From: Candidatus Eiseniibacteriota bacterium
GTDB taxonomy: Bacteria > Eisenbacteria > RBG-16-71-46
Assembly (NCBI GenBank): GCA_963717935.1
Contig: CAVQXP010000003.1
Span: 40,203-104,202, forward strand
DNA length: 64,000 bases
Direction: 5' to 3'
How positions within the stretch are numbered: the first letter of the stretch is position 1; each line of letters begins with the position of its first letter. Made by a program: the position numbers and the translations under genes. Positions 1-64,000 of this stretch are shown piece after piece. Under the pieces are notes generated by a model. That model saw only the letters and a list, made by a program, of their open reading frames with translations, ran no database searches and was not told the DNA's origin.

Positions 1-2
1 AG

Positions 3-470
3 GTGGACGGGCTCGAGCTGTGCCAGTCGGTCAAGACCGGCCTCAAGGAGGCCGCGCCCTACTTCATCCTGCTCACGGCCAAGGGCGAGATCAGCAACAA
101 GCTGCTGGCACTGGACACCGGTGCGGACGACTACCTGGTGAAGCCCTGCGACCAGGGCGAGCTCATGGCGCGCGTGCGCGCCGGCCTGCGCATCGTGCTC
201 CTCGCCCAGGAGCTGCGCGCCACCGTCGAGGATCTGCACGTCGCGAACGCCGAGTTGCAGAGCGCGCGAGCCGAGGTCGACCGTCTCACCCACGAACTGC
301 TGCCGATCTGCGCCTTCTGCCGGAAGGTGCGGGACGCCGAGGGGATGTGGCACTCCCTGGAGGAGTACGTCGCCCAGCGCACCCAGACGGACTTCACCCA
401 CGGGATCTGCCCCGCCTGCCGCGTCGAGCACTACCCCGCCGTCGCCCCGGAGACGCGCAAGAGCGCTTGA
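3..470 (+). CDS. Response regulator receiver-domain protein, 5'-partial, with coiled-coil linker and C-terminal Cys/His motif
   Basis: The ORF runs off the left edge. ..FILLTAKGE..DTGADDYLVKP.. is the C-terminal half of a CheY-like receiver. A heptad-like linker follows, then LPICAFCRKVRD..W..EEYV....FTHGICPAC. Stop TGA at 468-470. Confidence 0.8.
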   Translation: MDGLELCQSVKTGLKEAAPYFILLTAKGEISNKLLALDTGADDYLVKPCDQGELMARVRAGLRIVLLAQELRATVEDLHVANAELQSARAEVDRLTHELLPICAFCRKVRDAEGMWHSLEEYVAQRTQTDFTHGICPACRVEHYPAVAPETRKSA

Positions 471-633
471 GCCTGAGGGACTCGCCCCGTGCGGGCGAGG
501 TGAGGGGGGGGCGGCCGGGCCCCCGGCCGCGGCCTCTCAGCGCCCGGCTTGACCAGACCCGCCGACGCTCAGTAGACTGCTCCGCCTTGCTCGTCATCCA
601 GAGGCCGTGTACGGGCCTCTTTTCGCACGTCGT

Positions 634-708
634 TCCTCGGTAGCTCAACGGTAGAGCATCCGGCTGTTAACCGGAGGGTTGTAGGTTCGAATCCTACCCG
701 AGGAGCCA
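634..708 (+). tRNA. tRNA-Asn (anticodon GTT), CCA encoded
   Basis: Cloverleaf read by eye: acceptor TCCTCGG/CCGAGGA, D-arm GCTCAACGGTAGAGC, anticodon loop CTGTTAA, T-arm GTAGGTTCGAATCCTAC, discriminator G, then CCA. Confidence 0.95.
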
Positions 709-713
709 GATTC

Positions 714-750
714 GAGAGCCCCCGCACCTTGATGAGGCGCGGGGGCTCTC
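714..750. terminator. Perfect 12-bp GC-rich hairpin between tRNA-Asn (+) and the convergent hemerythrin gene (-); likely bidirectional terminator
   Basis: GAGAGCCCCCGC (714-725) pairs with GCGGGGGCTCTC (739-750) around a 13-nt loop. It lies between two convergent genes. Confidence 0.6.
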
Positions 751-791
751 GTCTTCTCCCGTCCCGGGTCGTTTCCCGGTCGAGTCGGATC

Positions 792-1739
792 CTAGCTCTC
801 GTCGAGCAGGCGCTTCTGCCCCGTGAGAGAACGGATCCCCGTGACGTCCTGCACGGTCTCGAGGCAGCCCCGATAGCGTCCGCCCCGGTCGCGCACGGGC
901 CAGTAGCGGATGTGGAGCTTGCGCGGCCCCATGTCGATCCAGAACTCCGCCACTTCGCGCTTCCCGGCCTTGAAGTCGGCCAGGATCTGGTTCACGACGT
1001 GCACGCTCTTCTGCGGATGGCAGTTCTGGACCTTCGCGCCGATCACGCCGCGCGTCCGCGGGAAGATCTTCTCGGACCGCTCGTGGCTGAAGTAGCGCAC
1101 GGTGTCGTCCTGGTCCACGAAGGACAGCTCGATGGGCAGCGTGTCGAGGATGGCCGCGAGCACGTCACGGTCGAGGCCGTGGGAGAGGTCCTTCAGTTCG
1201 CCGGCCTGGATCAGCTCCTCCGCCAGACGGTAGTAGTCCGCCCGCGTACTCGCGCCGAGACTCGCCTCGACCTGCTCGATGCCCCGGACGACGGCCGCGC
1301 CGTCGGCCTCGCTCATCGCGCGCGCGGCCATGGGGAAGAGGACGTCGCCCTCCTTCCAGTAGTGGTCCTTGCAGAGCGCCACGTACTCGCCGAACGTGCT
1401 GCGCAGCGCGCCCAGCTTCGAGGCGTCGCCGGCCGCGTAGGCCTCGACCAGGGGCTCGAGCTTCGCCAGCAGGCCGCGTGCGGCCTCGTGCTCCAGGAGC
1501 ATGAGGCTGAGCGGGCCGCTTCCCCGGGGTATGCCGCGCTGCTCGGCGAGCGGGAAGAGGTGCTGCTCCTCCTTCTGGTTGTGGCAGCGGTCCACGTAGT
1601 TGCGCGCGTAGTCGAAGAGCTTCACGACCAGGCCGGGGGCCGGCCCCGAGGGGGAGGTGAAGGGCTTCTCCATGGCGGCGAAGACCTTCTCGGTCGTCTC
1701 GTGGTCACGCATCAACAGGCTCTGCCAGGTCTCGCCCAT
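792..1739 (-). CDS. Hemerythrin-like (HHE) plus DUF438/PAS-type domain protein
   Basis: MGETWQSLLMRDHE..CHNQKEEQHLFP..LLEHE..KDHYWKEGDVLFP are hemerythrin-type His/Glu motifs. The C-terminal part ..LPIELSFVDQDDTVRYFS..IFPR..IGAKVQNCHP..W.. is DUF438/PAS-like. ATG at 1739 is preceded by AAAGGGGA; the ORF-track start at 1808 is less likely. Confidence 0.8.
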   Translation of the reverse strand: MGETWQSLLMRDHETTEKVFAAMEKPFTSPSGPAPGLVVKLFDYARNYVDRCHNQKEEQHLFPLAEQRGIPRGSGPLSLMLLEHEAARGLLAKLEPLVEAYAAGDASKLGALRSTFGEYVALCKDHYWKEGDVLFPMAARAMSEADGAAVVRGIEQVEASLGASTRADYYRLAEELIQAGELKDLSHGLDRDVLAAILDTLPIELSFVDQDDTVRYFSHERSEKIFPRTRGVIGAKVQNCHPQKSVHVVNQILADFKAGKREVAEFWIDMGPRKLHIRYWPVRDRGGRYRGCLETVQDVTGIRSLTGQKRLLDES

Positions 1740-1832
1740 CAGGACTTCCCCTTTCGTCGGATCCGGCGCTGCGCGGCCACGGCAGGGAACCGAAGCGGGG
1801 CCGGGCACGCCGCCGGCCCTGCGCTGCGGTCG

Positions 1833-2990
1833 CTAGTACAGGAACATCGGCTTGCCGAGCAGGTGCGCCACCTTCGGGCGGTAGTGCTCGATGTCGTAGA
1901 GCTCGTCCACGTCCACGCGCTTGCGGCCCTCGGCGATGACGTTGGCCGAGACGGTCGTGTACTTGCCGTCGCGCAGCGCCACCATCCGCCCGCTCTGCTT
2001 CTTCAGGAGCAGGTCGGTGGCCAGGTAGCCGTAGGTGGTCGCGACCATGCGGTCGAGCGCGTCGGGCTGGCCGCTGCGCATCAGGTAGGCGACCTGCTGG
2101 TAGAGCGTGCTGACGCCCGAGCGCTTCTCGATCTCGCCCGAGAGGTAGAGCCCGACGCCGCCGAGCTTCTTGTGGCCGTATGCGTCAGCCACGCCGCTCA
2201 GGTGCATCTCCCCGCCGATCGGCTTGGCGCCCTCGGAGATGGTCACGATGGCGTAGGCGCTCGGGTTGTCATTCCGGTCTTCCACCAGGAAGTGCACCAG
2301 CTTGTCCACGTCGAAGTCCACCTCGGAGATCACGGCGCGATCCACGCCGGCGAGGTAGGCCGAGATGAGCGAGGTCTCGCCCGAGTAGCGCCCGAAGAGC
2401 TCGATGACCGCGATGCGCTCGTGCGAGCCCGCGGCGGTGCGCAGCGAGTGGATGAACTCGACGCTGCGCGTGACGGCGGTCGAGAAGCCGATGCAGTAGT
2501 CGGTGCCGTGGACGTCGTTGTCCATGGTCTTCGGCACGCAGATGATGGGCACGCCCTCCCGATGCAGCCGCACGGCGTAGGAGAGGGTGTCGTCCCCGCC
2601 GATGGCGATCAGGCCGTCGAGGCCGAGGTGCTCGATCACCTTCAGGACGTGGGGCGTGCAGTCGAAGAGGCCCTCGGGGCCGGGCTGCGTGTAGTCGCCC
2701 CCGAGGAAACCGGGCAGGTCCTTGGGGCTCACCCTGCCGGGGTTCGTGCGTGACGTGTGCAGGAACGTGCCGCCGCTGCGGTCGATCGTGCGCGTGTTCG
2801 AGCGGTTGAGCGGGACGACGAGCTGCTCCTGCGTCCGCGGGTCGGCGGGGTTCAGGTGGAGCAGGCCCGCCCAGCCACGCCGCAGACCGACGACCTCGTG
2901 CCCCTCGTCGGCGGCCCGGTGGACCGCTGCCTTGATCGTGGAGTTGAGCCCTGGTACGTCGCCGCCACCCGTGAAGATGCCGTATCTCAT
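1833..2990 (-). CDS. pfk: 6-phosphofructokinase (PfkA family; ATP- or PPi-dependent not resolved)
   Basis: [46 protein letters not shown].. are PFK signature blocks. ATG at 2990 is preceded by AGGAAGG. Confidence 0.9.
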
Positions 2991-3235
2991 GGGCCTTCCT
3001 GTCGTGGAGCGCGCCTGCCCGCACCTGCGCGCGAGGCCATCGCTCCGTGGTTTCGGGATGCCGTGCCGGCGGGATCCGGCAGTCAAGAACGGCGGGAACG
3101 TACCGTGTGCCTCCGCGGCTCACAAGCGGGCGGCAGAGCCCGGCCGGCGCGTGCCTTCGCGTGCCCCCCGGGCCTTGTGGTCTAATGTGCAGGGGCCGCC
3201 CACCCCGGACGGGGTGGGCCGCCCCGCGAGAGGGG

Positions 3236-5566
3236 GTGAAAACCACGCCAGAGCAGCATCCTGCTTCGCCACAGCGCCTGCGGCTCGAGATTCGCGGGGC
3301 GGTCCAGGGTGTGGGGTTCCGCCCCTTCGTCTTCCGCCTCGCCGGGGAACTGGCCCTGCCGGGCTGGGTCCTGAACGACGCCCGCGGGGTCTTCATCGAG
3401 GTCGAAGGCCCGCGCGAGACCCTGGAGCGTTTCCGCGAGCGGATCGTCTCGGAGCGCCCGCCGCGCGCCATCGTGCAGAGCGTCGAGGCCGCGTGGCTCC
3501 CGCCCTCGGGGTTCACGGCCTTCGAGATCCGTCACAGCAACGAGGCCGGCGTGAAGACCGCGCTGGTGTTGCCGGACCTGGCCACCTGCCCCGACTGCCT
3601 CGCCGAGACCCTCGATCCGGCCGAGCGGCGCCATGGCTATCCGTTCACGAACTGCACGAACTGCGGCCCGCGCTTCACCATCCTGTACGCGCTGCCCTAC
3701 GACCGGCCCAACACGACCATGCGCGGCTTCGTGCTCTGCGCGGAGTGCAGGCGGGAATACGAGGACCCGCGCGACCGCCGCTTCCACGCCCAGCCCATCG
3801 GTTGCCCGGCCTGCGGCCCGGTCGTCGCCCTCTGGGACGCGTCGGGCGCGGGGCTGGTCCGCGGCGACGCGGCCCTCGCGGGCGCGGCGCGGGCGCTGGG
3901 CGAGGGCCGCATCCTGGCCCTCAAGGGTCTCGGCGGGTTCCACCTCGTGTGCGACGCGCGCAACGGGGACGCGGTCCGGCGTCTGCGTGAGAGGAAGCAG
4001 CGCCTCGGCAAGCCGCTCGCCCTGATGGTGCGCGACCTCGACCAGGCCCGCGAGTTGTGCGAGGTCTCGGACCTCGCGGCGCAGCAGCTCGCCTCGGTCG
4101 AAGCGCCGATCCTGCTCCTGCCGCGGCGTGCGGATGCGCCCGTGGCGCCGGAGGTGGCGCCGGGCAACCCGTATCTCGGCGTGATGCTCCCATCCACGCC
4201 GCTCCACCATCTCCTCCTGCACGCCTGCGCCTTCCCCGTCGTGGCGACCAGCGGCAACCTCACCGACGAGCCCATCTGCACGAACGAATACCGGGCCCTG
4301 CAGCGGCTCGGGGCCATCGCCGACGTCTTCCTGGTGCACGACCGCGCCATCGAGCGGCACGTGGACGACAGCGTGGCCTGGATCACGGCAGGCCGGGTGC
4401 GGCTGCTGCGCCGGGCGCGGGGCTGGGCGCCCCTGCCGGTGACGCTCGAGCGCGAGCTGCCGGTCATCCTCGCCGTGGGGGCGCACCTGAAGAACACCGT
4501 GGCCCTGAGCGTGGGCCGGCAGGTGTTCGTCAGCCAGCACATCGGCGACCTCGAGACCGAGGAGGCGATGTGCGCCTTCGAGCGCGTGATCGCCGACTTC
4601 CAGCGGCTCTACGACGTGCGGCCCGTGGCCATCGCCCACGACCTGCACCCCGACTACCTCTCGACCCGGTGGGCGCTGGCCGCCCCCGGCGGGGCGCGCC
4701 TGGTCGGGGTCCAGCACCACCACGCCCACCTCGTCTCCTGCCTGGCCGAGAACGGGGTGGAGGGCCGCGCCCTGGGCGTGTCCTGGGACGGTACGGGCTA
4801 CGGGACCGACGGCACGGTCTGGGGCGGGGAGTTCCTGCTGGGGGACGCCTCCGGATTCGAGCGTGTGGCCCACCTCAGGCCCTTCCGGCTGCCAGGGGGC
4901 GAGGCTGCGGTCCGCGAGCCCCGCAGGGCCGCCCTGGGCCTGCTCTGGGAGGCCCGGGGCGAGGCGGCGCTGGCCGCGGAGGGTCCGGGGATCGGACGGC
5001 TGTTCGATGCTGCCGACCTCAAGGTCCTGGCCAGGATGCTGGACCGGGGCCTCAACAGCCCCGTCACCACCAGCATGGGCCGGCTGTTCGACGCGGTCGC
5101 GGCCCTGGTGGGCCTGCATCCGAGCACGACCTTCGAGGGCGAAGCGGCCATGGCCCTCGAATGGCTGGCCGACCCGGCGGAGCGGGGCGCCTATCCTGTA
5201 GACTCGCGGCCCGGCCCGGTCCCCGCGGGGGCGCGGCCGCCTCTCGTCCTGGACTGGGGGCCGCTGCTCGAGGCCGTGCTGGAAGATGTCCGCCGGGGTG
5301 TGCCGAGGGGCGTCATCGCGGCCCGCTTCCACAACGGGCTGGTGCGCGTGGCGGTGGACGTGGCCGCGGTGGTGGGCGAGGAGCGCGTGGCGCTCTCCGG
5401 CGGGTGCTTCCAGAACCGGCTCCTCACCGAGCGGCTGGCGGCGGCGCTGGAGCGGGCGGGCCACACCGTGCTGCTGCACGCGCAGGTGCCGCCGAACGAT
5501 GGCGGCGTGAGCCTGGGACAGATCGTCGTGGCCGCGGCGCAGTTGGGAATCGAAAGGGGAGACTGA
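3236..5566 (+). CDS. hypF: [NiFe]-hydrogenase maturation carbamoyltransferase HypF
   Basis: Contains an acylphosphatase block ([16 protein letters not shown]), two zinc-finger pairs ([12 protein letters not shown]; CAEC..CPACGP), and YrdC-like and Kae1-like regions through ..NDGGVSLGQ. The start is uncertain: GTG 3236 gives a typical 14-aa lead-in, and ATG 3185 is in frame but sits upstream of a strong hairpin (3192-3225). Confidence 0.9.
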
Positions 5567-5568
5567 AC

Positions 5569-5871
5569 GTGTGTCTCGGCGTGCCGGGCAAGGTGCTCAC
5601 GGTCGAGGAGAACGCCCAGGGCCTGGCCATGGGCACCGTGAGCTTCGGTGGCGTGAACAAGGAGATCTACCTCGCCTGCGTGCCCGAGGCGAAGCCCGGC
5701 GACTACGTGATCGTGCACGCGGGCCTGGCCATCAGCATCATCAACGAGCAGGAGGCCGAGGAGACCTTCGAGATCCTGCGCCGGATGGACGAGCTGGCGG
5801 GGATCGAGGAACGTCCGCAGGACGCCTCCGGCTCCCCGCCGCCGCCGCCCGGGCCCGAACGCCAGGGGTGA
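5569..5871 (+). CDS. hypC: Hydrogenase maturation chaperone HypC/HybG
   Basis: A GTG start gives the canonical N-terminus (M)CLGVPGKV.., with RBS AAAGGGGAG upstream. About 100 aa, with a Pro-rich tail. Confidence 0.9.
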
Positions 5872-5873
5872 CC

Positions 5874-6958
<1,085 letters not shown>

Positions 6959-6962
<4 letters not shown>

Positions 6963-8032
6963 GTGACGCCGAGGCCGCGCCCGTCGAGTACCTGGGCCTG
7001 CAGTGCCCGATCCCGCTGAGCGAGTACCCGCAGGTGACGCTCGCCCACGGCGGCGGCGGACGGCTCACGCACGCGCTGATCGAGCGCATGTTCCTCGCGG
7101 CCTTCCGCAACCCCGCGCTCGAGCCGCTCCACGACGGCGCCGTGCTCGAGGTGCCGCAGGGCCGGATCGCGCTCAGCACCGACTCGTACGTGGTGAGCCC
7201 GCTCTTCTTCCCGGGCGGCGACATCGGTTCGCTCGCGGTGCACGGCACCGTGAACGACCTCGCCATGTGCGGCGCGTCGCCCCTGGCGCTCACCGCGGGC
7301 TTCGTGCTCGAGGAGGGCCTGCCCATGGACGACCTGTGGCGGATCGTGCGCTCCATGGCACGGGCGGCGAAGGACGCGGGCGTGAACATCGTGACCGGCG
7401 ACACCAAGGTCGTGGACCGCGGCAAGGGCGATGGCGTGTTCATCAACACGACCGGCATCGGCCTGGTGCCCGAGGGCGTGAGCATCTCCCCGGCGCGCGC
7501 GCGGCCCGGGGACCGGCTGCTGCTGAGCGGGCGCATCGCCGACCACGGCATCGCCATCCTGTCGGTGCGCGAGGGCCTCTCGTTCGAGACCACGATCGAG
7601 AGCGACTCGGCCGCCCTGAACGGGCTCGTGGGCTCGCTGCTCGGGGCGCTCGGCGAGCGCGTCCACGTGCTGCGCGACCCCACGCGTGGCGGCGTGGCGA
7701 GCGCGACCAACGAGATCGCCGCGGCCGCGCAGGTGGGGCTGCGCCTCGAGGAGCGCGCGATCCCGCTGGCCGAGCAGGTGCGCGGCGCCTGCGAGATCCT
7801 CGGGCTCGACCCGCTCTACGTCGCGAACGAGGGCAAGTGCCTGGCCATCGTCGCTCCGGAAGCGGCGGAGCAGGCGCTCGCGCTCCTGCGCGCGCACCCG
7901 CTCGGGCGCGAGGCCGCCGTCATCGGCGAGGTGGTCGCGGACCACCCCGGCCGCGTGATGATGCACAGCCGCGTCGGCGGCATGCGCGTCGTGGACATGC
8001 TCAGCGGGGAGCAGCTGCCGCGCATCTGCTGA
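6959..8032 (+). CDS. hypE: Hydrogenase maturation carbamoyl dehydratase HypE
   Basis: The GTG start overlaps the hypD stop (GTGA) and has an AGGAAG RBS. It has an AIR-synthase-like fold (..HGGGG..GDTKV..) and the canonical C-terminus ..GEQLPRIC. Confidence 0.95.
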
Positions 8033-8049
8033 TGCGGCCGGGACCGGGC

Positions 8050-8520
8050 ATGACCGTGAAGCAGGCAACGAAGCGGCGCCCGGAGGGCACGCGGGAGCGG
8101 GCCGGGGAGTCCCCCGGGCGCTGGGAGCGCGTGTGGGCCGTGGTGCGCCGCATCCCGCCCGGGCGCGTGGCCACCTACGGCCAGGTCGCGGCCCTCGCGG
8201 GCCTCGGCCACCAGGCGCGCCAGGTCGGCTACGCGCTCCATGCCCTGCCCGCCGAGGGCTTCGCCCCGTGGCACCGGGTGGTCAACGCGCGCGGCGCGAT
8301 CAGCCTGCCGCCGGGCGGTGGAGCCGACGTGACCCAGCGCCTGCGGCTCGAGCGCGAAGGCGTGCGCTTCGACGCGCGCGGGCGGATCGACCTCGAGCGC
8401 TACGGCTGGCGGCCCGGCGGGCGGGTCACCGCCGCCGCGTCGCGTTCGCCGCTGCGGGCCTCGGCATCGCCCAGGTCTGCAACGCCACGGGCAGGTGCCC
8501 GCGGTCGCCCACCGCGGTGA
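8050..8520 (+). CDS. Alkyltransferase-like (ATL) / MGMT-family DNA-binding protein
   Basis: ..IPPGRVATYGQVAALAG...ARQVGYAL.....PWHRVVNARG.. matches the MGMT DNA-binding domain, but Trp replaces the catalytic Cys (PWHRV rather than PCHRV). The 3' end overlaps the convergent gene by 95 nt. Confidence 0.75.
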   Translation: MTVKQATKRRPEGTRERAGESPGRWERVWAVVRRIPPGRVATYGQVAALAGLGHQARQVGYALHALPAEGFAPWHRVVNARGAISLPPGGGADVTQRLRLEREGVRFDARGRIDLERYGWRPGGRVTAAASRSPLRASASPRSATPRAGARGRPPR

Positions 8521-9145
8521 TGCGGTAACCTCCGCCGGGCTTCACCTCGATCACGGTGAGGCTGCAGTTGGCGAGGCTCATCGTGAGCCAGAGTCTCGCG
8601 TCCGCGCCCAGCGCGCGGGTCACCAGCCAGCGGATCACGTTCCCGTGGCAGACCAGCACCTCCGTGCTGTCGCGCGCGGGCGAGGGGCGGAAGTAGCGGG
8701 CGAAGGTGCGCTCGAGTTGCACCGCGCACGAGTCGGCCTCGCCCGGCGCGAGACCCGCCATGACGTCCTTGCGGTAGGTGGGCGGCGTGCACTCGCGCAG
8801 GTCGCGGTCGGGCTCGGGGTTCCGGCCGGGCAGCGACCGCGCGATGATCTCCGCGGTCTCTCGCGCCCGCGTCAGGGTGCTCGCGTGCACGACGTCGACT
8901 CGCGCGGGCCAGGCCGCGAGCCGCGCCCCGGTGAGCCGCGCCTGCTCCCGGCCCTCGGACAGCAGCGCCTTGCCGACCTCGGCATCGCGCGCGTCGTCCT
9001 CGTCGTAGACCCCGTGGCGGACGAGGATGAGCGTGCGCAGGCCCTTGCCCGGAGTCGCCTGGGCGTCGGCCCCGGGCGCGATTGCGCCGGCCAGCGTCAG
9101 CGTGCACAGGATGACCGCGCAGAACGGCCGCAGGCCCGGCCTCAT
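8426..9145 (-). CDS. Histidine phosphatase (phosphoglycerate-mutase-like) family protein with signal peptide
   Basis: MRPGLRPFCAVILCTLTLAGAIAPGADA is signal-like. LVRHG.. is the RHG catalytic motif, and ..VCHGNVIRWL.. follows later. The ATG overlaps the hypB stop (ATGA). Confidence 0.8.
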   Translation of the reverse strand: MRPGLRPFCAVILCTLTLAGAIAPGADAQATPGKGLRTLILVRHGVYDEDDARDAEVGKALLSEGREQARLTGARLAAWPARVDVVHASTLTRARETAEIIARSLPGRNPEPDRDLRECTPPTYRKDVMAGLAPGEADSCAVQLERTFARYFRPSPARDSTEVLVCHGNVIRWLVTRALGADARLWLTMSLANCSLTVIEVKPGGGYRITAVGDRGHLPVALQTWAMPRPAAANATRRR

Positions 9146-9810
9146 GACGCGGCCCCGCGCTTCTCCGACAGGCGCTCCTCGAGCAGGGCGCACCACTCGG
9201 CGATGCCCTGGCCGGTGGTGGCCGAGGTCACCAGCAGTGCGCCACCGGGCCGCAGCGCGGCGACCTGCGCGCGCGCCTCGTCGAGCTTGAAGGACACGTG
9301 GGGCAGCAGGTCGGCCTTCGTCACCAACGTCACCGCGGCCTTCGCGAAGATGGACGGGTACTTGAAGGGCTTGTCCTCGCCCTCGGTGACCGAGAGCAGC
9401 GCGACCTTGAAGTCCTCGCCCAGGTCGTAGGAGGTGGGGCAGACGAGGTTGCCCACGTTCTCGATGAAGAGCACGTCCAGCGGCCCCAGGTCGTGCGTCT
9501 CGAGCGCCCCGCGCACCTGCCGGGCGTCGAGGTGGCAGGATCCCCCGGTGAGGATCTGGTGGGCCGGGATGCCGAGCGAGCGCAGGCGGTCGGCGTCGCG
9601 CTCGGTGGCGATGTCGCCCTCGATGGCGCCGAGTCTCAGCTTCCCCCCGAAGGCGCGTACGGTCGCCTCGAGCAGCGTCGTCTTGCCGGAGCCGGGGGAG
9701 GAGATGAGGTTCACCACCAGCGTGCGCGCGGTCGCGAAGCGCTCGCGCAACGTCGCGGCCGCGGCCGCGTTGTCGGCCAGGATCCTCTGCCGTACGTCCA
9801 CCTGGGTCAC
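9142..9810 (-). CDS. hypB: Hydrogenase nickel incorporation GTPase HypB
   Basis: Contains the P-loop SSPGSGKTTLLE, then ..GDI.T..D..R.., ENVGNLVCP and TKADLLP. The GTG start overlaps the hypA stop (GTGA). Confidence 0.95.
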   Translation of the reverse strand: MTQVDVRQRILADNAAAAATLRERFATARTLVVNLISSPGSGKTTLLEATVRAFGGKLRLGAIEGDIATERDADRLRSLGIPAHQILTGGSCHLDARQVRGALETHDLGPLDVLFIENVGNLVCPTSYDLGEDFKVALLSVTEGEDKPFKYPSIFAKAAVTLVTKADLLPHVSFKLDEARAQVAALRPGGALLVTSATTGQGIAEWCALLEERLSEKRGAAS

Positions 9811-10175
9811 TTCGCCGTCTCCTCTTCATCGGGTGTGTACGAGAGGTCGATCACGTCCAGCTCGTCTCCGCCGGCGACCTGCACGGGCCCGCCGCAGTCC
9901 GGGCAGATCCTGAGCCAGTTGCCGGGCGCGCGCTCCTTCACCTCGCCGCAGGTCGCGCACGTCTGCCGCGCGGGGTGCCACTCGACCTCGAGCCTGGCCG
10001 CGGCGTCACGCCCGCCGGAGACCACGGCCTCCCAGGCGTAGACCAGCAGCTCGGGCTCGACCGCCGCCAGCTCGCCGATCGCGACCCGTGCCGAGTCGAG
10101 CCGCCCGGGCCCGCGGGCGTCGATGGTCGCCCGGCAGGTCCGGTAGATCTCGGTGGCGAGGCTCAGCTCGTGCAA
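9807..10175 (-). CDS. hypA: Hydrogenase nickel insertion protein HypA
   Basis: A TTG start gives (M)HELSLATEIY.., the canonical HypA N-terminus, with GGAGGA upstream. The zinc site is CATCG..CPDCG. About 122 aa. Confidence 0.85.
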   Translation of the reverse strand: MHELSLATEIYRTCRATIDARGPGRLDSARVAIGELAAVEPELLVYAWEAVVSGGRDAAARLEVEWHPARQTCATCGEVKERAPGNWLRICPDCGGPVQVAGGDELDVIDLSYTPDEEETAK

Positions 10176-10291
10176 GTGTCCTCCGTCGGGATGGTCCGGG
10201 CCGGGTGCGCCCCCGGTGTCCCGCGGCCGCATCTTACCGCGTCCGGCATGGCCACCCGAACCGCCCGCGCGTGCGCGGACCGTGCACCGGT

Positions 10292-12733
10292 TCAGGGTGG
10301 CGAATCGACGCCCGCTGCCGCCGCCGAGTCCGGCGCAGCGGCAAGCGAGTCGCCCTCCGCGCCGAGGCTGTCCGCGGGCGGATGGAACACGCCGCAGACG
10401 CGGGTCGGCGCCGTACCGGGCAGGAAGGGCACGCGCAGGGCGGGGCAGTCGCCGCGCGCCAGCAGCCCGGTCCAGGGGTCGATCCAGGCCGGCGTGAGCC
10501 CGGCGTCGCCGGGGAAGGGCTCGTCCGGGAAGCCCTCCAGCATGGCTCCCATGATCCCGGCCCAGATCGGGAGCGCGACCTCCGCGGCCGGGCGCCGCAG
10601 GGTCCGCGGCGTGTCGTAGCCCACCCAGGTGCCGGCGACGAGATCCGGCACGAAGCCCACGAACCAGGCGTCGTGGTAGTCGTTGGTCGTGCCGGTCTTG
10701 CCGCCTGCGGGGCGCAGGAAGCCGTACACGGAGCGCAGCGGGTAGGAGACGCCGAAGATGACCACGTCCTCGAGCAGTCCGGTCATGAGGTCGGCGGTCG
10801 CGGCCGGCAGCACCTGCACCGCCGGAGCGGTGCGCGGGAGCAGGTCCCGCCCCGTGGCGTCCAGCACCGCGCGTACCGGCGTTGGGTCGTGCCGCACGCC
10901 GCGTCCCGGGAAGACGCTGTAGGCGCTGGTGAGGGCCAGCAGCGTGGCCTCGTTGGTGCCCAGCCCGATGCTCGCGACGGGTTTGAGTTTCCCGAGGCCG
11001 AAGCGCTCGGCGTAGCGCGCCACCTGCCTCGCACCGATCGCCTCGACCAGGTTCGCGGTCGCCACGTTGAGCGACTTGACGAGCGCCTTCGCGAGCGTGA
11101 CCTCCGGGTGATACTCGTCCCTGTCGTTGCGCGGCTTCCACACGGTGTCGCCCGCGGCGAACTCGCGCCTCAGGTCGGGCACGGTGGAGCCGGGGCCGAA
11201 TCGCGGCGGTCCGCGCCCGGGATCGAGCGCGGCCGCGTACACGATGGGCTTGATCGCCGAGCCGGTCTGGCGGCGTGCCCGGGTCGCGCGGTTGAAGTCA
11301 CCGGTCCCGGCTGCGCGTCCGCCCACCACGGCGCGCACGAAGCCGGTCGCCGGATCGAGCGCGACGAATGCGCCCTGCAGCGGCCGGGGCCCGCGCCCGC
11401 TCCAGCGCTCGAGCGAGTCCACGCCGGCCGCGAGCCCCCGCTCGGCCTCGGCCTGCCAGACCAGGTCGAGCGGGGTGAACACCGAAAGGCCCCAGTGCTC
11501 GGCGGCGCCTTCGGGCAGGCGCTCGGAGAGATGCTGGCGCACGTAGCCCACGTAGCTCGGGAAGAACCCCGGAGGGGGCGGGCCGCGGCGCACGGCCAGC
11601 GGGCGGGCCCGGAGCCGCGCAGCCGTGCCGGCGTCGAGCGTGCCCGTGGCCACCAGGTCGCCGAGCACGGAGTTGCGCTGCACCAGCGCCCGGCGCGGGT
11701 CGTGGAACGGCGAGTAGGCGTTGGGTGCCGGGATGAGACCCGCGAGCAGCGCGGACCGCGCCACGTCGAGCGACTCGACCGGCGCGTCGAAGTACCAGCG
11801 CGCAGCCTCGGCCACGCCCGCCACGCCCCCTGACCCGTTCTGTCCCCAGTAGACCGAGTTCAGGTACATCTCGAGGATCTCGTCCTTCGAGAGCAGGGCC
11901 TCGAGCCCCACGGCGATCATCGCCTCGGAGAGCTTGCGGCTCCAGGTGCGCTCGCGCCCGAGGAAGAGCCCGCGCGCCAGTTGCTGCGTGATGGTGCTGC
12001 CGCCCTGGCGCACACCGCCCGCCTGCACGTTGGTGACGAGGGCGCGGAAGTTGCCGCGCAGGTCCAGCCCCCAGTGATGGCGGAAGCGGCGGTCCTCCGA
12101 GGCCACCACCGCCTCACGCAGGGCGCGCGGGATGCGCGCGAGCGGCACCCAGGTGCGCAGGACACGGTGCTCGTCGGCCAGCAGCGCCACGGCCAGGGGC
12201 TCGAGACGGGCCGGCCGCGAGGTATCGGGGGGCGCCGCCGGGGAGAGACCGCCCAGGCGCCGCACCGCGACGAGCCGGCCGCCCGCGAGCCGCAGGCGCA
12301 CGCGCTCGGGTCCGCCCGCGCCGTCGGGGTCGTGCGTGGCCGCGAAGCCGCGCAGGAGGATCTCGAAACCGTCCGGCACGACGCGATACTCGCCCGGCAC
12401 GGCGGGGGCAGCGGCCTCGCGGTAGCCGCGTGCGTCGAGTTGCGCGCGCAGGTAGGTCCCGGGGCACGCGCGGCCCGGTGCGAGAGCCACGCCATCGGAG
12501 TAGACGCGCGAGGGGAATGACCACGACGGCCCGGTGGCGTGCCGCGCGCGCAGGGCCCGCACCTTGATGGCGAGGTGCACGAAGCCGGCGAGCGCGCCCA
12601 GCGCCAGGAGGACGAGCCCGGCGAACGCGGCCGAACGCCACGGCCGGGCGCGCACGAGCGCGCGCAGCGCGGCGAGCGGCGCCCCGCGGGCGCCGGGGCC
12701 GGAGCCACCCGGTGATTCGTGTCGAGTCGTCAT
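10292..12733 (-). CDS. Class A penicillin-binding protein (PBP1A family, transglycosylase/transpeptidase)
   Basis: It has an N-terminal TM segment, GT51 motifs EDRRFRHHWG..GGSTITQQLAR, and transpeptidase motifs SAIKP.. and ..KTGTTN. Confidence 0.9.
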   Translation of the reverse strand: MTTRHESPGGSGPGARGAPLAALRALVRARPWRSAAFAGLVLLALGALAGFVHLAIKVRALRARHATGPSWSFPSRVYSDGVALAPGRACPGTYLRAQLDARGYREAAAPAVPGEYRVVPDGFEILLRGFAATHDPDGAGGPERVRLRLAGGRLVAVRRLGGLSPAAPPDTSRPARLEPLAVALLADEHRVLRTWVPLARIPRALREAVVASEDRRFRHHWGLDLRGNFRALVTNVQAGGVRQGGSTITQQLARGLFLGRERTWSRKLSEAMIAVGLEALLSKDEILEMYLNSVYWGQNGSGGVAGVAEAARWYFDAPVESLDVARSALLAGLIPAPNAYSPFHDPRRALVQRNSVLGDLVATGTLDAGTAARLRARPLAVRRGPPPPGFFPSYVGYVRQHLSERLPEGAAEHWGLSVFTPLDLVWQAEAERGLAAGVDSLERWSGRGPRPLQGAFVALDPATGFVRAVVGGRAAGTGDFNRATRARRQTGSAIKPIVYAAALDPGRGPPRFGPGSTVPDLRREFAAGDTVWKPRNDRDEYHPEVTLAKALVKSLNVATANLVEAIGARQVARYAERFGLGKLKPVASIGLGTNEATLLALTSAYSVFPGRGVRHDPTPVRAVLDATGRDLLPRTAPAVQVLPAATADLMTGLLEDVVIFGVSYPLRSVYGFLRPAGGKTGTTNDYHDAWFVGFVPDLVAGTWVGYDTPRTLRRPAAEVALPIWAGIMGAMLEGFPDEPFPGDAGLTPAWIDPWTGLLARGDCPALRVPFLPGTAPTRVCGVFHPPADSLGAEGDSLAAAPDSAAAAGVDSPP

Positions 12734-13058
12734 GAGGATCGTTCCGGAACGCGTCCAGGGTCAGGGAACTGTGAGGAGTTCCCGACAGACTAGCGGCAAG
12801 GGCGGGAAGGCGCACGCCGGCGGGCGGAGCGCGCCGGCGCGCGGGCCCGGGTGGCGCAAGTCGCGACGGCGCAGCCGACAGGGCGCTCCGGCGCCCGGGC
12901 TCGCGGCCGGGCCCGACGGTCCCGTCCGGGTGCCCGGGGAAGCTCGCGCAGGAGCCCGAACGGACCGGGCGCACCGCGCGTCCAGGAATCCCATCCTAGG
13001 AGGACTCATCCATAGTGGGGAGGGCCGCCACTTGACTTGAGCGACAACGGAGGATGCG

Positions 13059-13367
13059 ATGGCAGGGCGTGAGCGGGGTGGCTTCGCGGCGATGAACCGC
13101 GAAAAACAACAGGAGATCGCTCGGCGTGGGGGCCGCGCTGCGCACCAGAAGGGCACTGCGCACGAGTTCACGCCTGATGAAGCGCGCGCCGCGGGCCGCA
13201 AGGGCGGCATGTCCGTGAGCCAGGATCGAGATCACATGTCCCGTATCGGTCGGGCCGGGGGCCTGAGCTCCCGCTTGAACCTTCGCAGCGGTGACCCGGC
13301 ACCGTCCACGGATGCGAGCCAGCAGCCTGCCGGTGACCTGGAGGCTGACGACCCACCGGTCGCCTAG
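13059..13367 (+). CDS. KGG-repeat general stress protein (YciG-like)
   Basis: Repeated ..ARRGG.A.HQKG.. / ..AAGRKGG.. / ..IGRAGG.. motifs. RBS GGAGGA precedes the ATG. Confidence 0.7.
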   Translation: MAGRERGGFAAMNREKQQEIARRGGRAAHQKGTAHEFTPDEARAAGRKGGMSVSQDRDHMSRIGRAGGLSSRLNLRSGDPAPSTDASQQPAGDLEADDPPVA

Positions 13368-13650
13368 CAAGGGCGGCCGCCTGACGGGAAGGTCGTGGCC
13401 GCGGAGCCACGACCGACGGGCCGGCAGGGGCAGTCTGGGCTTGTCGGGGCTGCCGACGCCGGTCCACTCGTACGAGATTCAGCTTGGAGAACGCCGTTGC
13501 CGGTAGGAGACTTCCAGCCGGGCGGCCCGCATGGCTGCCGTGTGCGGATTCCCCTTCATCAGCCGCGAGGTCCCTCGGGATGATCGCTCGATCGTCATTC
13601 GGGACCGGATGCGGTCCCGGCGCCGCCGCAGCGCGCGGGAGCGCTTCTCC

Positions 13651-15609
13651 ATGAGCGTCCCGGTGCGCATCCTGTTCGTCGAGGATTCCCGCGACGACGT
13701 GGATCTGGTCCTCCACGAGCTGCGCCGCAGCGGCTTCACGCCCGATTACTGGGTCGTGGAGACCGAGGAGGCGATGCGCCGGGCGCTGGCCGACGAGCGC
13801 TGGGACCTGATCATCGCCGACCACGCCATGCCGCACTTCGACGCTCCCGGCGCGCTGGCCGTGCTCCAGCGGAGCGGGCTGGACCTGCCGCTCATCGTGG
13901 TCTCGGGCCACATCGGCGAGGAGCAGGCCGTGGCCTGCATGAGGGCGGGGGCCAGCGACTACCTCACCAAGGACAACCTGGCCCGGCTGGTGCCCGCGGT
14001 CGAGCGCGAGTTGCGCGAGGCCGCCCAGCGGCGCGAGGCGATGGCGGCGCTGAGCACCAGCGAGGAGCGCTACCGGCTGCTGGTGGAGAACTCCGCCGAC
14101 ATGATCACGCTCCAGGACGGCCGGGGAGTCATCACCTTCGCGAGCCCCTCCGTCAGCCAGGTGCTCGGGTTCCCGCCCGCGAAGATCCTGGGCCGGAAGC
14201 TGCGTGATCTGGTCCACGAGGACGACGCGAAGATCCTGGAGGCGGCGCTGGACGAGGTGCTCGCCCACGGCTTCACCCCGCTGATCACGGGACTGCGGTT
14301 TCGTCACCGCGACGGTACCTGGCGCATCGTCGAGGGCAGCGCGGTGCGGATGGTCGAGCCCGGCGGCAAGGTTGGCATCGTCACCACGGGGCGGGACATC
14401 ACCGAGCGCATCCAGTTCGAGGCACAGCTGCACCAGGCCCAGAAGATGGAGGCAGTCGGCCGGCTGGCCGGGGGCGTGGCTCACGGCTTCAACAACCTGC
14501 TCACCGTGATCCAGGGGTACAGCAACCTGCTGCTCGACCAGCTCGACGAGAACCACGTCCTCCACCAGGAGGTGGCCGAGATCAAGCGCGCGGCGGACCG
14601 GGCCGCGACCCTGACGCAGCAACTCCTGACGTTCGGCCGCAAGCCGGTCCTGAGCCTGCGCCCCGTGGACCTCAACCAGATCATCGGAGCGCTGGTCGCC
14701 AGGCTGCGCCAGCTCGCCGGCGAGGGGGTCGAGCTCACGACGAAGCTCGCGGCCGACCTCGCCCCGGTCCGGGTGGATCCCGGCCAGGTCGAGCAGGTGG
14801 TCGTGAACCTGACGACGAACGCGAGCGACGCCATGCCGCAAGGTGGCGTGCTCTCGATCGAGACCGCGAACGTGGAATTGGACGCCGCCAGCGCGCGGCG
14901 CTGCGCCGTGCAGCCCGGGTCCTTCGTCCTGCTCGCCGTGACGGATACGGGAGCGGGCATGGACGCGGCCACGCAGGCCCGTCTCTTCGAGCCCTTCTTC
15001 ACGACCAAGGAGCCGGGCAAGGGCCTGGGGCTCGGGCTCTCCAGCGTGTACGCGATCGCGCGCCAGTGCGGGGGCGGCGTCCTTGTCTCCAGCGAGCCGG
15101 GACGCGGGAGCAGTTTCAGGATCTACCTGCCTCGCGTCGAGGGTCAAGCCGAGGCGCGGCCGCCGAAGCTGGCTCCCCACCAGGCCCGTGGCGACGAGAC
15201 CATCGTGTTGGTCGAGGATGATCTGCTCGTGAAGAACCTGGTGCACGACGTATTGCGCAAGAACGGTTACCAGGTGATGGAGTTCGTCAATGGCCGTGAG
15301 GCGCTGGCCCGGGTGAAGAGCCACAGTGGACTCATCCACCTGCTCGTCACCGACGTGGTGATGCCGGGCATGAGCGGCATCGAGCTGGCTCGCCAGCTCG
15401 CGCCGGGCCGCCCGGAGATGCGCGTCCTCTTCTTCTCCGGGTACACCGATGACCTGGTCGAGCGCCAGGGCGCGCTGCAGCCCGGGCGTGACTTCCTGCA
15501 GAAGCCGTTCACCCCGGACACGCTGCTGCGCAGAGTGCGCGCGCTGCTCGATGCGCCGGCTCTCGTCGCGGACGAGGGCGCCGCCCCGCCCGGCTCGCGC
15601 GACGACTGA
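13651..15609 (+). CDS. Hybrid sensor histidine kinase (REC-PAS-HisKA-HATPase-REC)
   Basis: N-terminal receiver (ILFVEDS..DLIIADHAMP), a PAS region, an H-box-like GGVAHGFNNLL, N/G boxes (NLTTNASDAM, DTGAGM, GKGLGLGLS), and a C-terminal receiver (VLVEDD..LLVTDVVMPGMSG). The start could also be 13531 or 13609. Confidence 0.85.
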   Translation: MSVPVRILFVEDSRDDVDLVLHELRRSGFTPDYWVVETEEAMRRALADERWDLIIADHAMPHFDAPGALAVLQRSGLDLPLIVVSGHIGEEQAVACMRAGASDYLTKDNLARLVPAVERELREAAQRREAMAALSTSEERYRLLVENSADMITLQDGRGVITFASPSVSQVLGFPPAKILGRKLRDLVHEDDAKILEAALDEVLAHGFTPLITGLRFRHRDGTWRIVEGSAVRMVEPGGKVGIVTTGRDITERIQFEAQLHQAQKMEAVGRLAGGVAHGFNNLLTVIQGYSNLLLDQLDENHVLHQEVAEIKRAADRAATLTQQLLTFGRKPVLSLRPVDLNQIIGALVARLRQLAGEGVELTTKLAADLAPVRVDPGQVEQVVVNLTTNASDAMPQGGVLSIETANVELDAASARRCAVQPGSFVLLAVTDTGAGMDAATQARLFEPFFTTKEPGKGLGLGLSSVYAIARQCGGGVLVSSEPGRGSSFRIYLPRVEGQAEARPPKLAPHQARGDETIVLVEDDLLVKNLVHDVLRKNGYQVMEFVNGREALARVKSHSGLIHLLVTDVVMPGMSGIELARQLAPGRPEMRVLFFSGYTDDLVERQGALQPGRDFLQKPFTPDTLLRRVRALLDAPALVADEGAAPPGSRDD

Positions 15610-15705
15610 GCCTCGCGCCCGTCGCCGCCGCCTTCTTCCGGCCGGGGCCCCCACGGCCGGGAGGGGGCGTTCTCTTCCCCCTCATGTTGTGGCAGAGTGC
15701 GCGGC

Positions 15706-17652
15706 ATGACGATGCCCGACCCCCAGCGCGCGCGGACTCTCTTCGTCACGGCCTTCGGGCGGGCTCCCGTGCCGCCCGGCCCGTGGCGCCACCTGGTCGT
15801 GGTGGACGTGCCGCGCCAGCGGCTCGTGCTGCTCGACCGGCAGGGTGAAGGACTCGCCGAGTACCGGGTGTCCACCGCGGCCGCGGGGATCGGCGGCGAG
15901 GCGGGCTCGCTCCGGACACCTCCCGGTCTCCACCGCATCCACGCCCGGATCGGCGCGGGCCAGCCCGCGGGCGCGGTCTTCGCGAGCCGCGAGCCGACCG
16001 GCGAGATCTGGCGCGGCGAACTGCGCGGCGACGATCTCATCCTCTCGCGCGTGATCACGCTCGACGGCCTCGAGGCGGGTGTGAACCGCGGGCCGGGGCG
16101 CGATTCGCTCGAGCGCTTCATCTACCTGCACGGCACGAATCACGAGGCCGCGCTGGGCGAGCCCGCCTCGCATGGCTGCGTCCGGCTGGGCAACGAGGAC
16201 GTGATCGAGTTGTTCGACCGCGTGGCCGAGGGCGACCTGGTGGCGGTGCTGGGCGAGGTGCCCGTCCCCGACTGGCGGCGCGGGCGCTTCCACTACGCCG
16301 GGCTCGGCGGCAGCGGCATGAGCGCGCTCGCCCAGTTCCAGGTCATGCGCGGCGGTGTTGCGAGCGGCAGCGACCGGGCCTTCGACCGTGGCGAGCGCTC
16401 CGGCGCTCGCGCGCAGCTCGAGCGCCTGGGCATCCGCGTCACGTCCCAGGACGGCAGCGGGCTCGAAGGTGCGGGAGCCCTCGTGGTCTCGACCGCGGTC
16501 GAGCGCGAGGTGCCGGACTATGCGACGGCCCGCCGGCTGGGCGTGCCCGTCGTGCACCGCTCGGAGCTGCTTGCGCGCTTCGTCGCCGACCATCGCGCCA
16601 TCGCGGTCACCGGCACCAGCGGCAAGTCCACCGTGGTGGCCATGATCTTCGAGATCCTGCGCGGCGTTGGGCGCGACCCCTCGGTCATCACCGGCGGCGA
16701 CCTGGTGATGCTCCAGCGGCAGGGCCTGTGGGGGAACGCCTGGGCCGGGCGCTCGGACCTGCTCGTGGTGGAGGCCGACGAGAGCGACGGTTCGGTCGTG
16801 CGTTACGAACCCGCGGTGGGCGTGGTCCTGAACCTGCAGCGCGACCACCGGGAGATGGACGAGGTGGCCGCGATGTTCCGCGCGTTCCGCGGGCGCGCCC
16901 GCGAAGCGTTCGTGGTGGGGGAGGGCGCGAACCTCGCGGTGCTCGCGGTGGGCGCGGTCGTGTTCGGCGTGGGTCCGGCGGCCGGCGTGCGCGGTGTGGA
17001 CGTGGCGCTCGATCCGGGCAGTTCCGCTTTCACCGTCGAGGACGTGCGCTTCACGCTCCCCGTGCCCGGGCGCCACAACGTCGAGAACGCGCTGGCCGCG
17101 ATCGCCGCCTGCCGCGCGGTGGGCGTGCCGCTCGCGGGGATGGCGGCGCCGCTCGCGCGCTTCCAGGGCGTGGGCCGGCGCTTCCAGTCGCTGGGCACGG
17201 CGCGCGGCGTCGAGGTCGTGGACGACTTCGCCCACAACCCGGCCAAGATCGCCGCGGCCCTCGCGACCGCCCAGGCACGGGCCGCATCTGGCGGCGGGCG
17301 CGTGCTCGCCGTCTACCAGCCGCACGGCTACGGCCCCACGCGCTTCCTGCGGCGCGATTTCGTCGAGACGTTCGCGGCCGCGCTGCGTCCCGCGGACCGG
17401 CTCTGGATGCTGGAGGTGTTCTACGCCGGCGGGAGCGCCACGCGCGACTTCTCCGCCGCCGACATCGTGGGCGAGATCGCCGCGCGCGGCGTGGCGGCGG
17501 AGTTCGCGGAGTCGCGCGCATGGCTGACCGAGCGCATCGCCGGGGAGGCGCGGGAGGGCGACCTCGTCATCGTGATGGGAGCGCGCGACCCGTCGCTCAC
17601 GCAGTTGGCGCGCGACACGCTGGCGAGGCTGGGGGGCGGGTCGGGCGCCTGA
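15706..17652 (+). CDS. Fusion protein: YkuD (L,D-transpeptidase fold) domain plus MurC/Mpl-family Mur ligase
   Basis: The N-terminal ~180 aa carry the YkuD active site ..LHGTN....G.PASHGCVRL. The rest is MurC/Mpl-like (HYAGLGGSGMSALA, P-loop VTGTSGKST, EADESDGS, GRHNVENALAA, DDFAHNPAKI). No signal peptide or TM segment was seen. GTG 15697 and ATG 15712 are alternative starts. Confidence 0.8.
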   Translation: MTMPDPQRARTLFVTAFGRAPVPPGPWRHLVVVDVPRQRLVLLDRQGEGLAEYRVSTAAAGIGGEAGSLRTPPGLHRIHARIGAGQPAGAVFASREPTGEIWRGELRGDDLILSRVITLDGLEAGVNRGPGRDSLERFIYLHGTNHEAALGEPASHGCVRLGNEDVIELFDRVAEGDLVAVLGEVPVPDWRRGRFHYAGLGGSGMSALAQFQVMRGGVASGSDRAFDRGERSGARAQLERLGIRVTSQDGSGLEGAGALVVSTAVEREVPDYATARRLGVPVVHRSELLARFVADHRAIAVTGTSGKSTVVAMIFEILRGVGRDPSVITGGDLVMLQRQGLWGNAWAGRSDLLVVEADESDGSVVRYEPAVGVVLNLQRDHREMDEVAAMFRAFRGRAREAFVVGEGANLAVLAVGAVVFGVGPAAGVRGVDVALDPGSSAFTVEDVRFTLPVPGRHNVENALAAIAACRAVGVPLAGMAAPLARFQGVGRRFQSLGTARGVEVVDDFAHNPAKIAAALATAQARAASGGGRVLAVYQPHGYGPTRFLRRDFVETFAAALRPADRLWMLEVFYAGGSATRDFSAADIVGEIAARGVAAEFAESRAWLTERIAGEAREGDLVIVMGARDPSLTQLARDTLARLGGGSGA

Positions 17653-17749
17653 CCGGGGCCCCGCGCCGAAGCCGGGACGTGGGTCCGGGCCGCGGCTTGT
17701 CGGGCAGATCAGGGCCTCTGGCCATGGACCCGCCGCTCGGAGCGGCGGG

Positions 17750-19498
17750 CTATTGCTGGTCGCGCACCAGAGACTCAAATGCGGCCAACCGCTCCGGATC
17801 CGCCACATTGTTGAAGTAGAAGCATCTGAACATCGCGTAGTCGCGGCGCACGATGGAATCCGGCAGGGAGCCCGCGCGGGCGATGTACCGGTCAAGGGCG
17901 GTGGGAACGTCGGCGAATCGAGCGCCGCGACGGGCCAGCTCGGCCATCAGGGCGGGCTCCCAGCGGAGCACGCAGGCGACCTCGCCGTCGAGGTCGACCT
18001 CCAGGGGAGAGATGCTGTCCGCCAGGGCGAGCGCCGGCACGACGATCGGATCCAGCCCGAAATTGACCTTCCTCTCGTCGAGCAGGTAGGCGGCCGTGGG
18101 CCTCTTCTCGTGTCCTATCCGCCCGCGCTCCGTCAGGGGTTGCCGGGCGATGGCCCGGTCGGTCAGGCCTGTCGAGCACTCGATCGCCACCGGCACCTTC
18201 GAGTAGTAGATCACCCGGGTGTCGGCCCCCATGAAGACGGCCCTCACCGGCAGCCCGCGCAGGTAGCGAGCCATGACTTCGCCTCTTCTGCGGAGCTCCC
18301 TGCACTTCTCCGGTGCGTAGTAGAGCCTCTCGTTCACGATCCCGTCGACCCAGCCTTCTCCGGAGAACGGATAGGGCGTGCACGCGACTCCCAGCAGCAA
18401 GCCTGCCGCGGCCGCGAACTTCGCGAACGTACCCTTCGGCACCAGACGCAGGACGGCAAGCTCGGTGAGGATGAGATAGAAGGGCGTCACGGGGATCAGC
18501 AGGCGGGCGAACATGAAGTCGCCGCCCACGCGAACGACGTAGAACGTGTAGGGGAGCGCCAGGGACAGGGCCAGCAGCGCCTCCGTCCTCCATCCCATCG
18601 CAGGTCCCGTGGGCTTGCCCCTTCGTGTCCGAGCCGGCAGGGCCGCGAGGACTGCTGCTGCCACGGTGCCCACTGCCAGCACCCAGTACTTGGAGAAGAA
18701 GAGCCGAGTGTAGGTCCAGCCCTGCGAGTACCAGGCCAGCGCAGCGGACTTGGCGTAGTAGGGATTGGGGAAGAAGTCACCGTAATACCAGAGTCTCCAC
18801 GCGATGAGGGGGAGCGACACTGCAAGGAACCCGGCGCCGAAGGCCACGGCCGGCCAGGGCCTGGCGCGTCCGGTCACGAGCACGAACAGGCCCACGGCGA
18901 CCGCCAGGAGCACGCCGTCCGGCCGAGTCAGCGCAGCCACGCCGAAGATGAACCCACCCCATCCGAGCCGTGACGGTCTCGCGGTTCCGCCGGCGACGAC
19001 GACGAAACCGAGTACGGCAAGGAACGTGAAGAGCGAGGTCTCCAGCCCGCTGGTGGCGTAGACGTTCCAGTCGGCGTGCACCGCGGCGAGCAGCGCCGCG
19101 AGCGGGACCACGATGGAGCTTCCCCCCGATGCCCGCGCACGCTGCAGGCTGCGCAGGCCCAGGAGCAGGATGCTGCCCGCGTAGAAGGCGATTCCCCACG
19201 CGACGGACCAGGCCTCCGGGTCGAATCCCAGCCGGATGCCCAGCGCGGCCCAGAGCGTCCACAGGAGGTTGCTGTAGCCCTCGACCCGTTCGCCGGCATT
19301 GAACACCAGGCCCAACCCGTGGACGAGGTTCTCGGCGTACCGGAACGAGATGAACGCGTCGTCGCAGATCCACGCCACGTGCCGGGCCGCGATGATTCCC
19401 CAAACGACGGCAAGGGTGGCACCTGCAGTGACGGAAACATCGCGGGCAGTGGATGGCCGCATCGCGGCGAGCTTGAGCCAGATGCTCGTCCTGGCCAC
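17750..19498 (-). CDS. Polytopic GT-C-like membrane glycosyltransferase (family unresolved)
   Basis: 582 aa with many TM segments, an N-terminal loop motif ..CDDAFISFRYAENL.., and a soluble domain of about 200 aa at the C-terminus. Confidence 0.6.
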   Translation of the reverse strand: MARTSIWLKLAAMRPSTARDVSVTAGATLAVVWGIIAARHVAWICDDAFISFRYAENLVHGLGLVFNAGERVEGYSNLLWTLWAALGIRLGFDPEAWSVAWGIAFYAGSILLLGLRSLQRARASGGSSIVVPLAALLAAVHADWNVYATSGLETSLFTFLAVLGFVVVAGGTARPSRLGWGGFIFGVAALTRPDGVLLAVAVGLFVLVTGRARPWPAVAFGAGFLAVSLPLIAWRLWYYGDFFPNPYYAKSAALAWYSQGWTYTRLFFSKYWVLAVGTVAAAVLAALPARTRRGKPTGPAMGWRTEALLALSLALPYTFYVVRVGGDFMFARLLIPVTPFYLILTELAVLRLVPKGTFAKFAAAAGLLLGVACTPYPFSGEGWVDGIVNERLYYAPEKCRELRRRGEVMARYLRGLPVRAVFMGADTRVIYYSKVPVAIECSTGLTDRAIARQPLTERGRIGHEKRPTAAYLLDERKVNFGLDPIVVPALALADSISPLEVDLDGEVACVLRWEPALMAELARRGARFADVPTALDRYIARAGSLPDSIVRRDYAMFRCFYFNNVADPERLAAFESLVRDQQ

Positions 19499-19818
19499 AG
19501 CGAAGCCCCCCCAGGGCTGAAGACGCGGGCAGGTGATGCCCCGGAGCCCGCCGGCTCCGGACTCTCGCTTGCGTCGAGCCCTCTGCTATCCTCAACAGAT
19601 GGGGGAAGGGCGCGCGCCCGAAGTTTACCTGCATCGCGCCTGAGTGTCACGAGCTAATCCCTCCGGGGTGCCCTGGAGGTCGGACGGATCCAACCAGACC
19701 GTCCCGGCAAGGTCGACGTGGCCGGGGCCGACGCGGCCGTTCTACCGCCGGGGACGTGCGTCGGCCCGCCGCCAGCTCACCGGGCCTGGCCTTCGGAATC
19801 CGTATGTGAAAGGCGTGC

Positions 19819-21549
19819 ATGAAGCGGGTCACGCAGGGGCGATCTTGGAGCGAAACGCTCTCGGGCATCACCGCCGACGCATCGTCCGGAACCCCCGCAC
19901 AGCGCGACCGCGACTGGCCGCTGCGGCTGGCACTCGCCGTCTCGCTGGCGATGGCCGCTCACCTCCTGCTCAGCGCGCTCGGATTCAGTCCCACCGACGA
20001 CGGCTTCATCCTCGCGCAGAGCCGTCGCATCCTGTCCGGGGAGGTCCCCCACCGCGACTTCATCTCGATCCGTCCGGTGGGCTCCGCCATCCTGCACGTT
20101 CCCGAGCTGCTGTGGGGCGGAAGCCACGCATTCCTGCTGTCCCGGTTCATCTACTGGCTCGAGGCCGCGCTCGGCTGCTGGTGCTGGCTCGAGATCGCGC
20201 GCATGCGCCTGCGGCTGAGCACGGGCGCGCTCGCCTCGCTGCCTCTTCTCGTGCTCGCGTTCATGCTCTCGACGCACGCCTTCCCACCCATGGCATGGCA
20301 CACGGTGGACGGCGTGTTCCTGGCCTCGCTGGGCTTCCTGCTGGCACAGCGGCCGGGCGCTCGGGGTCGGGCGCTCGGCTATGCCCTGGTGGGCGCCTCG
20401 GCGCTCTGCAAGCAGAGCTTCCTGCCGCTGCTGCCCGCGGCGGTGATCCTGAACGGCGATGCGCGGCGCGCCGCCGCGTGGATCGCGGTCGCGCTTCCCG
20501 CGGCGGCATACGGACTCGTGCTGGTGGCGCTTGGCGCCGGGCACGACCTGCGACTCCAACTGCTGGCACTCACTGACGTCTGGGAGAGCGGCGTGAAGCC
20601 GTTCACGCACCAGCCGTGGGCCCTCGTGGGCATCATCCTCGGGGCGGCGAGCACGATGTGCCTTCGAGCGGGATCCGGGCGCTGGCCGATTCCCCCCGCA
20701 CTCGTGCGCGCGCTTCCCTGGCTGGGCGCTCTCCTGATGTGGGGCGTGTTCGTCCATGCGGGGCGGCTCATGAACGCCGAGGGTTATGTGTTCATCGATC
20801 GCGCCGCGTACATCCTGTTCGGGGCCGGCCTCGGGCTGACGGTGACCACGATGCCCTTCCGCGACGCGCGGCCGCTCGCCGCGATCGCCGCGTTTGCGCT
20901 CGCGGTGGCCTGGAGCAGCTCGGTCTCGCTCGGCTATCGCACGCCGGCGCTGGCGTCGGGGCCGTTGGCGCTCGTCGCGGCGCTCGGCCTGCCGTGGCTG
21001 CTCGGCGGTCCCGTCCGCGCCGGTGCGACGCGCGCTGCGGGGCTGTTGGCAACGGTGGCGGTGCTGGTGATCGCGGGTCACTGGTGGTCGGCGCGACACG
21101 ATCACATCTATCACGAGCAGACGGCACCGGCGCTCACGTTCCGGCTGGACGGCGTGCTGCCAGGCGGCGACGGGATCCGGACCAACCGCAACACGTACGC
21201 GGCGCTCGCCGACCTGCGCGAGGCCACGCGGCGCACGCATGGCAAACCCTACGCGATCCTCGTGGACGTGCCGGGGTGGTGGGCCTGCGCCGAGCAGCGG
21301 AATCCGCTTCCCACAGACTGGCCGCAGTCCATCGAGCTGTGCACGCCGCCGCTGCAGCAGCGCTTCTCGGAGAGTCTGGTGCGCCAGCGGGGGCGCCTGG
21401 CCGTGCTCGTGCAGAAGGTCGAGCTTGCGAACGTGCAGGACGGCTTCGCGCCGGTTGCCCCGACGAACTTCTACTACTATGCGGGGACGCTCGCGCGGCA
21501 GTTGTACACGAGGACCAGCGAAACGCGCTACTGGACGATCTGCGAGTAG
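19819..21549 (+). CDS. Polytopic membrane protein, possibly GT-C-like
   Basis: 576 aa with many TM segments, an early ..SPTDDGFILAQSRRIL.. loop, and a soluble C-terminal domain. It is divergent from 17750..19498. Confidence 0.5.
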   Translation: MKRVTQGRSWSETLSGITADASSGTPAQRDRDWPLRLALAVSLAMAAHLLLSALGFSPTDDGFILAQSRRILSGEVPHRDFISIRPVGSAILHVPELLWGGSHAFLLSRFIYWLEAALGCWCWLEIARMRLRLSTGALASLPLLVLAFMLSTHAFPPMAWHTVDGVFLASLGFLLAQRPGARGRALGYALVGASALCKQSFLPLLPAAVILNGDARRAAAWIAVALPAAAYGLVLVALGAGHDLRLQLLALTDVWESGVKPFTHQPWALVGIILGAASTMCLRAGSGRWPIPPALVRALPWLGALLMWGVFVHAGRLMNAEGYVFIDRAAYILFGAGLGLTVTTMPFRDARPLAAIAAFALAVAWSSSVSLGYRTPALASGPLALVAALGLPWLLGGPVRAGATRAAGLLATVAVLVIAGHWWSARHDHIYHEQTAPALTFRLDGVLPGGDGIRTNRNTYAALADLREATRRTHGKPYAILVDVPGWWACAEQRNPLPTDWPQSIELCTPPLQQRFSESLVRQRGRLAVLVQKVELANVQDGFAPVAPTNFYYYAGTLARQLYTRTSETRYWTICE

Positions 21550-21613
21550 CGTGGCCGGCTGGCTGCGATCGATTCGCGCAGACTGGCGTCCCCGGCCGCG
21601 GCCCCCGCCCGTC

Positions 21614-22870
21614 TCACCCGCCCGGGCGCGCCCCCGGGCCGAATCTCCGCTCGACGTACTCGTCGAGCATGCGCACGAAGTCCCCGGCGATCGCGTCGCC
21701 CTTGAGCGTGGCGGCGAGCTTGCCGTCCACGAAGACGGGCGCGCGCGGGTCCTCGCCCGTGCCGGGCAGCGAGATGCCGATGTCGGAGTGGCGGCTCTCG
21801 CCGGGGCCGTTCACCACGCAGCCCATCACCGCCACGCGCAGCGTCTCGACCCCGGGGTAGGCCGCGCGCCAGCGGGGGATGCGCTCCTGGATGTGCGCGG
21901 TGACGCGGGCGGCCAGCTCCTGGAAGAACGTGCTGGTGGTGCGCCCACAGCCCGGGCAGGAGGTGACCTGCGGGGCGAAGCGGCGGATCCCGAGCGACTG
22001 GAGCACCTGCTGGCAGATCCGCACCTCGTCGGCGCGGTCACCGCCCGGCGTGGGCGTGAGGCTGGTGCGGATGGTGTCGCCGATGCCCTCGGCGAGCAGG
22101 ATCGAGAGCGCGGCGGCACTCGCCACGGTGCCCTTCATGCCGGGACCCGCCTCGGTCAGCCCGAGGTGCAGCGGGTAGTCGCAGGCGGTGCCGAGCGCGC
22201 GATAGACCGCGACCAGGTCGCCCACCTCGCTCACCTTGGCCGAGAGCACGATGCGGTCGTGCGGCAGGCCGCAGCGCTCGGCCAGCTCGGCCGAGCGGAG
22301 CGCGCTCTCGCGGATGGCCTCGAGCATGACCTCGTGGTCGGGGCGGGGCTCGGGGCGCCGCGCGTTCGCGTCCATCAGGCCCGTCAACAGCGCGCGGTCG
22401 AGCGAGCCCCAGTTCACGCCGATCCGCAGCGGTTTGTCGTGCTCGACCGCCACCTCGATCATGCGGCGGAAGTTCTCGTCGTGCCTGCCGCCCACGCCCA
22501 CGTTGCCGGGATTGATCCGGTACTTGTCGAGCGCGCGGGCGCACTCCGGGTGCTCGGTCAGGAGCAGGTGCCCGTTGTAGTGGAAGTCGCCGACCAGGGG
22601 CACGCGCACGCCCCGCTCGTCGAGATGGCGGCGGATCCCGGGCACGGCGGCCGCGGCCTCGCGCGTGTTGACGGTGATGCGCACCAGCTCGGAGCCGGCC
22701 GCGGCGAGGTGCGCGACCTGCCGGGCCGTGGCGTCAGCGTCAGCGGTGTCCGTGTTGGTCATGGACTGCACGACCACCGGGTGCGCCGAGCCCAGCGGCA
22801 CGTCCCCCACGCGGCAGGTGACGGTCGGACGGCGGCCCGAGAGCGCGCCTTCGATGCGGACGAGAGGCAT
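21614..22870 (-). CDS. ispG: 4-hydroxy-3-methylbut-2-en-1-yl diphosphate synthase IspG (GcpE)
   Basis: ..[50 protein letters not shown].. are IspG blocks. ATG at 22870. The upstream part of the 1030-aa track ORF is a shadow frame. Confidence 0.95.
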
Positions 22871-22902
22871 GAAGCGAAGAGTAGGGAGGCGCCTGGAGGG
22901 CG

Positions 22903-24585
22903 TCAACCGCGCGCCAGCCTCCGGTACTTGATGCGGTGCGGCTGGTCGGCCTCGCGGCCGAGCCGCTCGTGGCGGACCTTCTCGTAGTCGGCGTAGTTGC
23001 CCTCGAAGAACACGACCTGGCTGTCGCCCTCGAAGGCCAGCATGTGGGTGGCGATGCGGTCCAGGAACCAGCGGTCGTGGGAGATGACCACGACGCAGCC
23101 GGCGAACTCGATCAGCGCCTCCTCGAGCGCACGCAGCGTGTCCACGTCGAGGTCGTTGGTGGGCTCGTCCAGGAGCAGCACGTTGGCCCCGCTCTTGAGG
23201 ATGCGCGCCAGGTGGACGCGGTTGCGCTCGCCGCCCGAGAGGTCCTTCACGCGCTTCTGCTGGTCGGCGCCCTTGAAGTTGAACGAGGCCACGTAGGAGC
23301 GCGAGTTCATCGAGCGCTTGCCCAGCTCGATCATGTCCTTCCCGTCGGAGATGGCCTCCCAGACGTTCGCGTCGGGCGGCAGCGCGTCGCGGCTCTGGTC
23401 CACGTAGGCCAGGCTCACGGTCTCGCCGATGCGCAGCGTGCCGGCGTCGGGCTTCTCCTGCCCGGTGATCATGCGGAAGAGCGTGGTCTTGCCGGCGCCG
23501 TTCGGGCCGATCACGCCGATGATGCCGGCGGGGGGGAGCTTGAACGACAGGTCCTCGATGAGCAGGTTGTCGCCGTAGCCCTTGCGCAGGTGCTCGGTCT
23601 CGATGACCACGGTGCCCAGGCGCGGCCCGGGCGGGATGTAGATCTCGATGTTCTCGAGCTTCTCGCGGCCGTCCTCGGCCAGCAGCTTCTCGTAGGCGGC
23701 GAGCCGCGCCTTGCCCTTGGCCTGCCGCGCGCGCGCGGCCATGTGCACCCACTCGAGCTCGCGCTGGAGCGTGCGCTGCCGTGCGCTCTCCTGCTTCTCC
23801 TCGACCGCGAGACGCTTGCGCTTCTGGTCGAGCCAGGAGGTGTAGTTGCCCTCCCAGGGGATGCCCGCGCCGCGGTCGAGCTCCAGGATCCAACCCGCCA
23901 CGTTGTCGAGGAAGTAGCGGTCGTGGGTCACGGCGACGACCGTGCCGGCGTACTCCTTGAGGAAGCGCTCGAGCCAGGCGACCGACTCGGCGTCGAGGTG
24001 GTTCGTGGGCTCGTCCAGCAGCAGCAGGTCCGGCTCCTGCAGCAGCAGCCGGCACAGCGCCACGCGCCGCCGCTCGCCGCCCGAGAGCGTCGTCACGTCC
24101 TGCTCGGGCGGCGGGCAGCGCAACGCGTCCATGGCGATCTCGAGGTGGCGCTCCAGCTCCCACAGGTTGCCGGCATCCATCTTGTCCTGGACCTTGGCCT
24201 GCTCCTCGAGCAGCTTCGCCATCTCGTCGTCGTCCAACGGCTCGGCGAAGCGCGCGCTGATCTCGTTCCAGCGGCGCACGACGGCCATCTTCTCGGCCAC
24301 GCCCTCCTGGACGTTCTCGAGCACGGTCTTCGCCGGGTCGAGGGTGGGCTCCTGCGTCAGGAAGCCGACCGTGTAGCCCTTGCCGAGGAAGGCCTCGCCG
24401 ATGAAGTCGGGGTCCACGCCCGCCATGATGCGCAGCAGCGAGCTCTTGCCCGCGCCGTTCAGGCCGAGCACGCCGATCTTGGCGCCGTCGAAGAACGAGA
24501 GCCAGATCCCCTTGAGGATCTCGCGCTTGGGGGGGACGACCTTGTGGAGGTCCTTCATGGTGTAGATGAAATCGGGCGACATCAT
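22903..24585 (-). CDS. ettA: Energy-dependent translational throttle ABC-F protein EttA
   Basis: Full-length colinearity with EttA as I remember it: ..[50 protein letters not shown].., two ABC cassettes, and the C-terminus ..HRIKYRRLA. Confidence 0.95.
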
Positions 24586-24705
24586 GCCTCGCAAGGTGGA
24601 GGGACCCGGGAGATCCGTGGGAGAACGCGGCGGGACAGGATGCGGGATGGCGGTGGCGCGCGCAAGGCGGGTATGCTGCGAGCGCCAGGACCGCCAGGAG
24701 GTGCA

Positions 24706-26082
24706 ATGCGGGCGACGCGAGCCATCCCCATCCTGTTCCTCGTCGTCACGGTCCTCTGCGCGGCGCTCGATGCCCCGGACCGCAGGGGAGTCGCGTGGGG
24801 GTTCGTGGGCTTCGCGCTGGCCGGCGCATTGATCCTCGTCCTCTGGCCCCGCGGCAGGCGGGCGCGCGGGGCGGAGGCCCCGCCCACGGCGCTCGACCTG
24901 CTCCGTGCGGGCCTCGTGCTCGGGTTCACCGGCTTCGGCGGAGGGCTCGCGGTGCTCACGCAGGTGGAGCACCGCCTGGTCGGCCGCGAGCGCTGGATCA
25001 CGCCGGAGGTCTTCCTCGAGTCCACGGCCCTCGGGCAGAGCCTCCCCGGGGCGATCTCGACCAACACGCTCGGCTTCGTCGGCTGGCGCCTCGCCCGGCT
25101 GCGCGGCGCGCTCGCGCTCGAGGGCGGCTTCGTGCTGCCCTCGTTCCTCATGATGGTCGCCTTCAGCCTGCTCTACGCACAGCTGCGCCAGTTCGTCGTG
25201 GTCGCGGGGATCTTCCACCTGCTCAACCCGGCCGTGGCGGGGATGGTCGGCGCGATGGCCATGAAGCTGGCCGCCGAGCTCGCGCGCGCGCCCGGGGGGG
25301 CGCCCGCCGGCCTGCGCGGCCTGCTGCGGGACCCCTGGGCGCTGCTTGTCGCGCTGGGGGCCGCGCTCGGGGTCGCCGTGCTGGGGCTCGGCGTTCCCGA
25401 GGTCGTGCTCGCGGCGGGGCTGCTCGGCGTGGTGCGCCACCTGGCGCGGAACTCGGGCGCGCTGGCCGCGCTGCTTCCCTGGTCGCTCGGAGGGCTCGGC
25501 CTGGCGGTCGCCACGCAGGGGCCGGTGCGCCTGGCCGTGCTGGGCGAGATGCACCGCCTGGGCGAGCTGGCGACCGTGTTCCTGCGCGCCGGGGCGCTCA
25601 CCTTCGGTGGGGGCTACGTCATCATCCCCGTGCTCGAGGCCGAGTTGGTGCAGGGGCGCCACTGGCTCACCGCGCAGGCGTTCGTGGACGCGATGGCGCT
25701 CGGCCAGGTCACGCCGGGGCCGGTCGTGATCACCGCGACCTTCGTGGGCTACACGCTGGCCGGCCTCGCCGGTGCGCTGGCCTCCACGGTCGCGGTCTTC
25801 CTGCCGGCCTTCGTGCTCGTGGTGCTCGTGAGCCTCTCGCTCGACCGCTTCCGCCGCTCGCCCGGGATCCAGGCGTTCCTGCGCGGTCTGCAGCCGGCCG
25901 TCGTGGGGCTCATGGCGGCGGCGACGGCGACCCTGGTGCGGCATGGCGTCCAGGATGTGCCCGGGGCCGTCGTGGCGGTGGCTGCGTTCCTGCTGCTCTG
26001 GAGGCTGCGCGTCAATCCGATGTGGGTCGTGCTGGGCGCAGGCACGCTCGGCGCCGCCTGGGTGCTGCTGCCGGGCGTCTGA
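24706..26082 (+). CDS. chrA: Chromate ion transporter (CHR family, two-domain ChrA)
   Basis: Two CHR repeats (..[15 protein letters not shown].. and ..[18 protein letters not shown]..). ATG at 24706 with RBS CAGGAGG. Confidence 0.9.
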
Positions 26083-26088
26083 GCCCGG

Positions 26089-27204
26089 CTACGATCCGGG
26101 TTCGGGCGGGCCGGGCGGATCGCCCTGCGGTGGGCCGGGCGATGTTTCGTCCCCCGCATCCCCCGCATCCGCCGGCGACGCCGGTCCCGTCGGCGCCCCG
26201 CCTGCGCCCGTGCGCGTCGCGGCACTGCGCCCGCCGAGCTTCTTCGCCGTGGTCCGGATGCGCTCCTCGAGTTCGGTGATGGACTCCTCGGTCCGGCGCA
26301 GCTTCTCGGCGTTCTCCTGCGACCATCCGTGCACCTGCAGCGCGAAGTCCTCGGAGCGCGCGCTCCTCTCCATGCCCTCGAGCTTGGCCGCCTGCTGGAG
26401 CAGGTGCTCGCGCTGTCCCTTCTTCTGCTCGAGCGTCCCGCGCCAGCGCGCGACGTGGCCCTCCATGCGCGTGCGCCACTCGTCGCGGCTCTTCGAACGC
26501 TCCTGGCGCTGCTCGGTGATGCGCGCCTGCGCGGCCTGCCAGGCCTCCGAGAGGCGCTTGCGCAGATCCTCGAACTGGCCGCGCCGCAGGTAGGCCTGGC
26601 CGAGCCGGGCCTGCAGCTCCTTCACGCGCCGGATGGCTTCGTAGGGGGCTCCGCTGCGCGCGCACTCGTTCACCTCGGCGACCGGCGCAGCGAGGGCCTG
26701 GTAGTCCTGTTCCTGCTGACGGTCGCGCACGCGCTGCAACGCGTCGCGCGCGTGGCGCCAGTGGTCCCAGCACGCGCGGCGGTCGGGACCAACGAGGACC
26801 CGGCCGGGAGAGCCCGGCCGCTTGCTCCCCAGCAACGTGCGGACCTCGTTCAGCAGGGCCTCCGCCCTGCGGTAGCCGGCGGTGCCCTGCGTGCCCTGGG
26901 CCAGTCCCTCGGCGTCCCGGAGCTTTCCTTCGATGGTCTCGCGGGCCTCGAGGGACTCGTAGCGGCGCGACTCCCACTCGTCATGCCGGGCCTGGCGCGC
27001 CTCGGGCGCATCGGGCGGGGCGGCCGGCCCGGCGGCCGGCGGCGCGCCCGCCCTGGCCTCTTCGTCCAGCGCCGGGTCGGGCGGCGCGCTCGCGCCGGTC
27101 GTCTCTTCGGCCGGCGCCGGAGCGTCGAACCCCGGAGCGGCCTCGCGGCTCGGTGTGTCGGACACCGAAGACGGGTCCGATGGCAGAGGGCCTGACTCGT
27201 CCAT
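26089..27204 (-). CDS. Hypothetical protein, Pro/Ala-rich ends and long charged coiled-coil core
   Basis: 371-aa ORF with strong G/C third-position bias. I did not recognise any family. Confidence 0.5.
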   Translation of the reverse strand: MDESGPLPSDPSSVSDTPSREAAPGFDAPAPAEETTGASAPPDPALDEEARAGAPPAAGPAAPPDAPEARQARHDEWESRRYESLEARETIEGKLRDAEGLAQGTQGTAGYRRAEALLNEVRTLLGSKRPGSPGRVLVGPDRRACWDHWRHARDALQRVRDRQQEQDYQALAAPVAEVNECARSGAPYEAIRRVKELQARLGQAYLRRGQFEDLRKRLSEAWQAAQARITEQRQERSKSRDEWRTRMEGHVARWRGTLEQKKGQREHLLQQAAKLEGMERSARSEDFALQVHGWSQENAEKLRRTEESITELEERIRTTAKKLGGRSAATRTGAGGAPTGPASPADAGDAGDETSPGPPQGDPPGPPEPGS

Positions 27205-27322
27205 GGCCAGAGTCTAGCGCAGCCGGCGCGCTCGCACCGAGCGCCCCCGGAGGGTGGCAGACCCCCCGAAACGAGAGGCGGCACGGGGTGCCGCCTCGGT
27301 GAAGCCCGCTGGCTGCGTGTGC

Positions 27323-27634
27323 CTACCGGACGGGGGCCGCCGGGTGGAAACCGCGCCGGGTGAACCACCAGATGGCCGCGACCAGCAGTGCGATCGGGAG
27401 CGCGGGAAGGAGCGCCATGAACAGGAGCGGGATCCCCACGAGCGCCGCGACCACGATCCCCCCGATGAGCAGGACGGGCAGGAAGAGCAGTGCGCCGAGG
27501 GCCTTGAACGCGAAGCCCAGCAGCCGGAACGGCAGCAGCACGACCCAGAACACCAGCGCGGCGACGCCGAGAAGCGCACTGACAACGGCGAAGATCACGA
27601 ATGCCGCAAACCCCAGCGCCAGCAACTCGAACAC
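27323..27634 (-). CDS. Small hydrophobic membrane protein (start inferred)
   Basis: A GTG at 27634 follows GGAGGGCAGGAAG. The product VFELLALGFAAFVIFAVV..LLPFRLLGF..LLFLPVLLIGG.. has 3-4 TM helices. The rest of the 367-aa track ORF looks non-coding. Confidence 0.4.
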   Translation of the reverse strand: MFELLALGFAAFVIFAVVSALLGVAALVFWVVLLPFRLLGFAFKALGALLFLPVLLIGGIVVAALVGIPLLFMALLPALPIALLVAAIWWFTRRGFHPAAPVR

Positions 27635-27895
27635 CTTCCTGCCCTCCGCTTGAGTCCCGGGGATCGGCCCGGCTGCCTCCCGGTCATCCGCCTTCTGCGG
27701 GTCCGGGCCCTGGCAGGCCGGGTGCTCGCCTCCGGGGCGCCCCTTCGTGAACACTACTACGGAGCGGGGCCACGCCGGGTTGCACGTTGCCCTGCCGCTG
27801 CTAAAGTGACTGCATCCCAAGCGGGTACGCTCGCCGGGCCGGGCGGATGCGTCCCGGGCCGCGAGGAGACCGGCACGAAGACCTGGAGGTTGGGG

Positions 27896-28135
27896 ATGGC
27901 AGCCACCCGTATCACCGTGAAGAACGATGGCTCCCTGCGAGTCGAGGGCGACTTCGAGATCGTGGACCCGGAAGGCCGCCTTTTCGGCCTCGCGGGCCGC
28001 CCTCACGTGAGCCTGTGCCGCTGCGGCCAGTCGCTGAAGAAGCCGTTCTGCGACGGGGCGCACAAGGCCTCCGGGTTCCGCTCGCAGGTCGTCGCCATCG
28101 ACCTCGAACCGCCTGCCCCGAAACCCGGATCGTGA
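27896..28135 (+). CDS. CDGSH-type iron-sulfur domain protein
   Basis: ..SLCRCGQSLKKPFCDGAHK.. is the CDGSH motif. RBS CTGGAGG precedes the ATG. Confidence 0.8.
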   Translation: MAATRITVKNDGSLRVEGDFEIVDPEGRLFGLAGRPHVSLCRCGQSLKKPFCDGAHKASGFRSQVVAIDLEPPAPKPGS

Positions 28136-28148
28136 CACGGAGGCCCCG

Positions 28149-29100
28149 ATGAGACGCCCCGTCCTGCTCCTCGTCCTGGTGTGCCTGGCCATGGCCGCCG
28201 CTCCCGCTGCCCGTGCCCAGCGGACCTTCGACGAGGTCGTGATCACGCCCACGAAGCTGACCGATGGCCTCTGGATGATCACCGGGGCCGGCGGGAACCT
28301 GCTGGTCTGCGCGGGCCCGGACGGCGTGCTGCTGGTGGACGCCCAGTACGGGCCGCTCGCGGCGAAGATCCTCGCCGTGGTGGACTCGCTCTCCGGCGGC
28401 CGTCCACTGCGCTTCGTCCTCAACACCCACTACCACGGCGACCATGTCGGCGGCGACTCGGCCATGGCCGCGGCGGGCGCGACCATCGTGGCGCACGCGA
28501 ACGCGCGGCGGCGGATGAGCGCGGACCGGTTCAACAAGACCCTGGGGGCCACCACGAAGGCGGTGCCGGCCGCGGGGCTGCCCGTGCTGACCTTCGGCGA
28601 CTCGCTGACCTTCCACCTGAATGGCCTGGAGATCCGCGTCCTGCACCTGCCGCCCGGCCACACCGACGGGGACGCGGTGGTCTGGATCCCGGGCGCGAAC
28701 GTGCTGCACACGGGCGACCTGTTCTTCAACGGCACCTACCCGGTGATCGACGCCTCGGCCGGTGGCTCCATCGAGGGGATGCTCCGCGTCCTCGACCCAC
28801 TGCTGCCCATCGTGACGTTCACGACGAAGGTCGTTCCCGGGCATGGTCCGCTCGCCGACCGCGCCGCGCTGCTGCGCTTCCGGGGCATGCTCCTGGCGGT
28901 GCGCGACCGCGTGACGGCGCTCGTGAAGGACGGCCGCACCCTCGGGCAGGTGATGGCGGCGAAGCCCCTCGCCGACCTGGACCGGGATCTGGGGCACCGG
29001 CTTCATGACGCCCGAAGCCTTCCTGCAGATCGCCTACCAGGACCTCTCTCGGGAGCCGCCGCCCCCGCTGCCCGACCTCCTCCACGACCACCACCACTGA
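28149..29100 (+). pseudogene. Secreted MBL-fold metallo-hydrolase with an apparent +1 frameshift near 28975-28990
   Basis: Signal peptide, then NTHYHGDHVGG.., ..PGHTDGD.., ..HTGD.., ..PGHGP. After ..LADLDRD the family-like continuation WGTGFMTPEAFLQIAYQDL..HDHHH-stop (29098-29100) is in the next frame. The track ORF running on to 29489 is low-complexity Arg/Pro/Ala. Confidence 0.75.
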
Positions 29101-29109
29101 GCGTCGCGC

Positions 29110-29481
29110 ATGCGCGCGTTCCTGCTGCTCCTGCCCGCCGGCGTGAGCGCGCTCCTCCTGGGCGCGCACTTCCTGCGCCGGGACGATCCCGGCCTGGTGG
29201 TCATCAGCCTGGTGCTCTTCGGGCTGCTCTTCGTGCGCCGGCTGTGGGCCGCGCGCCTCGTGCAGCTCGGACTGCTCGCGGGCGCGCTCGAGTGGCTGCG
29301 CACGCTGGCGGCACTGCTCCCCGCACGACGTGCCGCGGGCGAGCCCTGGATGCGCCTGGCCGCGATCCTCGGCGGGGTGGCGCTGCTGGCGCTGCTGGGC
29401 GCGGCGCTCCTCGAGACCCGCAGGCTCAGGGAGCGCTACCGCGGCCCCCGGCCCGCCGGGCGGGTCGGAGGAGCCCGCTGA
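29110..29481 (+). CDS. Small membrane protein (4 predicted TM helices)
   Basis: The ATG is 10 nt after the corrected MBL stop. The product is hydrophobic: MRAFLLLLPAGVSALLLGA..LVVISLVLFGLLF.. Confidence 0.55.
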   Translation: MRAFLLLLPAGVSALLLGAHFLRRDDPGLVVISLVLFGLLFVRRLWAARLVQLGLLAGALEWLRTLAALLPARRAAGEPWMRLAAILGGVALLALLGAALLETRRLRERYRGPRPAGRVGGAR

Positions 29482-29520
29482 GCCGGTAGCCGCTTCCACC
29501 CGCCCGGGGCGGCTGGAACC

Positions 29521-29820
29521 TCAGGCGTCGAGGCGGACGGAGCAGCGACCGAAGCGGCCGAAGGCGAAGCTCAGCCGGGCGGGATGCGCGCGAGCCGCCA
29601 GCACGTCCCGATGGACGTAGAGGGCGATCCCGCCGGCGTCCAGGCACTCATGCCCGGCGGGGTCTTCCGGGATCTCGAGCGACCCGACCGGGCCGCGCTC
29701 GACCGTTCATCAGCCGTGCATGATCGCCTGGAGCGAGACATACAGTGCCCCGCCCCGGGCGGCGATGTACTCCCGGAGTTCCTCGGACTCGAAGCGGGCG
29801 TGTCGCATGGCGGTCAGCAT
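29521..29820 (-). CDS. Candidate selenoprotein with two adjacent in-frame TGA codons (CC/Se-type small redox protein?)
   Basis: M(LTAM)RHARFESEELREYIAARGGALYVSLQAIMHG-TGA-TGA-TVERGPVGSLEIPEDPAGHECLDAGGIALYVHRDVLAARAHPARLSFAFGRFGRCSVRLDA-stop. Both halves show strong G/C third-position bias, and the downstream half has no start codon of its own. The start could be ATG 29820 or 29808. Confidence 0.55.
29675..29702 (-). promoter_or_regulatory. SECIS-like hairpin starting 4 nt after the second TGA
   Basis: Minus strand: UCGAGCG-CGG-CCC-GGUC-GGG-U-CGCUCGA. That is a 7-bp lower stem, an internal loop, a 3-bp upper stem and a GGUC apical loop, the same loop as in the E. coli fdhF SECIS. Confidence 0.45.
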
Positions 29821-29879
29821 ACCGGAAACCGCGGGGTGGGGCGATTCCCATCCGGGTCGTGCGCTCCTTCGTCTCCGGT

Positions 29880-30779
29880 CTAGGCCCGGCCCTGACGACA
29901 TGGCTGCGCGCGCCTCACGCTTTCCCACTGGATGGTGGGATGCACGATGCCGAAGCGCTCAGAAAGGTCGTGAGCGATGCGCGAGGTGAGATCGTCGTCG
30001 AAGGTCGCGCGGTCCGTGACGAGGTGTGCCGTGAGCGCGGTCTCGGTGGTGCTCATGGCCCAGATGTGGAAGTCGTGCACGTCGACGACGCCCGGCACGG
30101 CCTCGAGATAGCCCCGGACCGCCACCGGGTCGATCCGGCCGGGTACGGCGTCCATGGCCAGATCGAGCGACTCCCGCAGGATCCTCCAGGCACCGACCAC
30201 GATGAGCGCGCTCACCAGCAGGCTGACGACAGGGTCGAGCCACGGCCAGCGGGTGAAGACCATGGCCACGCCGGCGAGGACGACTCCGAGGGAGACGGCT
30301 GCATCCGCCACGAGATGCGAGGCGGCGGCGCGCACGTTCAGATCGTCGCGACGGCCACGTCCCAGGAGCCAGGCGCTCAGACCGTTCACGAGGATGCCGA
30401 GCGAGGCCACGGCGATGACCGTGGGCGCGGCGACCGGCCCCGGATGACGAAGCCGCTGCACCGCTTCGAGCGCGACGGCGCCCACCGCGATCAGCAGCAC
30501 GACGGCGTTGGCCAGCGCCGCGAGGATGGTGGAGCGCCGCAGACCATAGGTGCGCCGGGTGCTGGGCGCGCGTCGGGCCAGGAGGATCGCGCCCCAGGCG
30601 AGCAGCAGGCCGAGCACGTCGCCGAGGTTGTGACCGGCGTCCGAGAGCAGTGCGAGGGAGCCGGACCGGAACCCGAACACGACCTCGAAGACGACGAAGG
30701 TGACGTTGAGCCCCACCGCCACGAGGAAGGCGGTGCGGACCCCGTCCGCGGCGGGCGGATGTGGATGGTCATGCGTCAT
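29880..30779 (-). CDS. Cation diffusion facilitator (CzcD/ZitB-like) divalent metal efflux protein
   Basis: His-rich N-terminus MTHDHPHP, TM2 ..LLSDAGHNLGD.., TM5 ..HLVADA.., and a C-terminal domain ..VHDFHIW.. Confidence 0.9.
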   Translation of the reverse strand: MTHDHPHPPAADGVRTAFLVAVGLNVTFVVFEVVFGFRSGSLALLSDAGHNLGDVLGLLLAWGAILLARRAPSTRRTYGLRRSTILAALANAVVLLIAVGAVALEAVQRLRHPGPVAAPTVIAVASLGILVNGLSAWLLGRGRRDDLNVRAAASHLVADAAVSLGVVLAGVAMVFTRWPWLDPVVSLLVSALIVVGAWRILRESLDLAMDAVPGRIDPVAVRGYLEAVPGVVDVHDFHIWAMSTTETALTAHLVTDRATFDDDLTSRIAHDLSERFGIVHPTIQWESVRRAQPCRQGRA

Positions 30780-30812
30780 GTCGTCCTCGCGGCCGGCGCG
30801 CCGCCCGCGGAT

Positions 30813-31058
30813 TCACGCGGTCGCTCCGGACAGGATCTCCTTCAACTGTTCCACCGAGGGCACGCGTCCGGCGAACTTGAGCTCGCCATCGACGACGAGC
30901 CCGGGCGTGGACAGGATGCGATAGCCCAGGATGACGTTGAGGTCGGTGATCTTCTCGAGCTCGCAGTCGAGCCCGAGCTCCTTCACGGCGCGCTCGGTGT
31001 TCCGGTAGAGCCGTTCGCAGTTGGCGCATCCGGGGCCCAGGACCTCGATCCGGGTCAT
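30813..31058 (-). CDS. Thioredoxin-like small protein (redox-active disulfide protein 2 type)
   Basis: MTRIEVLGPGCANCERL.. has a CxxC motif. 81 aa. RBS AAAGGAG. Confidence 0.85.
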   Translation of the reverse strand: MTRIEVLGPGCANCERLYRNTERAVKELGLDCELEKITDLNVILGYRILSTPGLVVDGELKFAGRVPSVEQLKEILSGATA

Positions 31059-31105
31059 CTTCGTCTCCTTTCGGAAGAGCCCTCCGGACGGCGGAGGGCC
31101 CCGCG

Positions 31106-32140
31106 TCACATCAGCCAGTTGAACAGGTAGCCCACCAGGACGATCCCGACCGTGACCACCCCGAGGAACACCGCGATCAGCGCGGGTTTGAGCACCTTCC
31201 GCAGGATGATGGTCTCCGGCAGCGACAGCGCGATCACCGCCATCATGAACGCGAGCACCGTCCCCAGCGCGGCGCCCTTCTCGAGCAGGGCATGCACGAC
31301 CGGGATGATCCCGGCCGCGTTCGAGTACATCGGCACGCCGATGAGCACGGCGAGCGGCACCGACCACCAGGCCCCCCGGCCCATGATGGACGCCATGAAG
31401 TTCTCGGGCACCCACCCGTGGATGCCGGCGCCCACGGCGATGCCGATCAGGACGTAGGGCCAGACCTTGCCCACGATGTCGCGCACCGCCTCGAGCCCGC
31501 GGCCCAGGCGCTCCTCCCACGTCGTCCGGTGTTCGGGCAGCCCGGCCTCGCCCGCGTCCATCTGATAGACCCAGGGCTCGACGTGGCGCTCGAGCCGCAG
31601 GCGACCGATGACCCAGCCCGCGACGATGGCCACGGTCAGGCCGGTCCCGAGGTAGAGGGCCGCCACCTTCCAGCCGAACAGCCCGAACAGCAGGGCGAGC
31701 GCGACCTCGTTCACCATGGGGGCCGAGATCAGGAAGGAGAACGTCACGCCCAGCGGGATGCCCGCGGTCAGGAAGCCGATGAACAGCGGCACCGCCGAGC
31801 ACGAGCAGAACGGCGTCACGATGCCGAGGGCGGCGGCCAGCACGTTGCCCACCGACTCGGCCTTGCCCGCGAGGATGGCGCGCGTGCGCTCGGGCGTGAA
31901 GAACGAGCGCACCACGCCGACGCCGAACACGACCAGCGTCAGGAGCAGGAGCACCTTGGGTGTCTCGTAGACGAAGAACTCGACCGCGCTGGCGAGGTGC
32001 GTGCCGGCGTCGAGCCCCAGCAGGTCGCGCGTGAACCACGCGGCCGCCTGCTGGAGCGCGCCGTAGAGCGCGACCCAGAGCAACAGGGCGCCCGCCAGGG
32101 AGAGGAGCAGGCGCGGAAGCCGCGCCGGGGGCCTGCTCAT
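31106..32140 (-). CDS. Permease of the COG0701/ArsP-like family with CSC motif
   Basis: ..VTPFCSCSAVPLFIGF.. and the overall two-repeat topology. This permease commonly sits next to ArsR and the small thioredoxin-like protein. Confidence 0.85.
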   Translation of the reverse strand: MSRPPARLPRLLLSLAGALLLWVALYGALQQAAAWFTRDLLGLDAGTHLASAVEFFVYETPKVLLLLTLVVFGVGVVRSFFTPERTRAILAGKAESVGNVLAAALGIVTPFCSCSAVPLFIGFLTAGIPLGVTFSFLISAPMVNEVALALLFGLFGWKVAALYLGTGLTVAIVAGWVIGRLRLERHVEPWVYQMDAGEAGLPEHRTTWEERLGRGLEAVRDIVGKVWPYVLIGIAVGAGIHGWVPENFMASIMGRGAWWSVPLAVLIGVPMYSNAAGIIPVVHALLEKGAALGTVLAFMMAVIALSLPETIILRKVLKPALIAVFLGVVTVGIVLVGYLFNWLM

Positions 32141-32147
32141 CGGGGTC

Positions 32148-33215
32148 TCACGCCGCCGGCTCGCGGAACCAGCGCCGCCGCAACCACAGCGCCACGTTCA
32201 CCAGGCCGATCAGGGCCGGCACCTCGACCAGCGGCCCGATCACCGCCGCGAAGGCGGCGCCGTGGTGGATGCCGAAGGTCGCGACCGCCACGGCGATGGC
32301 CAGCTCGAAGTTGTTCGAGGCGGCGGTGAACGAGAGCGTCGCCGACTGCGGGTAGCTCGCGCCCACCCGCTTGCTCATGAAGAACGAGACCATGAACATG
32401 ACGACGAAGTAGATGAGCAGCGGGATGGCGATGCGCACCACGTCGAAGGGCAGCTGGACGATCTTCTCGCCCTTGAGCGAGAACATCACGACGATGGTGA
32501 AGAGCAGGGCGATCAGCGTGATCGGGCTGATCTTCGGGATGAACCGGCGCTGGTACCAGTCCCTTCCCTTCGCCCGCAGCAGCGCGAAGCGCGTGATGAT
32601 CCCGGCCAGGAACGGAATGCCGAGGTAGATGAAGACGCTCCGGGCGATCTCGGCCATCGTGATGTTCACGGCCACGCCCTTCAATCCGAGCCAGCCCGGC
32701 GCGAGCGTGATGAAGACGTAGGCGTAGAGCGGGAAGAAGAGCACCTGGAAGACCGAGTTGAAGGCGACCAGGCCCGCGCAGTACTCGCTGTCGCCCCGGG
32801 CCAGGTCGTTCCAGACGATGACCATGGCGATGCAGCGCGCCAGGCCGATCAGGATGAGCCCCACCATGTACTCGGGCTGGTCCCGCAGGAAGAGCACGGC
32901 GAGGCCGAACATGAGGATCGGGCCGACCACCCAGTTCTGCACCAGCGAGAGCGCGAGCACCCGCCCATCGCGGAAGACGCGGCCCATCTCCTCGTAGCGG
33001 ACCTTCGCCAGCGGCGGGTACATCATGAGGATGAGCCCGATGGCGATGGGGATGGACGTGGTGCCGGCGTTGAAGCGGTTCAGGAAGGGCACCAGGCCGG
33101 GGAACCGCCAGCCACCGCCGACGCCGACGGCCATGGCGAGGAAGATCCAGAGCGTCAGGTAGCGGTCGAGGAAGGAGAGCCGGCCGGTGACTCCGGCAGG
33201 GGAGGGCTCAGGCAT
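32148..33215 (-). CDS. acr3: Arsenite efflux transporter, ACR3 family
   Basis: ..[59 protein letters not shown].. are ACR3 blocks. Confidence 0.9.
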
Positions 33216-33684
33216 GCGAAGGTCCGCTTCGGCGGGAGGGCGCGCGCGCGGGCGATGCGCGCCGGGCCCGGCGGGCGGGGCGGGGTGCCGCGACCTGCGC
33301 GAGACGCGACGGCGCCCGCCGGGCCGGTGGCAGGGCGCACAGCGCCTCGACCGGGACGGCCTTCACGCTGCGCAACCGGCGGCGGTCCTCGAGGATGCGG
33401 GGCTCCCGGTCGAGCGGCCCGCGCAGCAGGGCCAGCACCGCGCGGGCGTAGGGGTTGCGCTTCTCCGTGGCGAGCGCGTAGTGGCTCCAGCGGCCGTCGC
33501 GCCGGTCGGCCACCAGTCCCGCGACCCGGAGCAGCGCCAGGTGCTTCGAGACCGTGGAGGGAGCGAGCCCGAGCACGGCCTGCACCTGGCAGACGCACAG
33601 CGGGCCGGCCTCGAGCAGCTTGAGGATGCGCGTGCGGGTCGGGTCGCCGGCGGCCTTGAGCGCCGCCTCGAGCTCAAGCAGCAT
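33208..33684 (-). CDS. arsR: ArsR/SmtB-family metalloregulator with long C-terminal tail
   Basis: ..[50 protein letters not shown].. is a wHTH with a CVC metal-site motif. ATG at 33684 with a GGAAGGA RBS. The 3' end overlaps the acr3 start by 8 nt. Confidence 0.85.
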
Positions 33685-33836
33685 GGCCGTCCTTCCATTT
33701 CGCCATGTGACGAAATGTAGTATCATGGCGCGTGGCCGTCAAGCGGCTCCGGGTTCGCCGGGCCGTCCGTGCCGCCGCGGTGCCCGAGATCGAGAGGCTG
33801 CTCGAGCCCCGAACGCCGAGTCCAAGGAGGATCCCA

Positions 33837-34238
33837 GTGACAGGTCGCACCGGACGCACCGCGCTGCTGCTCGTGAGCCTGGTGCTCATCGCTGCCGTGC
33901 CCGCTCTCGCCCGCAAGGCCCCGAAGCCCGCGCCGCCCGCCGCGCTCCCGCGCCTCCTGGACCTGGGCGCGACGAAGTGCATCCCGTGCAAGCGCATGGC
34001 CCCCATCCTCGAGGCGCTCAAGGTGGATTACGCCGGCGCCGTGGACGTGCAGTTCATCGATGTCTGGCAGAACCCGCAGGCCGGCAGGCCGTACGGCATC
34101 CGGCTGATCCCCACGCAGATCTTCTTCGACCGGGCGGGCCGCGAGCGGTTCCGGCACGAGGGCTTCTACGCCCGCAAGGAGATCGAGCGGATCTTCAAGG
34201 ACAGTCTCGGCGTGGCCCTGCGCCCCGCGGCGAAGTAG
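33837..34238 (+). CDS. Secreted/membrane-anchored thioredoxin-fold protein (TlpA/DsbE-like)
   Basis: GTG at 33837 follows AAGGAGG. It has a signal/anchor segment TALLLVSLVLIAAVPALA and the CxxC motif ..GATKCIPCKRM.. Confidence 0.75.
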   Translation: MTGRTGRTALLLVSLVLIAAVPALARKAPKPAPPAALPRLLDLGATKCIPCKRMAPILEALKVDYAGAVDVQFIDVWQNPQAGRPYGIRLIPTQIFFDRAGRERFRHEGFYARKEIERIFKDSLGVALRPAAK

Positions 34239-34254
34239 CGGGACCGGGGGACGC

Positions 34255-34953
34255 GTGGACGTCCTGGAGGGTCTGAGCGAGCAGCTCGCCTCGGTCATCG
34301 CCCACAGTCCCGCGCTGGCGCCGCTGGCCGCGTTCCTCGGCGGCGCGCTCACCGCGCTCAACCCGTGCGTGCTGGCGATGGTCCCGCTCATGGTCGGCTT
34401 CTCGGCCGGCCTGGTCGGGCGTGGCGCGACGGGGCGCCCCTGGCGGCGCACCCTGGGTTTCTCCCTGCTCTTCGTCGGGGGCTTCGCGCTCGAGCTGGCG
34501 CTGCTCTTCACCGTCTTCTCCGGCGCGACGGCGGTCCTGAGCGCGCCCTGGTGGCGCTACGTGCTGGTGGCCGTGTGCGCCGTCACCGCGCTGCACCTGC
34601 TCGGCTGGCTGCGCCTGCCGTCGATCCCCCTGCCGCCGGCCGCCGCGCGGGCCGCGGGCGCGCTGGGCGCGCTCACGCTCGGCTTCGTCTTCGGGATCGT
34701 CTCGCTGCCGTGCACGGGGCCGGTGCTGCTGCTGCTGCTGGCCCTGGTCCCGCGGATCGGCGCGGCCGCGGCGGGCGGCCTGCTGTTCGCCTACGGGCTC
34801 GGGCACTCGCTGCTGCTGCTCGTGGCCGGTACCTCGGTCGGCGCGGCCGCGGCGCTCGCCCGCCCGGGCCGTCTCCAGACCGCGACCCGCTGGGTGCGCG
34901 TGGTCGCGGCCCTCCTGATCCTCGCGGGCGGGGCCTGGTTGTTCACGCACTGA
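34255..34953 (+). CDS. ccdA: Cytochrome c biogenesis/thiol-disulfide transporter CcdA (DsbD core family)
   Basis: Six TM helices with the two conserved Cys motifs ..LNPCVLAMVP.. and ..SLPCTGPVL.. Confidence 0.85.
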   Translation: MDVLEGLSEQLASVIAHSPALAPLAAFLGGALTALNPCVLAMVPLMVGFSAGLVGRGATGRPWRRTLGFSLLFVGGFALELALLFTVFSGATAVLSAPWWRYVLVAVCAVTALHLLGWLRLPSIPLPPAAARAAGALGALTLGFVFGIVSLPCTGPVLLLLLALVPRIGAAAAGGLLFAYGLGHSLLLLVAGTSVGAAAALARPGRLQTATRWVRVVAALLILAGGAWLFTH

Positions 34954-35124
34954 GGCGCCCGCCGGCCGGACCGTCTCCTGCTCCTTCACGGACTCCGACG
35001 CCACGGCCGGCAGTCCCGGGCCGCGCAGCCTGATCTTCGTCGCTGGCGCAGCGGGGGTCTCTGCTATCATGCCGCCCGTCCCGCGCTCCGCGGCCGACGC
35101 CAGGCCGGGTCTCGACGAGCACGG

Positions 35125-36096
35125 ATGAGCCTGGGGAGGTGCATGACCTTGAGTGCCGCACCGGATGACGGCCCGGCGGCGGGCCGGGCCCCTGCGGCGG
35201 CGCGCGCCGCGACCGTCCGGTCCCTGCAGCAGGGCCGCGGATCGGGCACCCGCAGCGCCGCGGTGTTCCGGCTCACGCGCGCCGAGGAGCGCCGCCTGCT
35301 GTCCGCGGCCCGCGGCGGGGACCGCAGGGCGCTCGACCGGCTGCTTCGGCTGCTGAGCGGGCCCGTATACCGCTTCGGCCGCGGCTTCTGCGGCGACCCG
35401 CACGATGCCGAGGACGTGGCGCAGGTCACGCTGGTCGCGCTCGCTCGCTCGCTGCGTGACTTCCGCGGCGAGTCCTCGCTCACGACCTGGGCCTACACGG
35501 TGGCGCGCAACGCCTGCACCCGGCACCGGCGCCGCGGAGCGCACACGCCCGCGCGACTCGAGTCGCTCGACGCCGGCACGCCCGCCCGCCCGGGCGCGCT
35601 CCAGGTCGCGGACCCGCGCGGGGATCCGCACCGGGCGCTCGAGCGCACGGAACTGCGCGACGCGCTGCGACGGGCCATCGCGGCGCTGCCGCCCTCGCAG
35701 CGCGAGGTGCTCGTGCTGCGCGACGTCGAGGGATTGCCCGCGAAACAGGTGGGGGAGGCCCTGCGGCTCTCGGAGCGCGCGGTCAAGTCACGGCTCCACC
35801 GCGCCCGTGTCGCCCTGCGCGACATGCTCGCGCCGCACGCGCCGCACGCGGCGGCGGCCCCGCGCTGCCCCGACACGGCGCGGCTCGTGAGCCGCTACCT
35901 CGAGGGCGAGCTCGACCCCGACGCGTGCGCGAAGCTCGAGACCCACGTGAAGAACTGCCCGGACTGCGGCGCGACCTGCGCGACCCTGAGGGACGTGCTC
36001 GTCACCTGCCGCTCCTGGGGAGGCGAGAAGCTGCCCGAGCAGGTCCGCGCGTCGCTCAAGCAGGCCATCCGGCAGGTGGCCCGGGCGGGATCCTGA
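35125..36096 (+). CDS. ECF sigma factor with fused C-terminal zinc-finger anti-sigma (ZAS-like) Cys-rich domain
   Basis: Sigma region 2 (..DAEDVAQVTLVAL..TWAYTVARN..) and region 4 (..QREVLVLRDVEGLPAKQVGEALRLSERAVKSRLHRAR..) are followed by ..CPD..YLEGEL......ETHVKNCPDCGATC.. (HxxxCxxC). The start could be 35125 or 35143. Confidence 0.8.
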   Translation: MSLGRCMTLSAAPDDGPAAGRAPAAARAATVRSLQQGRGSGTRSAAVFRLTRAEERRLLSAARGGDRRALDRLLRLLSGPVYRFGRGFCGDPHDAEDVAQVTLVALARSLRDFRGESSLTTWAYTVARNACTRHRRRGAHTPARLESLDAGTPARPGALQVADPRGDPHRALERTELRDALRRAIAALPPSQREVLVLRDVEGLPAKQVGEALRLSERAVKSRLHRARVALRDMLAPHAPHAAAAPRCPDTARLVSRYLEGELDPDACAKLETHVKNCPDCGATCATLRDVLVTCRSWGGEKLPEQVRASLKQAIRQVARAGS

Positions 36097-36137
36097 GCGC
36101 CCGCGTCACGACCGAGGTCCCGATCCGGGAGGAACGC

Positions 36138-36501
36138 ATGTCCAGTCGCTCGAAGACCGACCGCCGGCGATTCCTGAAGACCGTCGGCCTGGCCGGGGTC
36201 TCGTCGGCGCTCGTCGCGCCGGCGCTCTCCGGCGCCCAGCTGCCCACGACGGCCGCGCCACCCGCTCCGGCGGCGGCTCCCGCGCCCGCCGACCTGGCGA
36301 AGGCCGCAGGCGCCGCCCGAGGTCGGCGAGGACGCACGCGCCCTCGCCGGGATCATCGAGCGGCGCTGCGGCCGGCACCTCTCGAAGGAGCAGCTGGAAT
36401 CCATCGCGCGGGACTTCGACGGCGACCTCAAGGCTCTGAAGCGCATGCGGGAGGTGAAGCTGGGCAACGGCGACGAGCCCGACTTCACCTTCCGGGCGTA
36501 G
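36138..36501 (+). pseudogene. Small twin-arginine (Tat) signal protein upstream of the amidase, apparent +1 frameshift near 36311-36319
   Basis: MSSRSKTDRRRFLKTVGLAGVSSALVAPALSGAQ is a Tat signal in frame 0. From 36319 the high-GC3 frame is +1: EVGEDARALAGIIERRCGRHLSKEQLESIARDFDGDLKALKRMREVKLGNGDEPDFTFRA-stop (36499-36501). Confidence 0.6.
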
Positions 36502-36516
36502 GCAGGAGGAACGGCC

Positions 36517-37968
36517 ATGGAAACGCAGGCACGCGCCGTCCCGCAGACGCCGGACGCACTCGACGAGAGCGTCTTCTTCCTGTCGGTCTCCGAGCTCGCG
36601 GAGCGCATCCGCGCGAAGCGGCTGAAGCCCACCGACCTCGTGGCGGGCTGTCTCGACCGGCTCGAGCGGCTGGGCCCGAAGTACAACGCCGTGGCCGCGC
36701 TGATGCGCGGCGCGGCGATGGACGAGGCCCGGGTGGCCGAACGCGAGCTGGCGCGCGGCCGGGATCGCGGGCCGCTCCACGGCATCCCCTATGGCGTGAA
36801 GGACCTGCTCGCCACGAAGGGCGTGCCCACCACCTGGGGCGCCGAGCCGTACCGGGACCAGGTCTTCGACTACGACGCGACCGTGGTGCGCAGGCTGCGC
36901 GAGGCGGGCGCGGTGCTGGTCGCCAAGCTCGCGATGGTCGAGCTGGCGGGCGGCATGGGCTACAACCACGCGAACGCCTCGATCACCGGCCCGGGTCTCA
37001 CGCCGTGGAACACGAGGTTCTGGAGCGGCGGCTCCTCGAGCGGTCCCGGCGCCGCCGTGGCGGCGGGCCTCGTGCCCTTCGCCATCGGCTCGGAGACCTC
37101 GGGCTCGATCCTCACGCCCTCGGCCTTCTGCGGCGTGACGGGCCTGCGGCCCACCTACGGGCTCGTCAGCCGGCACGGCGCGATGGCCCTGTGCTGGACG
37201 CTCGACAAGCTCGGGCCGCTGGGGCGCACCGCCGACGATTGCGCGCTCGTGCTCGCCGCCATGGCGGGGCCCGACCCGCTCGACGAGAGCGCGGTCGCGC
37301 GCGGCTTCGCGCACGTCCGGCCTGCGCCGCTCGGTGGCGCGAGGAAGCCGCGGCTGGCGGTGCCGAAGGGCGTGACCGAGAAGGTGCAGCCCGCGGTGCG
37401 CGCGAACTTCGAGGAGGCGCTGCGCGTCCTCGGCGGCGACGTCGAGCTGACGCGCGACGTCGAGTGGCCCGATTTCCCCTGGGGGCCCGCGGTCGGGACC
37501 ATCGTGGGGGCGGAGGGCGCGGCCGCGTTCCTCGACCTGCTCGAGTCGGGCCGGGTGCAGCAGCTCACCTGTCCGGCCGACCGCGCGGGCGGCTACTCCT
37601 CGCTCCTGCTGCCGGCGGTGGACTACCTGCAGGCGATGCGCCTGCGGCGGCCCATGAAGCTGGCGGTGGCGCGGCTCTTCGAGCGCTTCGACGCGGTGGT
37701 GGCGCCGACGCGCGCGAGCGTGGCCTACCCGGCCGACCGCAACTTCGAGGACGCCTACCCCGGCGTGAGCGGCGGTCCCGCGCTGATCGCGGCCGGCAAT
37801 CTGTGCGGGCAGCCCGCGCTCGCGCTGCCGGACGGCTTCGGCGAGAATGGGCTGCCCACGTCGTTCCAGCTCATGGGGCCGGCGTTCTCGGAAGCGCTGC
37901 TGGTGCGGATCGGACACGCGTACCAGCAGCGGACGGACTGGCACAAGCGGCGCCCGCCGGCCGCGTGA
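36517..37968 (+). CDS. Amidase-signature (GatA-like) family amidase, no signal peptide
   Basis: ..LHGIPYGVKDL.. and ..GGSSSGPGAAVAAG..FAIGSETSGSI.. form the amidase signature. RBS AGGAGGA. Confidence 0.9.
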   Translation: METQARAVPQTPDALDESVFFLSVSELAERIRAKRLKPTDLVAGCLDRLERLGPKYNAVAALMRGAAMDEARVAERELARGRDRGPLHGIPYGVKDLLATKGVPTTWGAEPYRDQVFDYDATVVRRLREAGAVLVAKLAMVELAGGMGYNHANASITGPGLTPWNTRFWSGGSSSGPGAAVAAGLVPFAIGSETSGSILTPSAFCGVTGLRPTYGLVSRHGAMALCWTLDKLGPLGRTADDCALVLAAMAGPDPLDESAVARGFAHVRPAPLGGARKPRLAVPKGVTEKVQPAVRANFEEALRVLGGDVELTRDVEWPDFPWGPAVGTIVGAEGAAAFLDLLESGRVQQLTCPADRAGGYSSLLLPAVDYLQAMRLRRPMKLAVARLFERFDAVVAPTRASVAYPADRNFEDAYPGVSGGPALIAAGNLCGQPALALPDGFGENGLPTSFQLMGPAFSEALLVRIGHAYQQRTDWHKRRPPAA

Positions 37969-38056
37969 GCGGCGCGGGCGCCCCGGAGGCGTCGTACGCG
38001 GTACCCGGCGGCGCGGCATCGGGCTGCGTCGCCCATCCAGGAAGGAGAGCCGAGCC

Positions 38057-38428
38057 ATGCGGAAGACGAAGTGGACGATCGCGCTCGTCGCGGCGGTGTG
38101 CGCGGTGCTGGCGCTGGGCTGTGCGGGGGATGTCGGCAAGCAGGTGATGGCCAGCCCCGAGCTGCAGGCGAAGGTCATGGACATGATCAGCGCGAGCCCG
38201 TCGACGGCCGGCGGCATGGTGGACCGGCTGCTTTCGAGTGACAGCACGCGCGCGCTGGTCATCGAGAAGCTGGTGAGCAGCGCGGGCGGTGCGCAGGCGG
38301 TGATGGAGGTGGTCGCGGGGAACCAGACCCTCATGGACGGCGCGCTCAACATCGCGATGCAGGATCCGGCCATGAAAGAGCACGTCATGACGCTCTTCCG
38401 GGGCATGAGGATGGCGGGCGCGAAGTAG
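38057..38428 (+). CDS. Small lipoprotein, unknown function
   Basis: MRKTKWTIALVAAVCAVLALGCAG has a signal peptide with lipobox LALGC. RBS AAGGAGAG. Confidence 0.65.
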   Translation: MRKTKWTIALVAAVCAVLALGCAGDVGKQVMASPELQAKVMDMISASPSTAGGMVDRLLSSDSTRALVIEKLVSSAGGAQAVMEVVAGNQTLMDGALNIAMQDPAMKEHVMTLFRGMRMAGAK

Positions 38429-38519
38429 CGCCGGTGCGTGTGAGGCGCGTGCGGGCGGGGGAACGCCGGCCCCGCCCGCGTGGCCCGCGGGGTCGTCCTC
38501 GATCAGGCCGTGGCGGGGG

Positions 38520-39299
38520 CTACTTCTTCTGGAAGACGTAGAGCCCGAAGCCGAGCGTGTCGCGGCCCCAGTGCTCGTAGGCCTCGCGGTGGCGGCGGCT
38601 GCGCTTCCACATGGTCTCGGCCTCGGGGTCCTCGGGGTGGCCAGCCGCGTACTCTTCGACCGCGCTGGAGCGGAGCCCCTCGTAGCGGTCCCACTCGTCC
38701 TCGGTGCTGACGGCGGTGCAGATCGGGACCAGGCCAGCCTCCTCGCCCGCGCGCACGTTGCGCGGGTGGTCCAGCAGATCGTCCGGGCCGAGGCCCAGGG
38801 CGGCGAGGTAGTCGGGGTGGGGGCGCCGCCGCCAGAAGTGCTCACCCACCAGGACGCGTCCGTGCGGCCGGACGATGCCGGCCAGCGCGCGCAGCGTGTC
38901 GCGATAGCCCCCGTAGGCCTCGGTCGAGCCCACGCACAGCGCGGCGTCGAAGGAACCCGGCTCGGCCGGGAAGTCGCAGGCGGGCTGCTCGTGGAAGGCG
39001 AGGTCGGCCTGCGGCCCGCGCGACCTGGCCCGGACGCGCGCGTCGGCCACGAACGCGGGGTTCACGTCCACGCCCACGCCGCGTGCGCCCCAGCGGCCCG
39101 CGAGCCGCACCAGCATCTCGCCCTTGCCGCAGCCCACGTCGAGCGCGCGGGCGCCCTGCGGCAGCTCGAGCATGCAGAGCACCTGGTCCACCTTGGGACC
39201 GCTCAGCGGGCTGAGGAAGACGTGATCCCGGTGGGCGATCGTGGTGAAGCGGAGCTGGTCCGTCAGCGTTGCGGTGGAGGGAGTCATCCGGTGCGTCAT
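38520..39299 (-). CDS. Class I SAM-dependent methyltransferase
   Basis: ..ARALDVGCGKGEM.. is SAM motif I, followed by ..FDAALCVGS.. and ..GRVLVGE.. The start is ATG 39299 or 39287. Confidence 0.8.
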   Translation of the reverse strand: MTHRMTPSTATLTDQLRFTTIAHRDHVFLSPLSGPKVDQVLCMLELPQGARALDVGCGKGEMLVRLAGRWGARGVGVDVNPAFVADARVRARSRGPQADLAFHEQPACDFPAEPGSFDAALCVGSTEAYGGYRDTLRALAGIVRPHGRVLVGEHFWRRRPHPDYLAALGLGPDDLLDHPRNVRAGEEAGLVPICTAVSTEDEWDRYEGLRSSAVEEYAAGHPEDPEAETMWKRSRRHREAYEHWGRDTLGFGLYVFQKK

Positions 39300-39461
39300 G
39301 TTGGACGAAGCCGGGGGCTCGCGCAAGGGAGAACCTCGAGGCGCCTTCCCCCATGCAAGTGACGCGCCGTTCCCGCGCGACGCAGGACGCACCGGGAGCA
39401 GCGCGAAGCCCCCGGCCGGAGGAACCGGGGGCTTCGTGGCCGCGTTTCGTGGGGGAATGGC

Positions 39462-40076
39462 CTACTTCTGAGCCGGCTGCTTCAGGTTCGCCTCGATGTG
39501 CAGGCTGATGGCCACGTCCTCACCGATCATCAGGCCACCCTGGTCGAGCGTCTTGTTCCAGTTGATGCCGAAGTCCTTGCGGTTGAGGGTCGTGGTGGCG
39601 TCGAAGCCGGCCTTGGTGCCCCAGCTCTGTCCGCCCACGCCGACCTCTCCCATGCCGAGGAATTCGACCTCCAGCACGACGGGCTTCGTGACGCCGTGCA
39701 TCGTGAGGTCGCCCGTGACCTCGTACTTGTCCTTCCCCGCGGGCGCGACGCTCGTGCTCTTGAAGGTCAGCGTCGGGAACGAGTCGGCAGCGAAGAAATC
39801 CGTACTCCTCAGGTGCGCGTCGCGCGTCTCGTTGCCGGTGAAGATGCTCGCCGCCGGGATCGTGACCTCGACCGAGGAGGCCGCAGGGGCGCTCGGGTCC
39901 ATCACGATGGTGCCGCTGAAGTCCTTGAACTGCCCCGGGACCTTCGAGAAGAGGTGCCGGATGGAGAAGCCCACCTGCGAGTGGGGCTTGTCGATGTCGA
40001 AGGTCAGGGGCGCGGCCGAAGCCGCGGTGGCGAGGCTCACCAGAGCGAGCGCCAGGGCGACGGGGATGGGTCTCAC
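39462..40076 (-). CDS. YceI-family periplasmic polyisoprenoid-binding protein
   Basis: Signal peptide, then ..FDIDKPHSQVGFSIRHLFSKVPGQF..FFAADSFPT..GDLTMHGVTKPV.. GTG at 40076 follows AAAGGAG. Confidence 0.85.
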   Translation of the reverse strand: MRPIPVALALALVSLATAASAAPLTFDIDKPHSQVGFSIRHLFSKVPGQFKDFSGTIVMDPSAPAASSVEVTIPAASIFTGNETRDAHLRSTDFFAADSFPTLTFKSTSVAPAGKDKYEVTGDLTMHGVTKPVVLEVEFLGMGEVGVGGQSWGTKAGFDATTTLNRKDFGINWNKTLDQGGLMIGEDVAISLHIEANLKQPAQK

Positions 40077-40370
40077 GGGTGGAGCTCCTTTCGTCGGGAG
40101 TGCGGCCGACGCCGGACGGCGGCAGAGGTGGGATTGGCGGGGCGCCGGCCCTGTTGGGTCGGCAGGTCGTTTGGCCGCGGACCGGCGCCTTCGCTGTCTG
40201 CTGCCCACTATGATGAGGGCCGGGGCCGGGCGATTCGGCCCACGAGGGGAGCGACGGTCGGGGGGGGCGCTCTTGACCGGGGCCTGACCCGCGAAGGCTC
40301 CTGCCGGGACGGCGCACGGGGAGCGCGCGGGTTGTGGCGGCCGGGGCGGAGCCGCTAGCATCTTCCCCCC

Positions 40371-41384
40371 ATGACCGACTTCGAGAAGGCCCCGCCCGAG
40401 ATCCGCGAACTCCTCGGCAAGCGCATCAGCCAGCTCGGCCTTCGCCTCGAGGGCTCGCCGGTCGAGCGTTTCGTGCACCAGCTCTACCGCGAACTCGAGC
40501 GCAAGGGTCTCAAGCACTTCCGCCCGGTCTGCTACCTCACCGACGAATGGGGCTGTCCCGACGGACAGCCCGTGATCGGCATCCCGTTCTATCTCGCCGA
40601 TCCCGGGCTCGCGCGCCTCGAGCGCCAGATGAACGACCTCGAGGACGAGCGCGAGATCATGATGTACCTGCGTCACGAGGCCGGGCACGCCTTCAACTAC
40701 GCCTACCGGCTCTTCATCACGCCCGAGTGGCGCCGGCTCTTCGGTCCGTTCAATCGCCGCTATCGCGACGACTACCGGCCGGTCCCGTTCAGCCGCAAGT
40801 TCGTGCGTCACATCGCGGGCTGGTACGGGCAGAAGCACCCCGACGAGGACTTCGCCGAGACGTTCGCGGTCTGGCTCACGCCCCGCTCGCAGTGGCGGGT
40901 CCGCTATAAATCATGGCCCGCGATACGCAAGTTGAGGTATGTTGACCGCATGGTGCGCCGGGTGCGTGCCCAGGAGCCGGTGGTTTCGACCGGGGACTTC
41001 GCCGTCCCGGTCGAGAACCTCAAGGTGACGGTCGAGCAGTTCTACCGCCGGCTCATGCGTGAGAGCGGGGCGGGGGTGAAGGTGGCGCTGGAGGCGGATC
41101 TCAGCGACCTGTTCATTCCCCAGGGCCGCCGACGCAAGGGCATCCGCCCGGCGTGGGAGCTCGTCGAGGAGCATCGCAAGGTGCTGACCGACAAGATCAC
41201 GTACTGGACCGGCGTGCGACGCCCGGTCGTGCGTGCCCTGGTCGAGCACATCGTGCGCGCTTCCCGCGATCTCCGGTTGTTCGCAGACACCGCCCGCGAG
41301 GCGGATTACCTCGTGGAGTTGACCGCGTACGGCACCACGCTCGCCATGAACTACCTCACGCGCCGCCGCTTCGAGCAGAAGTAG
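40371..41384 (+). CDS. Putative zinc-dependent metallopeptidase (HExxH)
   Basis: ..YLRHEAGHAFNYAY.. is an HExxH motif, followed by ..HPDEDFAETFAVWL.. No signal peptide. Confidence 0.7.
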   Translation: MTDFEKAPPEIRELLGKRISQLGLRLEGSPVERFVHQLYRELERKGLKHFRPVCYLTDEWGCPDGQPVIGIPFYLADPGLARLERQMNDLEDEREIMMYLRHEAGHAFNYAYRLFITPEWRRLFGPFNRRYRDDYRPVPFSRKFVRHIAGWYGQKHPDEDFAETFAVWLTPRSQWRVRYKSWPAIRKLRYVDRMVRRVRAQEPVVSTGDFAVPVENLKVTVEQFYRRLMRESGAGVKVALEADLSDLFIPQGRRRKGIRPAWELVEEHRKVLTDKITYWTGVRRPVVRALVEHIVRASRDLRLFADTAREADYLVELTAYGTTLAMNYLTRRRFEQK

Positions 41385-41435
41385 GCCGGCGCAGGGCCCC
41401 GAGGGACGGGGTCCGCATGCGAAGGCGGGAACGCG

Positions 41436-42458
41436 ATGGCCAAGCTGCGGATCGGCGTGCTGTACGACTACTGGTGGGGCGAGGAGGAGGAGCGCGCCGA
41501 AGGGACCCGCCCCAAGCGCAAGACTCCCGACGAGGACGTGCAGGCCGTCTACGAGGCCCTCAAGGAGGCCGGGCACAGCCCGGTCTTCCTGCGCCTCGAC
41601 GGCACGCGCGAGAGCCTGGTCGAGCTGGCCCACTCCGAGACCGACCTGATCTTCAACCTGGTCGAGTCCTTCGGCGGCGACGACACCCAGGACAGCGACG
41701 TCGCGGGCTTCCTCGAGATGCTGCACCGCCGTTTCACCGGCACCGGCTCGCAGGGGCTCCACCTGGCACAGGACAAGGCGCTGGCGAAGAAGATCTTCGC
41801 CTTCCACGGCATCCACACGCCCTACTTCGCCACCGTGTTCCGCGGCCGCACCGAGCACGCGCAGGACATCCAGTTCCCGGTGATCGTGAAGCCCGCGGCC
41901 GAGGACGGCTCGATCGGCATCCACTTCGGTGCGGTGTGCATCTCGATCAAGGAGCTGATGGAGCGCATCGACTACATCCACGCCGAGTTCAATTCGCCGG
42001 CGCTCATCGAGGAGTACATCGAGGGCCGCGAGCTCTACGTCGGGGTGCTGGGGAACGAGAAGCCCGAGGCGCTGCCGGCGGTGGAGCTGGACCTCTCGAA
42101 GCTGCCGCAGGGGATGCCGAAGATCGCCGGCACCGAGGTCAAGTGGGAGGAGGGCACCGAGGCCTACGAGAAGACCAAGGCCTTCCTGCCCGCCGATCTC
42201 GACGAGGACCTGCAGAAGAAGCTGAGCGACACGGCGGTGCAGGCCTTCCAGGCGCTCAAGCTGTGCGACTACGGGCGCATCGACTTCCGGCTGGCCGCCG
42301 ACGGCGCGCTGCACGTGCTGGAGGTGAACCCCAATCCCTACCTGCACGCCGACGCCGAGTTCGCCATGGCGGCGAAGAAGGCCGGGCGCTCCTACGCCGA
42401 GCTGGTCGGCGAGATCGTGGACCTGGCGCTGGCGCGCTACCCGAACGGCGGCGTGTAG
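41436..42458 (+). CDS. ATP-grasp enzyme of the D-alanine--D-alanine ligase-like family
   Basis: ..FPVIVKPAAEDGSIGI.. ..IEEYIEGRELYVGVLGN.. ..GRIDFRL..DG.LHVLEVNPNP.. are ATP-grasp blocks. Confidence 0.85.
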   Translation: MAKLRIGVLYDYWWGEEEERAEGTRPKRKTPDEDVQAVYEALKEAGHSPVFLRLDGTRESLVELAHSETDLIFNLVESFGGDDTQDSDVAGFLEMLHRRFTGTGSQGLHLAQDKALAKKIFAFHGIHTPYFATVFRGRTEHAQDIQFPVIVKPAAEDGSIGIHFGAVCISIKELMERIDYIHAEFNSPALIEEYIEGRELYVGVLGNEKPEALPAVELDLSKLPQGMPKIAGTEVKWEEGTEAYEKTKAFLPADLDEDLQKKLSDTAVQAFQALKLCDYGRIDFRLAADGALHVLEVNPNPYLHADAEFAMAAKKAGRSYAELVGEIVDLALARYPNGGV

Positions 42459-42476
42459 CGGCACCGGGCGGGTGAC

Positions 42477-42518
42477 GACCGGGCCCCCGCGGGCGGCTGC
42501 GCCGGCGGGGGCCCGGTC
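42477..42518 (+). terminator. Perfect 14-bp GC hairpin 19 nt after the ATP-grasp stop
   Basis: GACCGGGCCCCCGC (42477-42490) pairs with GCGGGGGCCCGGTC (42505-42518). There is no T-tract, as is usual in very high-GC DNA. Confidence 0.6.
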
Positions 42519-42838
42519 CGTCCGGCGGGCGCTGGCGAGCGGGGGGCGTGGCCTCGAAGAGACCTTGTCCCGATCAGGATGCTTCCGTTTCGGGGACGCC
42601 CGACGAGATTTCTCTTGACAGGATTTCGCGTGCGCACGCCGCCGCCCCGGCGGACCGGCTGCAGCAGCCCGCCACGACGCGCCAGGTGCGCGTTGGCGGC
42701 ATCCGTTCTTCCACGACGAGACTGAAACTCGCGCTGCTCCTCGTTGTGCGCGCAGCGGGGCTCTCAGAGCGCCGGAAACGGGCGTGGTATCCATAGGAAG
42801 TTCCGCCCCCGTGACCCGCCCCCGCGGAGTCACCCGCC

Positions 42839-44171
42839 GTGAACCACTATTCGCTGACGCACGTTCCCGATCCGGTCCTGCTGCGCGATCTCCGGTCGCT
42901 GCTCGCCAGGGAGCGCGCTACCACAGCCGAGCTCCTGGCCCATCTGGCCGAGGTCGACGCCCGGCGGCTGTACGCGGCGGCGGGGCACCCCTCGATGTTC
43001 GCCTGGTGCGTCGAGGAACTGCACCTGTCCGAGGACGCCGCGTTCAAGCGCATCCGGGCGGCCCGGGCGGCCCGGCAGTTCCCGGCCGTGTTCACCGCTG
43101 CTGGCCGACGGGCGGCTGCACCTGAGCGCCGTGGTGATGTTGGCGGCCTACCTGACCCCGGAGAACGCGGAGGAGCTCCTCGCAGCCGCCTCGCACCAGA
43201 GCAAGGCGGGGATCGAGCACCTCCTGGCCGAGCGGTTCCCGCGGCCGGACGTGCCCGACCGAATCGTGGGTCTCGGCCCTTCGCCGACCGTCGAGCTATC
43301 CGCCCCGGGACGGATCGGGTCCACGGACGAACAACTGTCCCCGGGGACAGTTGAAGCGAGCGGAGCGCGGCTGGCCCCGGGGCCGGTCGCGCCACCCGTA
43401 AGGCCAGGCATGGCACCGCTTGCGCCGGGACGCTACGGGCTTCAGTTCACCGTCGCGCAGGGCACGTACGAGAAGCTGCGCTACGCCCAGGCCCTGCTTG
43501 GACATTCGGTCCCCTCCGGCGAGCTGGCCCAGGTGCTCGACCGCGCGCTGGATGCCCTGATCGCCCGGCTCGAGCGGCGGAAGGTGGCGGCGACCGGCCG
43601 CCCTCGGGGATGTCGACCCCGGGCGAGTGCCGACGTCCGCCACGTACCCGCCGAGGTCCGGCGCCAGGTCTGGGCAAGAGACGGCGGCCAGTGCACGTTC
43701 GTGAGCGCGGCCGGACACCGCTGCCCGGCCCGCACCCGGCTCGAGTTCGACCATGTCGAGCCGGTGGCCCGGGGCGGCCGGTCGACGGTGAAGGGAGTGA
43801 GGCTGCGGTGCCGGACCCACAATCAGTACGCGGCCGAGTGCGCGTTCGGGGCCGGCTTCATGAGCCGGAAGCGCGAGGCGGCACGGCGCGCGGCGGAAGA
43901 GACGCGTGCGCGCGCGACCAGGGAAGCCGAGGAGGCGCGTGCGCGTGCGGTGGCGGAAGCCGAGGAAGCGCGTGCGCGTGCGGTGGCGGTGGCGGAGGTC
44001 GTGCCCTGGTTGCACGCGCTCGGACTGCGCATGGACGAGGCGCGCCGTGCGGCCGCACGATGCGAGATAGCCTTGGATGCTCCGCTCGAGGAGCGGGTGC
44101 GACACGCGTTGCGGTGCTCTGGCAGGCCCTCGCGGCGGTGCGTCGCGCACACCCCGCAACCGGTGCCGTGA
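42839..44171 (+). pseudogene. HNH endonuclease (DUF222-like N-terminal region), apparent +1 frameshift near 43095-43105
   Basis: Track ORFs 42839.. and 43131.. join as ..AARQFPAVFTA | LLADGRLHLSAVVMLAAYL.. The HNH core is ..RRQVWARDGGQCTF....RCPARTRLEFDHV.P.ARGG......RLRCRTHN.. Confidence 0.7.
43923..43988 (+). repeat. 33-bp in-frame tandem duplication (2 copies) inside the HNH gene
   Basis: GAAGCCGAGGA(G/A)GCGCGTGCGCGTGCGGTGGCG occurs twice and encodes EAEEARARAVA twice. Confidence 0.85.
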
Positions 44172-44189
44172 CCGACTCCGGCGGAGGAC

Positions 44190-45467
44190 CTACCCGTCCG
44201 TCTCCGCCGCCAGTGGCACCGCCGTCTCGCCGCGCGACACGACCACCGCCGCGGCCAGGTCGCCCGTGACGTTGAGCGTGGTGCGGCACATGTCGAGGAA
44301 GCGGTCCACGCCGATGATCATGCCGATGCCCTCGGCGGGCACGTGCACCAGCCCGAGGATCATCACCACGACCGGGATCGAGCCGGCCGGCACGCCGGCG
44401 GTGCCGATGCCGCCCAGGATGCAGATCAGCACCACCATGATCTGCTGGGCGAAGCCGAGGTGGATCCCGTAGAACTGGGCGAGGAACAGCACCGTCACGC
44501 CCTCGAAGAGCGCGGTGCCGTTCTGGTTCGCGGTGGAGCCGATGGTGAGCACGAAGCGACTCACGTGCGGCGGCAGGTGCAGTTCCTCCTCGGCCGCCAG
44601 CAGTGCGGTCGGGAGCGTGGCGTTGCTCGAGGCGGTCGAGAACGCGGTCAGCATGGGCGCGCGCACGCCGCGGAAGAAGCGCCACGGACTCATGCGGCCG
44701 AGCCAGGCGACCGAGAGCGAGTAGACGCCGAACTGGTGGATGACGAGCCCCAGCAGCACGACCAGCACGTAGGCGCCAAGTTGGTACAGCACGTCGATCC
44801 CGAGCCGGGCCGTCAGCGTGAAGAGCAGGCAGGCGACGCCGATCGGGGCGGCCTGGATGACGAGGCCGAGCAGCTTCATCGTGACTTCGTAGAGCCCCTG
44901 GAGTGCGCGCTCGAACGCGCGCGCCGCCTCCGTCTTCGTGAGCGTGAGCCCCACGCCCAGGAAGAGCGCGAAGACCATCACGGCGAGCATGTCGCCCTCG
45001 CCCATGGCCTTCACGATGTTCGCGGGCACGAGGCCGACGAAGAAGTCCATGCCGCCGCCGCCGGCGAGCGAGGTCGCGGGCGCCGGCACGGAGGTGGCCT
45101 GCGCGGCGAGCCGCGCCTTGAGCGCGGGGGAGAGGCCCTCGCCGGGGCGCAGCGCGTTCACGAGCCCGATGCCGATGAGCACCGCGATCGCCGAGACCGA
45201 CACGGTGTAGACCAGGGTCTTGAGCCCGATGCGCCCGAGGCTCTTCATATCGCCCAGGCCCGCCACGCCCAGCGCCAGCGCCGAGAGGATGAGCGGGATG
45301 ACCAGCATGAAGAGCAGGCGCAGGAAGATGCGGCCGGCGGGCTCGGTGACGTACTGGACGAAGCCGGCGAGCCGCGGCGAGTCGCCGGCGAGCAGGTTGG
45401 CGGCGACGCCGAGCACGATGCCGAAGAGAAGGCCCGCAAGCATGCGGACCGGAAGGCCGCGGCGCAT
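44190..45467 (-). CDS. Dicarboxylate/amino acid:cation symporter (DAACS, GltP/DctA family)
   Basis: ..FLRLLFMLVIPLI.. ..SSNATLP.. ..GTALFEG.. ..GIGTAGVPAGS.. ..DRFLDMCRTTLNVTGD.. are DAACS blocks. Confidence 0.9.
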   Translation of the reverse strand: MRRGLPVRMLAGLLFGIVLGVAANLLAGDSPRLAGFVQYVTEPAGRIFLRLLFMLVIPLILSALALGVAGLGDMKSLGRIGLKTLVYTVSVSAIAVLIGIGLVNALRPGEGLSPALKARLAAQATSVPAPATSLAGGGGMDFFVGLVPANIVKAMGEGDMLAVMVFALFLGVGLTLTKTEAARAFERALQGLYEVTMKLLGLVIQAAPIGVACLLFTLTARLGIDVLYQLGAYVLVVLLGLVIHQFGVYSLSVAWLGRMSPWRFFRGVRAPMLTAFSTASSNATLPTALLAAEEELHLPPHVSRFVLTIGSTANQNGTALFEGVTVLFLAQFYGIHLGFAQQIMVVLICILGGIGTAGVPAGSIPVVVMILGLVHVPAEGIGMIIGVDRFLDMCRTTLNVTGDLAAAVVVSRGETAVPLAAETDG

Positions 45468-45570
45468 GGGGCGGCAGTATGGGAGAGGGGGTGGGGCGGC
45501 GCAAACGGCGAGGCGGCGCGTGTGGGCCGCGGCAAAGCGGGGATCGAGACGCCCGCTCGGGGCGCGCGAC

Positions 45571-45608
45571 GGCCCGTCAGTTCAATCGGTAGAGCACCTG
45601 CCTTTTAA
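45571..45608 (+). pseudogene. 5' half of a tRNA-Lys(TTT)-like gene, ending right after the anticodon loop
   Basis: GGCCCGT-CA-GTTCAATCGGTAGAGC-A-CCTGC-CTTTTAA aligns position for position with bacterial tRNA-Lys(UUU) through nt 38. The following CTCGACC.. cannot pair with the anticodon stem, and no T-arm or acceptor 3' strand follows. Confidence 0.6.
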
Positions 45609-45899
45609 CTCGACCACGCTAACCGCCGCCCGAGCCGAGAATTCGTTGGAACGCAAGCGCCCCCGTGGGTTACCCGCGCGGGGGCGTTCCCGCTCTGAGG
45701 CCCCGAGAGGCCCGGAATTGACCCCAGAGGACATCGAGAGTCACCCGAATCGTCACCCGCGAAGGCTCCCTGCCTGCAGGCCAGGTTGCCCGAGAGGCAT
45801 CGCGTGCCCGCATGGGACAGAGAAGTACCTCACTTGCCGGGTTTCGGTTGGTGCTAGATTCGGATTCGCTCTGACCAGAAGCCCACCCGGAGGCCGCCC

Positions 45900-46379
45900 A
45901 TGAAGCGCTACCTTCCCGCCGCCCTACTGCTGCTCCTGGTTCCATGTTGTTCCCCGTCCGACGACCGCGCAGTCCTCAAGGAGACGTACTACTTCGCAAG
46001 GACCCTTGGATCGGACACGACCTCCTTCGCTGATTTCGAGAAGGAGATGAAGAGTGACACGGCGGCTTGGGCGGGGGCCCGCAGAACCTGGAAGGGCACA
46101 AGGGTTGCCCTTAGTGCCACTCTCGGTGAACTGGGCTACGGCACCGGCCCATTCCGGTGGCAATACGGCACCAGGGAGAAGGCCGCCCTCTCACAGTTCC
46201 AGCGAGACCTGGGCATTCAAGCAACCGGCCAACTGGACAGCCTCACGGTGGCGAATCTCGCCAGGGCCGGGAACGCCTTGAGAATCAATGACGTCGTACT
46301 GCCCGACCTACTGGTGAATCAAATCGACTACATGATCTTCGCCCGTAAGCTTCCCCTCCAGGTAGACAGCCGCTGCTAG
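45900..46379 (+). pseudogene. Lipoprotein with peptidoglycan-binding (PG_binding_1-like) domain, 3' end replaced by the IS3 terminus
   Basis: Signal plus ..LVPCCS, then ..LGYGTGPFRWQYGTREKAALSQFQRDLGIQATGQLD.. The last 12 codons lie inside the IS inverted repeat, which starts at 46343. Confidence 0.6.
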
Positions 46380-46405
46380 ACTCTCCCGGGTCACGGGGAG
46401 GGCGC

Positions 46406-46672
46406 ATGAAGAAGGCGCGGTTCACGGAGTCGCAGATCGTGGCAATTCTGAAGGAGGGCGAGGCCGGCCTGACGGTGGCCGAGATCGCCCGCAAGCACGG
46501 GATCAGCAAGAACACGTACTTCAACTGGAAGTCACGCTACGGCGGAGCGACGGTGTCGGATCTGAGGCGGCTGAAAGAGCTCGAGGCCGAGAACGCCAAG
46601 CTGAAGCGGATGTACAGCGAGCTGGCGCTCGAGAACGCGGCGATCAAGGACCTGCTTCACCGAAAACCGTAA
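46406..46672 (+). CDS. IS3-family transposase OrfA (HTH)
   Basis: MKKARFTESQIVAILKEGEAGLTVAEIARKHGISKNTYFNWKSRYGG...LKELEAENAKLKRM.. is a typical IS3/IS407-group OrfA. Confidence 0.9.
   Translation: MKKARFTESQIVAILKEGEAGLTVAEIARKHGISKNTYFNWKSRYGGATVSDLRRLKELEAENAKLKRMYSELALENAAIKDLLHRKP
46661..46668 (+). promoter_or_regulatory. Probable -1 programmed frameshift site of the IS3 transposase (CGAAAACC)
   Basis: There is an A-run at the end of orfA, and the -1 frame is open from here (..PKTVTPSAKREAA-MFLV..) into orfB. The exact slip site is inferred. Confidence 0.4.
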
Positions 46673-46698
46673 CGCCGTCCGCGAAGCGAGAGGCCGCG

Positions 46699-47526
46699 AT
46701 GTTCCTGGTGGCAGAGCACAAGCTCTCGGTGCTGCGAGCTTGCGCCATCGTGCGGTTCTCGAGGGCGGCGTACTACCGGACGCCACGCGCTCCGCTCGAA
46801 GCCGATGCCGAGGTGATCACGGCACTCCAAGCCATGGTCGAGAAGCATCCGCGTCACGGCTTCTGGAAGTGCTACCGGCGCATGCGGCGTCAGGGGCATG
46901 CATGGAACCACAAGCGTGTGCACCGCGTGTACTGCGCGCTCAAGCTGAACCTGCCACGCCGCACGAAACGGCGGCTGCCGACCCGGCTGCGCCAGCCGCT
47001 GGATGCGCCGGCGACGCTGAACACGGTGTGGGCGCTCGACTTCATGTCGGATGCGCTGTACGGCGGTCGGAAGTTCCGCACGCTGAACATCATCGACGAG
47101 GGCAACCGCGAGGGGTTGGTGATCGACGTCGCGTTCTCGATCCCGAGCATGCGAGTCATCCGTGTGCTCGACCAACTGGTCGCGACCTACGGCCGGCCGG
47201 GAGCACTTCGAATGGATAACGGCCCGGAACTGATCTCGGAGGCGCTGGCCGAATGGTGCGGGCAGCGCGGCATCACGATGCACCACATCCAGCCGGGCAA
47301 GCCGGACCAGAACGCCTACATCGAGCGGTTCAACCGCAGCTACCGCGAAGACGTGCTCGATGCCTACCTGTTCGGATCGATCGAAGAGGTCCAGTCGATC
47401 AGCGATGACTGGCTGGAGGACTACAACACCGAGCGGCCCCACGACAGCCTCGGCCAGGTGCCGCCACGGACGTTCTTGCCGAGGCGAAATCCACCCCGGG
47501 AGTCCAGCTTCGAACTGTCTACTTGA
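46699..47526 (+). CDS. IS3-family transposase OrfB (DDE/rve integrase core)
   Basis: ..WALDFMSD..  ..RMDNGPELIS.. ..IQPGKPDQNAYIERFNRSYR.E.L......S..E......W...YN.ERPH.SLG.. are rve-domain blocks. Confidence 0.9.
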   Translation: MFLVAEHKLSVLRACAIVRFSRAAYYRTPRAPLEADAEVITALQAMVEKHPRHGFWKCYRRMRRQGHAWNHKRVHRVYCALKLNLPRRTKRRLPTRLRQPLDAPATLNTVWALDFMSDALYGGRKFRTLNIIDEGNREGLVIDVAFSIPSMRVIRVLDQLVATYGRPGALRMDNGPELISEALAEWCGQRGITMHHIQPGKPDQNAYIERFNRSYREDVLDAYLFGSIEEVQSISDDWLEDYNTERPHDSLGQVPPRTFLPRRNPPRESSFELST

Positions 47527-47535
47527 CGGGGAAGC

Positions 47536-47727
47536 TTACGGCTCCACGTAGTCAGGCGGATTCCTAGCCCACACGTGACTCAGGGGCAGCGTGGCTGCGA
47601 GGTGAACCCCGGAGACCTCTCGCCTGGCGCGAACGAGCTCAAGGCAGCAGTGCTTAAGCTTTGCATCGTAGCCGCACCTGCAGGGGTCGTTTCGCCCGAT
47701 TGGTCTTCCGTCTGTGGGCCAGCGCAT
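47536..47727 (-). CDS. Short ORF with SEC-C-like metal-binding motif, runs into the IS3 right end
   Basis: ..NDPCRCGYDAKLKHCC.. resembles the SecA C-terminal CxCxxxxxxKxCC motif. The ORF is only 63 aa and ends inside the IS terminus. Confidence 0.3.
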   Translation of the reverse strand: MRWPTDGRPIGRNDPCRCGYDAKLKHCCLELVRARREVSGVHLAATLPLSHVWARNPPDYVEP

Positions 47728-47760
47728 GGGACGGAGGATGTCATATCGCGCTAGGCTGGT

Positions 47761-48127
47761 TCAAAATGGGGCCCTTTCCGTACGCCAATGGCCGTGCAGT
47801 GCGACTGCCGCGCCAGAAGGAGTTGCAGAGGCGTCGACGGCCACCCTTTTGGGACGGATGACGGTCCCGGTCTTGTGGCCCGTCGCCCCCCGCACCCAAC
47901 CCCGGATCGCTGTCTGGTCGCGTTCGCGTGCCTGGCGCTCAGGTTTCTGGGGCGTGGACCCAAGACCTCGCAGGAGTCGGCCGACATGCGCGGGGTGATG
48001 GCGCACCTTGAACCGGCGGCGGGCGACCTCCGCGACCCGTGGGCAGGTCCACAGTTCGGTGGACCGAGCGGCGATTGATCCCGAGTTTGCGCGCCACTTC
48101 GACCGGCGCGAATCCCTCACGCAGCAA
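47761..48127 (-). pseudogene. IS630-family transposase remnant (N-terminal HTH parts only, frame-broken, DDE domain absent)
   Basis: ..GFAPVEVARKLGINRRSVHR.. is in one frame and ..TELWTCPRVAEVARRRFKVRHHPAHVGRLLRGLGSTPQKPERQARERDQTAIRGW.. is in another. No catalytic domain follows. Confidence 0.6.
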
Positions 48128-48271
48128 CTTCCACGCTCGCAGCCGAAGCTGTTCCAGAGGCTCCGGGCTTTCGTGCGGACCAGGCGGTCGCTCGGCGCAT
48201 TCGAGGCCTCCGCTACCTCGCGGACTTCGCCTTGAGTTGGCCGATGGAGATGGACTGCGCAGGATCCCGGT

Positions 48272-50008
48272 CTAGTCGAGCCTGCCGGACTTCTGCAGCG
48301 CCAGGTTCAGGTTGCGCTCGGCGGCGGCGTAGTGCGGATCGATCTCGAGAGCGCGGCGCAGTTGTTGGATTGCCTCCTCGAAGCGACCCGTCTGGGCAAG
48401 GACAATGCCGAGATTGTTGTGGGCCTCGACGTAGTCGTGCTTCAGCCGGATCGCCTCGCGATAGTGCGAAATGGCCTCCTCGAGCCCGCCGTGGGCCGCC
48501 AGGGCAACGCCGAGATTGTTGTGGGCCTCGGCGTAGTCGTGCTTGAGCCGGATTGCCTCGCGATAGTGGGAAGTGGCCTCATCGAACTGGCCCTGGGCCG
48601 TCAGGGCAGTGCCGAGATTGTTGTGGGCCTCGGCGTAGTCGTGCTTCAGCCGGATTGCCTCGCGATAGTGAGAAACGGCCTCATCGAGCTTGCCCCGGGC
48701 GGCAAGGACGATGCCGAGATTGTTGTAGGCGACCTCGATCCGGTGCGGGAACTTCTGGATGGTGTCCGTCCACAGCGTCTCGGAGTTCTTCCACACGCCG
48801 CAGCGCGTCCAAGTCTGGTAGAGCGACAAGGGGAGCATCGCGATCAACACCGCGCCGATCACCAGGCGCGCGGGCCTCCCGGCCTGCCCGGGCCGAGGGC
48901 GCTCGTCGAGCCACCAGGTCAGGCCCAGCAGCAGCCCGATGTAGGGCACGTAGGTGTAGCGATCCGCCATCACCGCCTTGCCGACCGTGAAGAACTGGAG
49001 CACCAGCAGGATATTGATGAAGAAGAACGCCCAGCCGAACAGCACCGGGCGCAGGCGCCGGTAGACGAACAGCAGCGCCGGGAGGGCGACCAGCATGACC
49101 ACCAGCGCCCCGTAGAATTCCGGGCCGATGCCGCTGCCCTTGTCGGGGTAGGGATAGACGGCGGACAGGCCGACGGGAACGAACAGCTTGAGCACGTACA
49201 TGAGACTGCCGTACGAGGCGAACAGCAGCTTCTCGAAAAAACTCCAGGTGCCGACCGGGGCGACGGCCCCAACCGCCTGCTGGGCCTTGAGGGTGAGCCA
49301 TCCGGCGCCGATGGACAGCGCCAGAAGAGGCAACTTCTCCAGGACCAGCCGGATGCGGTCGGTGCGCCGGAAGAAGTAGTCGAGCGCGAGCAGCGTGAGC
49401 GGGAACACCACCGCGGCCGGCTTGGACGCCAGGGACAAGACGAAGGCCGCGAGGCAGACCGCGAACCAGGCCCAGCGCCGGCGTTCCAGGTAGCGCAGGT
49501 AGGCGATCAGGCCGAGGAGATAGAAGAGCGTGTAGAGCACGTCCTTGCGCTCGGCGATCCAGGCGACAGATTCGACGTGCATCGGGTGGATGCCGAAGAA
49601 CAGGCTGGTGGCGGTCGCGGTCCAGAACCGCCGCCGGGAGAGCATCCAGACGAACGCGAAGACGAGCCCGGTGTTCGCGAGGTGGAGCAGCAGGTTGAGC
49701 CAGTGATAGGAGGCTGGCTGGTAGCCCGAGATCCGGTAGTTGAGCGCCAGGGACAGCACGGTGAGCGGATGGTAGTTGCCGCCGAGGGGCGTCATCAGCA
49801 CGTCGACAGCGTGGGGACGAGCGACGAGTGGGTTCTCGGTTACGTAGACATCATCGTCCCAGTTGGTGAAACCGTTGCCGAGGCTCGGGAGGTAGACGAT
49901 GAACGTGAGCACCAGGATGCCGATCACCGCGAGACTCGGGATGTGGCGGTTCGCGGGGGGGGCGCCCCGCGGCTTGGCGCGGGCGGGCTCGACTCGCTTC
50001 TTGGTCAT
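48272..50008 (-). CDS. TMTC-like GT-C membrane glycosyltransferase (DUF1736-type) with C-terminal TPR repeats
   Basis: The N-terminal polytopic part has ..GNGFTNWDDDVYV.. and ..HPMHVESVAWIAERKD.. The C-terminal part has at least 4 TPR units (..AHNNLG..G...EA..HYREAIRLKHDY..). Confidence 0.8.
   Translation of the reverse strand: MTKKRVEPARAKPRGAPPANRHIPSLAVIGILVLTFIVYLPSLGNGFTNWDDDVYVTENPLVARPHAVDVLMTPLGGNYHPLTVLSLALNYRISGYQPASYHWLNLLLHLANTGLVFAFVWMLSRRRFWTATATSLFFGIHPMHVESVAWIAERKDVLYTLFYLLGLIAYLRYLERRRWAWFAVCLAAFVLSLASKPAAVVFPLTLLALDYFFRRTDRIRLVLEKLPLLALSIGAGWLTLKAQQAVGAVAPVGTWSFFEKLLFASYGSLMYVLKLFVPVGLSAVYPYPDKGSGIGPEFYGALVVMLVALPALLFVYRRLRPVLFGWAFFFINILLVLQFFTVGKAVMADRYTYVPYIGLLLGLTWWLDERPRPGQAGRPARLVIGAVLIAMLPLSLYQTWTRCGVWKNSETLWTDTIQKFPHRIEVAYNNLGIVLAARGKLDEAVSHYREAIRLKHDYAEAHNNLGTALTAQGQFDEATSHYREAIRLKHDYAEAHNNLGVALAAHGGLEEAISHYREAIRLKHDYVEAHNNLGIVLAQTGRFEEAIQQLRRALEIDPHYAAAERNLNLALQKSGRLD
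48369..48740. repeat. 102-bp tandem repeats (about 3.5 copies) encoding near-identical TPR units
   Basis: GCCGAGATTGTTGTGGGCCTCG.CGTAGTCGTGCTT.AGCCGGAT.GCCTCGCGATAGTG recurs at about 48407, 48509 and 48611, with a degenerate copy at about 48713. Confidence 0.85.
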
Positions 50009-50283
50009 CGTGAGGGTCTCGAGTGCGATGGTGCGGGCCGGGCTGGGGCTCGTGCGCGAGTGGAAGACCCGGCCTTGCTCATGTACGGCCTCCTGGCCCG
50101 AGCGGGCGGGCGCTCGGGGCTCCGAGGCGTGCGACTGCCCCCCGCGGGGGCGTGCGACATGACCGACGACATGATCGAATCAGCCCCGGCCGACCTGGCC
50201 GAGCCAGTTGCCAGAGTGTAGTCGCGGAACGTCCACCCACCTAGCGCGCGATGCGCTGTACCTGGTCTTCGGAGTCGGAGAGC

Positions 50284-51514
50284 TCAGTGATCCTCCGCCT
50301 CCTCGATCAGATGCAGCAGCACCTGCCCGCCCTCGGGGATGCTCGCGACGTCGCCGGGGATGAGCGCCAGCGCGTTGGCGCGGGCCATCGAGGAGAGCAC
50401 GCCCGAGCCCTGCGGGCCCGAGAGCCGCGCGTGCAACCCGCCGCCTTCCTCGCGCGCGAAGACCCGCAGGAAGTGCAGCCGGTCGTCCCCGGCCCGCCGC
50501 GTCCACGGCGTCTCGAGCGTGCCGCTGCCGCTCCGGGCGGAACAGGCGCGCGAAGCCCATCATGCGGCGCAGCAGCGGGCGGACGTACTCCTCCATCACG
50601 AGCATCGCGGCGACGGGATTGCCGGGGACGCCGAACACGGGCTTGCCGCCGAGCCGCCAGAGCCCGAGCGGCCCGGCGGGCTTCTGGGCGACGCGCCAGA
50701 AGACGCGCTCCGCGCCCAGTTCGTCGAGCACGTCCTTCACGCAGTCGTACTCGCCCATCGAGACGCCGCCGGTGGTCACGATCGCGTCCGCGGCGGCGGT
50801 CGCCTCGCGGAGCGCGCGCGCGACCTCTTCGCGGCGGTCGGACACGCGCGGGAAGGTCACGGGCAGCGCGCCGAAGGCCACGGCCTGCGCGCGCACGGCG
50901 TGCAGGTTGGCGTCGCGGATGCGCCCCGGCCCGGGTGGCTCGGCCACGTCCACGAGTTCGTCCCCGGTGGTGATGATCGCGAGCCGCGGCCGCGGATGGA
51001 CGGAGACCGTGGCGCAACCGGCCACGGCCAGCAGGCCGATGTCCGCGGGCCGCAGGACGTCGCCCCGCGCGATCACGCGGGCGCCGGTCGCCAGGTCCTC
51101 GCCCGCGAGGCGCACGTTCGCGCCTTCGCGCACGGGCCGGCGGACCTCGACGGCGTCGCCGGCCGACTCCGTGCTCTCGACCGGGACCACGGCGTCCGCG
51201 CCCGCGGGCAGCGGCGCGCCGGTCATGATCCGCAGCGCCGTGCCGGGCTCGACCGCGCGCGCCGCGACGTGGCCCGCGGGCACGTCTTCCAGCACGCGCA
51301 GGCGCGCGGGCGTCTGCGCGGTCGCACCCGCCACGTCCGCGGCGCGCACGGCGAAGCCGTCCATGCCGGAGTTGTCGAACGGTGGCGCGGGGTCGGCGGC
51401 GAGCACGTCCGCGGCCGCGACCAGTCCGAGCGCCTCGTCGAGCGGCACGCGCCGGGCGGGACTCGTCACGGCCGAGTCCAGCACGCGCTGCAGCGCCTCG
51501 CGGTGGGTGAGCAT
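50284..51514 (-). pseudogene. moeA: Molybdopterin molybdenumtransferase MoeA, apparent +1 frameshift near 50517-50535
   Basis: MoeA blocks ..PPFDNSGMDGFAV.. ..TTGDEL.. ..TTGGVSMGEYD.. ..GVPGNPVAA.. After ..MMGFARLFRPE.. the family-like tail LETPWTRRAGDDRLHFLRVFAREEGGGLHARLSGPQGSGVLSSMARANALALIPGDVASIPEGGQVLLHLIEEAEDH-stop (50286-50284) is in the next frame. Confidence 0.8.
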
Positions 51515-51519
51515 CGTGT

Positions 51520-51948
51520 CTACTCGATCACGCGGCGGTGGAGGAAGGACCAGTGCCGCCAGGACTTCGGCATGTGCGAGCCGATCGAGGCGACGGCGGT
51601 GGCGGCGAGGTAGAACTCGAGCCGCGCCGCGGGGAACAGCGCCCCCAGTCCGAGCAACGCCAGTTTCAGCAGGACCGCGACGCCGTTGCCCTGGTACAGG
51701 TACGCGCCGCTCTTCCAGAGGTCCACGCCCAGCAGCAGCAGCCCGCTGGCGATCGTGAGCGCGATGGCGGAGGTCAGCGCCGGCTCCGGGACCGAGTAGG
51801 CCACGCCGCCGAGCACGAGCCCCATCGCCACGACGTGCACCGTGCGCGCGGCCACCTGCACCGCGCGCAACCCGCGGAACGTGCGCGGGGGGCGGGGCGC
51901 GAGACGCTCGCGCAGGCTCCCGCGTTCGGCTGCGGCCCCGGCTGGCAT
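51520..51948 (-). CDS. Small membrane protein, unknown function
   Basis: The ATG at 51948 is 2 nt after the upstream stop. It has 3-4 TM helices (..VHVVAMGLVLGGV.. ..IALTIASGLLLLGV.. ..VAVLLKLALLGLGAL..). Confidence 0.5.
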   Translation of the reverse strand: MPAGAAAERGSLRERLAPRPPRTFRGLRAVQVAARTVHVVAMGLVLGGVAYSVPEPALTSAIALTIASGLLLLGVDLWKSGAYLYQGNGVAVLLKLALLGLGALFPAARLEFYLAATAVASIGSHMPKSWRHWSFLHRRVIE

Positions 51949-51950
51949 GG

Positions 51951-53534
51951 TCAGACGCCGATGCCCGGCATGCGCGGCATGGTGATGCGCTCGGACGTGG
52001 TCTTGCCCTGCGTGAAGTTCATGAGGTAGTCGGGGCCGCCGGCCTTCGAGTCGGTGCCCGAGAGGTTGAACCCGCCGAAGGGGTGCACGCCCACGAGCGC
52101 GCCGGTGCAGCCGCGGTTCAGATAGAGATTGCCGCAGTGGAACTCGTGCTTCGCGCGGTCGATCCGCTCGATGCTGGTCGAGTAGACCGCGCCGGTCAAC
52201 CCGTAGCGCGTGTCGTTGGCGATGTCCAGCGCCTGGTCGAAGCTCGTGGCCTCGATGACGGCCAGCACCGGCCCGAAGATCTCCTCCTGGCCGAGGAACG
52301 AGCGCGACGTCACCTGGTCGAAGATCGTGGGCGCGAGGTAGTGGCCCGGGCGGTCGAGCGCGTGCCCGCCCAGCAGCAGCCGGGCCTCCGCCTTGCCCCG
52401 TTCGATGGCCTTGAGGATGCCGGCGTGCGCCCTGGCGTTCGCCACCGGCCCGGTGAAGACGCAGGGGCCGTCCCACGGGAGCCCGGCGGGCAGCGGCTTC
52501 GTCTTCTCGAGGATCGACGCGACCAGGCGGTCCTTCACGGCCGCGTGGACGATGAGGCGCGAGCAGGCCGAGCACTTCTGTCCCTGGAAGCCGAAGGCCG
52601 AGCGCACCACGTCGCTCGCCGCCGCGTCCAGGTCGGCGGTCTCGTCCACGACGATGGCGTCCTTGCCGCCCATCTCCAGGACGAAGCGGGTCATCCACCG
52701 GCGCCCGGGCTCGGGCTTCGAGGCGATCTCGTTGATGCGCAGGCCCACGTCGGCCGAGCCGGTGAAGGAGACGAAGCGGACCTCGGGGTGCGTGACCAGG
52801 TAGTCGCCGACTTCGCCGCCGGGGCCGGGCAGCAGGTTGATGACGCCGTCGGGCACGCCGGCCTCGCGCGCCAGCGCGACGAAGCGCGCGGCGATCACCG
52901 GCGTGTCGGAGGAGGGCTTCAGGAGCACGGCGTTGCCGCTCACCACGGCGGCCATGGTCATGCCGGCCAGGATCGCGAGCGGGAAGTTCCACGGCGCGAT
53001 CACCGCGCCGACGCCCAGCGGGATGTAGTAGAAGCAGTTGTCCTCGGTCGGGATCCGGGTGAGCGGCTGGTACTGGAAGTGCTTGAGCGCCAGCCGCGCG
53101 TAGTACTCGCAGAAGTCGATGGCCTCGGCGATCTCGGCGTCGGCCTCGTACCAGTCCTTGCCGATCTCGTACGAGAGCAGCGCCAGGAAGTCGAACCGGT
53201 CGCGGCGGATGAGCGCGGCCAGCTTCATCAGCGTCTCGGCGCGGATCTCCGGGTCGGTGCGCGCCCAGGACGCGAAGGCCTTCCGCGCCTCGGCGATGGC
53301 CTCGTCCACGTGGGCGCGCGTGCAGCTGGCGGCCCGGCCGACCACGCGGTCGGGCAGGGCGGGGCAGAGCGAGACGATGCTCTTCGCGGTCTCGACGCTG
53401 CGGCCGCCGATGAGGGCGGGGTGGTAGCCGTCGAGCCCGCCCTCGAGCGCGGCGATGGCCCGCTCGGCCGCCTTGACGTTCGCGTCCAGCGAGTAGTCGC
53501 AGATGGGCTCGTTCTTGAAGCGCGTGCAGATCAT
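51951..53534 (-). CDS. pruA: L-glutamate gamma-semialdehyde (1-pyrroline-5-carboxylate) dehydrogenase, aldehyde dehydrogenase family
   Basis: ..APWNFPLAI.. ..FTGS..VG.. ..LEMGGKD.. ..GQKCSACSR.. ..EEIFGPVL.. ..NRGCTGALVGVHPFGG.NLSG.. is the PruA-type tail. ATG at 53534 follows GGGAGG. Confidence 0.9.
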   Translation of the reverse strand: MICTRFKNEPICDYSLDANVKAAERAIAALEGGLDGYHPALIGGRSVETAKSIVSLCPALPDRVVGRAASCTRAHVDEAIAEARKAFASWARTDPEIRAETLMKLAALIRRDRFDFLALLSYEIGKDWYEADAEIAEAIDFCEYYARLALKHFQYQPLTRIPTEDNCFYYIPLGVGAVIAPWNFPLAILAGMTMAAVVSGNAVLLKPSSDTPVIAARFVALAREAGVPDGVINLLPGPGGEVGDYLVTHPEVRFVSFTGSADVGLRINEIASKPEPGRRWMTRFVLEMGGKDAIVVDETADLDAAASDVVRSAFGFQGQKCSACSRLIVHAAVKDRLVASILEKTKPLPAGLPWDGPCVFTGPVANARAHAGILKAIERGKAEARLLLGGHALDRPGHYLAPTIFDQVTSRSFLGQEEIFGPVLAVIEATSFDQALDIANDTRYGLTGAVYSTSIERIDRAKHEFHCGNLYLNRGCTGALVGVHPFGGFNLSGTDSKAGGPDYLMNFTQGKTTSERITMPRMPGIGV

Positions 53535-53679
53535 CCTGGGCCTCCCGTGGGAATGACGCGGCCATTCTATCCCACGCCGCATCCGTCTGGCACCCCGCCG
53601 CGCGCCCTGAAAACCCGCGTGGGTTGTGGCATACTCCCCGCCGCGAACATCGGCTCACCCTGGAGTGCGCGGAGACGAC

Positions 53680-54462
53680 ATGGAGCCCATGGAACTCAAG
53701 GAGATGAAGGCGGCCCACCGGGTCCTGGCCGCGCTCGACTACCCGCCGGGCGAGGTCGAGCGCGGCTACGCGAACCGGACGCTGCACGTGGACCTGGGCG
53801 CGAACACGATCGAGGCCCGGCCGGTCACGCAGTACATGAAGGACTTCTTCACCGGCGGCAAGGGGTTCGACCTCTACCTGATGTGGAAGTCCGTCCCCGG
53901 CCCGATCCCCTGGGACGACCCGCGCAACGGGCTCTACTTCTCCGCGGGGCCGCTGGCCGGAACGCCGTATTTCTCGGGCTCGGGCAAGTGCCTGGTCACC
54001 GGCATCTCGCCGCTCACCAGCTCCGTCATGGACTGCAACGTCGGCGGGCACTTCGGGCCGCTGCTCAAGTTCGCCGGCTTCGACGCCCTCGAGGTGCGCG
54101 GCAAGGCCTCCGAGTTCGTGATGCTGGTCATCGACGGCGACGCGCACCGCGTCACGCTCGAGACCGCGCCGCACGAGGCGCTCGACTCCTACGACGTCGC
54201 CAGCCAGCTGCACCGCATGTACGCCCGCACGCCCGCCGAGCTGCAGGACATCTCGGTCGTGTCGGCGGGCCGGGGGGCGCTCCACACGCTGATCGGCTGC
54301 ATCAACATCTCGTTCTACGACTGGAAGCGCCACGAGCCGCGCCTCAAGCAGGCCGGCCGCGGCGGACTGGGCAGCGTGATGATGAACAAGCAGCTCAAGG
54401 CGATCGTGGCCCGGACGGCGAAGAACCGTCCGCGCTGGGCGATGTCGGTGGAGGCGCCATGA
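53680..54462 (+). CDS. Stand-alone aldehyde:ferredoxin oxidoreductase N-terminal (AFOR_N) domain protein
   Basis: ..GYANRTLHVDL.. ..FTGGKGFDLYL.. ..SAGPLAGT...GSGK..V.G.SPLT.......N.GG.FG..LK.AG.DALEV.G.. ..AGRGGLGSVMMNKQLKAIV.. covers the AOR N-domain only. The stop overlaps the next gene's ATG (ATGA), so no AOR domains 2/3 follow. Confidence 0.75.
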   Translation: MEPMELKEMKAAHRVLAALDYPPGEVERGYANRTLHVDLGANTIEARPVTQYMKDFFTGGKGFDLYLMWKSVPGPIPWDDPRNGLYFSAGPLAGTPYFSGSGKCLVTGISPLTSSVMDCNVGGHFGPLLKFAGFDALEVRGKASEFVMLVIDGDAHRVTLETAPHEALDSYDVASQLHRMYARTPAELQDISVVSAGRGALHTLIGCINISFYDWKRHEPRLKQAGRGGLGSVMMNKQLKAIVARTAKNRPRWAMSVEAP

Positions 54463-55010
54463 GCCCCGGAGGGAATGGCTCCATGCCTACGGTGATCGTT
54501 CCGGACGTGCTCGGGGTGGACGCCATCGTGGACCGCTGGGGCGCGGACCCCGAGTTCGCCGTCGAGATGCTGCAGGACGTCCAGAAGCACTACCGGCACC
54601 TGCCGAAGACCGCGCTCGAGCGCATCGCCGAGCGCACGCACGCCGACCTGGCGCGGCTCTACCACATCGCCACCTTCTTCAAGGCGTTCTCGCTGACGCC
54701 GCGCGGCGAGACCACGATCCAGGTCTGCACCGGCACCGCCTGCCACGTGCAGGGCGCGGCGCGGGTGCTCGACGCCTTCGGCCGCGAGCTGGGCGTGAAG
54801 CCGGGCGAGACCACCGCGGACCAGAAGTACAGCCTCGAGGGCGTGCGCTGCCTGGGCTGCTGCGGGCTGGCGCCGGTGGTGACCTTCGGAGCGGAGCTGG
54901 TCGGCGGGGTGGACTCCTCCAAGGTCGGCAAGCTGATGCGCCGGCACCGCAAGACCGGCTCCGTGGTCGCGCGGCAGGCGAGCGCCGCGGCGGAGGACGC
55001 CGATGCCTAG
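54459..55010 (+). CDS. NuoE/HndA-like [2Fe-2S] thioredoxin-like ferredoxin subunit
   Basis: ..LQDVQKHYRHLP.. ..IQVCTGTACHVQGA.. ..LEGVRCLGCCGLAPV.. carries the four-Cys NuoE pattern. Confidence 0.85.
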   Translation: MSPGGNGSMPTVIVPDVLGVDAIVDRWGADPEFAVEMLQDVQKHYRHLPKTALERIAERTHADLARLYHIATFFKAFSLTPRGETTIQVCTGTACHVQGAARVLDAFGRELGVKPGETTADQKYSLEGVRCLGCCGLAPVVTFGAELVGGVDSSKVGKLMRRHRKTGSVVARQASAAAEDADA

Positions 55011-56392
55011 GGTGACCCTCGAGAACCTCGACACCCTGGCGCGCGAGGCCCAGCGGCGCCACGCGGGCTGGAAGTCCATGCTCATGGTCTGCGCCGGCAC
55101 GGGCTGCGTCTCGGCCAAGTCGCTGCCCCTGCGCGATGCCTTCCGCCAGGAGCTCGAGCGCCGCGGCCTGCAGGACGAGATCAAGGTCGTGGCCACGGGC
55201 TGCAACGGCTTCTGCGCCCACGGGCCGATCTGCGTGGTCCAGCCCGAGGGCGTGTTCTACGAGCGCCTCAAGGCCGAGGCCGTGCCCGAGCTGATCGAGT
55301 CGCACTTCGTGAGGAAGCAGCCGCTCGAGGACTTCCTCTACCGCTCGAGCGGCGGCGAGAAGACGGTCCCGCTCGAGAAGGACATCGAGTTCTTCGCCAA
55401 GCAGCAGTGCATCGCGCTGCGCAACCGGGGCCGGATCGACCCCGAGGACATCACGGACGCGATCCGCACCGGCGCGTACCAGGCGCTCGCGAAGATCCTG
55501 CGCGAGGGGCTCGACGGCGACACGCTCGTCCAGCGACTGGTCCGCTCGGGGCTGCGCGGGCGCGGCGGCGGCGGTTTCCCCGCCGGCGTCAAGTGGAAGT
55601 CCTGCCTCGAGGCCGCGCGCGCGCAGGACGTGCGCCCCTTCATCGTCTGCAACGGCGACGAGGGCGACCCGGGCGCCTTCATGGACCGCAGCATCGTCGA
55701 GGCCGACCCGCACGCCGTGATCGAGGGCATGCTGATCGGCGCGCGGGCGCTCGGCGCCACCGAGGGCTTCGTCTACATCCGCCACGAGTACCCGCTGGCG
55801 CTCCAGCGTCTCATCCGGGCGCTCCAGCAGGCCCGCGAGTGGGGCCTGCTGGGCAAGGACATCCTGGGCACGGGGATGGAGTTCGACATCACCATCCACC
55901 GCGGCGCCGGCGCCTTCGTCTGCGGCGAGTCCACCGCGCTCATGGCCTCCATGGCGGGCCGCGCCGGCGAGCCCCGGGCGAAGTACGTGCACACCGTCGA
56001 GCACGGCTTCCGCGACCTGCCGACGGTGCTCAACAACGTCGAGACCTGGGCCAACATCCCGCAGATCGTCCTGAACGGTCCCGAGTGGTTCGCCGCGATC
56101 GGCACCGGCGACGTCTCGAAGTCGCCCTGGGGCGGCAGCAGCGGCACCAAGGTCTTCTCGCTGGTCGGCAACATCCGCAACTCGGGTCTGGTCGAGGTGC
56201 CGATGGGCATCACGCTGCGCGAGATCGTCTTCGACATCGGCGGCGGAATCCCGGACGGCAGGAAGTTCAAGGCCGTGCAGACCGGCGGCCCCTCGGGCGG
56301 CTGCCTGCCCGAGTCGAAGCTCGACCTGGCGGTGGGACTTCGACACGCTGGTCGAGGCCGGCTCCATGATGGGCTCGGGCGGCATGATCGTG
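55003..56392 (+). pseudogene. NuoF/HydB-like NAD(P)H-binding flavoprotein subunit, +1 frameshift near 56332-56336 and 3'-truncated at the composition junction
   Basis: N-terminal [2Fe-2S] Trx-like domain (..VCAGTGC..GCNGFCAHGP..), FMN/NADH blocks (..GLRGRGGGGFPAG.KW.. ..CNGDEGDPGAFMDR.. ..GAGAFVCGESTAL..), then in the next frame ..DFDTLVEAGSMMGSGGMIV. Similarity stops there and the C-terminal 4Fe-4S motif is absent. Confidence 0.85.
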
Positions 56393-56393
56393 C
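56392..56393. other. Abrupt base-composition and gene-content junction (probable chimeric join)
   Basis: At ..GGCATGATCGTG|CACCCAAGAC.. GC-rich sequence gives way to AT-rich sequence within a few nt. Both flanking genes lose family similarity here. Confidence 0.8.
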
Positions 56394-58383
56394 ACCCAAG
56401 ACTACCGTTTCGCCATCATGCACGGCCACGGAGCTGTCAATTTCTTTTTTATCAATAGTTGGGGATTGCTTTTGTGTTGCTGAAGCGGAAGATGCTACTG
56501 GTACTACGTTACTGACAATTTGTTTCAGTTTCATAATCACCAAGCCGTTGGCATTGACTCTGGGAGTGACATCCAGGGTAACACCGGTATCTTTATATTG
56601 AATGGTATTGGATACGGCTCCATTGTTAATAGCACCACCCAGAGGGATCGTGGTACTGCCGGTTGATATGGGGACTTGTTGACCCACATTTATTTTTGCT
56701 TTCTGATTATTTAACACCATTAACGAAGGTGAAGAAATAACGTTGACATTTCCTAATGACGCCTCTGCACGTAAAAGCGCTTTCACCGAGCCCGCATTAT
56801 AAAACATGCTAAGACCGCCGGTTGATGCTGCTGCTGCTGCTGCTGCTGCTGAGGGAAGACTACCTATAAATCCCGTGGGTTTATCGTCATTATTTAAATA
56901 CCAGGCGATACCATACTTTAAATTATCCTCTAATTTGACCTGCACGACTGTGGCATCAATCAAAACTTGTAGCGGCATTACATCCAGTTGGTTAATAATC
57001 GGCAAGATGACTTCGTAGTCTTGCGCAGAGGCCACGATAATCACTGAATTATTGGGTTCATCGGCAATGATATTTACCTTGCCGACATTGGCGACTTTAA
57101 TATCTCCAGAGTCCACTGCCTCCCGATGATTTTTCATCTGACTTATTTACGGCGAACGCTCCCAGATTGCCGGATGGCTCATTACCTGCCGATGACTTTT
57201 CATCAGACTGTGTAAAGGCTAGGGATCCCGGAGTGCCGGACAGCGTATTACCAGTATTGCCGGTATTGCTCGCATTCGACATTGATGAAGCTGTTTCTCC
57301 AGGCGCAACCTTGGCTGATTTGGTTTTTTTGGCACCCCCTGAGAAAATTGCATTCAAGGTATCTGCCAATTCCCCGGCATCAGCATGTTGCACTTTATAG
57401 ACATTTACACCACCGCCCGAAGCCGTATTGGCCTTATCCAACCTGAATACCCAGTTTTCAATATCATTCAGATAGTGCGCCTGACGGGTAACCGCCAAGA
57501 CCGCATTTAAGCGATCTATCGGTAAAAACTCAAAAAACTCTGATTTGTCGCCTTTACCTTTTGGATGAAAAACCGTTTGTAACTCTTCAATCATGGTGTC
57601 AGGATCAACATGGGCCAATGGGAATAAACCAAATGAACGCCCCTTTAATAAATCAATATCAAAAGTGCTGACTAAATCCATTACCCTCGCGATTTCATCG
57701 GCTGTTCCCGAAGCCACCATAATATTGCGGGCGGGATCTACATTGAGTATGGTTTTTTCATGCACCAAGGGTTTCAAAATATCGGCAATTTCCTGCACGG
57801 CGACGTTTCTAACCGGTATAACCCGAGTTTGATACCCTGATCGACTACTTGACATATCGGAAATAAATAAGGCATCTGCCACAGGCTCAATATGATAAAT
57901 CTTGCCATTCTTAACCAAAGCCGCATTGTTCATCCGCAGAACCATTTCCAGGGTAGGCAGTAACTCTTCTTTGGTTAAGGGTTCAGTGGTTTGTAACGTG
58001 ACCTTGCCGACTACTTTGGGGCTTAATACGTAGTTTTGCCCGAGGATATCGCTCAAGATCACTTTTGCCACTTCGCCAAGGTCGGCATCATCAAAGTTAA
58101 GACTGTATGAACCCGTACCCGTCGAGGGCGTTTTTCTGTTTTGCGGCGTGGTACCGGATACAAAACGGTCAGTCCCCGGATACAGCTCACTTTTTGTTTG
58201 TTTCGATCCGGCAGCGGGTGGTTTATTTTGCATTTGCTGAAAAACCACATCCGGTTGCTCCCTTGTTACTGAATCTAACGACCTTTTTGCGCTAAGTTGA
58301 GGGCCCATTAACTCACAGCTTCCAAGTGATAAGCCTATAAGCAAAAAGCAGGAGGCCGTTGTTACTTTTTTAAAGTTACTCAT
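56393..58383 (-). pseudogene. gspD: Type II secretion secretin GspD, +1 frameshift near 57110-57140 and 3'-truncated at the composition junction
   Basis: N0-N3 domains (..YSLNFDDADLGEVAKVILSDILGQNYVLSPKV.GKVTL.. ..VIPVRNV.. ..VYKVQHADA..). The second track ORF carries N3 and the secretin domain (..NIIADEPNNSVIIVAS.. ..QVLIDATVVQV.. ..VISSPSLMVLNNQKA.I.VGQQVP.. ..VTPRVN.. ..VAVHDGETVVLG) and then stops matching. ATG at 58383. Confidence 0.85.
56827..56850. repeat. (GCT)8 trinucleotide repeat on the plus strand, encoding Ala8 in GspD
   Basis: GCTGCTGCTGCTGCTGCTGCTGCT. On the coding strand this is (AGC/GCA)n, read as ..LPSAAAAAAAAST.. Confidence 0.9.
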
Positions 58384-59050
58384 TATTATTCTCAAATTCC
58401 CCTTCTGCAGGTTCGGGTTCGGGTATCAGGTCGGGTTGTAGTTCTGGTTGTGGTTGGGGTTCAGGATCAGTTTCGGTTTCGGGTTGTGGTTCGATTTGAG
58501 GGTTATAAGGCATTTTTGGTACATTTGACTTCTTGGATGGATCTTTCGGTTTTATTTTTCGGAGCAGTAATTCCTTTTGCTGACTACCTTGCTTAAGGAC
58601 GGCTCTGTCCTCAAGTATTTTATCCAGTTTCCAGCCATCAAGATCTGCGCCAACACCAATTCTTCGATGGTTATCTTTCGCAACTTTTGATGTAGAGCGG
58701 CTAAATAATGCAGATAAGCCTTTTTTTGTCGTATAGACGCCGCTCAATTGCCAATCAAAAGGTTTTACCACCGCCACATTCTGTGCTTGCGCTTCTTCAG
58801 GGCTCGGTTCAGCTACAGGTTTTCTGCCTTTAATAAACAGTGGCCTGGTAACCAAATCGGTATAACTTTCTTCCGACTGCCCTGTCAGCTCTATGCTCGG
58901 CATCTCGTCGTGAGATTTTTTTGCATCCACTGAAGTTATTGAGGTCAGAATCTTTTTTTGTGTATGGGCTGCCCAGAAAGATTCTCCAAAAATAATCAGT
59001 GAGAACACGGCGCAAACTGAAGCGAGCACAAAGATGAATTTACTGTTCAT
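58376..59050 (-). CDS. gspN: GspC-type inner-membrane protein of the XpsN/GspN kind (HR domain only, no PDZ) with acidic Pro-rich tail
   Basis: N-terminal TM helix, the ..LVTRPLFIKGRKP.. motif, and a PilP/HR-like core ..WQLSGVY....GLSALF......VGADLDGWKL..I....VL.. The tail is PQIEPQPETETDPEPQPQPELQPDLIPEPEPAE. Its position directly upstream of gspD matches Xps-type clusters. Confidence 0.6.
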   Translation of the reverse strand: MNSKFIFVLASVCAVFSLIIFGESFWAAHTQKKILTSITSVDAKKSHDEMPSIELTGQSEESYTDLVTRPLFIKGRKPVAEPSPEEAQAQNVAVVKPFDWQLSGVYTTKKGLSALFSRSTSKVAKDNHRRIGVGADLDGWKLDKILEDRAVLKQGSQQKELLLRKIKPKDPSKKSNVPKMPYNPQIEPQPETETDPEPQPQPELQPDLIPEPEPAEGEFENNNE

Positions 59051-59733
59051 TCTGCTTGTTTTCTCATAAAACTGACGGCCTGAAAGTTAACGTTCAATTC
59101 ATTGCTGGCTTCGATTTGGCGTGTCAATCTATTCCTTGATCCACGCATAGGTCTAATATCAATCTGATCGATAATAATTAAAGGAGTCGATGTTTCTATC
59201 TTATAAAGAACAGCACGCAAGGTTTCGCTATTTCCTGTCATTCTCACTCTGACGGTTATCCGGCTAAATTTGTCTTTATCATTATCTGGTGGAAGTGCTT
59301 GGGTACTACTCAATTGCCCTCCTGCATCAACTATCACCTTTTTGATAAATTCCTGCATTTCTGCAGATGCTAACGCATCAGTGGTCTGGCTATTAAAATA
59401 ACCTTGCGTATCATGTTGTTGTTTTATTTTAGCCATGTTGGCAATAACAGTGTCTTTCGTCGCTAAAATTCTTTCATATTGCTGCAGCTTAAATATAAGA
59501 TTATTTTTAGCTTCATTTAACTCCATTTCCTTCCTGACCAACGGTGCGAAAATGACCAAAATGATAACGAGTAATACGGCAAATAACAAACCAACGGCGA
59601 TCCAGCGTTGTTGTAATTCATGAGCATCAAGTTTTTTATCTTTACTCACAATAAATTTTTCCTGCTTTAGCCGCATCAACAGTGATCTGAAACCGTTGAA
59701 GCTTGCTAAATCGAATTTCTTATCTTTACTCAC
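59047..59733 (-). CDS. gspM: Type II secretion protein GspM (PilO-like)
   Basis: One TM helix (..WIAVGLLFAVLLVIILVIFAPL..) plus a periplasmic ferredoxin-like domain, placed between gspL and gspN. The start is ambiguous because of an 84-bp in-frame duplication: ATG 59784, GTG 59733 or GTG 59649. Confidence 0.7.
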   Translation of the reverse strand: MSKDKKFDLASFNGFRSLLMRLKQEKFIVSKDKKLDAHELQQRWIAVGLLFAVLLVIILVIFAPLVRKEMELNEAKNNLIFKLQQYERILATKDTVIANMAKIKQQHDTQGYFNSQTTDALASAEMQEFIKKVIVDAGGQLSSTQALPPDNDKDKFSRITVRVRMTGNSETLRAVLYKIETSTPLIIIDQIDIRPMRGSRNRLTRQIEASNELNVNFQAVSFMRKQAE

Positions 59734-59793
59734 TTTTAATTTTTCCTGCTTTAGCCACATCAACAGTGATCTGAAACCGTTCAAGCTTGCTAA
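59636..59793. repeat. Tandem duplication with 84-bp period, two ~74-bp copies spanning the gspL stop / gspM start
   Basis: TTATCTTTACTCAC(AATA/TTTT)AATTTTTCCTGCTTTAGCC(G/A)CATCAACAGTGATCTGAAACCGTT(G/C)AAGCTTGCTAA occurs at 59636-59709 and 59720-59793. Confidence 0.85.
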
Positions 59794-60832
59794 TCATATC
59801 CTGAGTGACTGGCGATGCAAATCGGGCATTAACAAACATATCAGAGGCCTCCAGGACGGCAATCAGTGTTGACGCTGCCGGAGATTCACCTTGTATTTGT
59901 AAATGTCCGTCCGAGTATTGCGCATAGGTGAGCCATGTGTCGTTTTTAATAAGTGAACTTAAGGTATTCAACATATCTATCACTTTAGGCGTTTCGCTTT
60001 TCTCGGCAATCAACTGCCGGGTTTCATCTATTTCTGCATCAATGTCTGACTGCAATGCCCTAACTTTTTTGGCATCCTTTTCCAGGGCACTGGTTTTTAA
60101 CTGCAAGGCGTTAACTGTTTGATATTCAAACCAGACGGGCATCGCAATAACCGCTACCAGCAGCAAACAAGTCAACGTTATTAGTGAAGAATGAATTAAA
60201 CGGGGTATTTTTGAGGTTTTTTGCCTTAGCCTTTCGGGTAAAAGATTGTAACTGTCATAGAGTTGATCAAGATTATTGGGCGAACCCTCATAATCGGCTA
60301 ATAATGGAAATAAGCCCATCGCTTTGATATCATCATAATGTCCATTAAGTAGTTGTCTGGTTGTCAATATCAACATGACCCTGATTTGTCCCGGCTCATT
60401 TTCACCAGCCAGCGGCTTGACGGCAAAATAGACTTGTTCTGTTTTAAATGGCGTATAGCGGTCAAGTTCGTAAGCGACGACCTGATATAGATTATCTTTT
60501 GCAGCGACAGGTAGGTTAAGTTCTTTTTGAATGGCGTCCTGTCCCGTTAATCTGAGTATTATATTGGCTTTCACCAACCGTTCATCTTTTTCACAAAGGC
60601 GCTGAAAGGTGAGGCCTCTGGCACCATTTTCCGGGATTTCCAGCGGTTCAATTTGCCCATTAAGCTGATAGGTCAACTCTAACTGGTCGCCTTTAGGTCT
60701 TACTATAATAAATCCTTGCTTGTTATTAACAAGCTGTTTTATTTTTTCAGGTACTAAAAAGCCAAGCTCCCGCGTCCACCAGCGGAAGAACCGATTGAAT
60801 TCCAGATCAATTGTCGAGTTCAGTTTCAGCAT
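59726..60832 (-). CDS. gspL: Type II secretion protein GspL (cytoplasmic actin-like domain, TM helix, periplasmic domain)
   Basis: 368 aa with a single central TM helix (..LITLTCLLLVAVIAMPVW..) and the N-terminal ..FFRWW..EL..L.P.. It sits between gspK and gspM. Family similarity is weak by eye, so the call rests partly on synteny. Confidence 0.7.
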   Translation of the reverse strand: MLKLNSTIDLEFNRFFRWWTRELGFLVPEKIKQLVNNKQGFIIVRPKGDQLELTYQLNGQIEPLEIPENGARGLTFQRLCEKDERLVKANIILRLTGQDAIQKELNLPVAAKDNLYQVVAYELDRYTPFKTEQVYFAVKPLAGENEPGQIRVMLILTTRQLLNGHYDDIKAMGLFPLLADYEGSPNNLDQLYDSYNLLPERLRQKTSKIPRLIHSSLITLTCLLLVAVIAMPVWFEYQTVNALQLKTSALEKDAKKVRALQSDIDAEIDETRQLIAEKSETPKVIDMLNTLSSLIKNDTWLTYAQYSDGHLQIQGESPAASTLIAVLEASDMFVNARFASPVTQDMISKLERFQITVDVAKAGKIKSE

Positions 60833-61784
60833 ACTGTTTCACTACTAATTCACTCATTGCATCGGTAAATAATGAGGCATTATTTGCGGTTAAATGCTGC
60901 CATTTTAATACTTGAAAGGGTGTTGTTTGAGCTTGGTCGGATTGGCTTATCGCCACGCTTATCACTGCACTGGATTCATCACTCATAAGGGCTTCAGAAA
61001 CAAGGGAAATCACATTATTTTGTCCGGAGGGGTTATTATTCAGTCCGGCGGGGCTATTTTGTCCTGAACTTGAAGGAAATGGCGGAGCAGGCAGATTATT
61101 TTTCGCGCTTTCCAGTCTGGCAGCAATATAGGAATCTACCAGCCCTCTATCCAAGCCGGGAATGACCTGTAATACTTCTTTGGCAGCCTGTTGCACTGTA
61201 ACTTGCTGCTGCCCTGAATAAGTGGTGATTAATGGCTCAATCCAATTAAAAACTGCCTTATCCATACCCAATACCATCTGTAATTCTTCAATTGACTGAA
61301 AAGATTTATTTCCAGGCTGATAGTCCAAGCCCGCATCCTTATATTCTGCTTTTTCCGCGCCCTCTAAATGCACCAAATCATCTTCATCACGCCAATCGAT
61401 AATGGCATTGACAAGCTTCTCTTGCTGATCCGAATCTACCGGGGAGGATGCCAACAAGCTTTTTAATAATCCTTCACTTGCCTTATTAATGTCTATTTTA
61501 CCTTTTTCAGATAAAAGCCTTACCCGAACTTTGGCATCCGCCGCCGTAATTTCATAAATATTGCCGTCTGCACGCCAAGCTTTATCCGGTTCAGGGTTCA
61601 ACAACATCATTTCAGCCATTGCAATACCGGACTCTGCAATAGCCAGAGCCTGGGCATTATTTTTAACCGCCCCTATAATAGAGGACTCGCGGCGCATACT
61701 CAGTGCAAAACTTCCGGCCATAATAGTCAGTAAACTCAACACCCACAGCACGAGAACCAAAGCCATACCCTTTTGCCGTATCAC
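60807..61784 (-). CDS. gspK: Type II secretion minor pseudopilin GspK
   Basis: ..QKGMALVLVLWVLSLLTIMAGSFA.. ..A.A.AESGI..A.. ..INKAS...L..LL.. ..I.DW.D.D......GAE...Y...G..Y.P.N..F.S..EL..V.G.. is the GspK pattern. Confidence 0.85.
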   Translation of the reverse strand: MIRQKGMALVLVLWVLSLLTIMAGSFALSMRRESSIIGAVKNNAQALAIAESGIAMAEMMLLNPEPDKAWRADGNIYEITAADAKVRVRLLSEKGKIDINKASEGLLKSLLASSPVDSDQQEKLVNAIIDWRDEDDLVHLEGAEKAEYKDAGLDYQPGNKSFQSIEELQMVLGMDKAVFNWIEPLITTYSGQQQVTVQQAAKEVLQVIPGLDRGLVDSYIAARLESAKNNLPAPPFPSSSGQNSPAGLNNNPSGQNNVISLVSEALMSDESSAVISVAISQSDQAQTTPFQVLKWQHLTANNASLFTDAMSELVVKQYAETELDN

Positions 61785-61800
61785 TCAAACGCCACTCAGT

Positions 61801-62481
61801 TTAATTAGTATTTTGAAAGTTGCCAGCATTGTTTGTATTATCAATGCCGAGACCTCCGTTGCTTGCCTCGCCCGTAACCTTAAGATCAATTATCATTTCC
61901 GGCCAGTAGATGCCATTTTCCAGTTGGATGTTAATTTTAACTAATCGGGGCAGAACTGTTTTATTCAGCCATTCCGCATTCCAGACTCCTTCGCTCATTC
62001 CATCCTCTGAACCAAAATAAGCCAGGGAAAAATCGCTTACGTGCCTTATTAACGTCACCTCTTCATCGGGCCATTTTGAGCCCTCGGCCAACTTGGCAAA
62101 CGGGGTTAAATTCACTTTAACAATCGGCTCATTATCTTCTTCCGTCAGAGATAAGGAAAATAACTGTAAACCGGACCTGCCGGCACTTGCCGGGAAAGCT
62201 GAAACAAAATGTACAGAGTCTGCATTGCCTTGAAAAGAAAAAGTTTTCTCTTCATCTTCTTTAAAATCATTCCATAAGGGTTGTGCAACAGATAGATGCC
62301 TTTGAAAAAAATTATAAACGACAGCGATTTCATTGACTTCAGATATCTTGGTTTCACCCTTCTCCCAGCTATCGGCACAAATTTTTAAACTGGTAAATAG
62401 TAGCACAACCATAATACTTAATAGCGTCATCGCGATGAGTACTTCAATCAGGGTAAAGCCACCCGGGCGCGAGGAGCTCAA
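61801..62481 (-). CDS. gspJ: Type II secretion minor pseudopilin GspJ
   Basis: Prepilin-type N-terminus ..PGGFTLIEVLIAMTLLSIMVVLL.., about 226 aa, placed between gspI and gspK. Confidence 0.8.
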   Translation of the reverse strand: MSSSRPGGFTLIEVLIAMTLLSIMVVLLFTSLKICADSWEKGETKISEVNEIAVVYNFFQRHLSVAQPLWNDFKEDEEKTFSFQGNADSVHFVSAFPASAGRSGLQLFSLSLTEEDNEPIVKVNLTPFAKLAEGSKWPDEEVTLIRHVSDFSLAYFGSEDGMSEGVWNAEWLNKTVLPRLVKINIQLENGIYWPEMIIDLKVTGEASNGGLGIDNTNNAGNFQNTN

Positions 62482-62498
62482 ACGGTGTGATCGTTCAG

Positions 62499-62576
62499 TC
62501 CCCTCTTTGGAAAAGAGGGGTTAGGGGAGATTTTATTAGATAAATCCCCCTCAATCCCCCTTTTACAAAGGGGGAG
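62499..62576. repeat. REP/MITE-like nested palindromic element in the gspI-gspJ spacer
   Basis: Arm A is TCCCCTCTTTGGAAAAGAGGGGTTAGGGGAGATTT. Arm B, inverted, is AAATCCCCCTCAATCCCCCTTTTACAAAGGGGGAG. Each arm has its own 8-bp hairpin (CCCCTCTT/AAGAGGGG and CCCCCTTT/AAAGGGGG). Confidence 0.7.
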
Positions 62577-62631
62577 GTGAACGCTTACCAAACGGCAGGT
62601 TTTTTTAATTCTGTGCCTTGTTCCCTGCGAA

Positions 62632-63057
62632 TTAATTGCTCTCATTTGTCTTATTGATCAATTTTAAAGTGGTTAATTTAACCTGTCTGTCATTGTCACC
62701 ATCATCACCCCAACTTACGATGACCTTAATTTTAAAGAGCTCTGCCTTCATAGTCGTAACATCAACATTTTCAGGATTAAACACAAACGGGCTGACTTCA
62801 ACCAGCCAATGATATTTATTATTTTCCAGTCCTGAATCCTCGCCTGGTTGCAATGGCGTTTCCACTCCTGTTTTAGCCATTAAGCCTTCAGCAATTTGAA
62901 CGGCCGCCGTATAGTCTTCTGCAACAACCGCCGTATTGACACCTGAGGAAAATATCTTTAGCAAGATACCCAACGAAATTGCGAGGATTGAAAATGCAAT
63001 CAGGATTTCCAGCAAAGAAAACCCCTTTTGCTTATTTGCTGCCGCTGGTGTCTTCAA
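62632..63057 (-). CDS. gspI: Type II secretion minor pseudopilin GspI
   Basis: ..KQKGFSLLEILIAFSILAISL.. prepilin N-terminus, 141 aa. Confidence 0.85.
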   Translation of the reverse strand: MKTPAAANKQKGFSLLEILIAFSILAISLGILLKIFSSGVNTAVVAEDYTAAVQIAEGLMAKTGVETPLQPGEDSGLENNKYHWLVEVSPFVFNPENVDVTTMKAELFKIKVIVSWGDDGDNDRQVKLTTLKLINKTNESN

Positions 63058-63562
63058 GTTCTATTTGACCGGTTAACCAGTTGATATCGATTTGCCAGGC
63101 TGCTTTGCCCCGCTCCAGCGTAACTCTGCCGCCCGTTGAGGAGCCGTCGGCAAAAAAACGGATACTCCCCAAACCTTTGCTGATTATCTCGCTTTGCGCA
63201 GTGACCACTGTGAGGTCAACGGTTTCGGGGATATAGAAAACCTTGTCCCGACCATTTACCGTGTAAGTGTTTTCTGAAAGATCAAAGGTTACGACAGTTT
63301 CCTGATGTGACATTAAAGCCTGTCCCCTGGCAAAGCGAAGAGCCGAAACAATGTCTCTGGCTGCGACTTTAAGCTCGGCTGAATCATTCCCGGAAGAAAG
63401 GTTAATGCCAATCACAGAAAAGCCTAATACGACAATAAATAACACAACAGTTAGTTCAAGCAGGGTAAAGCCTCTATTCAGGCCTAAGTTTGCAGGCACA
63501 AAGTGCCGGTTCTTTTTACCTGTGAACCTTATGCTGATCAGCTTATTCCCAACTGACAACAT
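63032..63562 (-). CDS. gspH: Type II secretion minor pseudopilin GspH
   Basis: ..NRGFTLLELTVVLFIVVLGF.. ..AARDIVSALRFARGQAL.. The start is uncertain: ATG 63562 overlaps gspG, while GTG 63499 would give a 10-aa leader. Confidence 0.8.
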   Translation of the reverse strand: MLSVGNKLISIRFTGKKNRHFVPANLGLNRGFTLLELTVVLFIVVLGFSVIGINLSSGNDSAELKVAARDIVSALRFARGQALMSHQETVVTFDLSENTYTVNGRDKVFYIPETVDLTVVTAQSEIISKGLGSIRFFADGSSTGGRVTLERGKAAWQIDINWLTGQIELEDTSGSK

Positions 63563-63971
63563 CCTGATCTTCGCCTGTACCACCTTCCTTACCGTCCGCA
63601 CCCATGGAAGATATGTCAAACCTTCCGTGTTCGCCGGGGGACACATAATGGTATTCGTTCTGCCATGGATCAAGAGGTATTTTGGCTTTGCTTAAATACG
63701 GGCCGTTCCAGTGCTTTGCAGTGTCAGGCGCTTCAATTAATGCCTGCAAACCTTGCTCGGTAGTCGGATAATTTCCCGCATCCAGTTTATACATATCCAG
63801 CGTAGCCGACAGATCTTCAATTTGTACCTTTGCCGCTTTGGTTTTGGATTCGCCCATGTGCTTCATGACCTGTGGGCCGACAATCCCGGCCAGCATGGCA
63901 ATAATGCCCAACACAACCAATAACTCAAGTAAGGTGAAGCCTGCTTGCTTATCATTTTTAATATGTTTCAT
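63543..63971 (-). CDS. gspG: Type II secretion major pseudopilin GspG
   Basis: MKHIKNDKQAGFTLLELLVVLGIIAMLAGIVGPQVM......K.A...I..L...L..Y.LD.G.YPT..QGL.AL........W.GPYL.....DPW...Y.Y..PG.HG.FD..S.G.DG. is the canonical GspG pattern. An alternative ATG lies at 63983. Confidence 0.9.
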   Translation of the reverse strand: MKHIKNDKQAGFTLLELLVVLGIIAMLAGIVGPQVMKHMGESKTKAAKVQIEDLSATLDMYKLDAGNYPTTEQGLQALIEAPDTAKHWNGPYLSKAKIPLDPWQNEYHYVSPGEHGRFDISSMGADGKEGGTGEDQDVVSWE

Positions 63972-64000
63972 TGTTAGTTCCATTTTCGTTAAAAAGCTAA

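Follow-up and report, generated by a model that had tools for sequence, protein, structure and literature searches.

A minus-strand gene at 29521..29808 of a 64,000-nucleotide stretch of DNA from a Candidatus Eiseniibacteriota bacterium (the whole stretch is referred to here as the window) contains two in-frame UGA codons standing directly side by side and most likely encodes a small protein with two neighbouring selenocysteines (Sec). The two-Sec reading is drawn from the conservation of both the tandem TGA and a Sec-insertion hairpin in more than 90 relatives belonging to several phyla. That the gene and its conserved tandem UGA are real is almost beyond doubt, and it is highly probable that both UGAs are recoded within one polypeptide, with the actual insertion of Sec remaining an inference. 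As information on the Sec machinery of the source genome, raw reads, and selenium labelling are lacking, the Sec-Sec assignment constitutes a strong comparative inference and not a demonstration. The locus is best explained as a divergent clade (the UU clade, U denoting Sec) of the NCBIfam family NF041239, the 'CC/Se motif' family. This family, and the idea that its members include selenoproteins, are already known; what is rated as new is the presence of a distinct, widespread, and exclusively UU clade with a single SECIS, though an unpublished UU annotation in RefSeq is possible.

Read on the minus strand, the frame opens with an ATG (29808..29806; MRHARF...) and passes through an N-terminal half of 32 codons (MRHARFESEELREYIAARGGALYVSLQAIMHG; 29713..29808), the first TGA (29712..29710), the abutting second TGA (29709..29707), and a C-terminal half of 61 codons (TVERGPVGSLEIPEDPAGHECLDAGGIALYVHRDVLAARAHPARLSFAFGRFGRCSVRLDA; 29524..29706) before a TGA that serves as the stop (29523..29521), giving a product of 95 residues. 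The residues before the first TGA are GGALYVSLQAIMHG, and the C-terminal half can be summarized as TVERGPVGSL...FGRFGRCSVRLDA, closing with RCSVRLDA. An invariant glycine (G32) ends the N-terminal half directly before the UGA pair, while a nearly invariant cysteine (Cys55; 29544..29542) lies in the C-terminal half. The adjacent in-frame TGAs, the 61 open codons beyond them, and the position of the stop had been put forward in the original prediction, and the coordinates were confirmed, together with its estimate that G or C is the third base in approximately 55 of the 61 codons downstream; the count is exactly 55, with 28 of 32 in the N-terminal half. Its claim that the downstream segment has no early start also holds, as no in-frame ATG, GTG, or TTG occurs past the TGA pair until codon 35 of the 61, and for this reason the C-terminal half cannot start independently.

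An alternative upstream ATG (29820..29818) would extend the product to 99 residues. Among 40 representative relatives, nearly all have an N-terminal half of 31-34 codons when it is measured from its ATG, and based on this shared length the start is most likely at 29808..29806, such that the lower end of the predicted product size of ~95-99 residues is supported by homology and the upper end would require the less likely start. Judged from substitution patterns, both halves of the gene are under purifying selection, with dN/dS < 1 in nearly all comparisons (about 0.1-0.7 in most pairs against the window) and higher values in copies carrying a frameshift or indels. By itself the locus would not be compelling, because the TGATGA hexamer is common (33 copies in the window) and the folding energy of the hairpin in its 48-nt context is unremarkable (z -0.58) for DNA of 68% G+C. 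Its significance lies in the recurrence of the in-frame TGATGA and the hairpin at every related locus examined. No promoters or terminators were found around the gene.

A word-indexed protein search returned one 61-residue ORF with 84% identity to the C-terminal half, and the four metagenome contigs bearing this ORF carry an in-frame TGATGA between ORFs of 32 and 61 codons. An exhaustive HMMER search of 1.84 billion representative proteins with a profile of the C-terminal half recovered 34 clusters, consisting of ORFs of 29-69 aa except for three spurious repeat proteins and one chimeric ORF of 90 aa. The complete ORFs in these clusters start within a residue or two past the TGA pair, from which it follows that every member of the clade has been truncated by gene callers, and no full-length Cys form of the UU clade was found among the 1.84 billion representative proteins. 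The DNA of seven further clusters (P0002, P0007, P0018, P0045, P0031, P0026, and P0013) contains G-TGA-TGA in frame in all seven cases. The clusters reached by protein identity alone, which form a pattern-independent and unbiased sample, thus possess the in-frame G-TGA-TGA in eight of eight.

The search was extended at the DNA level by scanning GTDB, with each species represented by one genome, for the pattern TGH-TGH-N12-GGCCCGGTCGGG, which permits Cys and TGA codons in any mix. Seven of the 120 matches are members of the family by HMM, each with TGATGA (MAG labels: Myxococcales, two; Acidobacteriota, two; Desulfuromonadaceae, one; Candidatus Eisenbacteria, two), and there were no family members amongst the 106 matches with other codon pairs (TGC or TGT at one or both positions). 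With the addition of a metagenome scan (pattern GGN-TGATGA-N12-GGCCCGGTCGGG), the collection totals 109 loci and 91 distinct proteins, all with an in-frame G-TGA-TGA, derived from the Eisenbacteria, Myxococcota, Acidobacteriota, and Desulfuromonadaceae and reaching down to ~30% identity. Both the first and the second UGA are conserved in 91 of 91 distinct relatives and in the eight clusters from the protein search. For most of the 91 sequences, the pattern used for retrieval already specified TGATGA and the upper stem of the hairpin, and invariance at these positions is therefore partly by construction; the reading frame and the 12-nt spacing are, nonetheless, invariant in the pattern-independent loci. 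A 3.62 Mb chromosome of Candidatus Eisenbacteria (OY970178.1) shows synteny with the window, suggesting a related organism as the probable source of the latter; the copy of the gene on that chromosome has an internal frameshift.

The putative SECIS is a core hairpin, GCGGCCC-GGUC-GGGUCGC (29679..29696, minus strand), with a stem of 7 bp that includes one G.U pair and an apical loop of GGUC (29689..29686). Numbered from the U of the first UGA, the core pairs are G17-C34, C18-G33, G19-C32, G20.U31, C21-G30, C22-G29, and C23-G28, and the loop is G24-G25-U26-C27. The element is written in the codons for R-G-P-V-G-S-L. From the first UGA there are 20 nt to the apical loop and 14 nt to the base of the core hairpin, and from the second UGA the corresponding distances are 17 nt and 11 nt. 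The 18-nt core folds at -12.3 kcal/mol, a value matched by none of 200 shuffled sequences. The hairpin had been predicted at 29702..29675 with a longer stem, and the sequence in question (UCGAGCGCGGCCCGGUCGGGUCGCUCGA) sits exactly there; the core is conserved in relatives, but the extended lower stem (UCGAGCG...CGCUCGA; 29675..29702, minus strand), which does form in the window, is not consistently conserved and is for that reason not counted as part of the element. RNAalifold likewise retains only the upper helix.

A SECIS-like character had also been proposed for the hairpin, and this is supported: for both UGAs it meets four of the four published criteria for bacterial elements (bSECISearch consensus), including loop distances within the published UGA-to-loop range of 16-37 nt, although no match was found with the Rfam covariance models at the gathering threshold or at E <= 10. 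The most direct evidence that the structure is maintained comes from pair 18-33, which joins two wobble positions that can vary synonymously (for the most part in the codons Arg CGC/CGG and Ser TCG/TCC) and lie outside of the search patterns. Amongst 80 distinct sequences, this pair is C-G in 63, G-C in 15, G.U in one, and mismatched in one, a covariation score that was reached by none of 500 shuffles, and when the partner column is slid by one or more positions the proportion able to pair falls from 97% to 25-56%. This compensatory change bears out the expectation that the hairpin would be conserved in orthologous loci. For the Ser of this element, 78 of 78 sequences use TCG or TCC and none uses AGC, a codon that would break pairs 19-32 and 20-31. 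Two divergent members identified through the protein search have GGC-CCC-GTG-GGG and form a hairpin of 8 bp with the G-U kept in the loop, and the low-G+C copy from the Desulfuromonadaceae keeps GGCCCGGTCGGG, though this locus was found with that same string.

In the fdhF element of E. coli, the loop is GGUC and the minimal hairpin begins 11 nt from the UGA. The element described here resembles the fdhF type in being a hairpin within the coding region right after the UGA, with a 4-nt loop beginning GG-U and an upper stem of 7 bp, and the second UGA shares with fdhF both the 11-nt spacing and the GGUC loop. It differs from known bacterial elements in the absence of a bulged U, in place of which there is a conserved G.U pair, and in that it would serve two consecutive UGAs, for which we know of no experimental precedent with a single bacterial SECIS.

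When the protein from the window was compared with NCBIfam (UU written as CC), the only match was NF041239 (Moor_selen_rel; 38.0 bits; E 1.3e-9), with an alignment spanning the TGA pair; the original prediction had named this same 'CC/Se motif family (seleno)protein'. The score misses the curated NF041239 cut-off of 40 bits. All five of the UU proteins tested match the family, and as the protein from the window has the top score amongst them, with only 38 against the 40 bits required, the UU clade appears to fall just outside of the curated boundary. A profile of five full-length UU sequences (U as C) recovered two proteins of 110-127 residues (...REYIAARGGAVTLRGSRRHGCCGGTAF...), both of which score 94 bits on NF041239. 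In total, seventy Cys-Cys proteins were retrieved, one of which, from a Gemmatimonadota MAG, carries the NCBI name 'CC/Se motif family (seleno)protein'. Alignment of 40 UU proteins with the Cys-Cys clade using hhalign gave a probability of 97.3% (E 2e-11) over 96-97 columns, and the result was unchanged when the UU columns were masked as X. No match was found in a Pfam search with either the UU protein or the Cys-Cys homologs; PF28096 is present in the precomputed annotation of Cys-Cys members.

A check proposed for the TGA columns, whether homologs carry Cys or Sec there, is answered by the NF041239 members, which have Cys-Cys, with a caveat of one residue in the register. With CC written in, G-U-U aligns on G-C-C (H-G-C-C in the Cys-Cys members), while with UU masked the ungapped alignment shifts UU one residue off CC. 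The distance from the motif to a conserved P-V differs by one residue between the clades, and the exact register consequently rests on the shared (H)G and depends on the placement of a one-residue indel. The UU clade and NF041239 have in common a length of ~95-105 residues and a vicinal chalcogen pair that follows a conserved Gly in the loop past the second strand. They differ in that the UU clade has G-U-U-x4-GPVGSL and ...FGxxGxC, whereas the Cys-Cys members have HGCCGGTAFVPVAE and lack both GPVGS and the C-terminal Cys. The absence of the GPVG peptide from the Cys-Cys clade suggests that in the UU clade it is at least partly imposed by the RNA.

An AlphaFold2 model of a Cys-Cys homolog (P0047; 68 sequences; pLDDT 74.7, pTM 0.66) is built from a series of strands and a single helix, and its CC lies in the loop past the second strand. 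In a Foldseek comparison of the P0047 model, and of this model only, with the PDB, the top eight structures are of the SufA/IscA type (TM 0.37-0.56; E 2e-3 to 4e-2; probability up to 1.0), led by SufA 2d2a, IscA 1s98/1x0g/1r94, AQ_1857, and HI1723, with DsrR at rank 10. Weak IscA/SufA HMM matches were obtained with both UU and Cys-Cys proteins, and sequence searches against the PDB returned no match for the UU clade or the Cys-Cys clade. Since the Cys-Cys homologs are predicted to adopt the IscA/SufA fold, the N-terminal half (strand-helix-strand in the predicted fold) and the C-terminal half would be parts of one small domain.

Known A-type carriers have the three conserved Cys ligands exemplified by E. 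coli IscA (Cys35, Cys99, and Cys101). These three ligands are absent as a set from both groups, with the UU clade possessing the UU pair and one C-terminal Cys and the CC clade possessing the CC pair only. The likeness to IscA/SufA/HesB carriers lies in the fold predicted for the Cys-Cys homolog and in a reactive Cys or Sec in the loop past strand 2, while the differences include a residue pair at the UU site and not a single residue, the absence of the C-terminal CGC motif of IscA/SufA, and a gene context of arsenic and metal efflux instead of Fe-S assembly. A Sec within an A-type carrier fold has been described previously in the HesB-like selenoprotein (TIGR01911; 2026 review).

The TGATGA could in principle mark a decaying Cys-Cys gene or an error of sequencing or assembly, and there are frameshifts that might be cited in support, both within the related Eisenbacteria chromosome's copy and, apparently, in a metallo-beta-lactamase gene neighbouring the locus in the window. 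This explanation is scarcely tenable and, for practical purposes, can be considered refuted by the comparative data: the TGATGA is shared by 91 distinct sequences that come from different phyla and from assemblies and technologies independent of one another, selection is purifying on either side of the TGA pair, and the Cys form of this clade from which such a gene would have decayed is absent from the databases searched. Recoding had been preferred over Cys-Cys decay in the original prediction, and the same comparative data agree with that preference. The locus might also represent two small genes, a 32-residue peptide with a tandem stop followed by an independent or re-initiated ORF of ~60 residues, as gene callers have annotated it everywhere and as the occurrence of a GTG or ATG two to four codons past the TGA pair in some relatives would permit. 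This arrangement is very improbable, given that the C-terminal half in the window has no start before codon 35 and in several relatives the codons from the UGA pair to GPVG include no start (RAAEGP, RASRGP, and SASYGP), and given the invariance of the frame and the 12-nt spacing in the pattern-independent loci. The strongest argument against two separate genes is the one-domain fold, as modelled, for both halves map onto the single IscA/SufA-like domain of full-length Cys-Cys homologs. Homologs ending at the first TGA, which would have spoken against a continuous gene, were not encountered; all continue in frame past both TGAs.

It is harder to dismiss, though still unlikely, that recoding is partial or does not involve Sec at both codons, with one UGA read as Sec and the other through near-cognate suppression (as Trp, Cys, or Arg), or with both acting as leaky stops and the 32-residue peptide as the main product. 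The Sec machinery has not been checked in the source genome, low efficiency would be expected of two SelB events in a row, and one UGA lies 3 nt farther from the hairpin than the other, all of which leave room for such an outcome. Against this possibility, every member has UGA at both positions and TGG, TGC, or CGA at neither, the UGA pair corresponds to Cys-Cys in homologs, a covarying hairpin of the SECIS type is maintained, and the distances from both UGAs to the loop fall inside of the published range. Recoding of both UGAs as Sec is thus retained as the preferred reading.

With respect to the genetic code, more ordinary genes in the window end in TGA (19 of 32) than in either other stop codon, and as this indicates a standard code, a global reassignment of TGA was rejected. 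Neither a tRNA-Sec nor signature motifs of SelA, SelB, or SelD were found within the window (64 kb) or the family loci whose DNA was retrieved. A neighbouring GTP_EFTU protein was considered as a candidate SelB and rejected as BipA-like. There were no other convincing TGA-split or selenoprotein genes in the window, and candidates in related loci were mostly noise.

Under the Sec-Sec reading, one gene would give rise to a protein of ~95 residues with the fold of an A-type carrier (IscA/SufA), in which the vicinal Cys-Cys of the family has been replaced in this clade by two adjacent Sec encoded by UGA-UGA. SelB bound to the single SECIS hairpin may recode both codons: the hairpin would be 14 nt off while the A site holds the first UGA and 11 nt off after one translocation, distances that both fall inside what is known for bacterial SECIS elements. 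The same hairpin, with its G+C-rich stem of 7 bp and GGUC loop, would also encode the conserved GPVGS peptide. The mature protein is predicted to present a Gly-Sec-Sec loop and, in most members, a conserved C-terminal Cys, and the protein might bind or hand over soft metal(loid)s such as As(III) or Hg(II), or act as a vicinal diselenide/selenol redox centre, in the service of neighbouring efflux and detoxification genes. The scheme as a whole, in which a single SECIS decodes both UGAs to place a vicinal Sec-Sec on an IscA-like scaffold that serves operons for resistance and methylation by capturing soft metal(loid)s (arsenic, mercury, or the like) or passing them on, is somewhat favoured, with considerable room for doubt.

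A bacterial SECIS must sit directly behind the UGA that is recoded, and due to this requirement each Sec has been thought to need a hairpin of its own. It is rare, to our knowledge, for a protein to contain more than a single Sec. If the present inference is correct, SelB uses a single SECIS for two successive recoding events, the first at a spacing of 14 nt and the second at 11 nt, a finding that would surprise specialists in bacterial Sec decoding, offer a clean experimental system, and be of use in the engineering of proteins containing diselenides. A recent survey of 119 prokaryotic selenoprotein families (2026 review) includes few with two or three Sec (UxxU, UxxxxU, CxU, and the like) and none in which they are adjacent, and the selenoprotein form of NF041239 described there has one Sec (motif CxxU), not two. 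In the preprint of Haft and Gwadz 2023, only CU or UC dipeptides are discussed, for selenoproteins of organometallic systems, and a full-text literature search found no description of adjacent or consecutive Sec in bacteria among the papers that it covered. In every assembly examined, members of the UU clade are split into two 'hypothetical' ORFs, and this splitting, combined with a score just under the NF041239 cut-off, makes it likely that the clade is missed by standard annotation.

The genes surrounding the locus in the window offer some indication of its role. A same-strand run on the minus strand (29880..33726) likely forms one metal(loid)-resistance operon and, by NCBIfam, comprises an ArsR-type regulator (33208..33726), an ACR3 arsenite efflux protein (32148..33215), a PF03773 permease most like the SaoE/SO_0444 efflux transporters (31106..32140), a thioredoxin-like protein of the MTH895/ArsE type (30813..31058), and a CDF cation efflux protein (29880..30779). 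The UU gene is the last of this run. Based on the efflux and detoxification genes around it, and on these neighbours only, a role in the binding or transfer of soft metal(loid)s or in vicinal diselenide redox chemistry can be suggested tentatively, with doubt slightly outweighing confidence. A vicinal diselenol would be an extreme ligand for soft metals and a redox pair of very low potential.

Adjacent chalcogen residues that form a soft-metal site or an eight-membered-ring redox site also occur in ArsD (Cys-Cys), at the C-terminus of MerA (Cys-Cys), and in thioredoxin reductase (GCUG), and vicinal chalcogen pairs in organometallic systems are a feature of the 'CU' selenoproteins SaoL, SaoC, and HgcA. 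These vicinal Cys-Sec and Cys-Cys systems differ from the UU protein in having at most one Sec per pair and are unrelated to it in fold and sequence. Points of contact with the SAO and Hgc systems are the resemblance of the permease in the window to SaoE and one relative (locus L234) that follows hgcAB. The recurrence of the UU gene beside ACR3, ArsC-type, ArsP-like, and hgcAB genes suggests that, if the Sec-Sec reading is true, there may be an unrecognised selenium-dependent step in the handling of arsenic or mercury by sediment and soil bacteria.

Among the genes located within two positions on either side of the UU gene in 41 representative loci, the most frequent are SBF/ACR3 (10), LMWPc of the arsenate-reductase type (5), ArsP_1 (3), DsbD_2 (3), SAM methyltransferases (3), ArsR (2), and DGC (2). 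In L234, the UU gene begins with an ATG that overlaps the stop codon of the gene for an hgcB-like ferredoxin (C-terminal ...DCC), which itself comes after an hgcA-like gene carrying the NVWCAAGK signature. In the window, two genes, one thioredoxin-like and the other DsbD-like, are oriented divergently from the UU gene.

The UU gene encodes the candidate tandem-selenocysteine protein. The ars-like operon upstream of it includes a PF03773 permease (31106..32140, minus strand), whose best scores are to efflux transporters of the SaoE and SO_0444 types, and, next after the permease, an MTH895/ArsE thioredoxin-like protein (30813..31058, minus strand) in which CANC forms a CxxC motif. In the window, both proteins are of the Cys type. 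Some members of the SO_0444 efflux transporter family are selenoproteins, and SaoE is part of the SAO system, which is rich in selenoproteins. Two genes (33732..34953, plus strand) diverge from the operon: one for a thioredoxin-like protein, the other for a membrane protein of the DsbD type with weak similarity to the rhodanese/DsbD selenoprotein TsoB. This pair could supply reductant to the operon.

Among the relatives, one locus (L234:766-2355) has an hgcA-like gene and an hgcB-like ferredoxin immediately preceding the UU gene. The hgcA-like product has the NVWCAAGK cap-helix motif and a C-terminal membrane domain, the ferredoxin ends in a C-terminal Cys-Cys, and the stop of hgcB is overlapped by the ATG of the UU gene (TGCTGATGG); a SAM methyltransferase lies downstream on the other strand. 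At another locus (L233:82-459), a Cys-rich DGC-domain protein (PF08859) is encoded directly upstream of the UU gene, and the domain occurs twice in the 41 representative neighbourhoods.

Across the whole window, TGATGA occurs 33 times, compared with 15.2 ± 4.1 expected from dinucleotide-preserving shuffles, a count reached in 0 of 100 shuffles. In the Candidatus Eisenbacteria chromosome OY970178.1 (L012 / L072; 3.62 Mb, long-read assembly), the UU ortholog (L012:10001-10400) retains TGATGA and has a frameshifted C-half, the part after the TGA pair (...ALYV, with the remainder in frame +1). Numerous genes near this ortholog are likewise called as fragments, which suggests that the frameshift reflects indel errors in the assembly rather than a pseudogene. 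In the window, the metallo-beta-lactamase-fold gene adjoining the UU gene (28053..29098, plus strand) switches from frame 3 to frame 1 near position 28990, based on tblastn with the intact, 355-residue L196 ortholog as reference; this is either a genuine frameshift or an assembly indel. The C-half profile search also recovered a protein cluster (P0025) consisting of a 90-aa ORF on a JGI contig of 1858 nt, the N-terminal start of which resembles an MFS/PF13347 transporter while the C-terminal 27 residues match the UU-family end (...LQDPARLSFAFGRFGRCWLRLEVAP); this ORF may be the remnant of a gene, the product of a fusion, or an artefact of gene calling.

Follow-up and report, generated by a model that had tools for sequence, protein, structure and literature searches.

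The 64,000-nucleotide stretch of DNA analysed here (the window) very probably contains a non-biological chimeric join at 56392|56393 that, judged from the letters on either side, would be a feature of no genome; if a gapless join made after assembly is included, a non-biological origin is close to certain. Base composition and oligonucleotide usage both change abruptly at one point, and gene-level taxonomy switches there as well, with each flank matching its own lineage up to the breakpoint. The preliminary description had explained the site as a mis-assembly or concatenation of two organisms, and this reading is supported by the different lineages of the two flanks, the blunt break and the lack of any mobile-element signature.

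The abrupt composition switch described earlier near 56392 was confirmed: GC is 0.715 in 1..56392 and 0.434 in 56393..64000, and in 1-kb bins it stays at 0.68-0.78 throughout 1..56000 and at 0.39-0.47 across 57000..64000. The maximum-likelihood GC change point falls at 56434 (support interval: 56380..56440; log-likelihood ratio: 588), and composition alone places the break only to within about 60 bp. Tetranucleotide usage, which the preliminary description had proposed comparing between the halves, separates them in the same way (chunks of the left side correlate at 0.97-0.98 with one another and at about -0.3 with the right side).

The exact position was set by homology from both flanks, using eight independent assemblies. 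Seven of these are relatives of the left side (86-94 % nucleotide identity up to the breakpoint); the alignments of L003, L004, L005, L166, L167 and L168 end at 56392 and that of L006 at 56391. From the other side, the alignment of L001, a Methylococcaceae contig, begins at 58708 on the minus strand and ends at 56393, in agreement with the earlier statement that two genes are cut at one nucleotide. Past the breakpoint the left relatives continue with ATGGACGA... where the window has CACCCAAG..., and L001 continues with GCTTAATT where the window has CACGATCA. The base that follows ATCGTG is A in the left relatives, the base that precedes CACCCAAG on the plus strand is C in the right relative, and neither parent sequence has the bases of the other across the join. 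A restriction/ligation site, GTGCAC, is formed at the join; it was taken as coincidence because neither parent sequence has it. Coordinates of the join and of the features around it are collected in the table.

Table. Features of the window that bear on the join (positions are those of the window).
Feature	Position	Strand	State	Basis
High-GC segment	1..56392		72 % GC bacterium, ordinary chromosomal DNA	GC, tetranucleotides, Pfam, colinear relatives
NuoF/HydB-like gene	55003..56392	+	3'-truncated, codons 1-463 of 627	Pfam, relatives' alignments
Extra G (GG to GGG)	56334..56336	+	frameshift in NuoF-like gene, 57 bp before join	comparison with L003, L004, L005
Join	56392..56393		blunt; 0 bp shared, 0 bp inserted	alignments to relatives of each flank
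Type II secretion operon	56393..64000	-	Methylococcaceae	colinear with L002, Pfam
gspD, type II secretion secretin	56393..58383	-	3'-truncated at codon 667 (first base) of 756	
Gene at gspC position	58376-59050	-	without Pfam domain	
gspM	59047-59733	-		Pfam
gspL	59726-60832	-		Pfam
gspK	60807-61784	-		Pfam
gspJ	61801-62481	-		Pfam
gspI	62632-63057	-		Pfam
gspH	63032-63673 (ORF)	-	start uncertain	Pfam
gspG	63543-63971	-		Pfam

By its domains and alignments, the gene cut on the left is a truncated member of the NuoF/HydB family. Pfam identified Complex1_51K (E 3e-42), 2Fe-2S_thioredx and SLBB in it. It detected neither NADH_4Fe-4S nor the two ferredoxin-type domains, because the gene stops at codon 463 of 627, which accounts for the C-terminal Fe-S motif that had been reported missing. 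The combination typical of NuoF/HydB-type proteins (Complex1_51K with a C-terminal NADH_4Fe-4S/N3 cluster) is therefore incomplete. Its relatives are 626-628 aa long, carry PF10589 and Fer4 domains, and run on beyond the breakpoint into the remainder of the 627-aa gene. The frame correction applied to this gene in the preliminary description also stands: at 56334-56336 the window reads GGG, against GG in every relative, and a codon-periodicity HMM switches frame at 56334/56335.

The gene cut on the right is a GspD secretin gene, both truncated and frameshifted. Two bases are deleted between 57112 and 57111, which leaves the gene as two ORFs, and its product is 94 % identical at the amino acid level to full-length P0001. 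Pfam finds N0 and Secretin_N, and of the 169 positions in the Secretin profile it matches only 4-120; the C-terminal Secretin domain is thus incomplete, as stated earlier for a secretin cut at the join. L001 (94 % identical) is colinear with the interior of gspD from the first base right of the join and runs on past 56393 into the remainder of the 756-aa GspD. Neither the remainder of gspD nor that of the NuoF-like gene was found anywhere in the window, and the same holds for the natural downstream genes of the left operon (a 669/674-aa Fer2-Fer4-AFOR_C protein and ThiS).

Separate homology searches of the two halves, also suggested in the preliminary description, gave matches of 94-97 % to Methylococcaceae on the right and of 86-94 % to high-GC contigs on the left. 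Only gsp genes lie between the join and 64000, and the right segment is colinear, at 96.8 % nucleotide identity, with L002 (MAG GCA_037142375.1, Methylococcaceae bacterium); dN/dS is 0-0.19 for the secretion genes. The secretion genes are under purifying selection and without amelioration, resembling those of a living methanotroph, and the source of the segment is taken to be a Methylobacter-like Methylococcaceae methanotroph. The foreign piece spans at least 7.6 kb, and its second boundary falls outside the window. It may end near window position 64000, for which a weak hint is that the GspE and GspF clusters of L002, in the cluster listings, have no member from the contig that holds the window.

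On the left, the Pfam content includes hyp maturation genes, PBP1, an ars cluster, Ddl, an IS3 element and moeA, together with an aldehyde dehydrogenase and a split-AFOR/NuoE/NuoF operon. The nearest transposase to the join belongs to this IS3-family element (46405-47526, 9 kb left of the join). L004, L005, L166 and L167 are colinear with the window over 50282..56392, and the AFOR/NuoEF operon is intact in all seven left relatives examined. The nearest named relatives of this side are proteins of a 'Deltaproteobacteria bacterium' or of Myxococcota MAGs (66-75 %). A protein-guided scan of GTDB genomes yielded a single useful relative, L006 (84 % at the amino acid level); the same scan of JGI metagenomes, with output swamped by generic NuoF motifs, yielded nothing closer than 65 %.

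A boundary between host and foreign DNA may also arise by real horizontal transfer, and the sequence around the join was searched for signs of it. Flanking repeats were at chance level, no inverted repeat and no microhomology for template switching were found at the join, terminator-like sites were at chance level, and the sole tRNA of the window lies at 634-708. No integrase or recombinase gene adjoins the join, where the neighbours are the NuoF-like gene and gspD. The boundary accordingly has no terminal inverted repeat of an IS or transposon, and no att or direct repeats, target-site duplication, tRNA/tmRNA target or adjacent integrase of a genomic island; the repeat, tRNA and terminator searches agree with the earlier claim that IS end, att repeat, tRNA and terminator are all lacking here. 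Transfer would then mean that a high-GC chromosome recently acquired at least 7.6 kb of Methylococcaceae DNA by illegitimate (end-joining) recombination, which can yield blunt joins without microhomology, and that the AFOR/NuoEF operon was destroyed, the truncated genes being pseudogenes that have started to collect frameshifts. We consider this very improbable. The public contig does contain the join, and each cut gene does carry a frameshift, as in decaying pseudogenes, but mobile-element, att, target-site-duplication and tRNA signatures are all missing, there is no amelioration, the other secretion genes are intact (dN/dS 0-0.19), and the target operon is unbroken in 7/7 relatives examined. 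A chimeric contig is also, a priori, far more likely than such an event in any one stretch of 64 kb (bioRxiv 10.1101/2025.04.22.649783). If true, it would be a very recent blunt end-joining transfer of a methanotroph type II secretion operon into the middle of a conserved operon of an unrelated 72 % GC bacterium, with no mobile element involved.

The distribution of frameshifts bears on the same question. Three were confirmed (moeA, ~50527-50528; the NuoF-like gene, 56334-56336; gspD, 57111/57112) and two are probable (~28995 and ~43090), and all five affected genes are intact in relatives. They could in principle be real pseudogenes. Those far from the join (moeA and probably two others) favour consensus errors over the local decay expected after transfer, and their spread over 64 kb suggests an indel-prone, probably long-read-like consensus. 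Clustering of frameshifts at the join as a result of low coverage was also considered and rejected, since others lie at ~50528 and probably at ~43090 and ~28995.

In the public record, the junction-spanning ORF P0242 (532 aa) and the proteins of both flanks are found on one 120,818-bp NCBI/ENA contig, and all of them except GspG are recorded on no other contig. The join is thus present in the deposited contig and was not produced by the cutting of the window. The same species is also represented by another assembly, a 461,538-bp contig on which AFOR_N shows no difference and 524/527 residues of the aldehyde dehydrogenase agree; the confinement of the junction proteins to one contig despite this assembly is a further point against horizontal transfer. 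The junction is missing from all eight relatives (seven left, one right), and the junction 28-mer does not occur among the GTDB-representative genomes or in the JGI metagenome collection. Entries from the two contigs (461,538 bp and 120,818 bp) turned up neither in the cluster listings of L004 and L002 proteins nor in a search for homologues of the 669-aa AFOR_C fusion.

The join, which the deposited record contains, may also have been made after assembly: two contigs with ends that happened to fall within the NuoF-like gene and gspD would have been joined without a gap, at the stage of scaffolding, gap closing or contig merging or when the MAG was prepared for submission. It would still be an artefact. 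Contig ends normally cut genes, and pasting yields a blunt join without overlap. Scaffolders usually insert runs of N, however, and the window has none; moreover, binning or scaffolding would hardly place a 7.6-kb contig of 43 % GC with contigs of 72 % GC (tetranucleotide correlation: -0.3). We therefore regard this route as improbable, while nothing in the sequence separates it from a chimera made by the assembler or within a read.

In the preferred reading, a chimera formed before or during assembly, a 72 % GC bacterium and a Methylobacter-like Methylococcaceae methanotroph from the same microbial community would have had their DNA fused end to end in library preparation, sequencing or assembly, and the fusion would have been deposited within the 120,818-bp contig. 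The likeliest route would be a chimeric long read, made by ligation of two fragments or by reading two molecules as a single one, or else a path error of a long-read metagenome assembler; either would have added the foreign piece, which is at least 7.6 kb long, to the high-GC contig. The sequencing platform, and the choice between read and assembler as the origin, are inferred. The foreign piece has about 3 small indels in 7.3 kb against its 97 % relative, fewer than one raw nanopore read should show, so that a chimera from one read would require accurate reads, or else polishing with reads that come from the real methanotroph. A repeat chimera of a De Bruijn graph was rejected, as the join has no shared k-mer.

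The join matters as quality control only: a deposited MAG contig would contain DNA of another organism, 7.6 kb of it at the least. Whatever is read across 56392|56393 would be false, be it operon context, horizontal transfer or a type II secretion system of the high-GC organism, and the earlier caution on operon context holds for this position. Fusion proteins across the join, such as the 532-aa P0242, would likewise be false, and this chimeric ORF is already in public protein collections. The scattered frameshifts, for their part, make gene calls on the contig unreliable.

In long-read metagenome assemblies, chimeric contigs that cross phyla are documented to be common, as are unsupported indels; they are recognised by the very kinds of sign described here, and the chimeras were diagnosed by read clipping and coverage steps (bioRxiv 10.1101/2025.04.22.649783). 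The contig studied here resembles the chimeric contigs of metaFlye, metaMDBG and hifiasm-meta in that study in its sudden shift of GC and gene taxonomy, its frame-breaking indels and its two parts from different phyla or classes; it differs in that the join was diagnosed from sequence alone rather than from clipping or coverage. Ligation libraries are reported to produce chimeric nanopore reads (PMC5600009, PMC13141652). As in the chimeras described there, unrelated molecules appear joined bluntly, without microhomology and at arbitrary points inside genes; unlike them, no adapter remnant lies between the parts, and the foreign piece is cleaner than a raw nanopore read. With a genomic island the join shares a block of foreign composition and foreign taxonomy that abuts host DNA. 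Unlike an island, it has a boundary without integrase, att or direct repeats, tRNA target or IS end, genes cut mid-domain, no amelioration and, in the window, a single visible boundary.

The composition break is large and genuine. GC content lies at 0.64-0.78 in all 1-kb bins of positions 1-56000 and at 0.39-0.47 in all bins of 57000-64000 (overall 0.715 left of the join versus 0.434 right of it), and a two-segment likelihood model placed the change point at 56434 (support interval 56380..56440; log-likelihood ratio 588), in keeping with the sharp GC switch near 56392 reported in the preliminary description. Tetranucleotide profiles of 7.6-kb chunks correlated at 0.97-0.98 within the left part and at about -0.3 between the right part and any left chunk.

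Each half was also compared separately with its closest genomes, which gave different relatives per half, each matching up to the join. Alignments of six independent metagenome contigs to the left part (L003, L166, L167 and L168 at 93.5-94 % identity; L004 and L005 at 89 %) end at 56392, and that of L006, a GTDB representative (86.5 % identity), ends at 56391; past ..GGCATGATCGTG the left relatives continue ATGGACGAC..., giving the continuation ..MIVMDD... The minus-strand alignment of L001, a Methylococcaceae contig (94 % identical), runs from 58708 to 56393; past ..GTCTTGGGTG, L001 has GCTTAATT (..VLGGLI..) and the window has CACGATCATGCC. Truncation of both genes at one nucleotide, as previously claimed, therefore holds to the base. 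The join is blunt, with 0 bases common to both parents and 0 bases inserted, which rules out an adapter remnant, a template switch at microhomology and any join through a repeat or shared k-mer.

Features adjoining or near the join, in window coordinates
Feature	Position	Strand	Basis
NuoF/HydB-like flavoprotein gene, 3'-truncated	55003..56392	+	Pfam, relatives
gspD (secretin GspD), 3'-truncated	58383..56393	-	Pfam, relatives
Type II secretion operon (gspG-H-I-J-K-L-M, gspC-position gene, gspD)	56393..64000		
IS3-family insertion sequence (OrfA, OrfB)	46405-47526		Pfam-type domains HTH_Tnp_1, rve/rve_3

The NuoF/HydB-like gene carries 2Fe-2S_thioredx, Complex1_51K and SLBB domains (Pfam). Its relatives (626-628 aa) additionally have NADH_4Fe-4S and ferredoxin-type 4Fe-4S domains; codons 1-463 alone are present in the window, which agrees with the described loss of the C-terminal Fe-S part. 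An extra G (GGG at 56334-56336, GG in all relatives) breaks the frame 57 bp ahead of the join, which is why the initial reading needed frame correction. Downstream of this gene all relatives encode a 669/674-aa Fer2-Fer4-AFOR_C protein, ThiS and ThiF, and the DNA of these genes is absent from the whole window. The gene belongs to a conserved operon with a split aldehyde:ferredoxin oxidoreductase (window 53680-56392; L004 8684-15136; L166 6728-15859), ordered as a 260-aa AFOR_N protein, a NuoE-like protein and the NuoF/HydB-like protein; in relatives it goes on to the Fer2 + 4Fe-4S + AFOR_C fusion, ThiS and ThiF, in some cases also an ABC transporter. Upstream of the operon are moeA and an aldehyde dehydrogenase gene. 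Homologues are abundant in many phyla (7991/8000 scored candidates at E <= 1e-100), and the predicted product may be an NAD(P)H-linked aldehyde oxidoreductase of the tungsten or molybdenum type.

GspD retains its N0 and Secretin_N domains, with the Secretin profile matched at 4-120 of 169 only (Pfam); the gene ends at the first base of codon 667 (closest full-length relative, 756 codons), so the remainder of the secretin domain is indeed missing. The gene is also interrupted between 57112 and 57111, where two bases are missing; this deletion lies at the edge of a 66-nt tandem duplication (57114-57245, 71 % identity) that encodes a repeated ..SDEKSS.. linker. A GCT/GCA run at 56826-56849 encodes poly-Ala. 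Further along the gene, at about 56834 and 56627, its length differs from that in L001 by 3 and 6 bp, in both cases in frame; this stretch of the secretin is variable, with low sequence complexity.

The left part consists of unremarkable chromosomal DNA from a high-GC bacterium. It contains hypF/D/B, PBP1, a hybrid histidine kinase, an ars cluster, Ddl, the IS3 element, moeA and aldehyde dehydrogenase; the closest relatives with a name are MAG proteins assigned to 'Deltaproteobacteria'/Myxococcota (66-75 %). Its hydrogenase maturation cluster (HypF, HypD, HypB-like protein; 3047-9810) and arsenic-resistance cluster (ArsP permease, ACR3/SBF family protein, ArsR; 31106-33726) appear intact. The right part matches L002, a contig of NCBI MAG GCA_037142375.1 'Methylococcaceae bacterium', colinearly at 96.8 % identity, and Methylobacter is the source of the best named full-length secretins; the gene in the gspC position has no Pfam domain. 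Substitutions relative to L002 are mainly synonymous (dN/dS 0-0.19, six genes), and the right-part genes look like those of a living methanotroph, without amelioration toward 72 % GC. A 110-bp insert between gspI and gspJ (62486-62595), absent from L002, folds into a long, almost perfectly paired hairpin (-52.4 kcal/mol, z = -6.2) and resembles a MITE-like element or small palindromic repeat; a search of the 168 fetched loci found no further copies.

P0242, a 532-aa ORF across the join, is recorded in a public protein collection (NCBI, ENA) on a 120,818-bp contig, together with left-flank proteins (PfkA, YraQ, Ddl, aldehyde dehydrogenase) and right-flank proteins (GspG, GspL, the gspC-position protein, an N-terminal GspD fragment); the chimera therefore belongs to the deposited contig and was not created by cutting the window. 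The junction ORF, GspD fragment, GspL and gspC-position protein are recorded on this contig only, and the junction 28-mer is absent from GTDB-representative genomes and JGI metagenome contigs. In a second assembly of the left-part species, a 461,538-bp contig encodes an identical AFOR_N protein and an aldehyde dehydrogenase that matches at 524/527 residues.

Further frameshifts were sought with a codon-periodicity HMM, which recovered the known shift at 56334 and indicated others. Compared with L166 and L004, moeA (50284-51514, minus strand) has one extra base at about 50527-50528, 5.9 kb from the join; MoeA_N and MoCF_biosynth are in one frame and MoeA_C in another (ORF 50284-50559). Two further shifts are probable from the HMM and translation: one at about 28995 in an MBL-fold hydrolase gene (28.1-29.1 kb, plus strand; ..KPLADLDRD, then WGTGFMTPEAFLQIAYQDL..HDHHH and a stop), and one at about 43090 (..FPAVFTA, then LADGRLHLSAV...) in a gene (42.8-44.2 kb, plus strand) that is possibly HNH-like as judged by eye and gave no domain in a Pfam search. 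The 64 kb hold three confirmed (moeA, NuoF-like, gspD) and two probable frameshifts, in genes intact in relatives, scattered without clustering at the join. We infer what looks like an indel-prone consensus of long-read type, with which the 121- and 461-kb contigs from an uncultured high-GC organism would be consistent.

No direct or inverted repeats involving the join were found, nor any tRNA or Rfam match there (the sole match in the window is tRNA-Asn at 634-708); terminator-like sites are at no more than chance level, and the closest transposase is 9 kb away. The described lack of an IS end, att repeat, tRNA or terminator at the join was thus confirmed. The IS3 element occupies a patch of the high-GC segment where GC falls to 0.64, in a region absent from L006; OrfA (HTH_Tnp_1) spans 46406-46672 and OrfB (rve/rve_3) 46699-47526, with the customary change of frame from one to the other. 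A real, very recent cross-phylum insertion via end joining is highly improbable, given no mobile-element signature, no amelioration, a target operon intact in every relative, frameshifts contig-wide and a low prior.

The blunt join, unrelated flanks and lack of insertion signature and amelioration support the proposed chimeric join. We conclude that the join is almost certainly an artefact: very probably a chimeric read or assembler path error, which would have fused DNA of two community members, with gapless concatenation after assembly, a variant of the same non-biological verdict, an unlikely route. Its biological interest is therefore low; the contig is to be split between 56392 and 56393, and, as cautioned earlier, no operon context can be inferred across that point. 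Long-read metagenome assemblers have been documented to yield contigs merging distinct phyla, identifiable where GC, coverage and gene-level taxonomy change abruptly, and their assemblies also contain unsupported, ORF-breaking indels (bioRxiv 10.1101/2025.04.22.649783); chimeric nanopore reads from ligation libraries have been reported (PMC5600009, PMC13141652).
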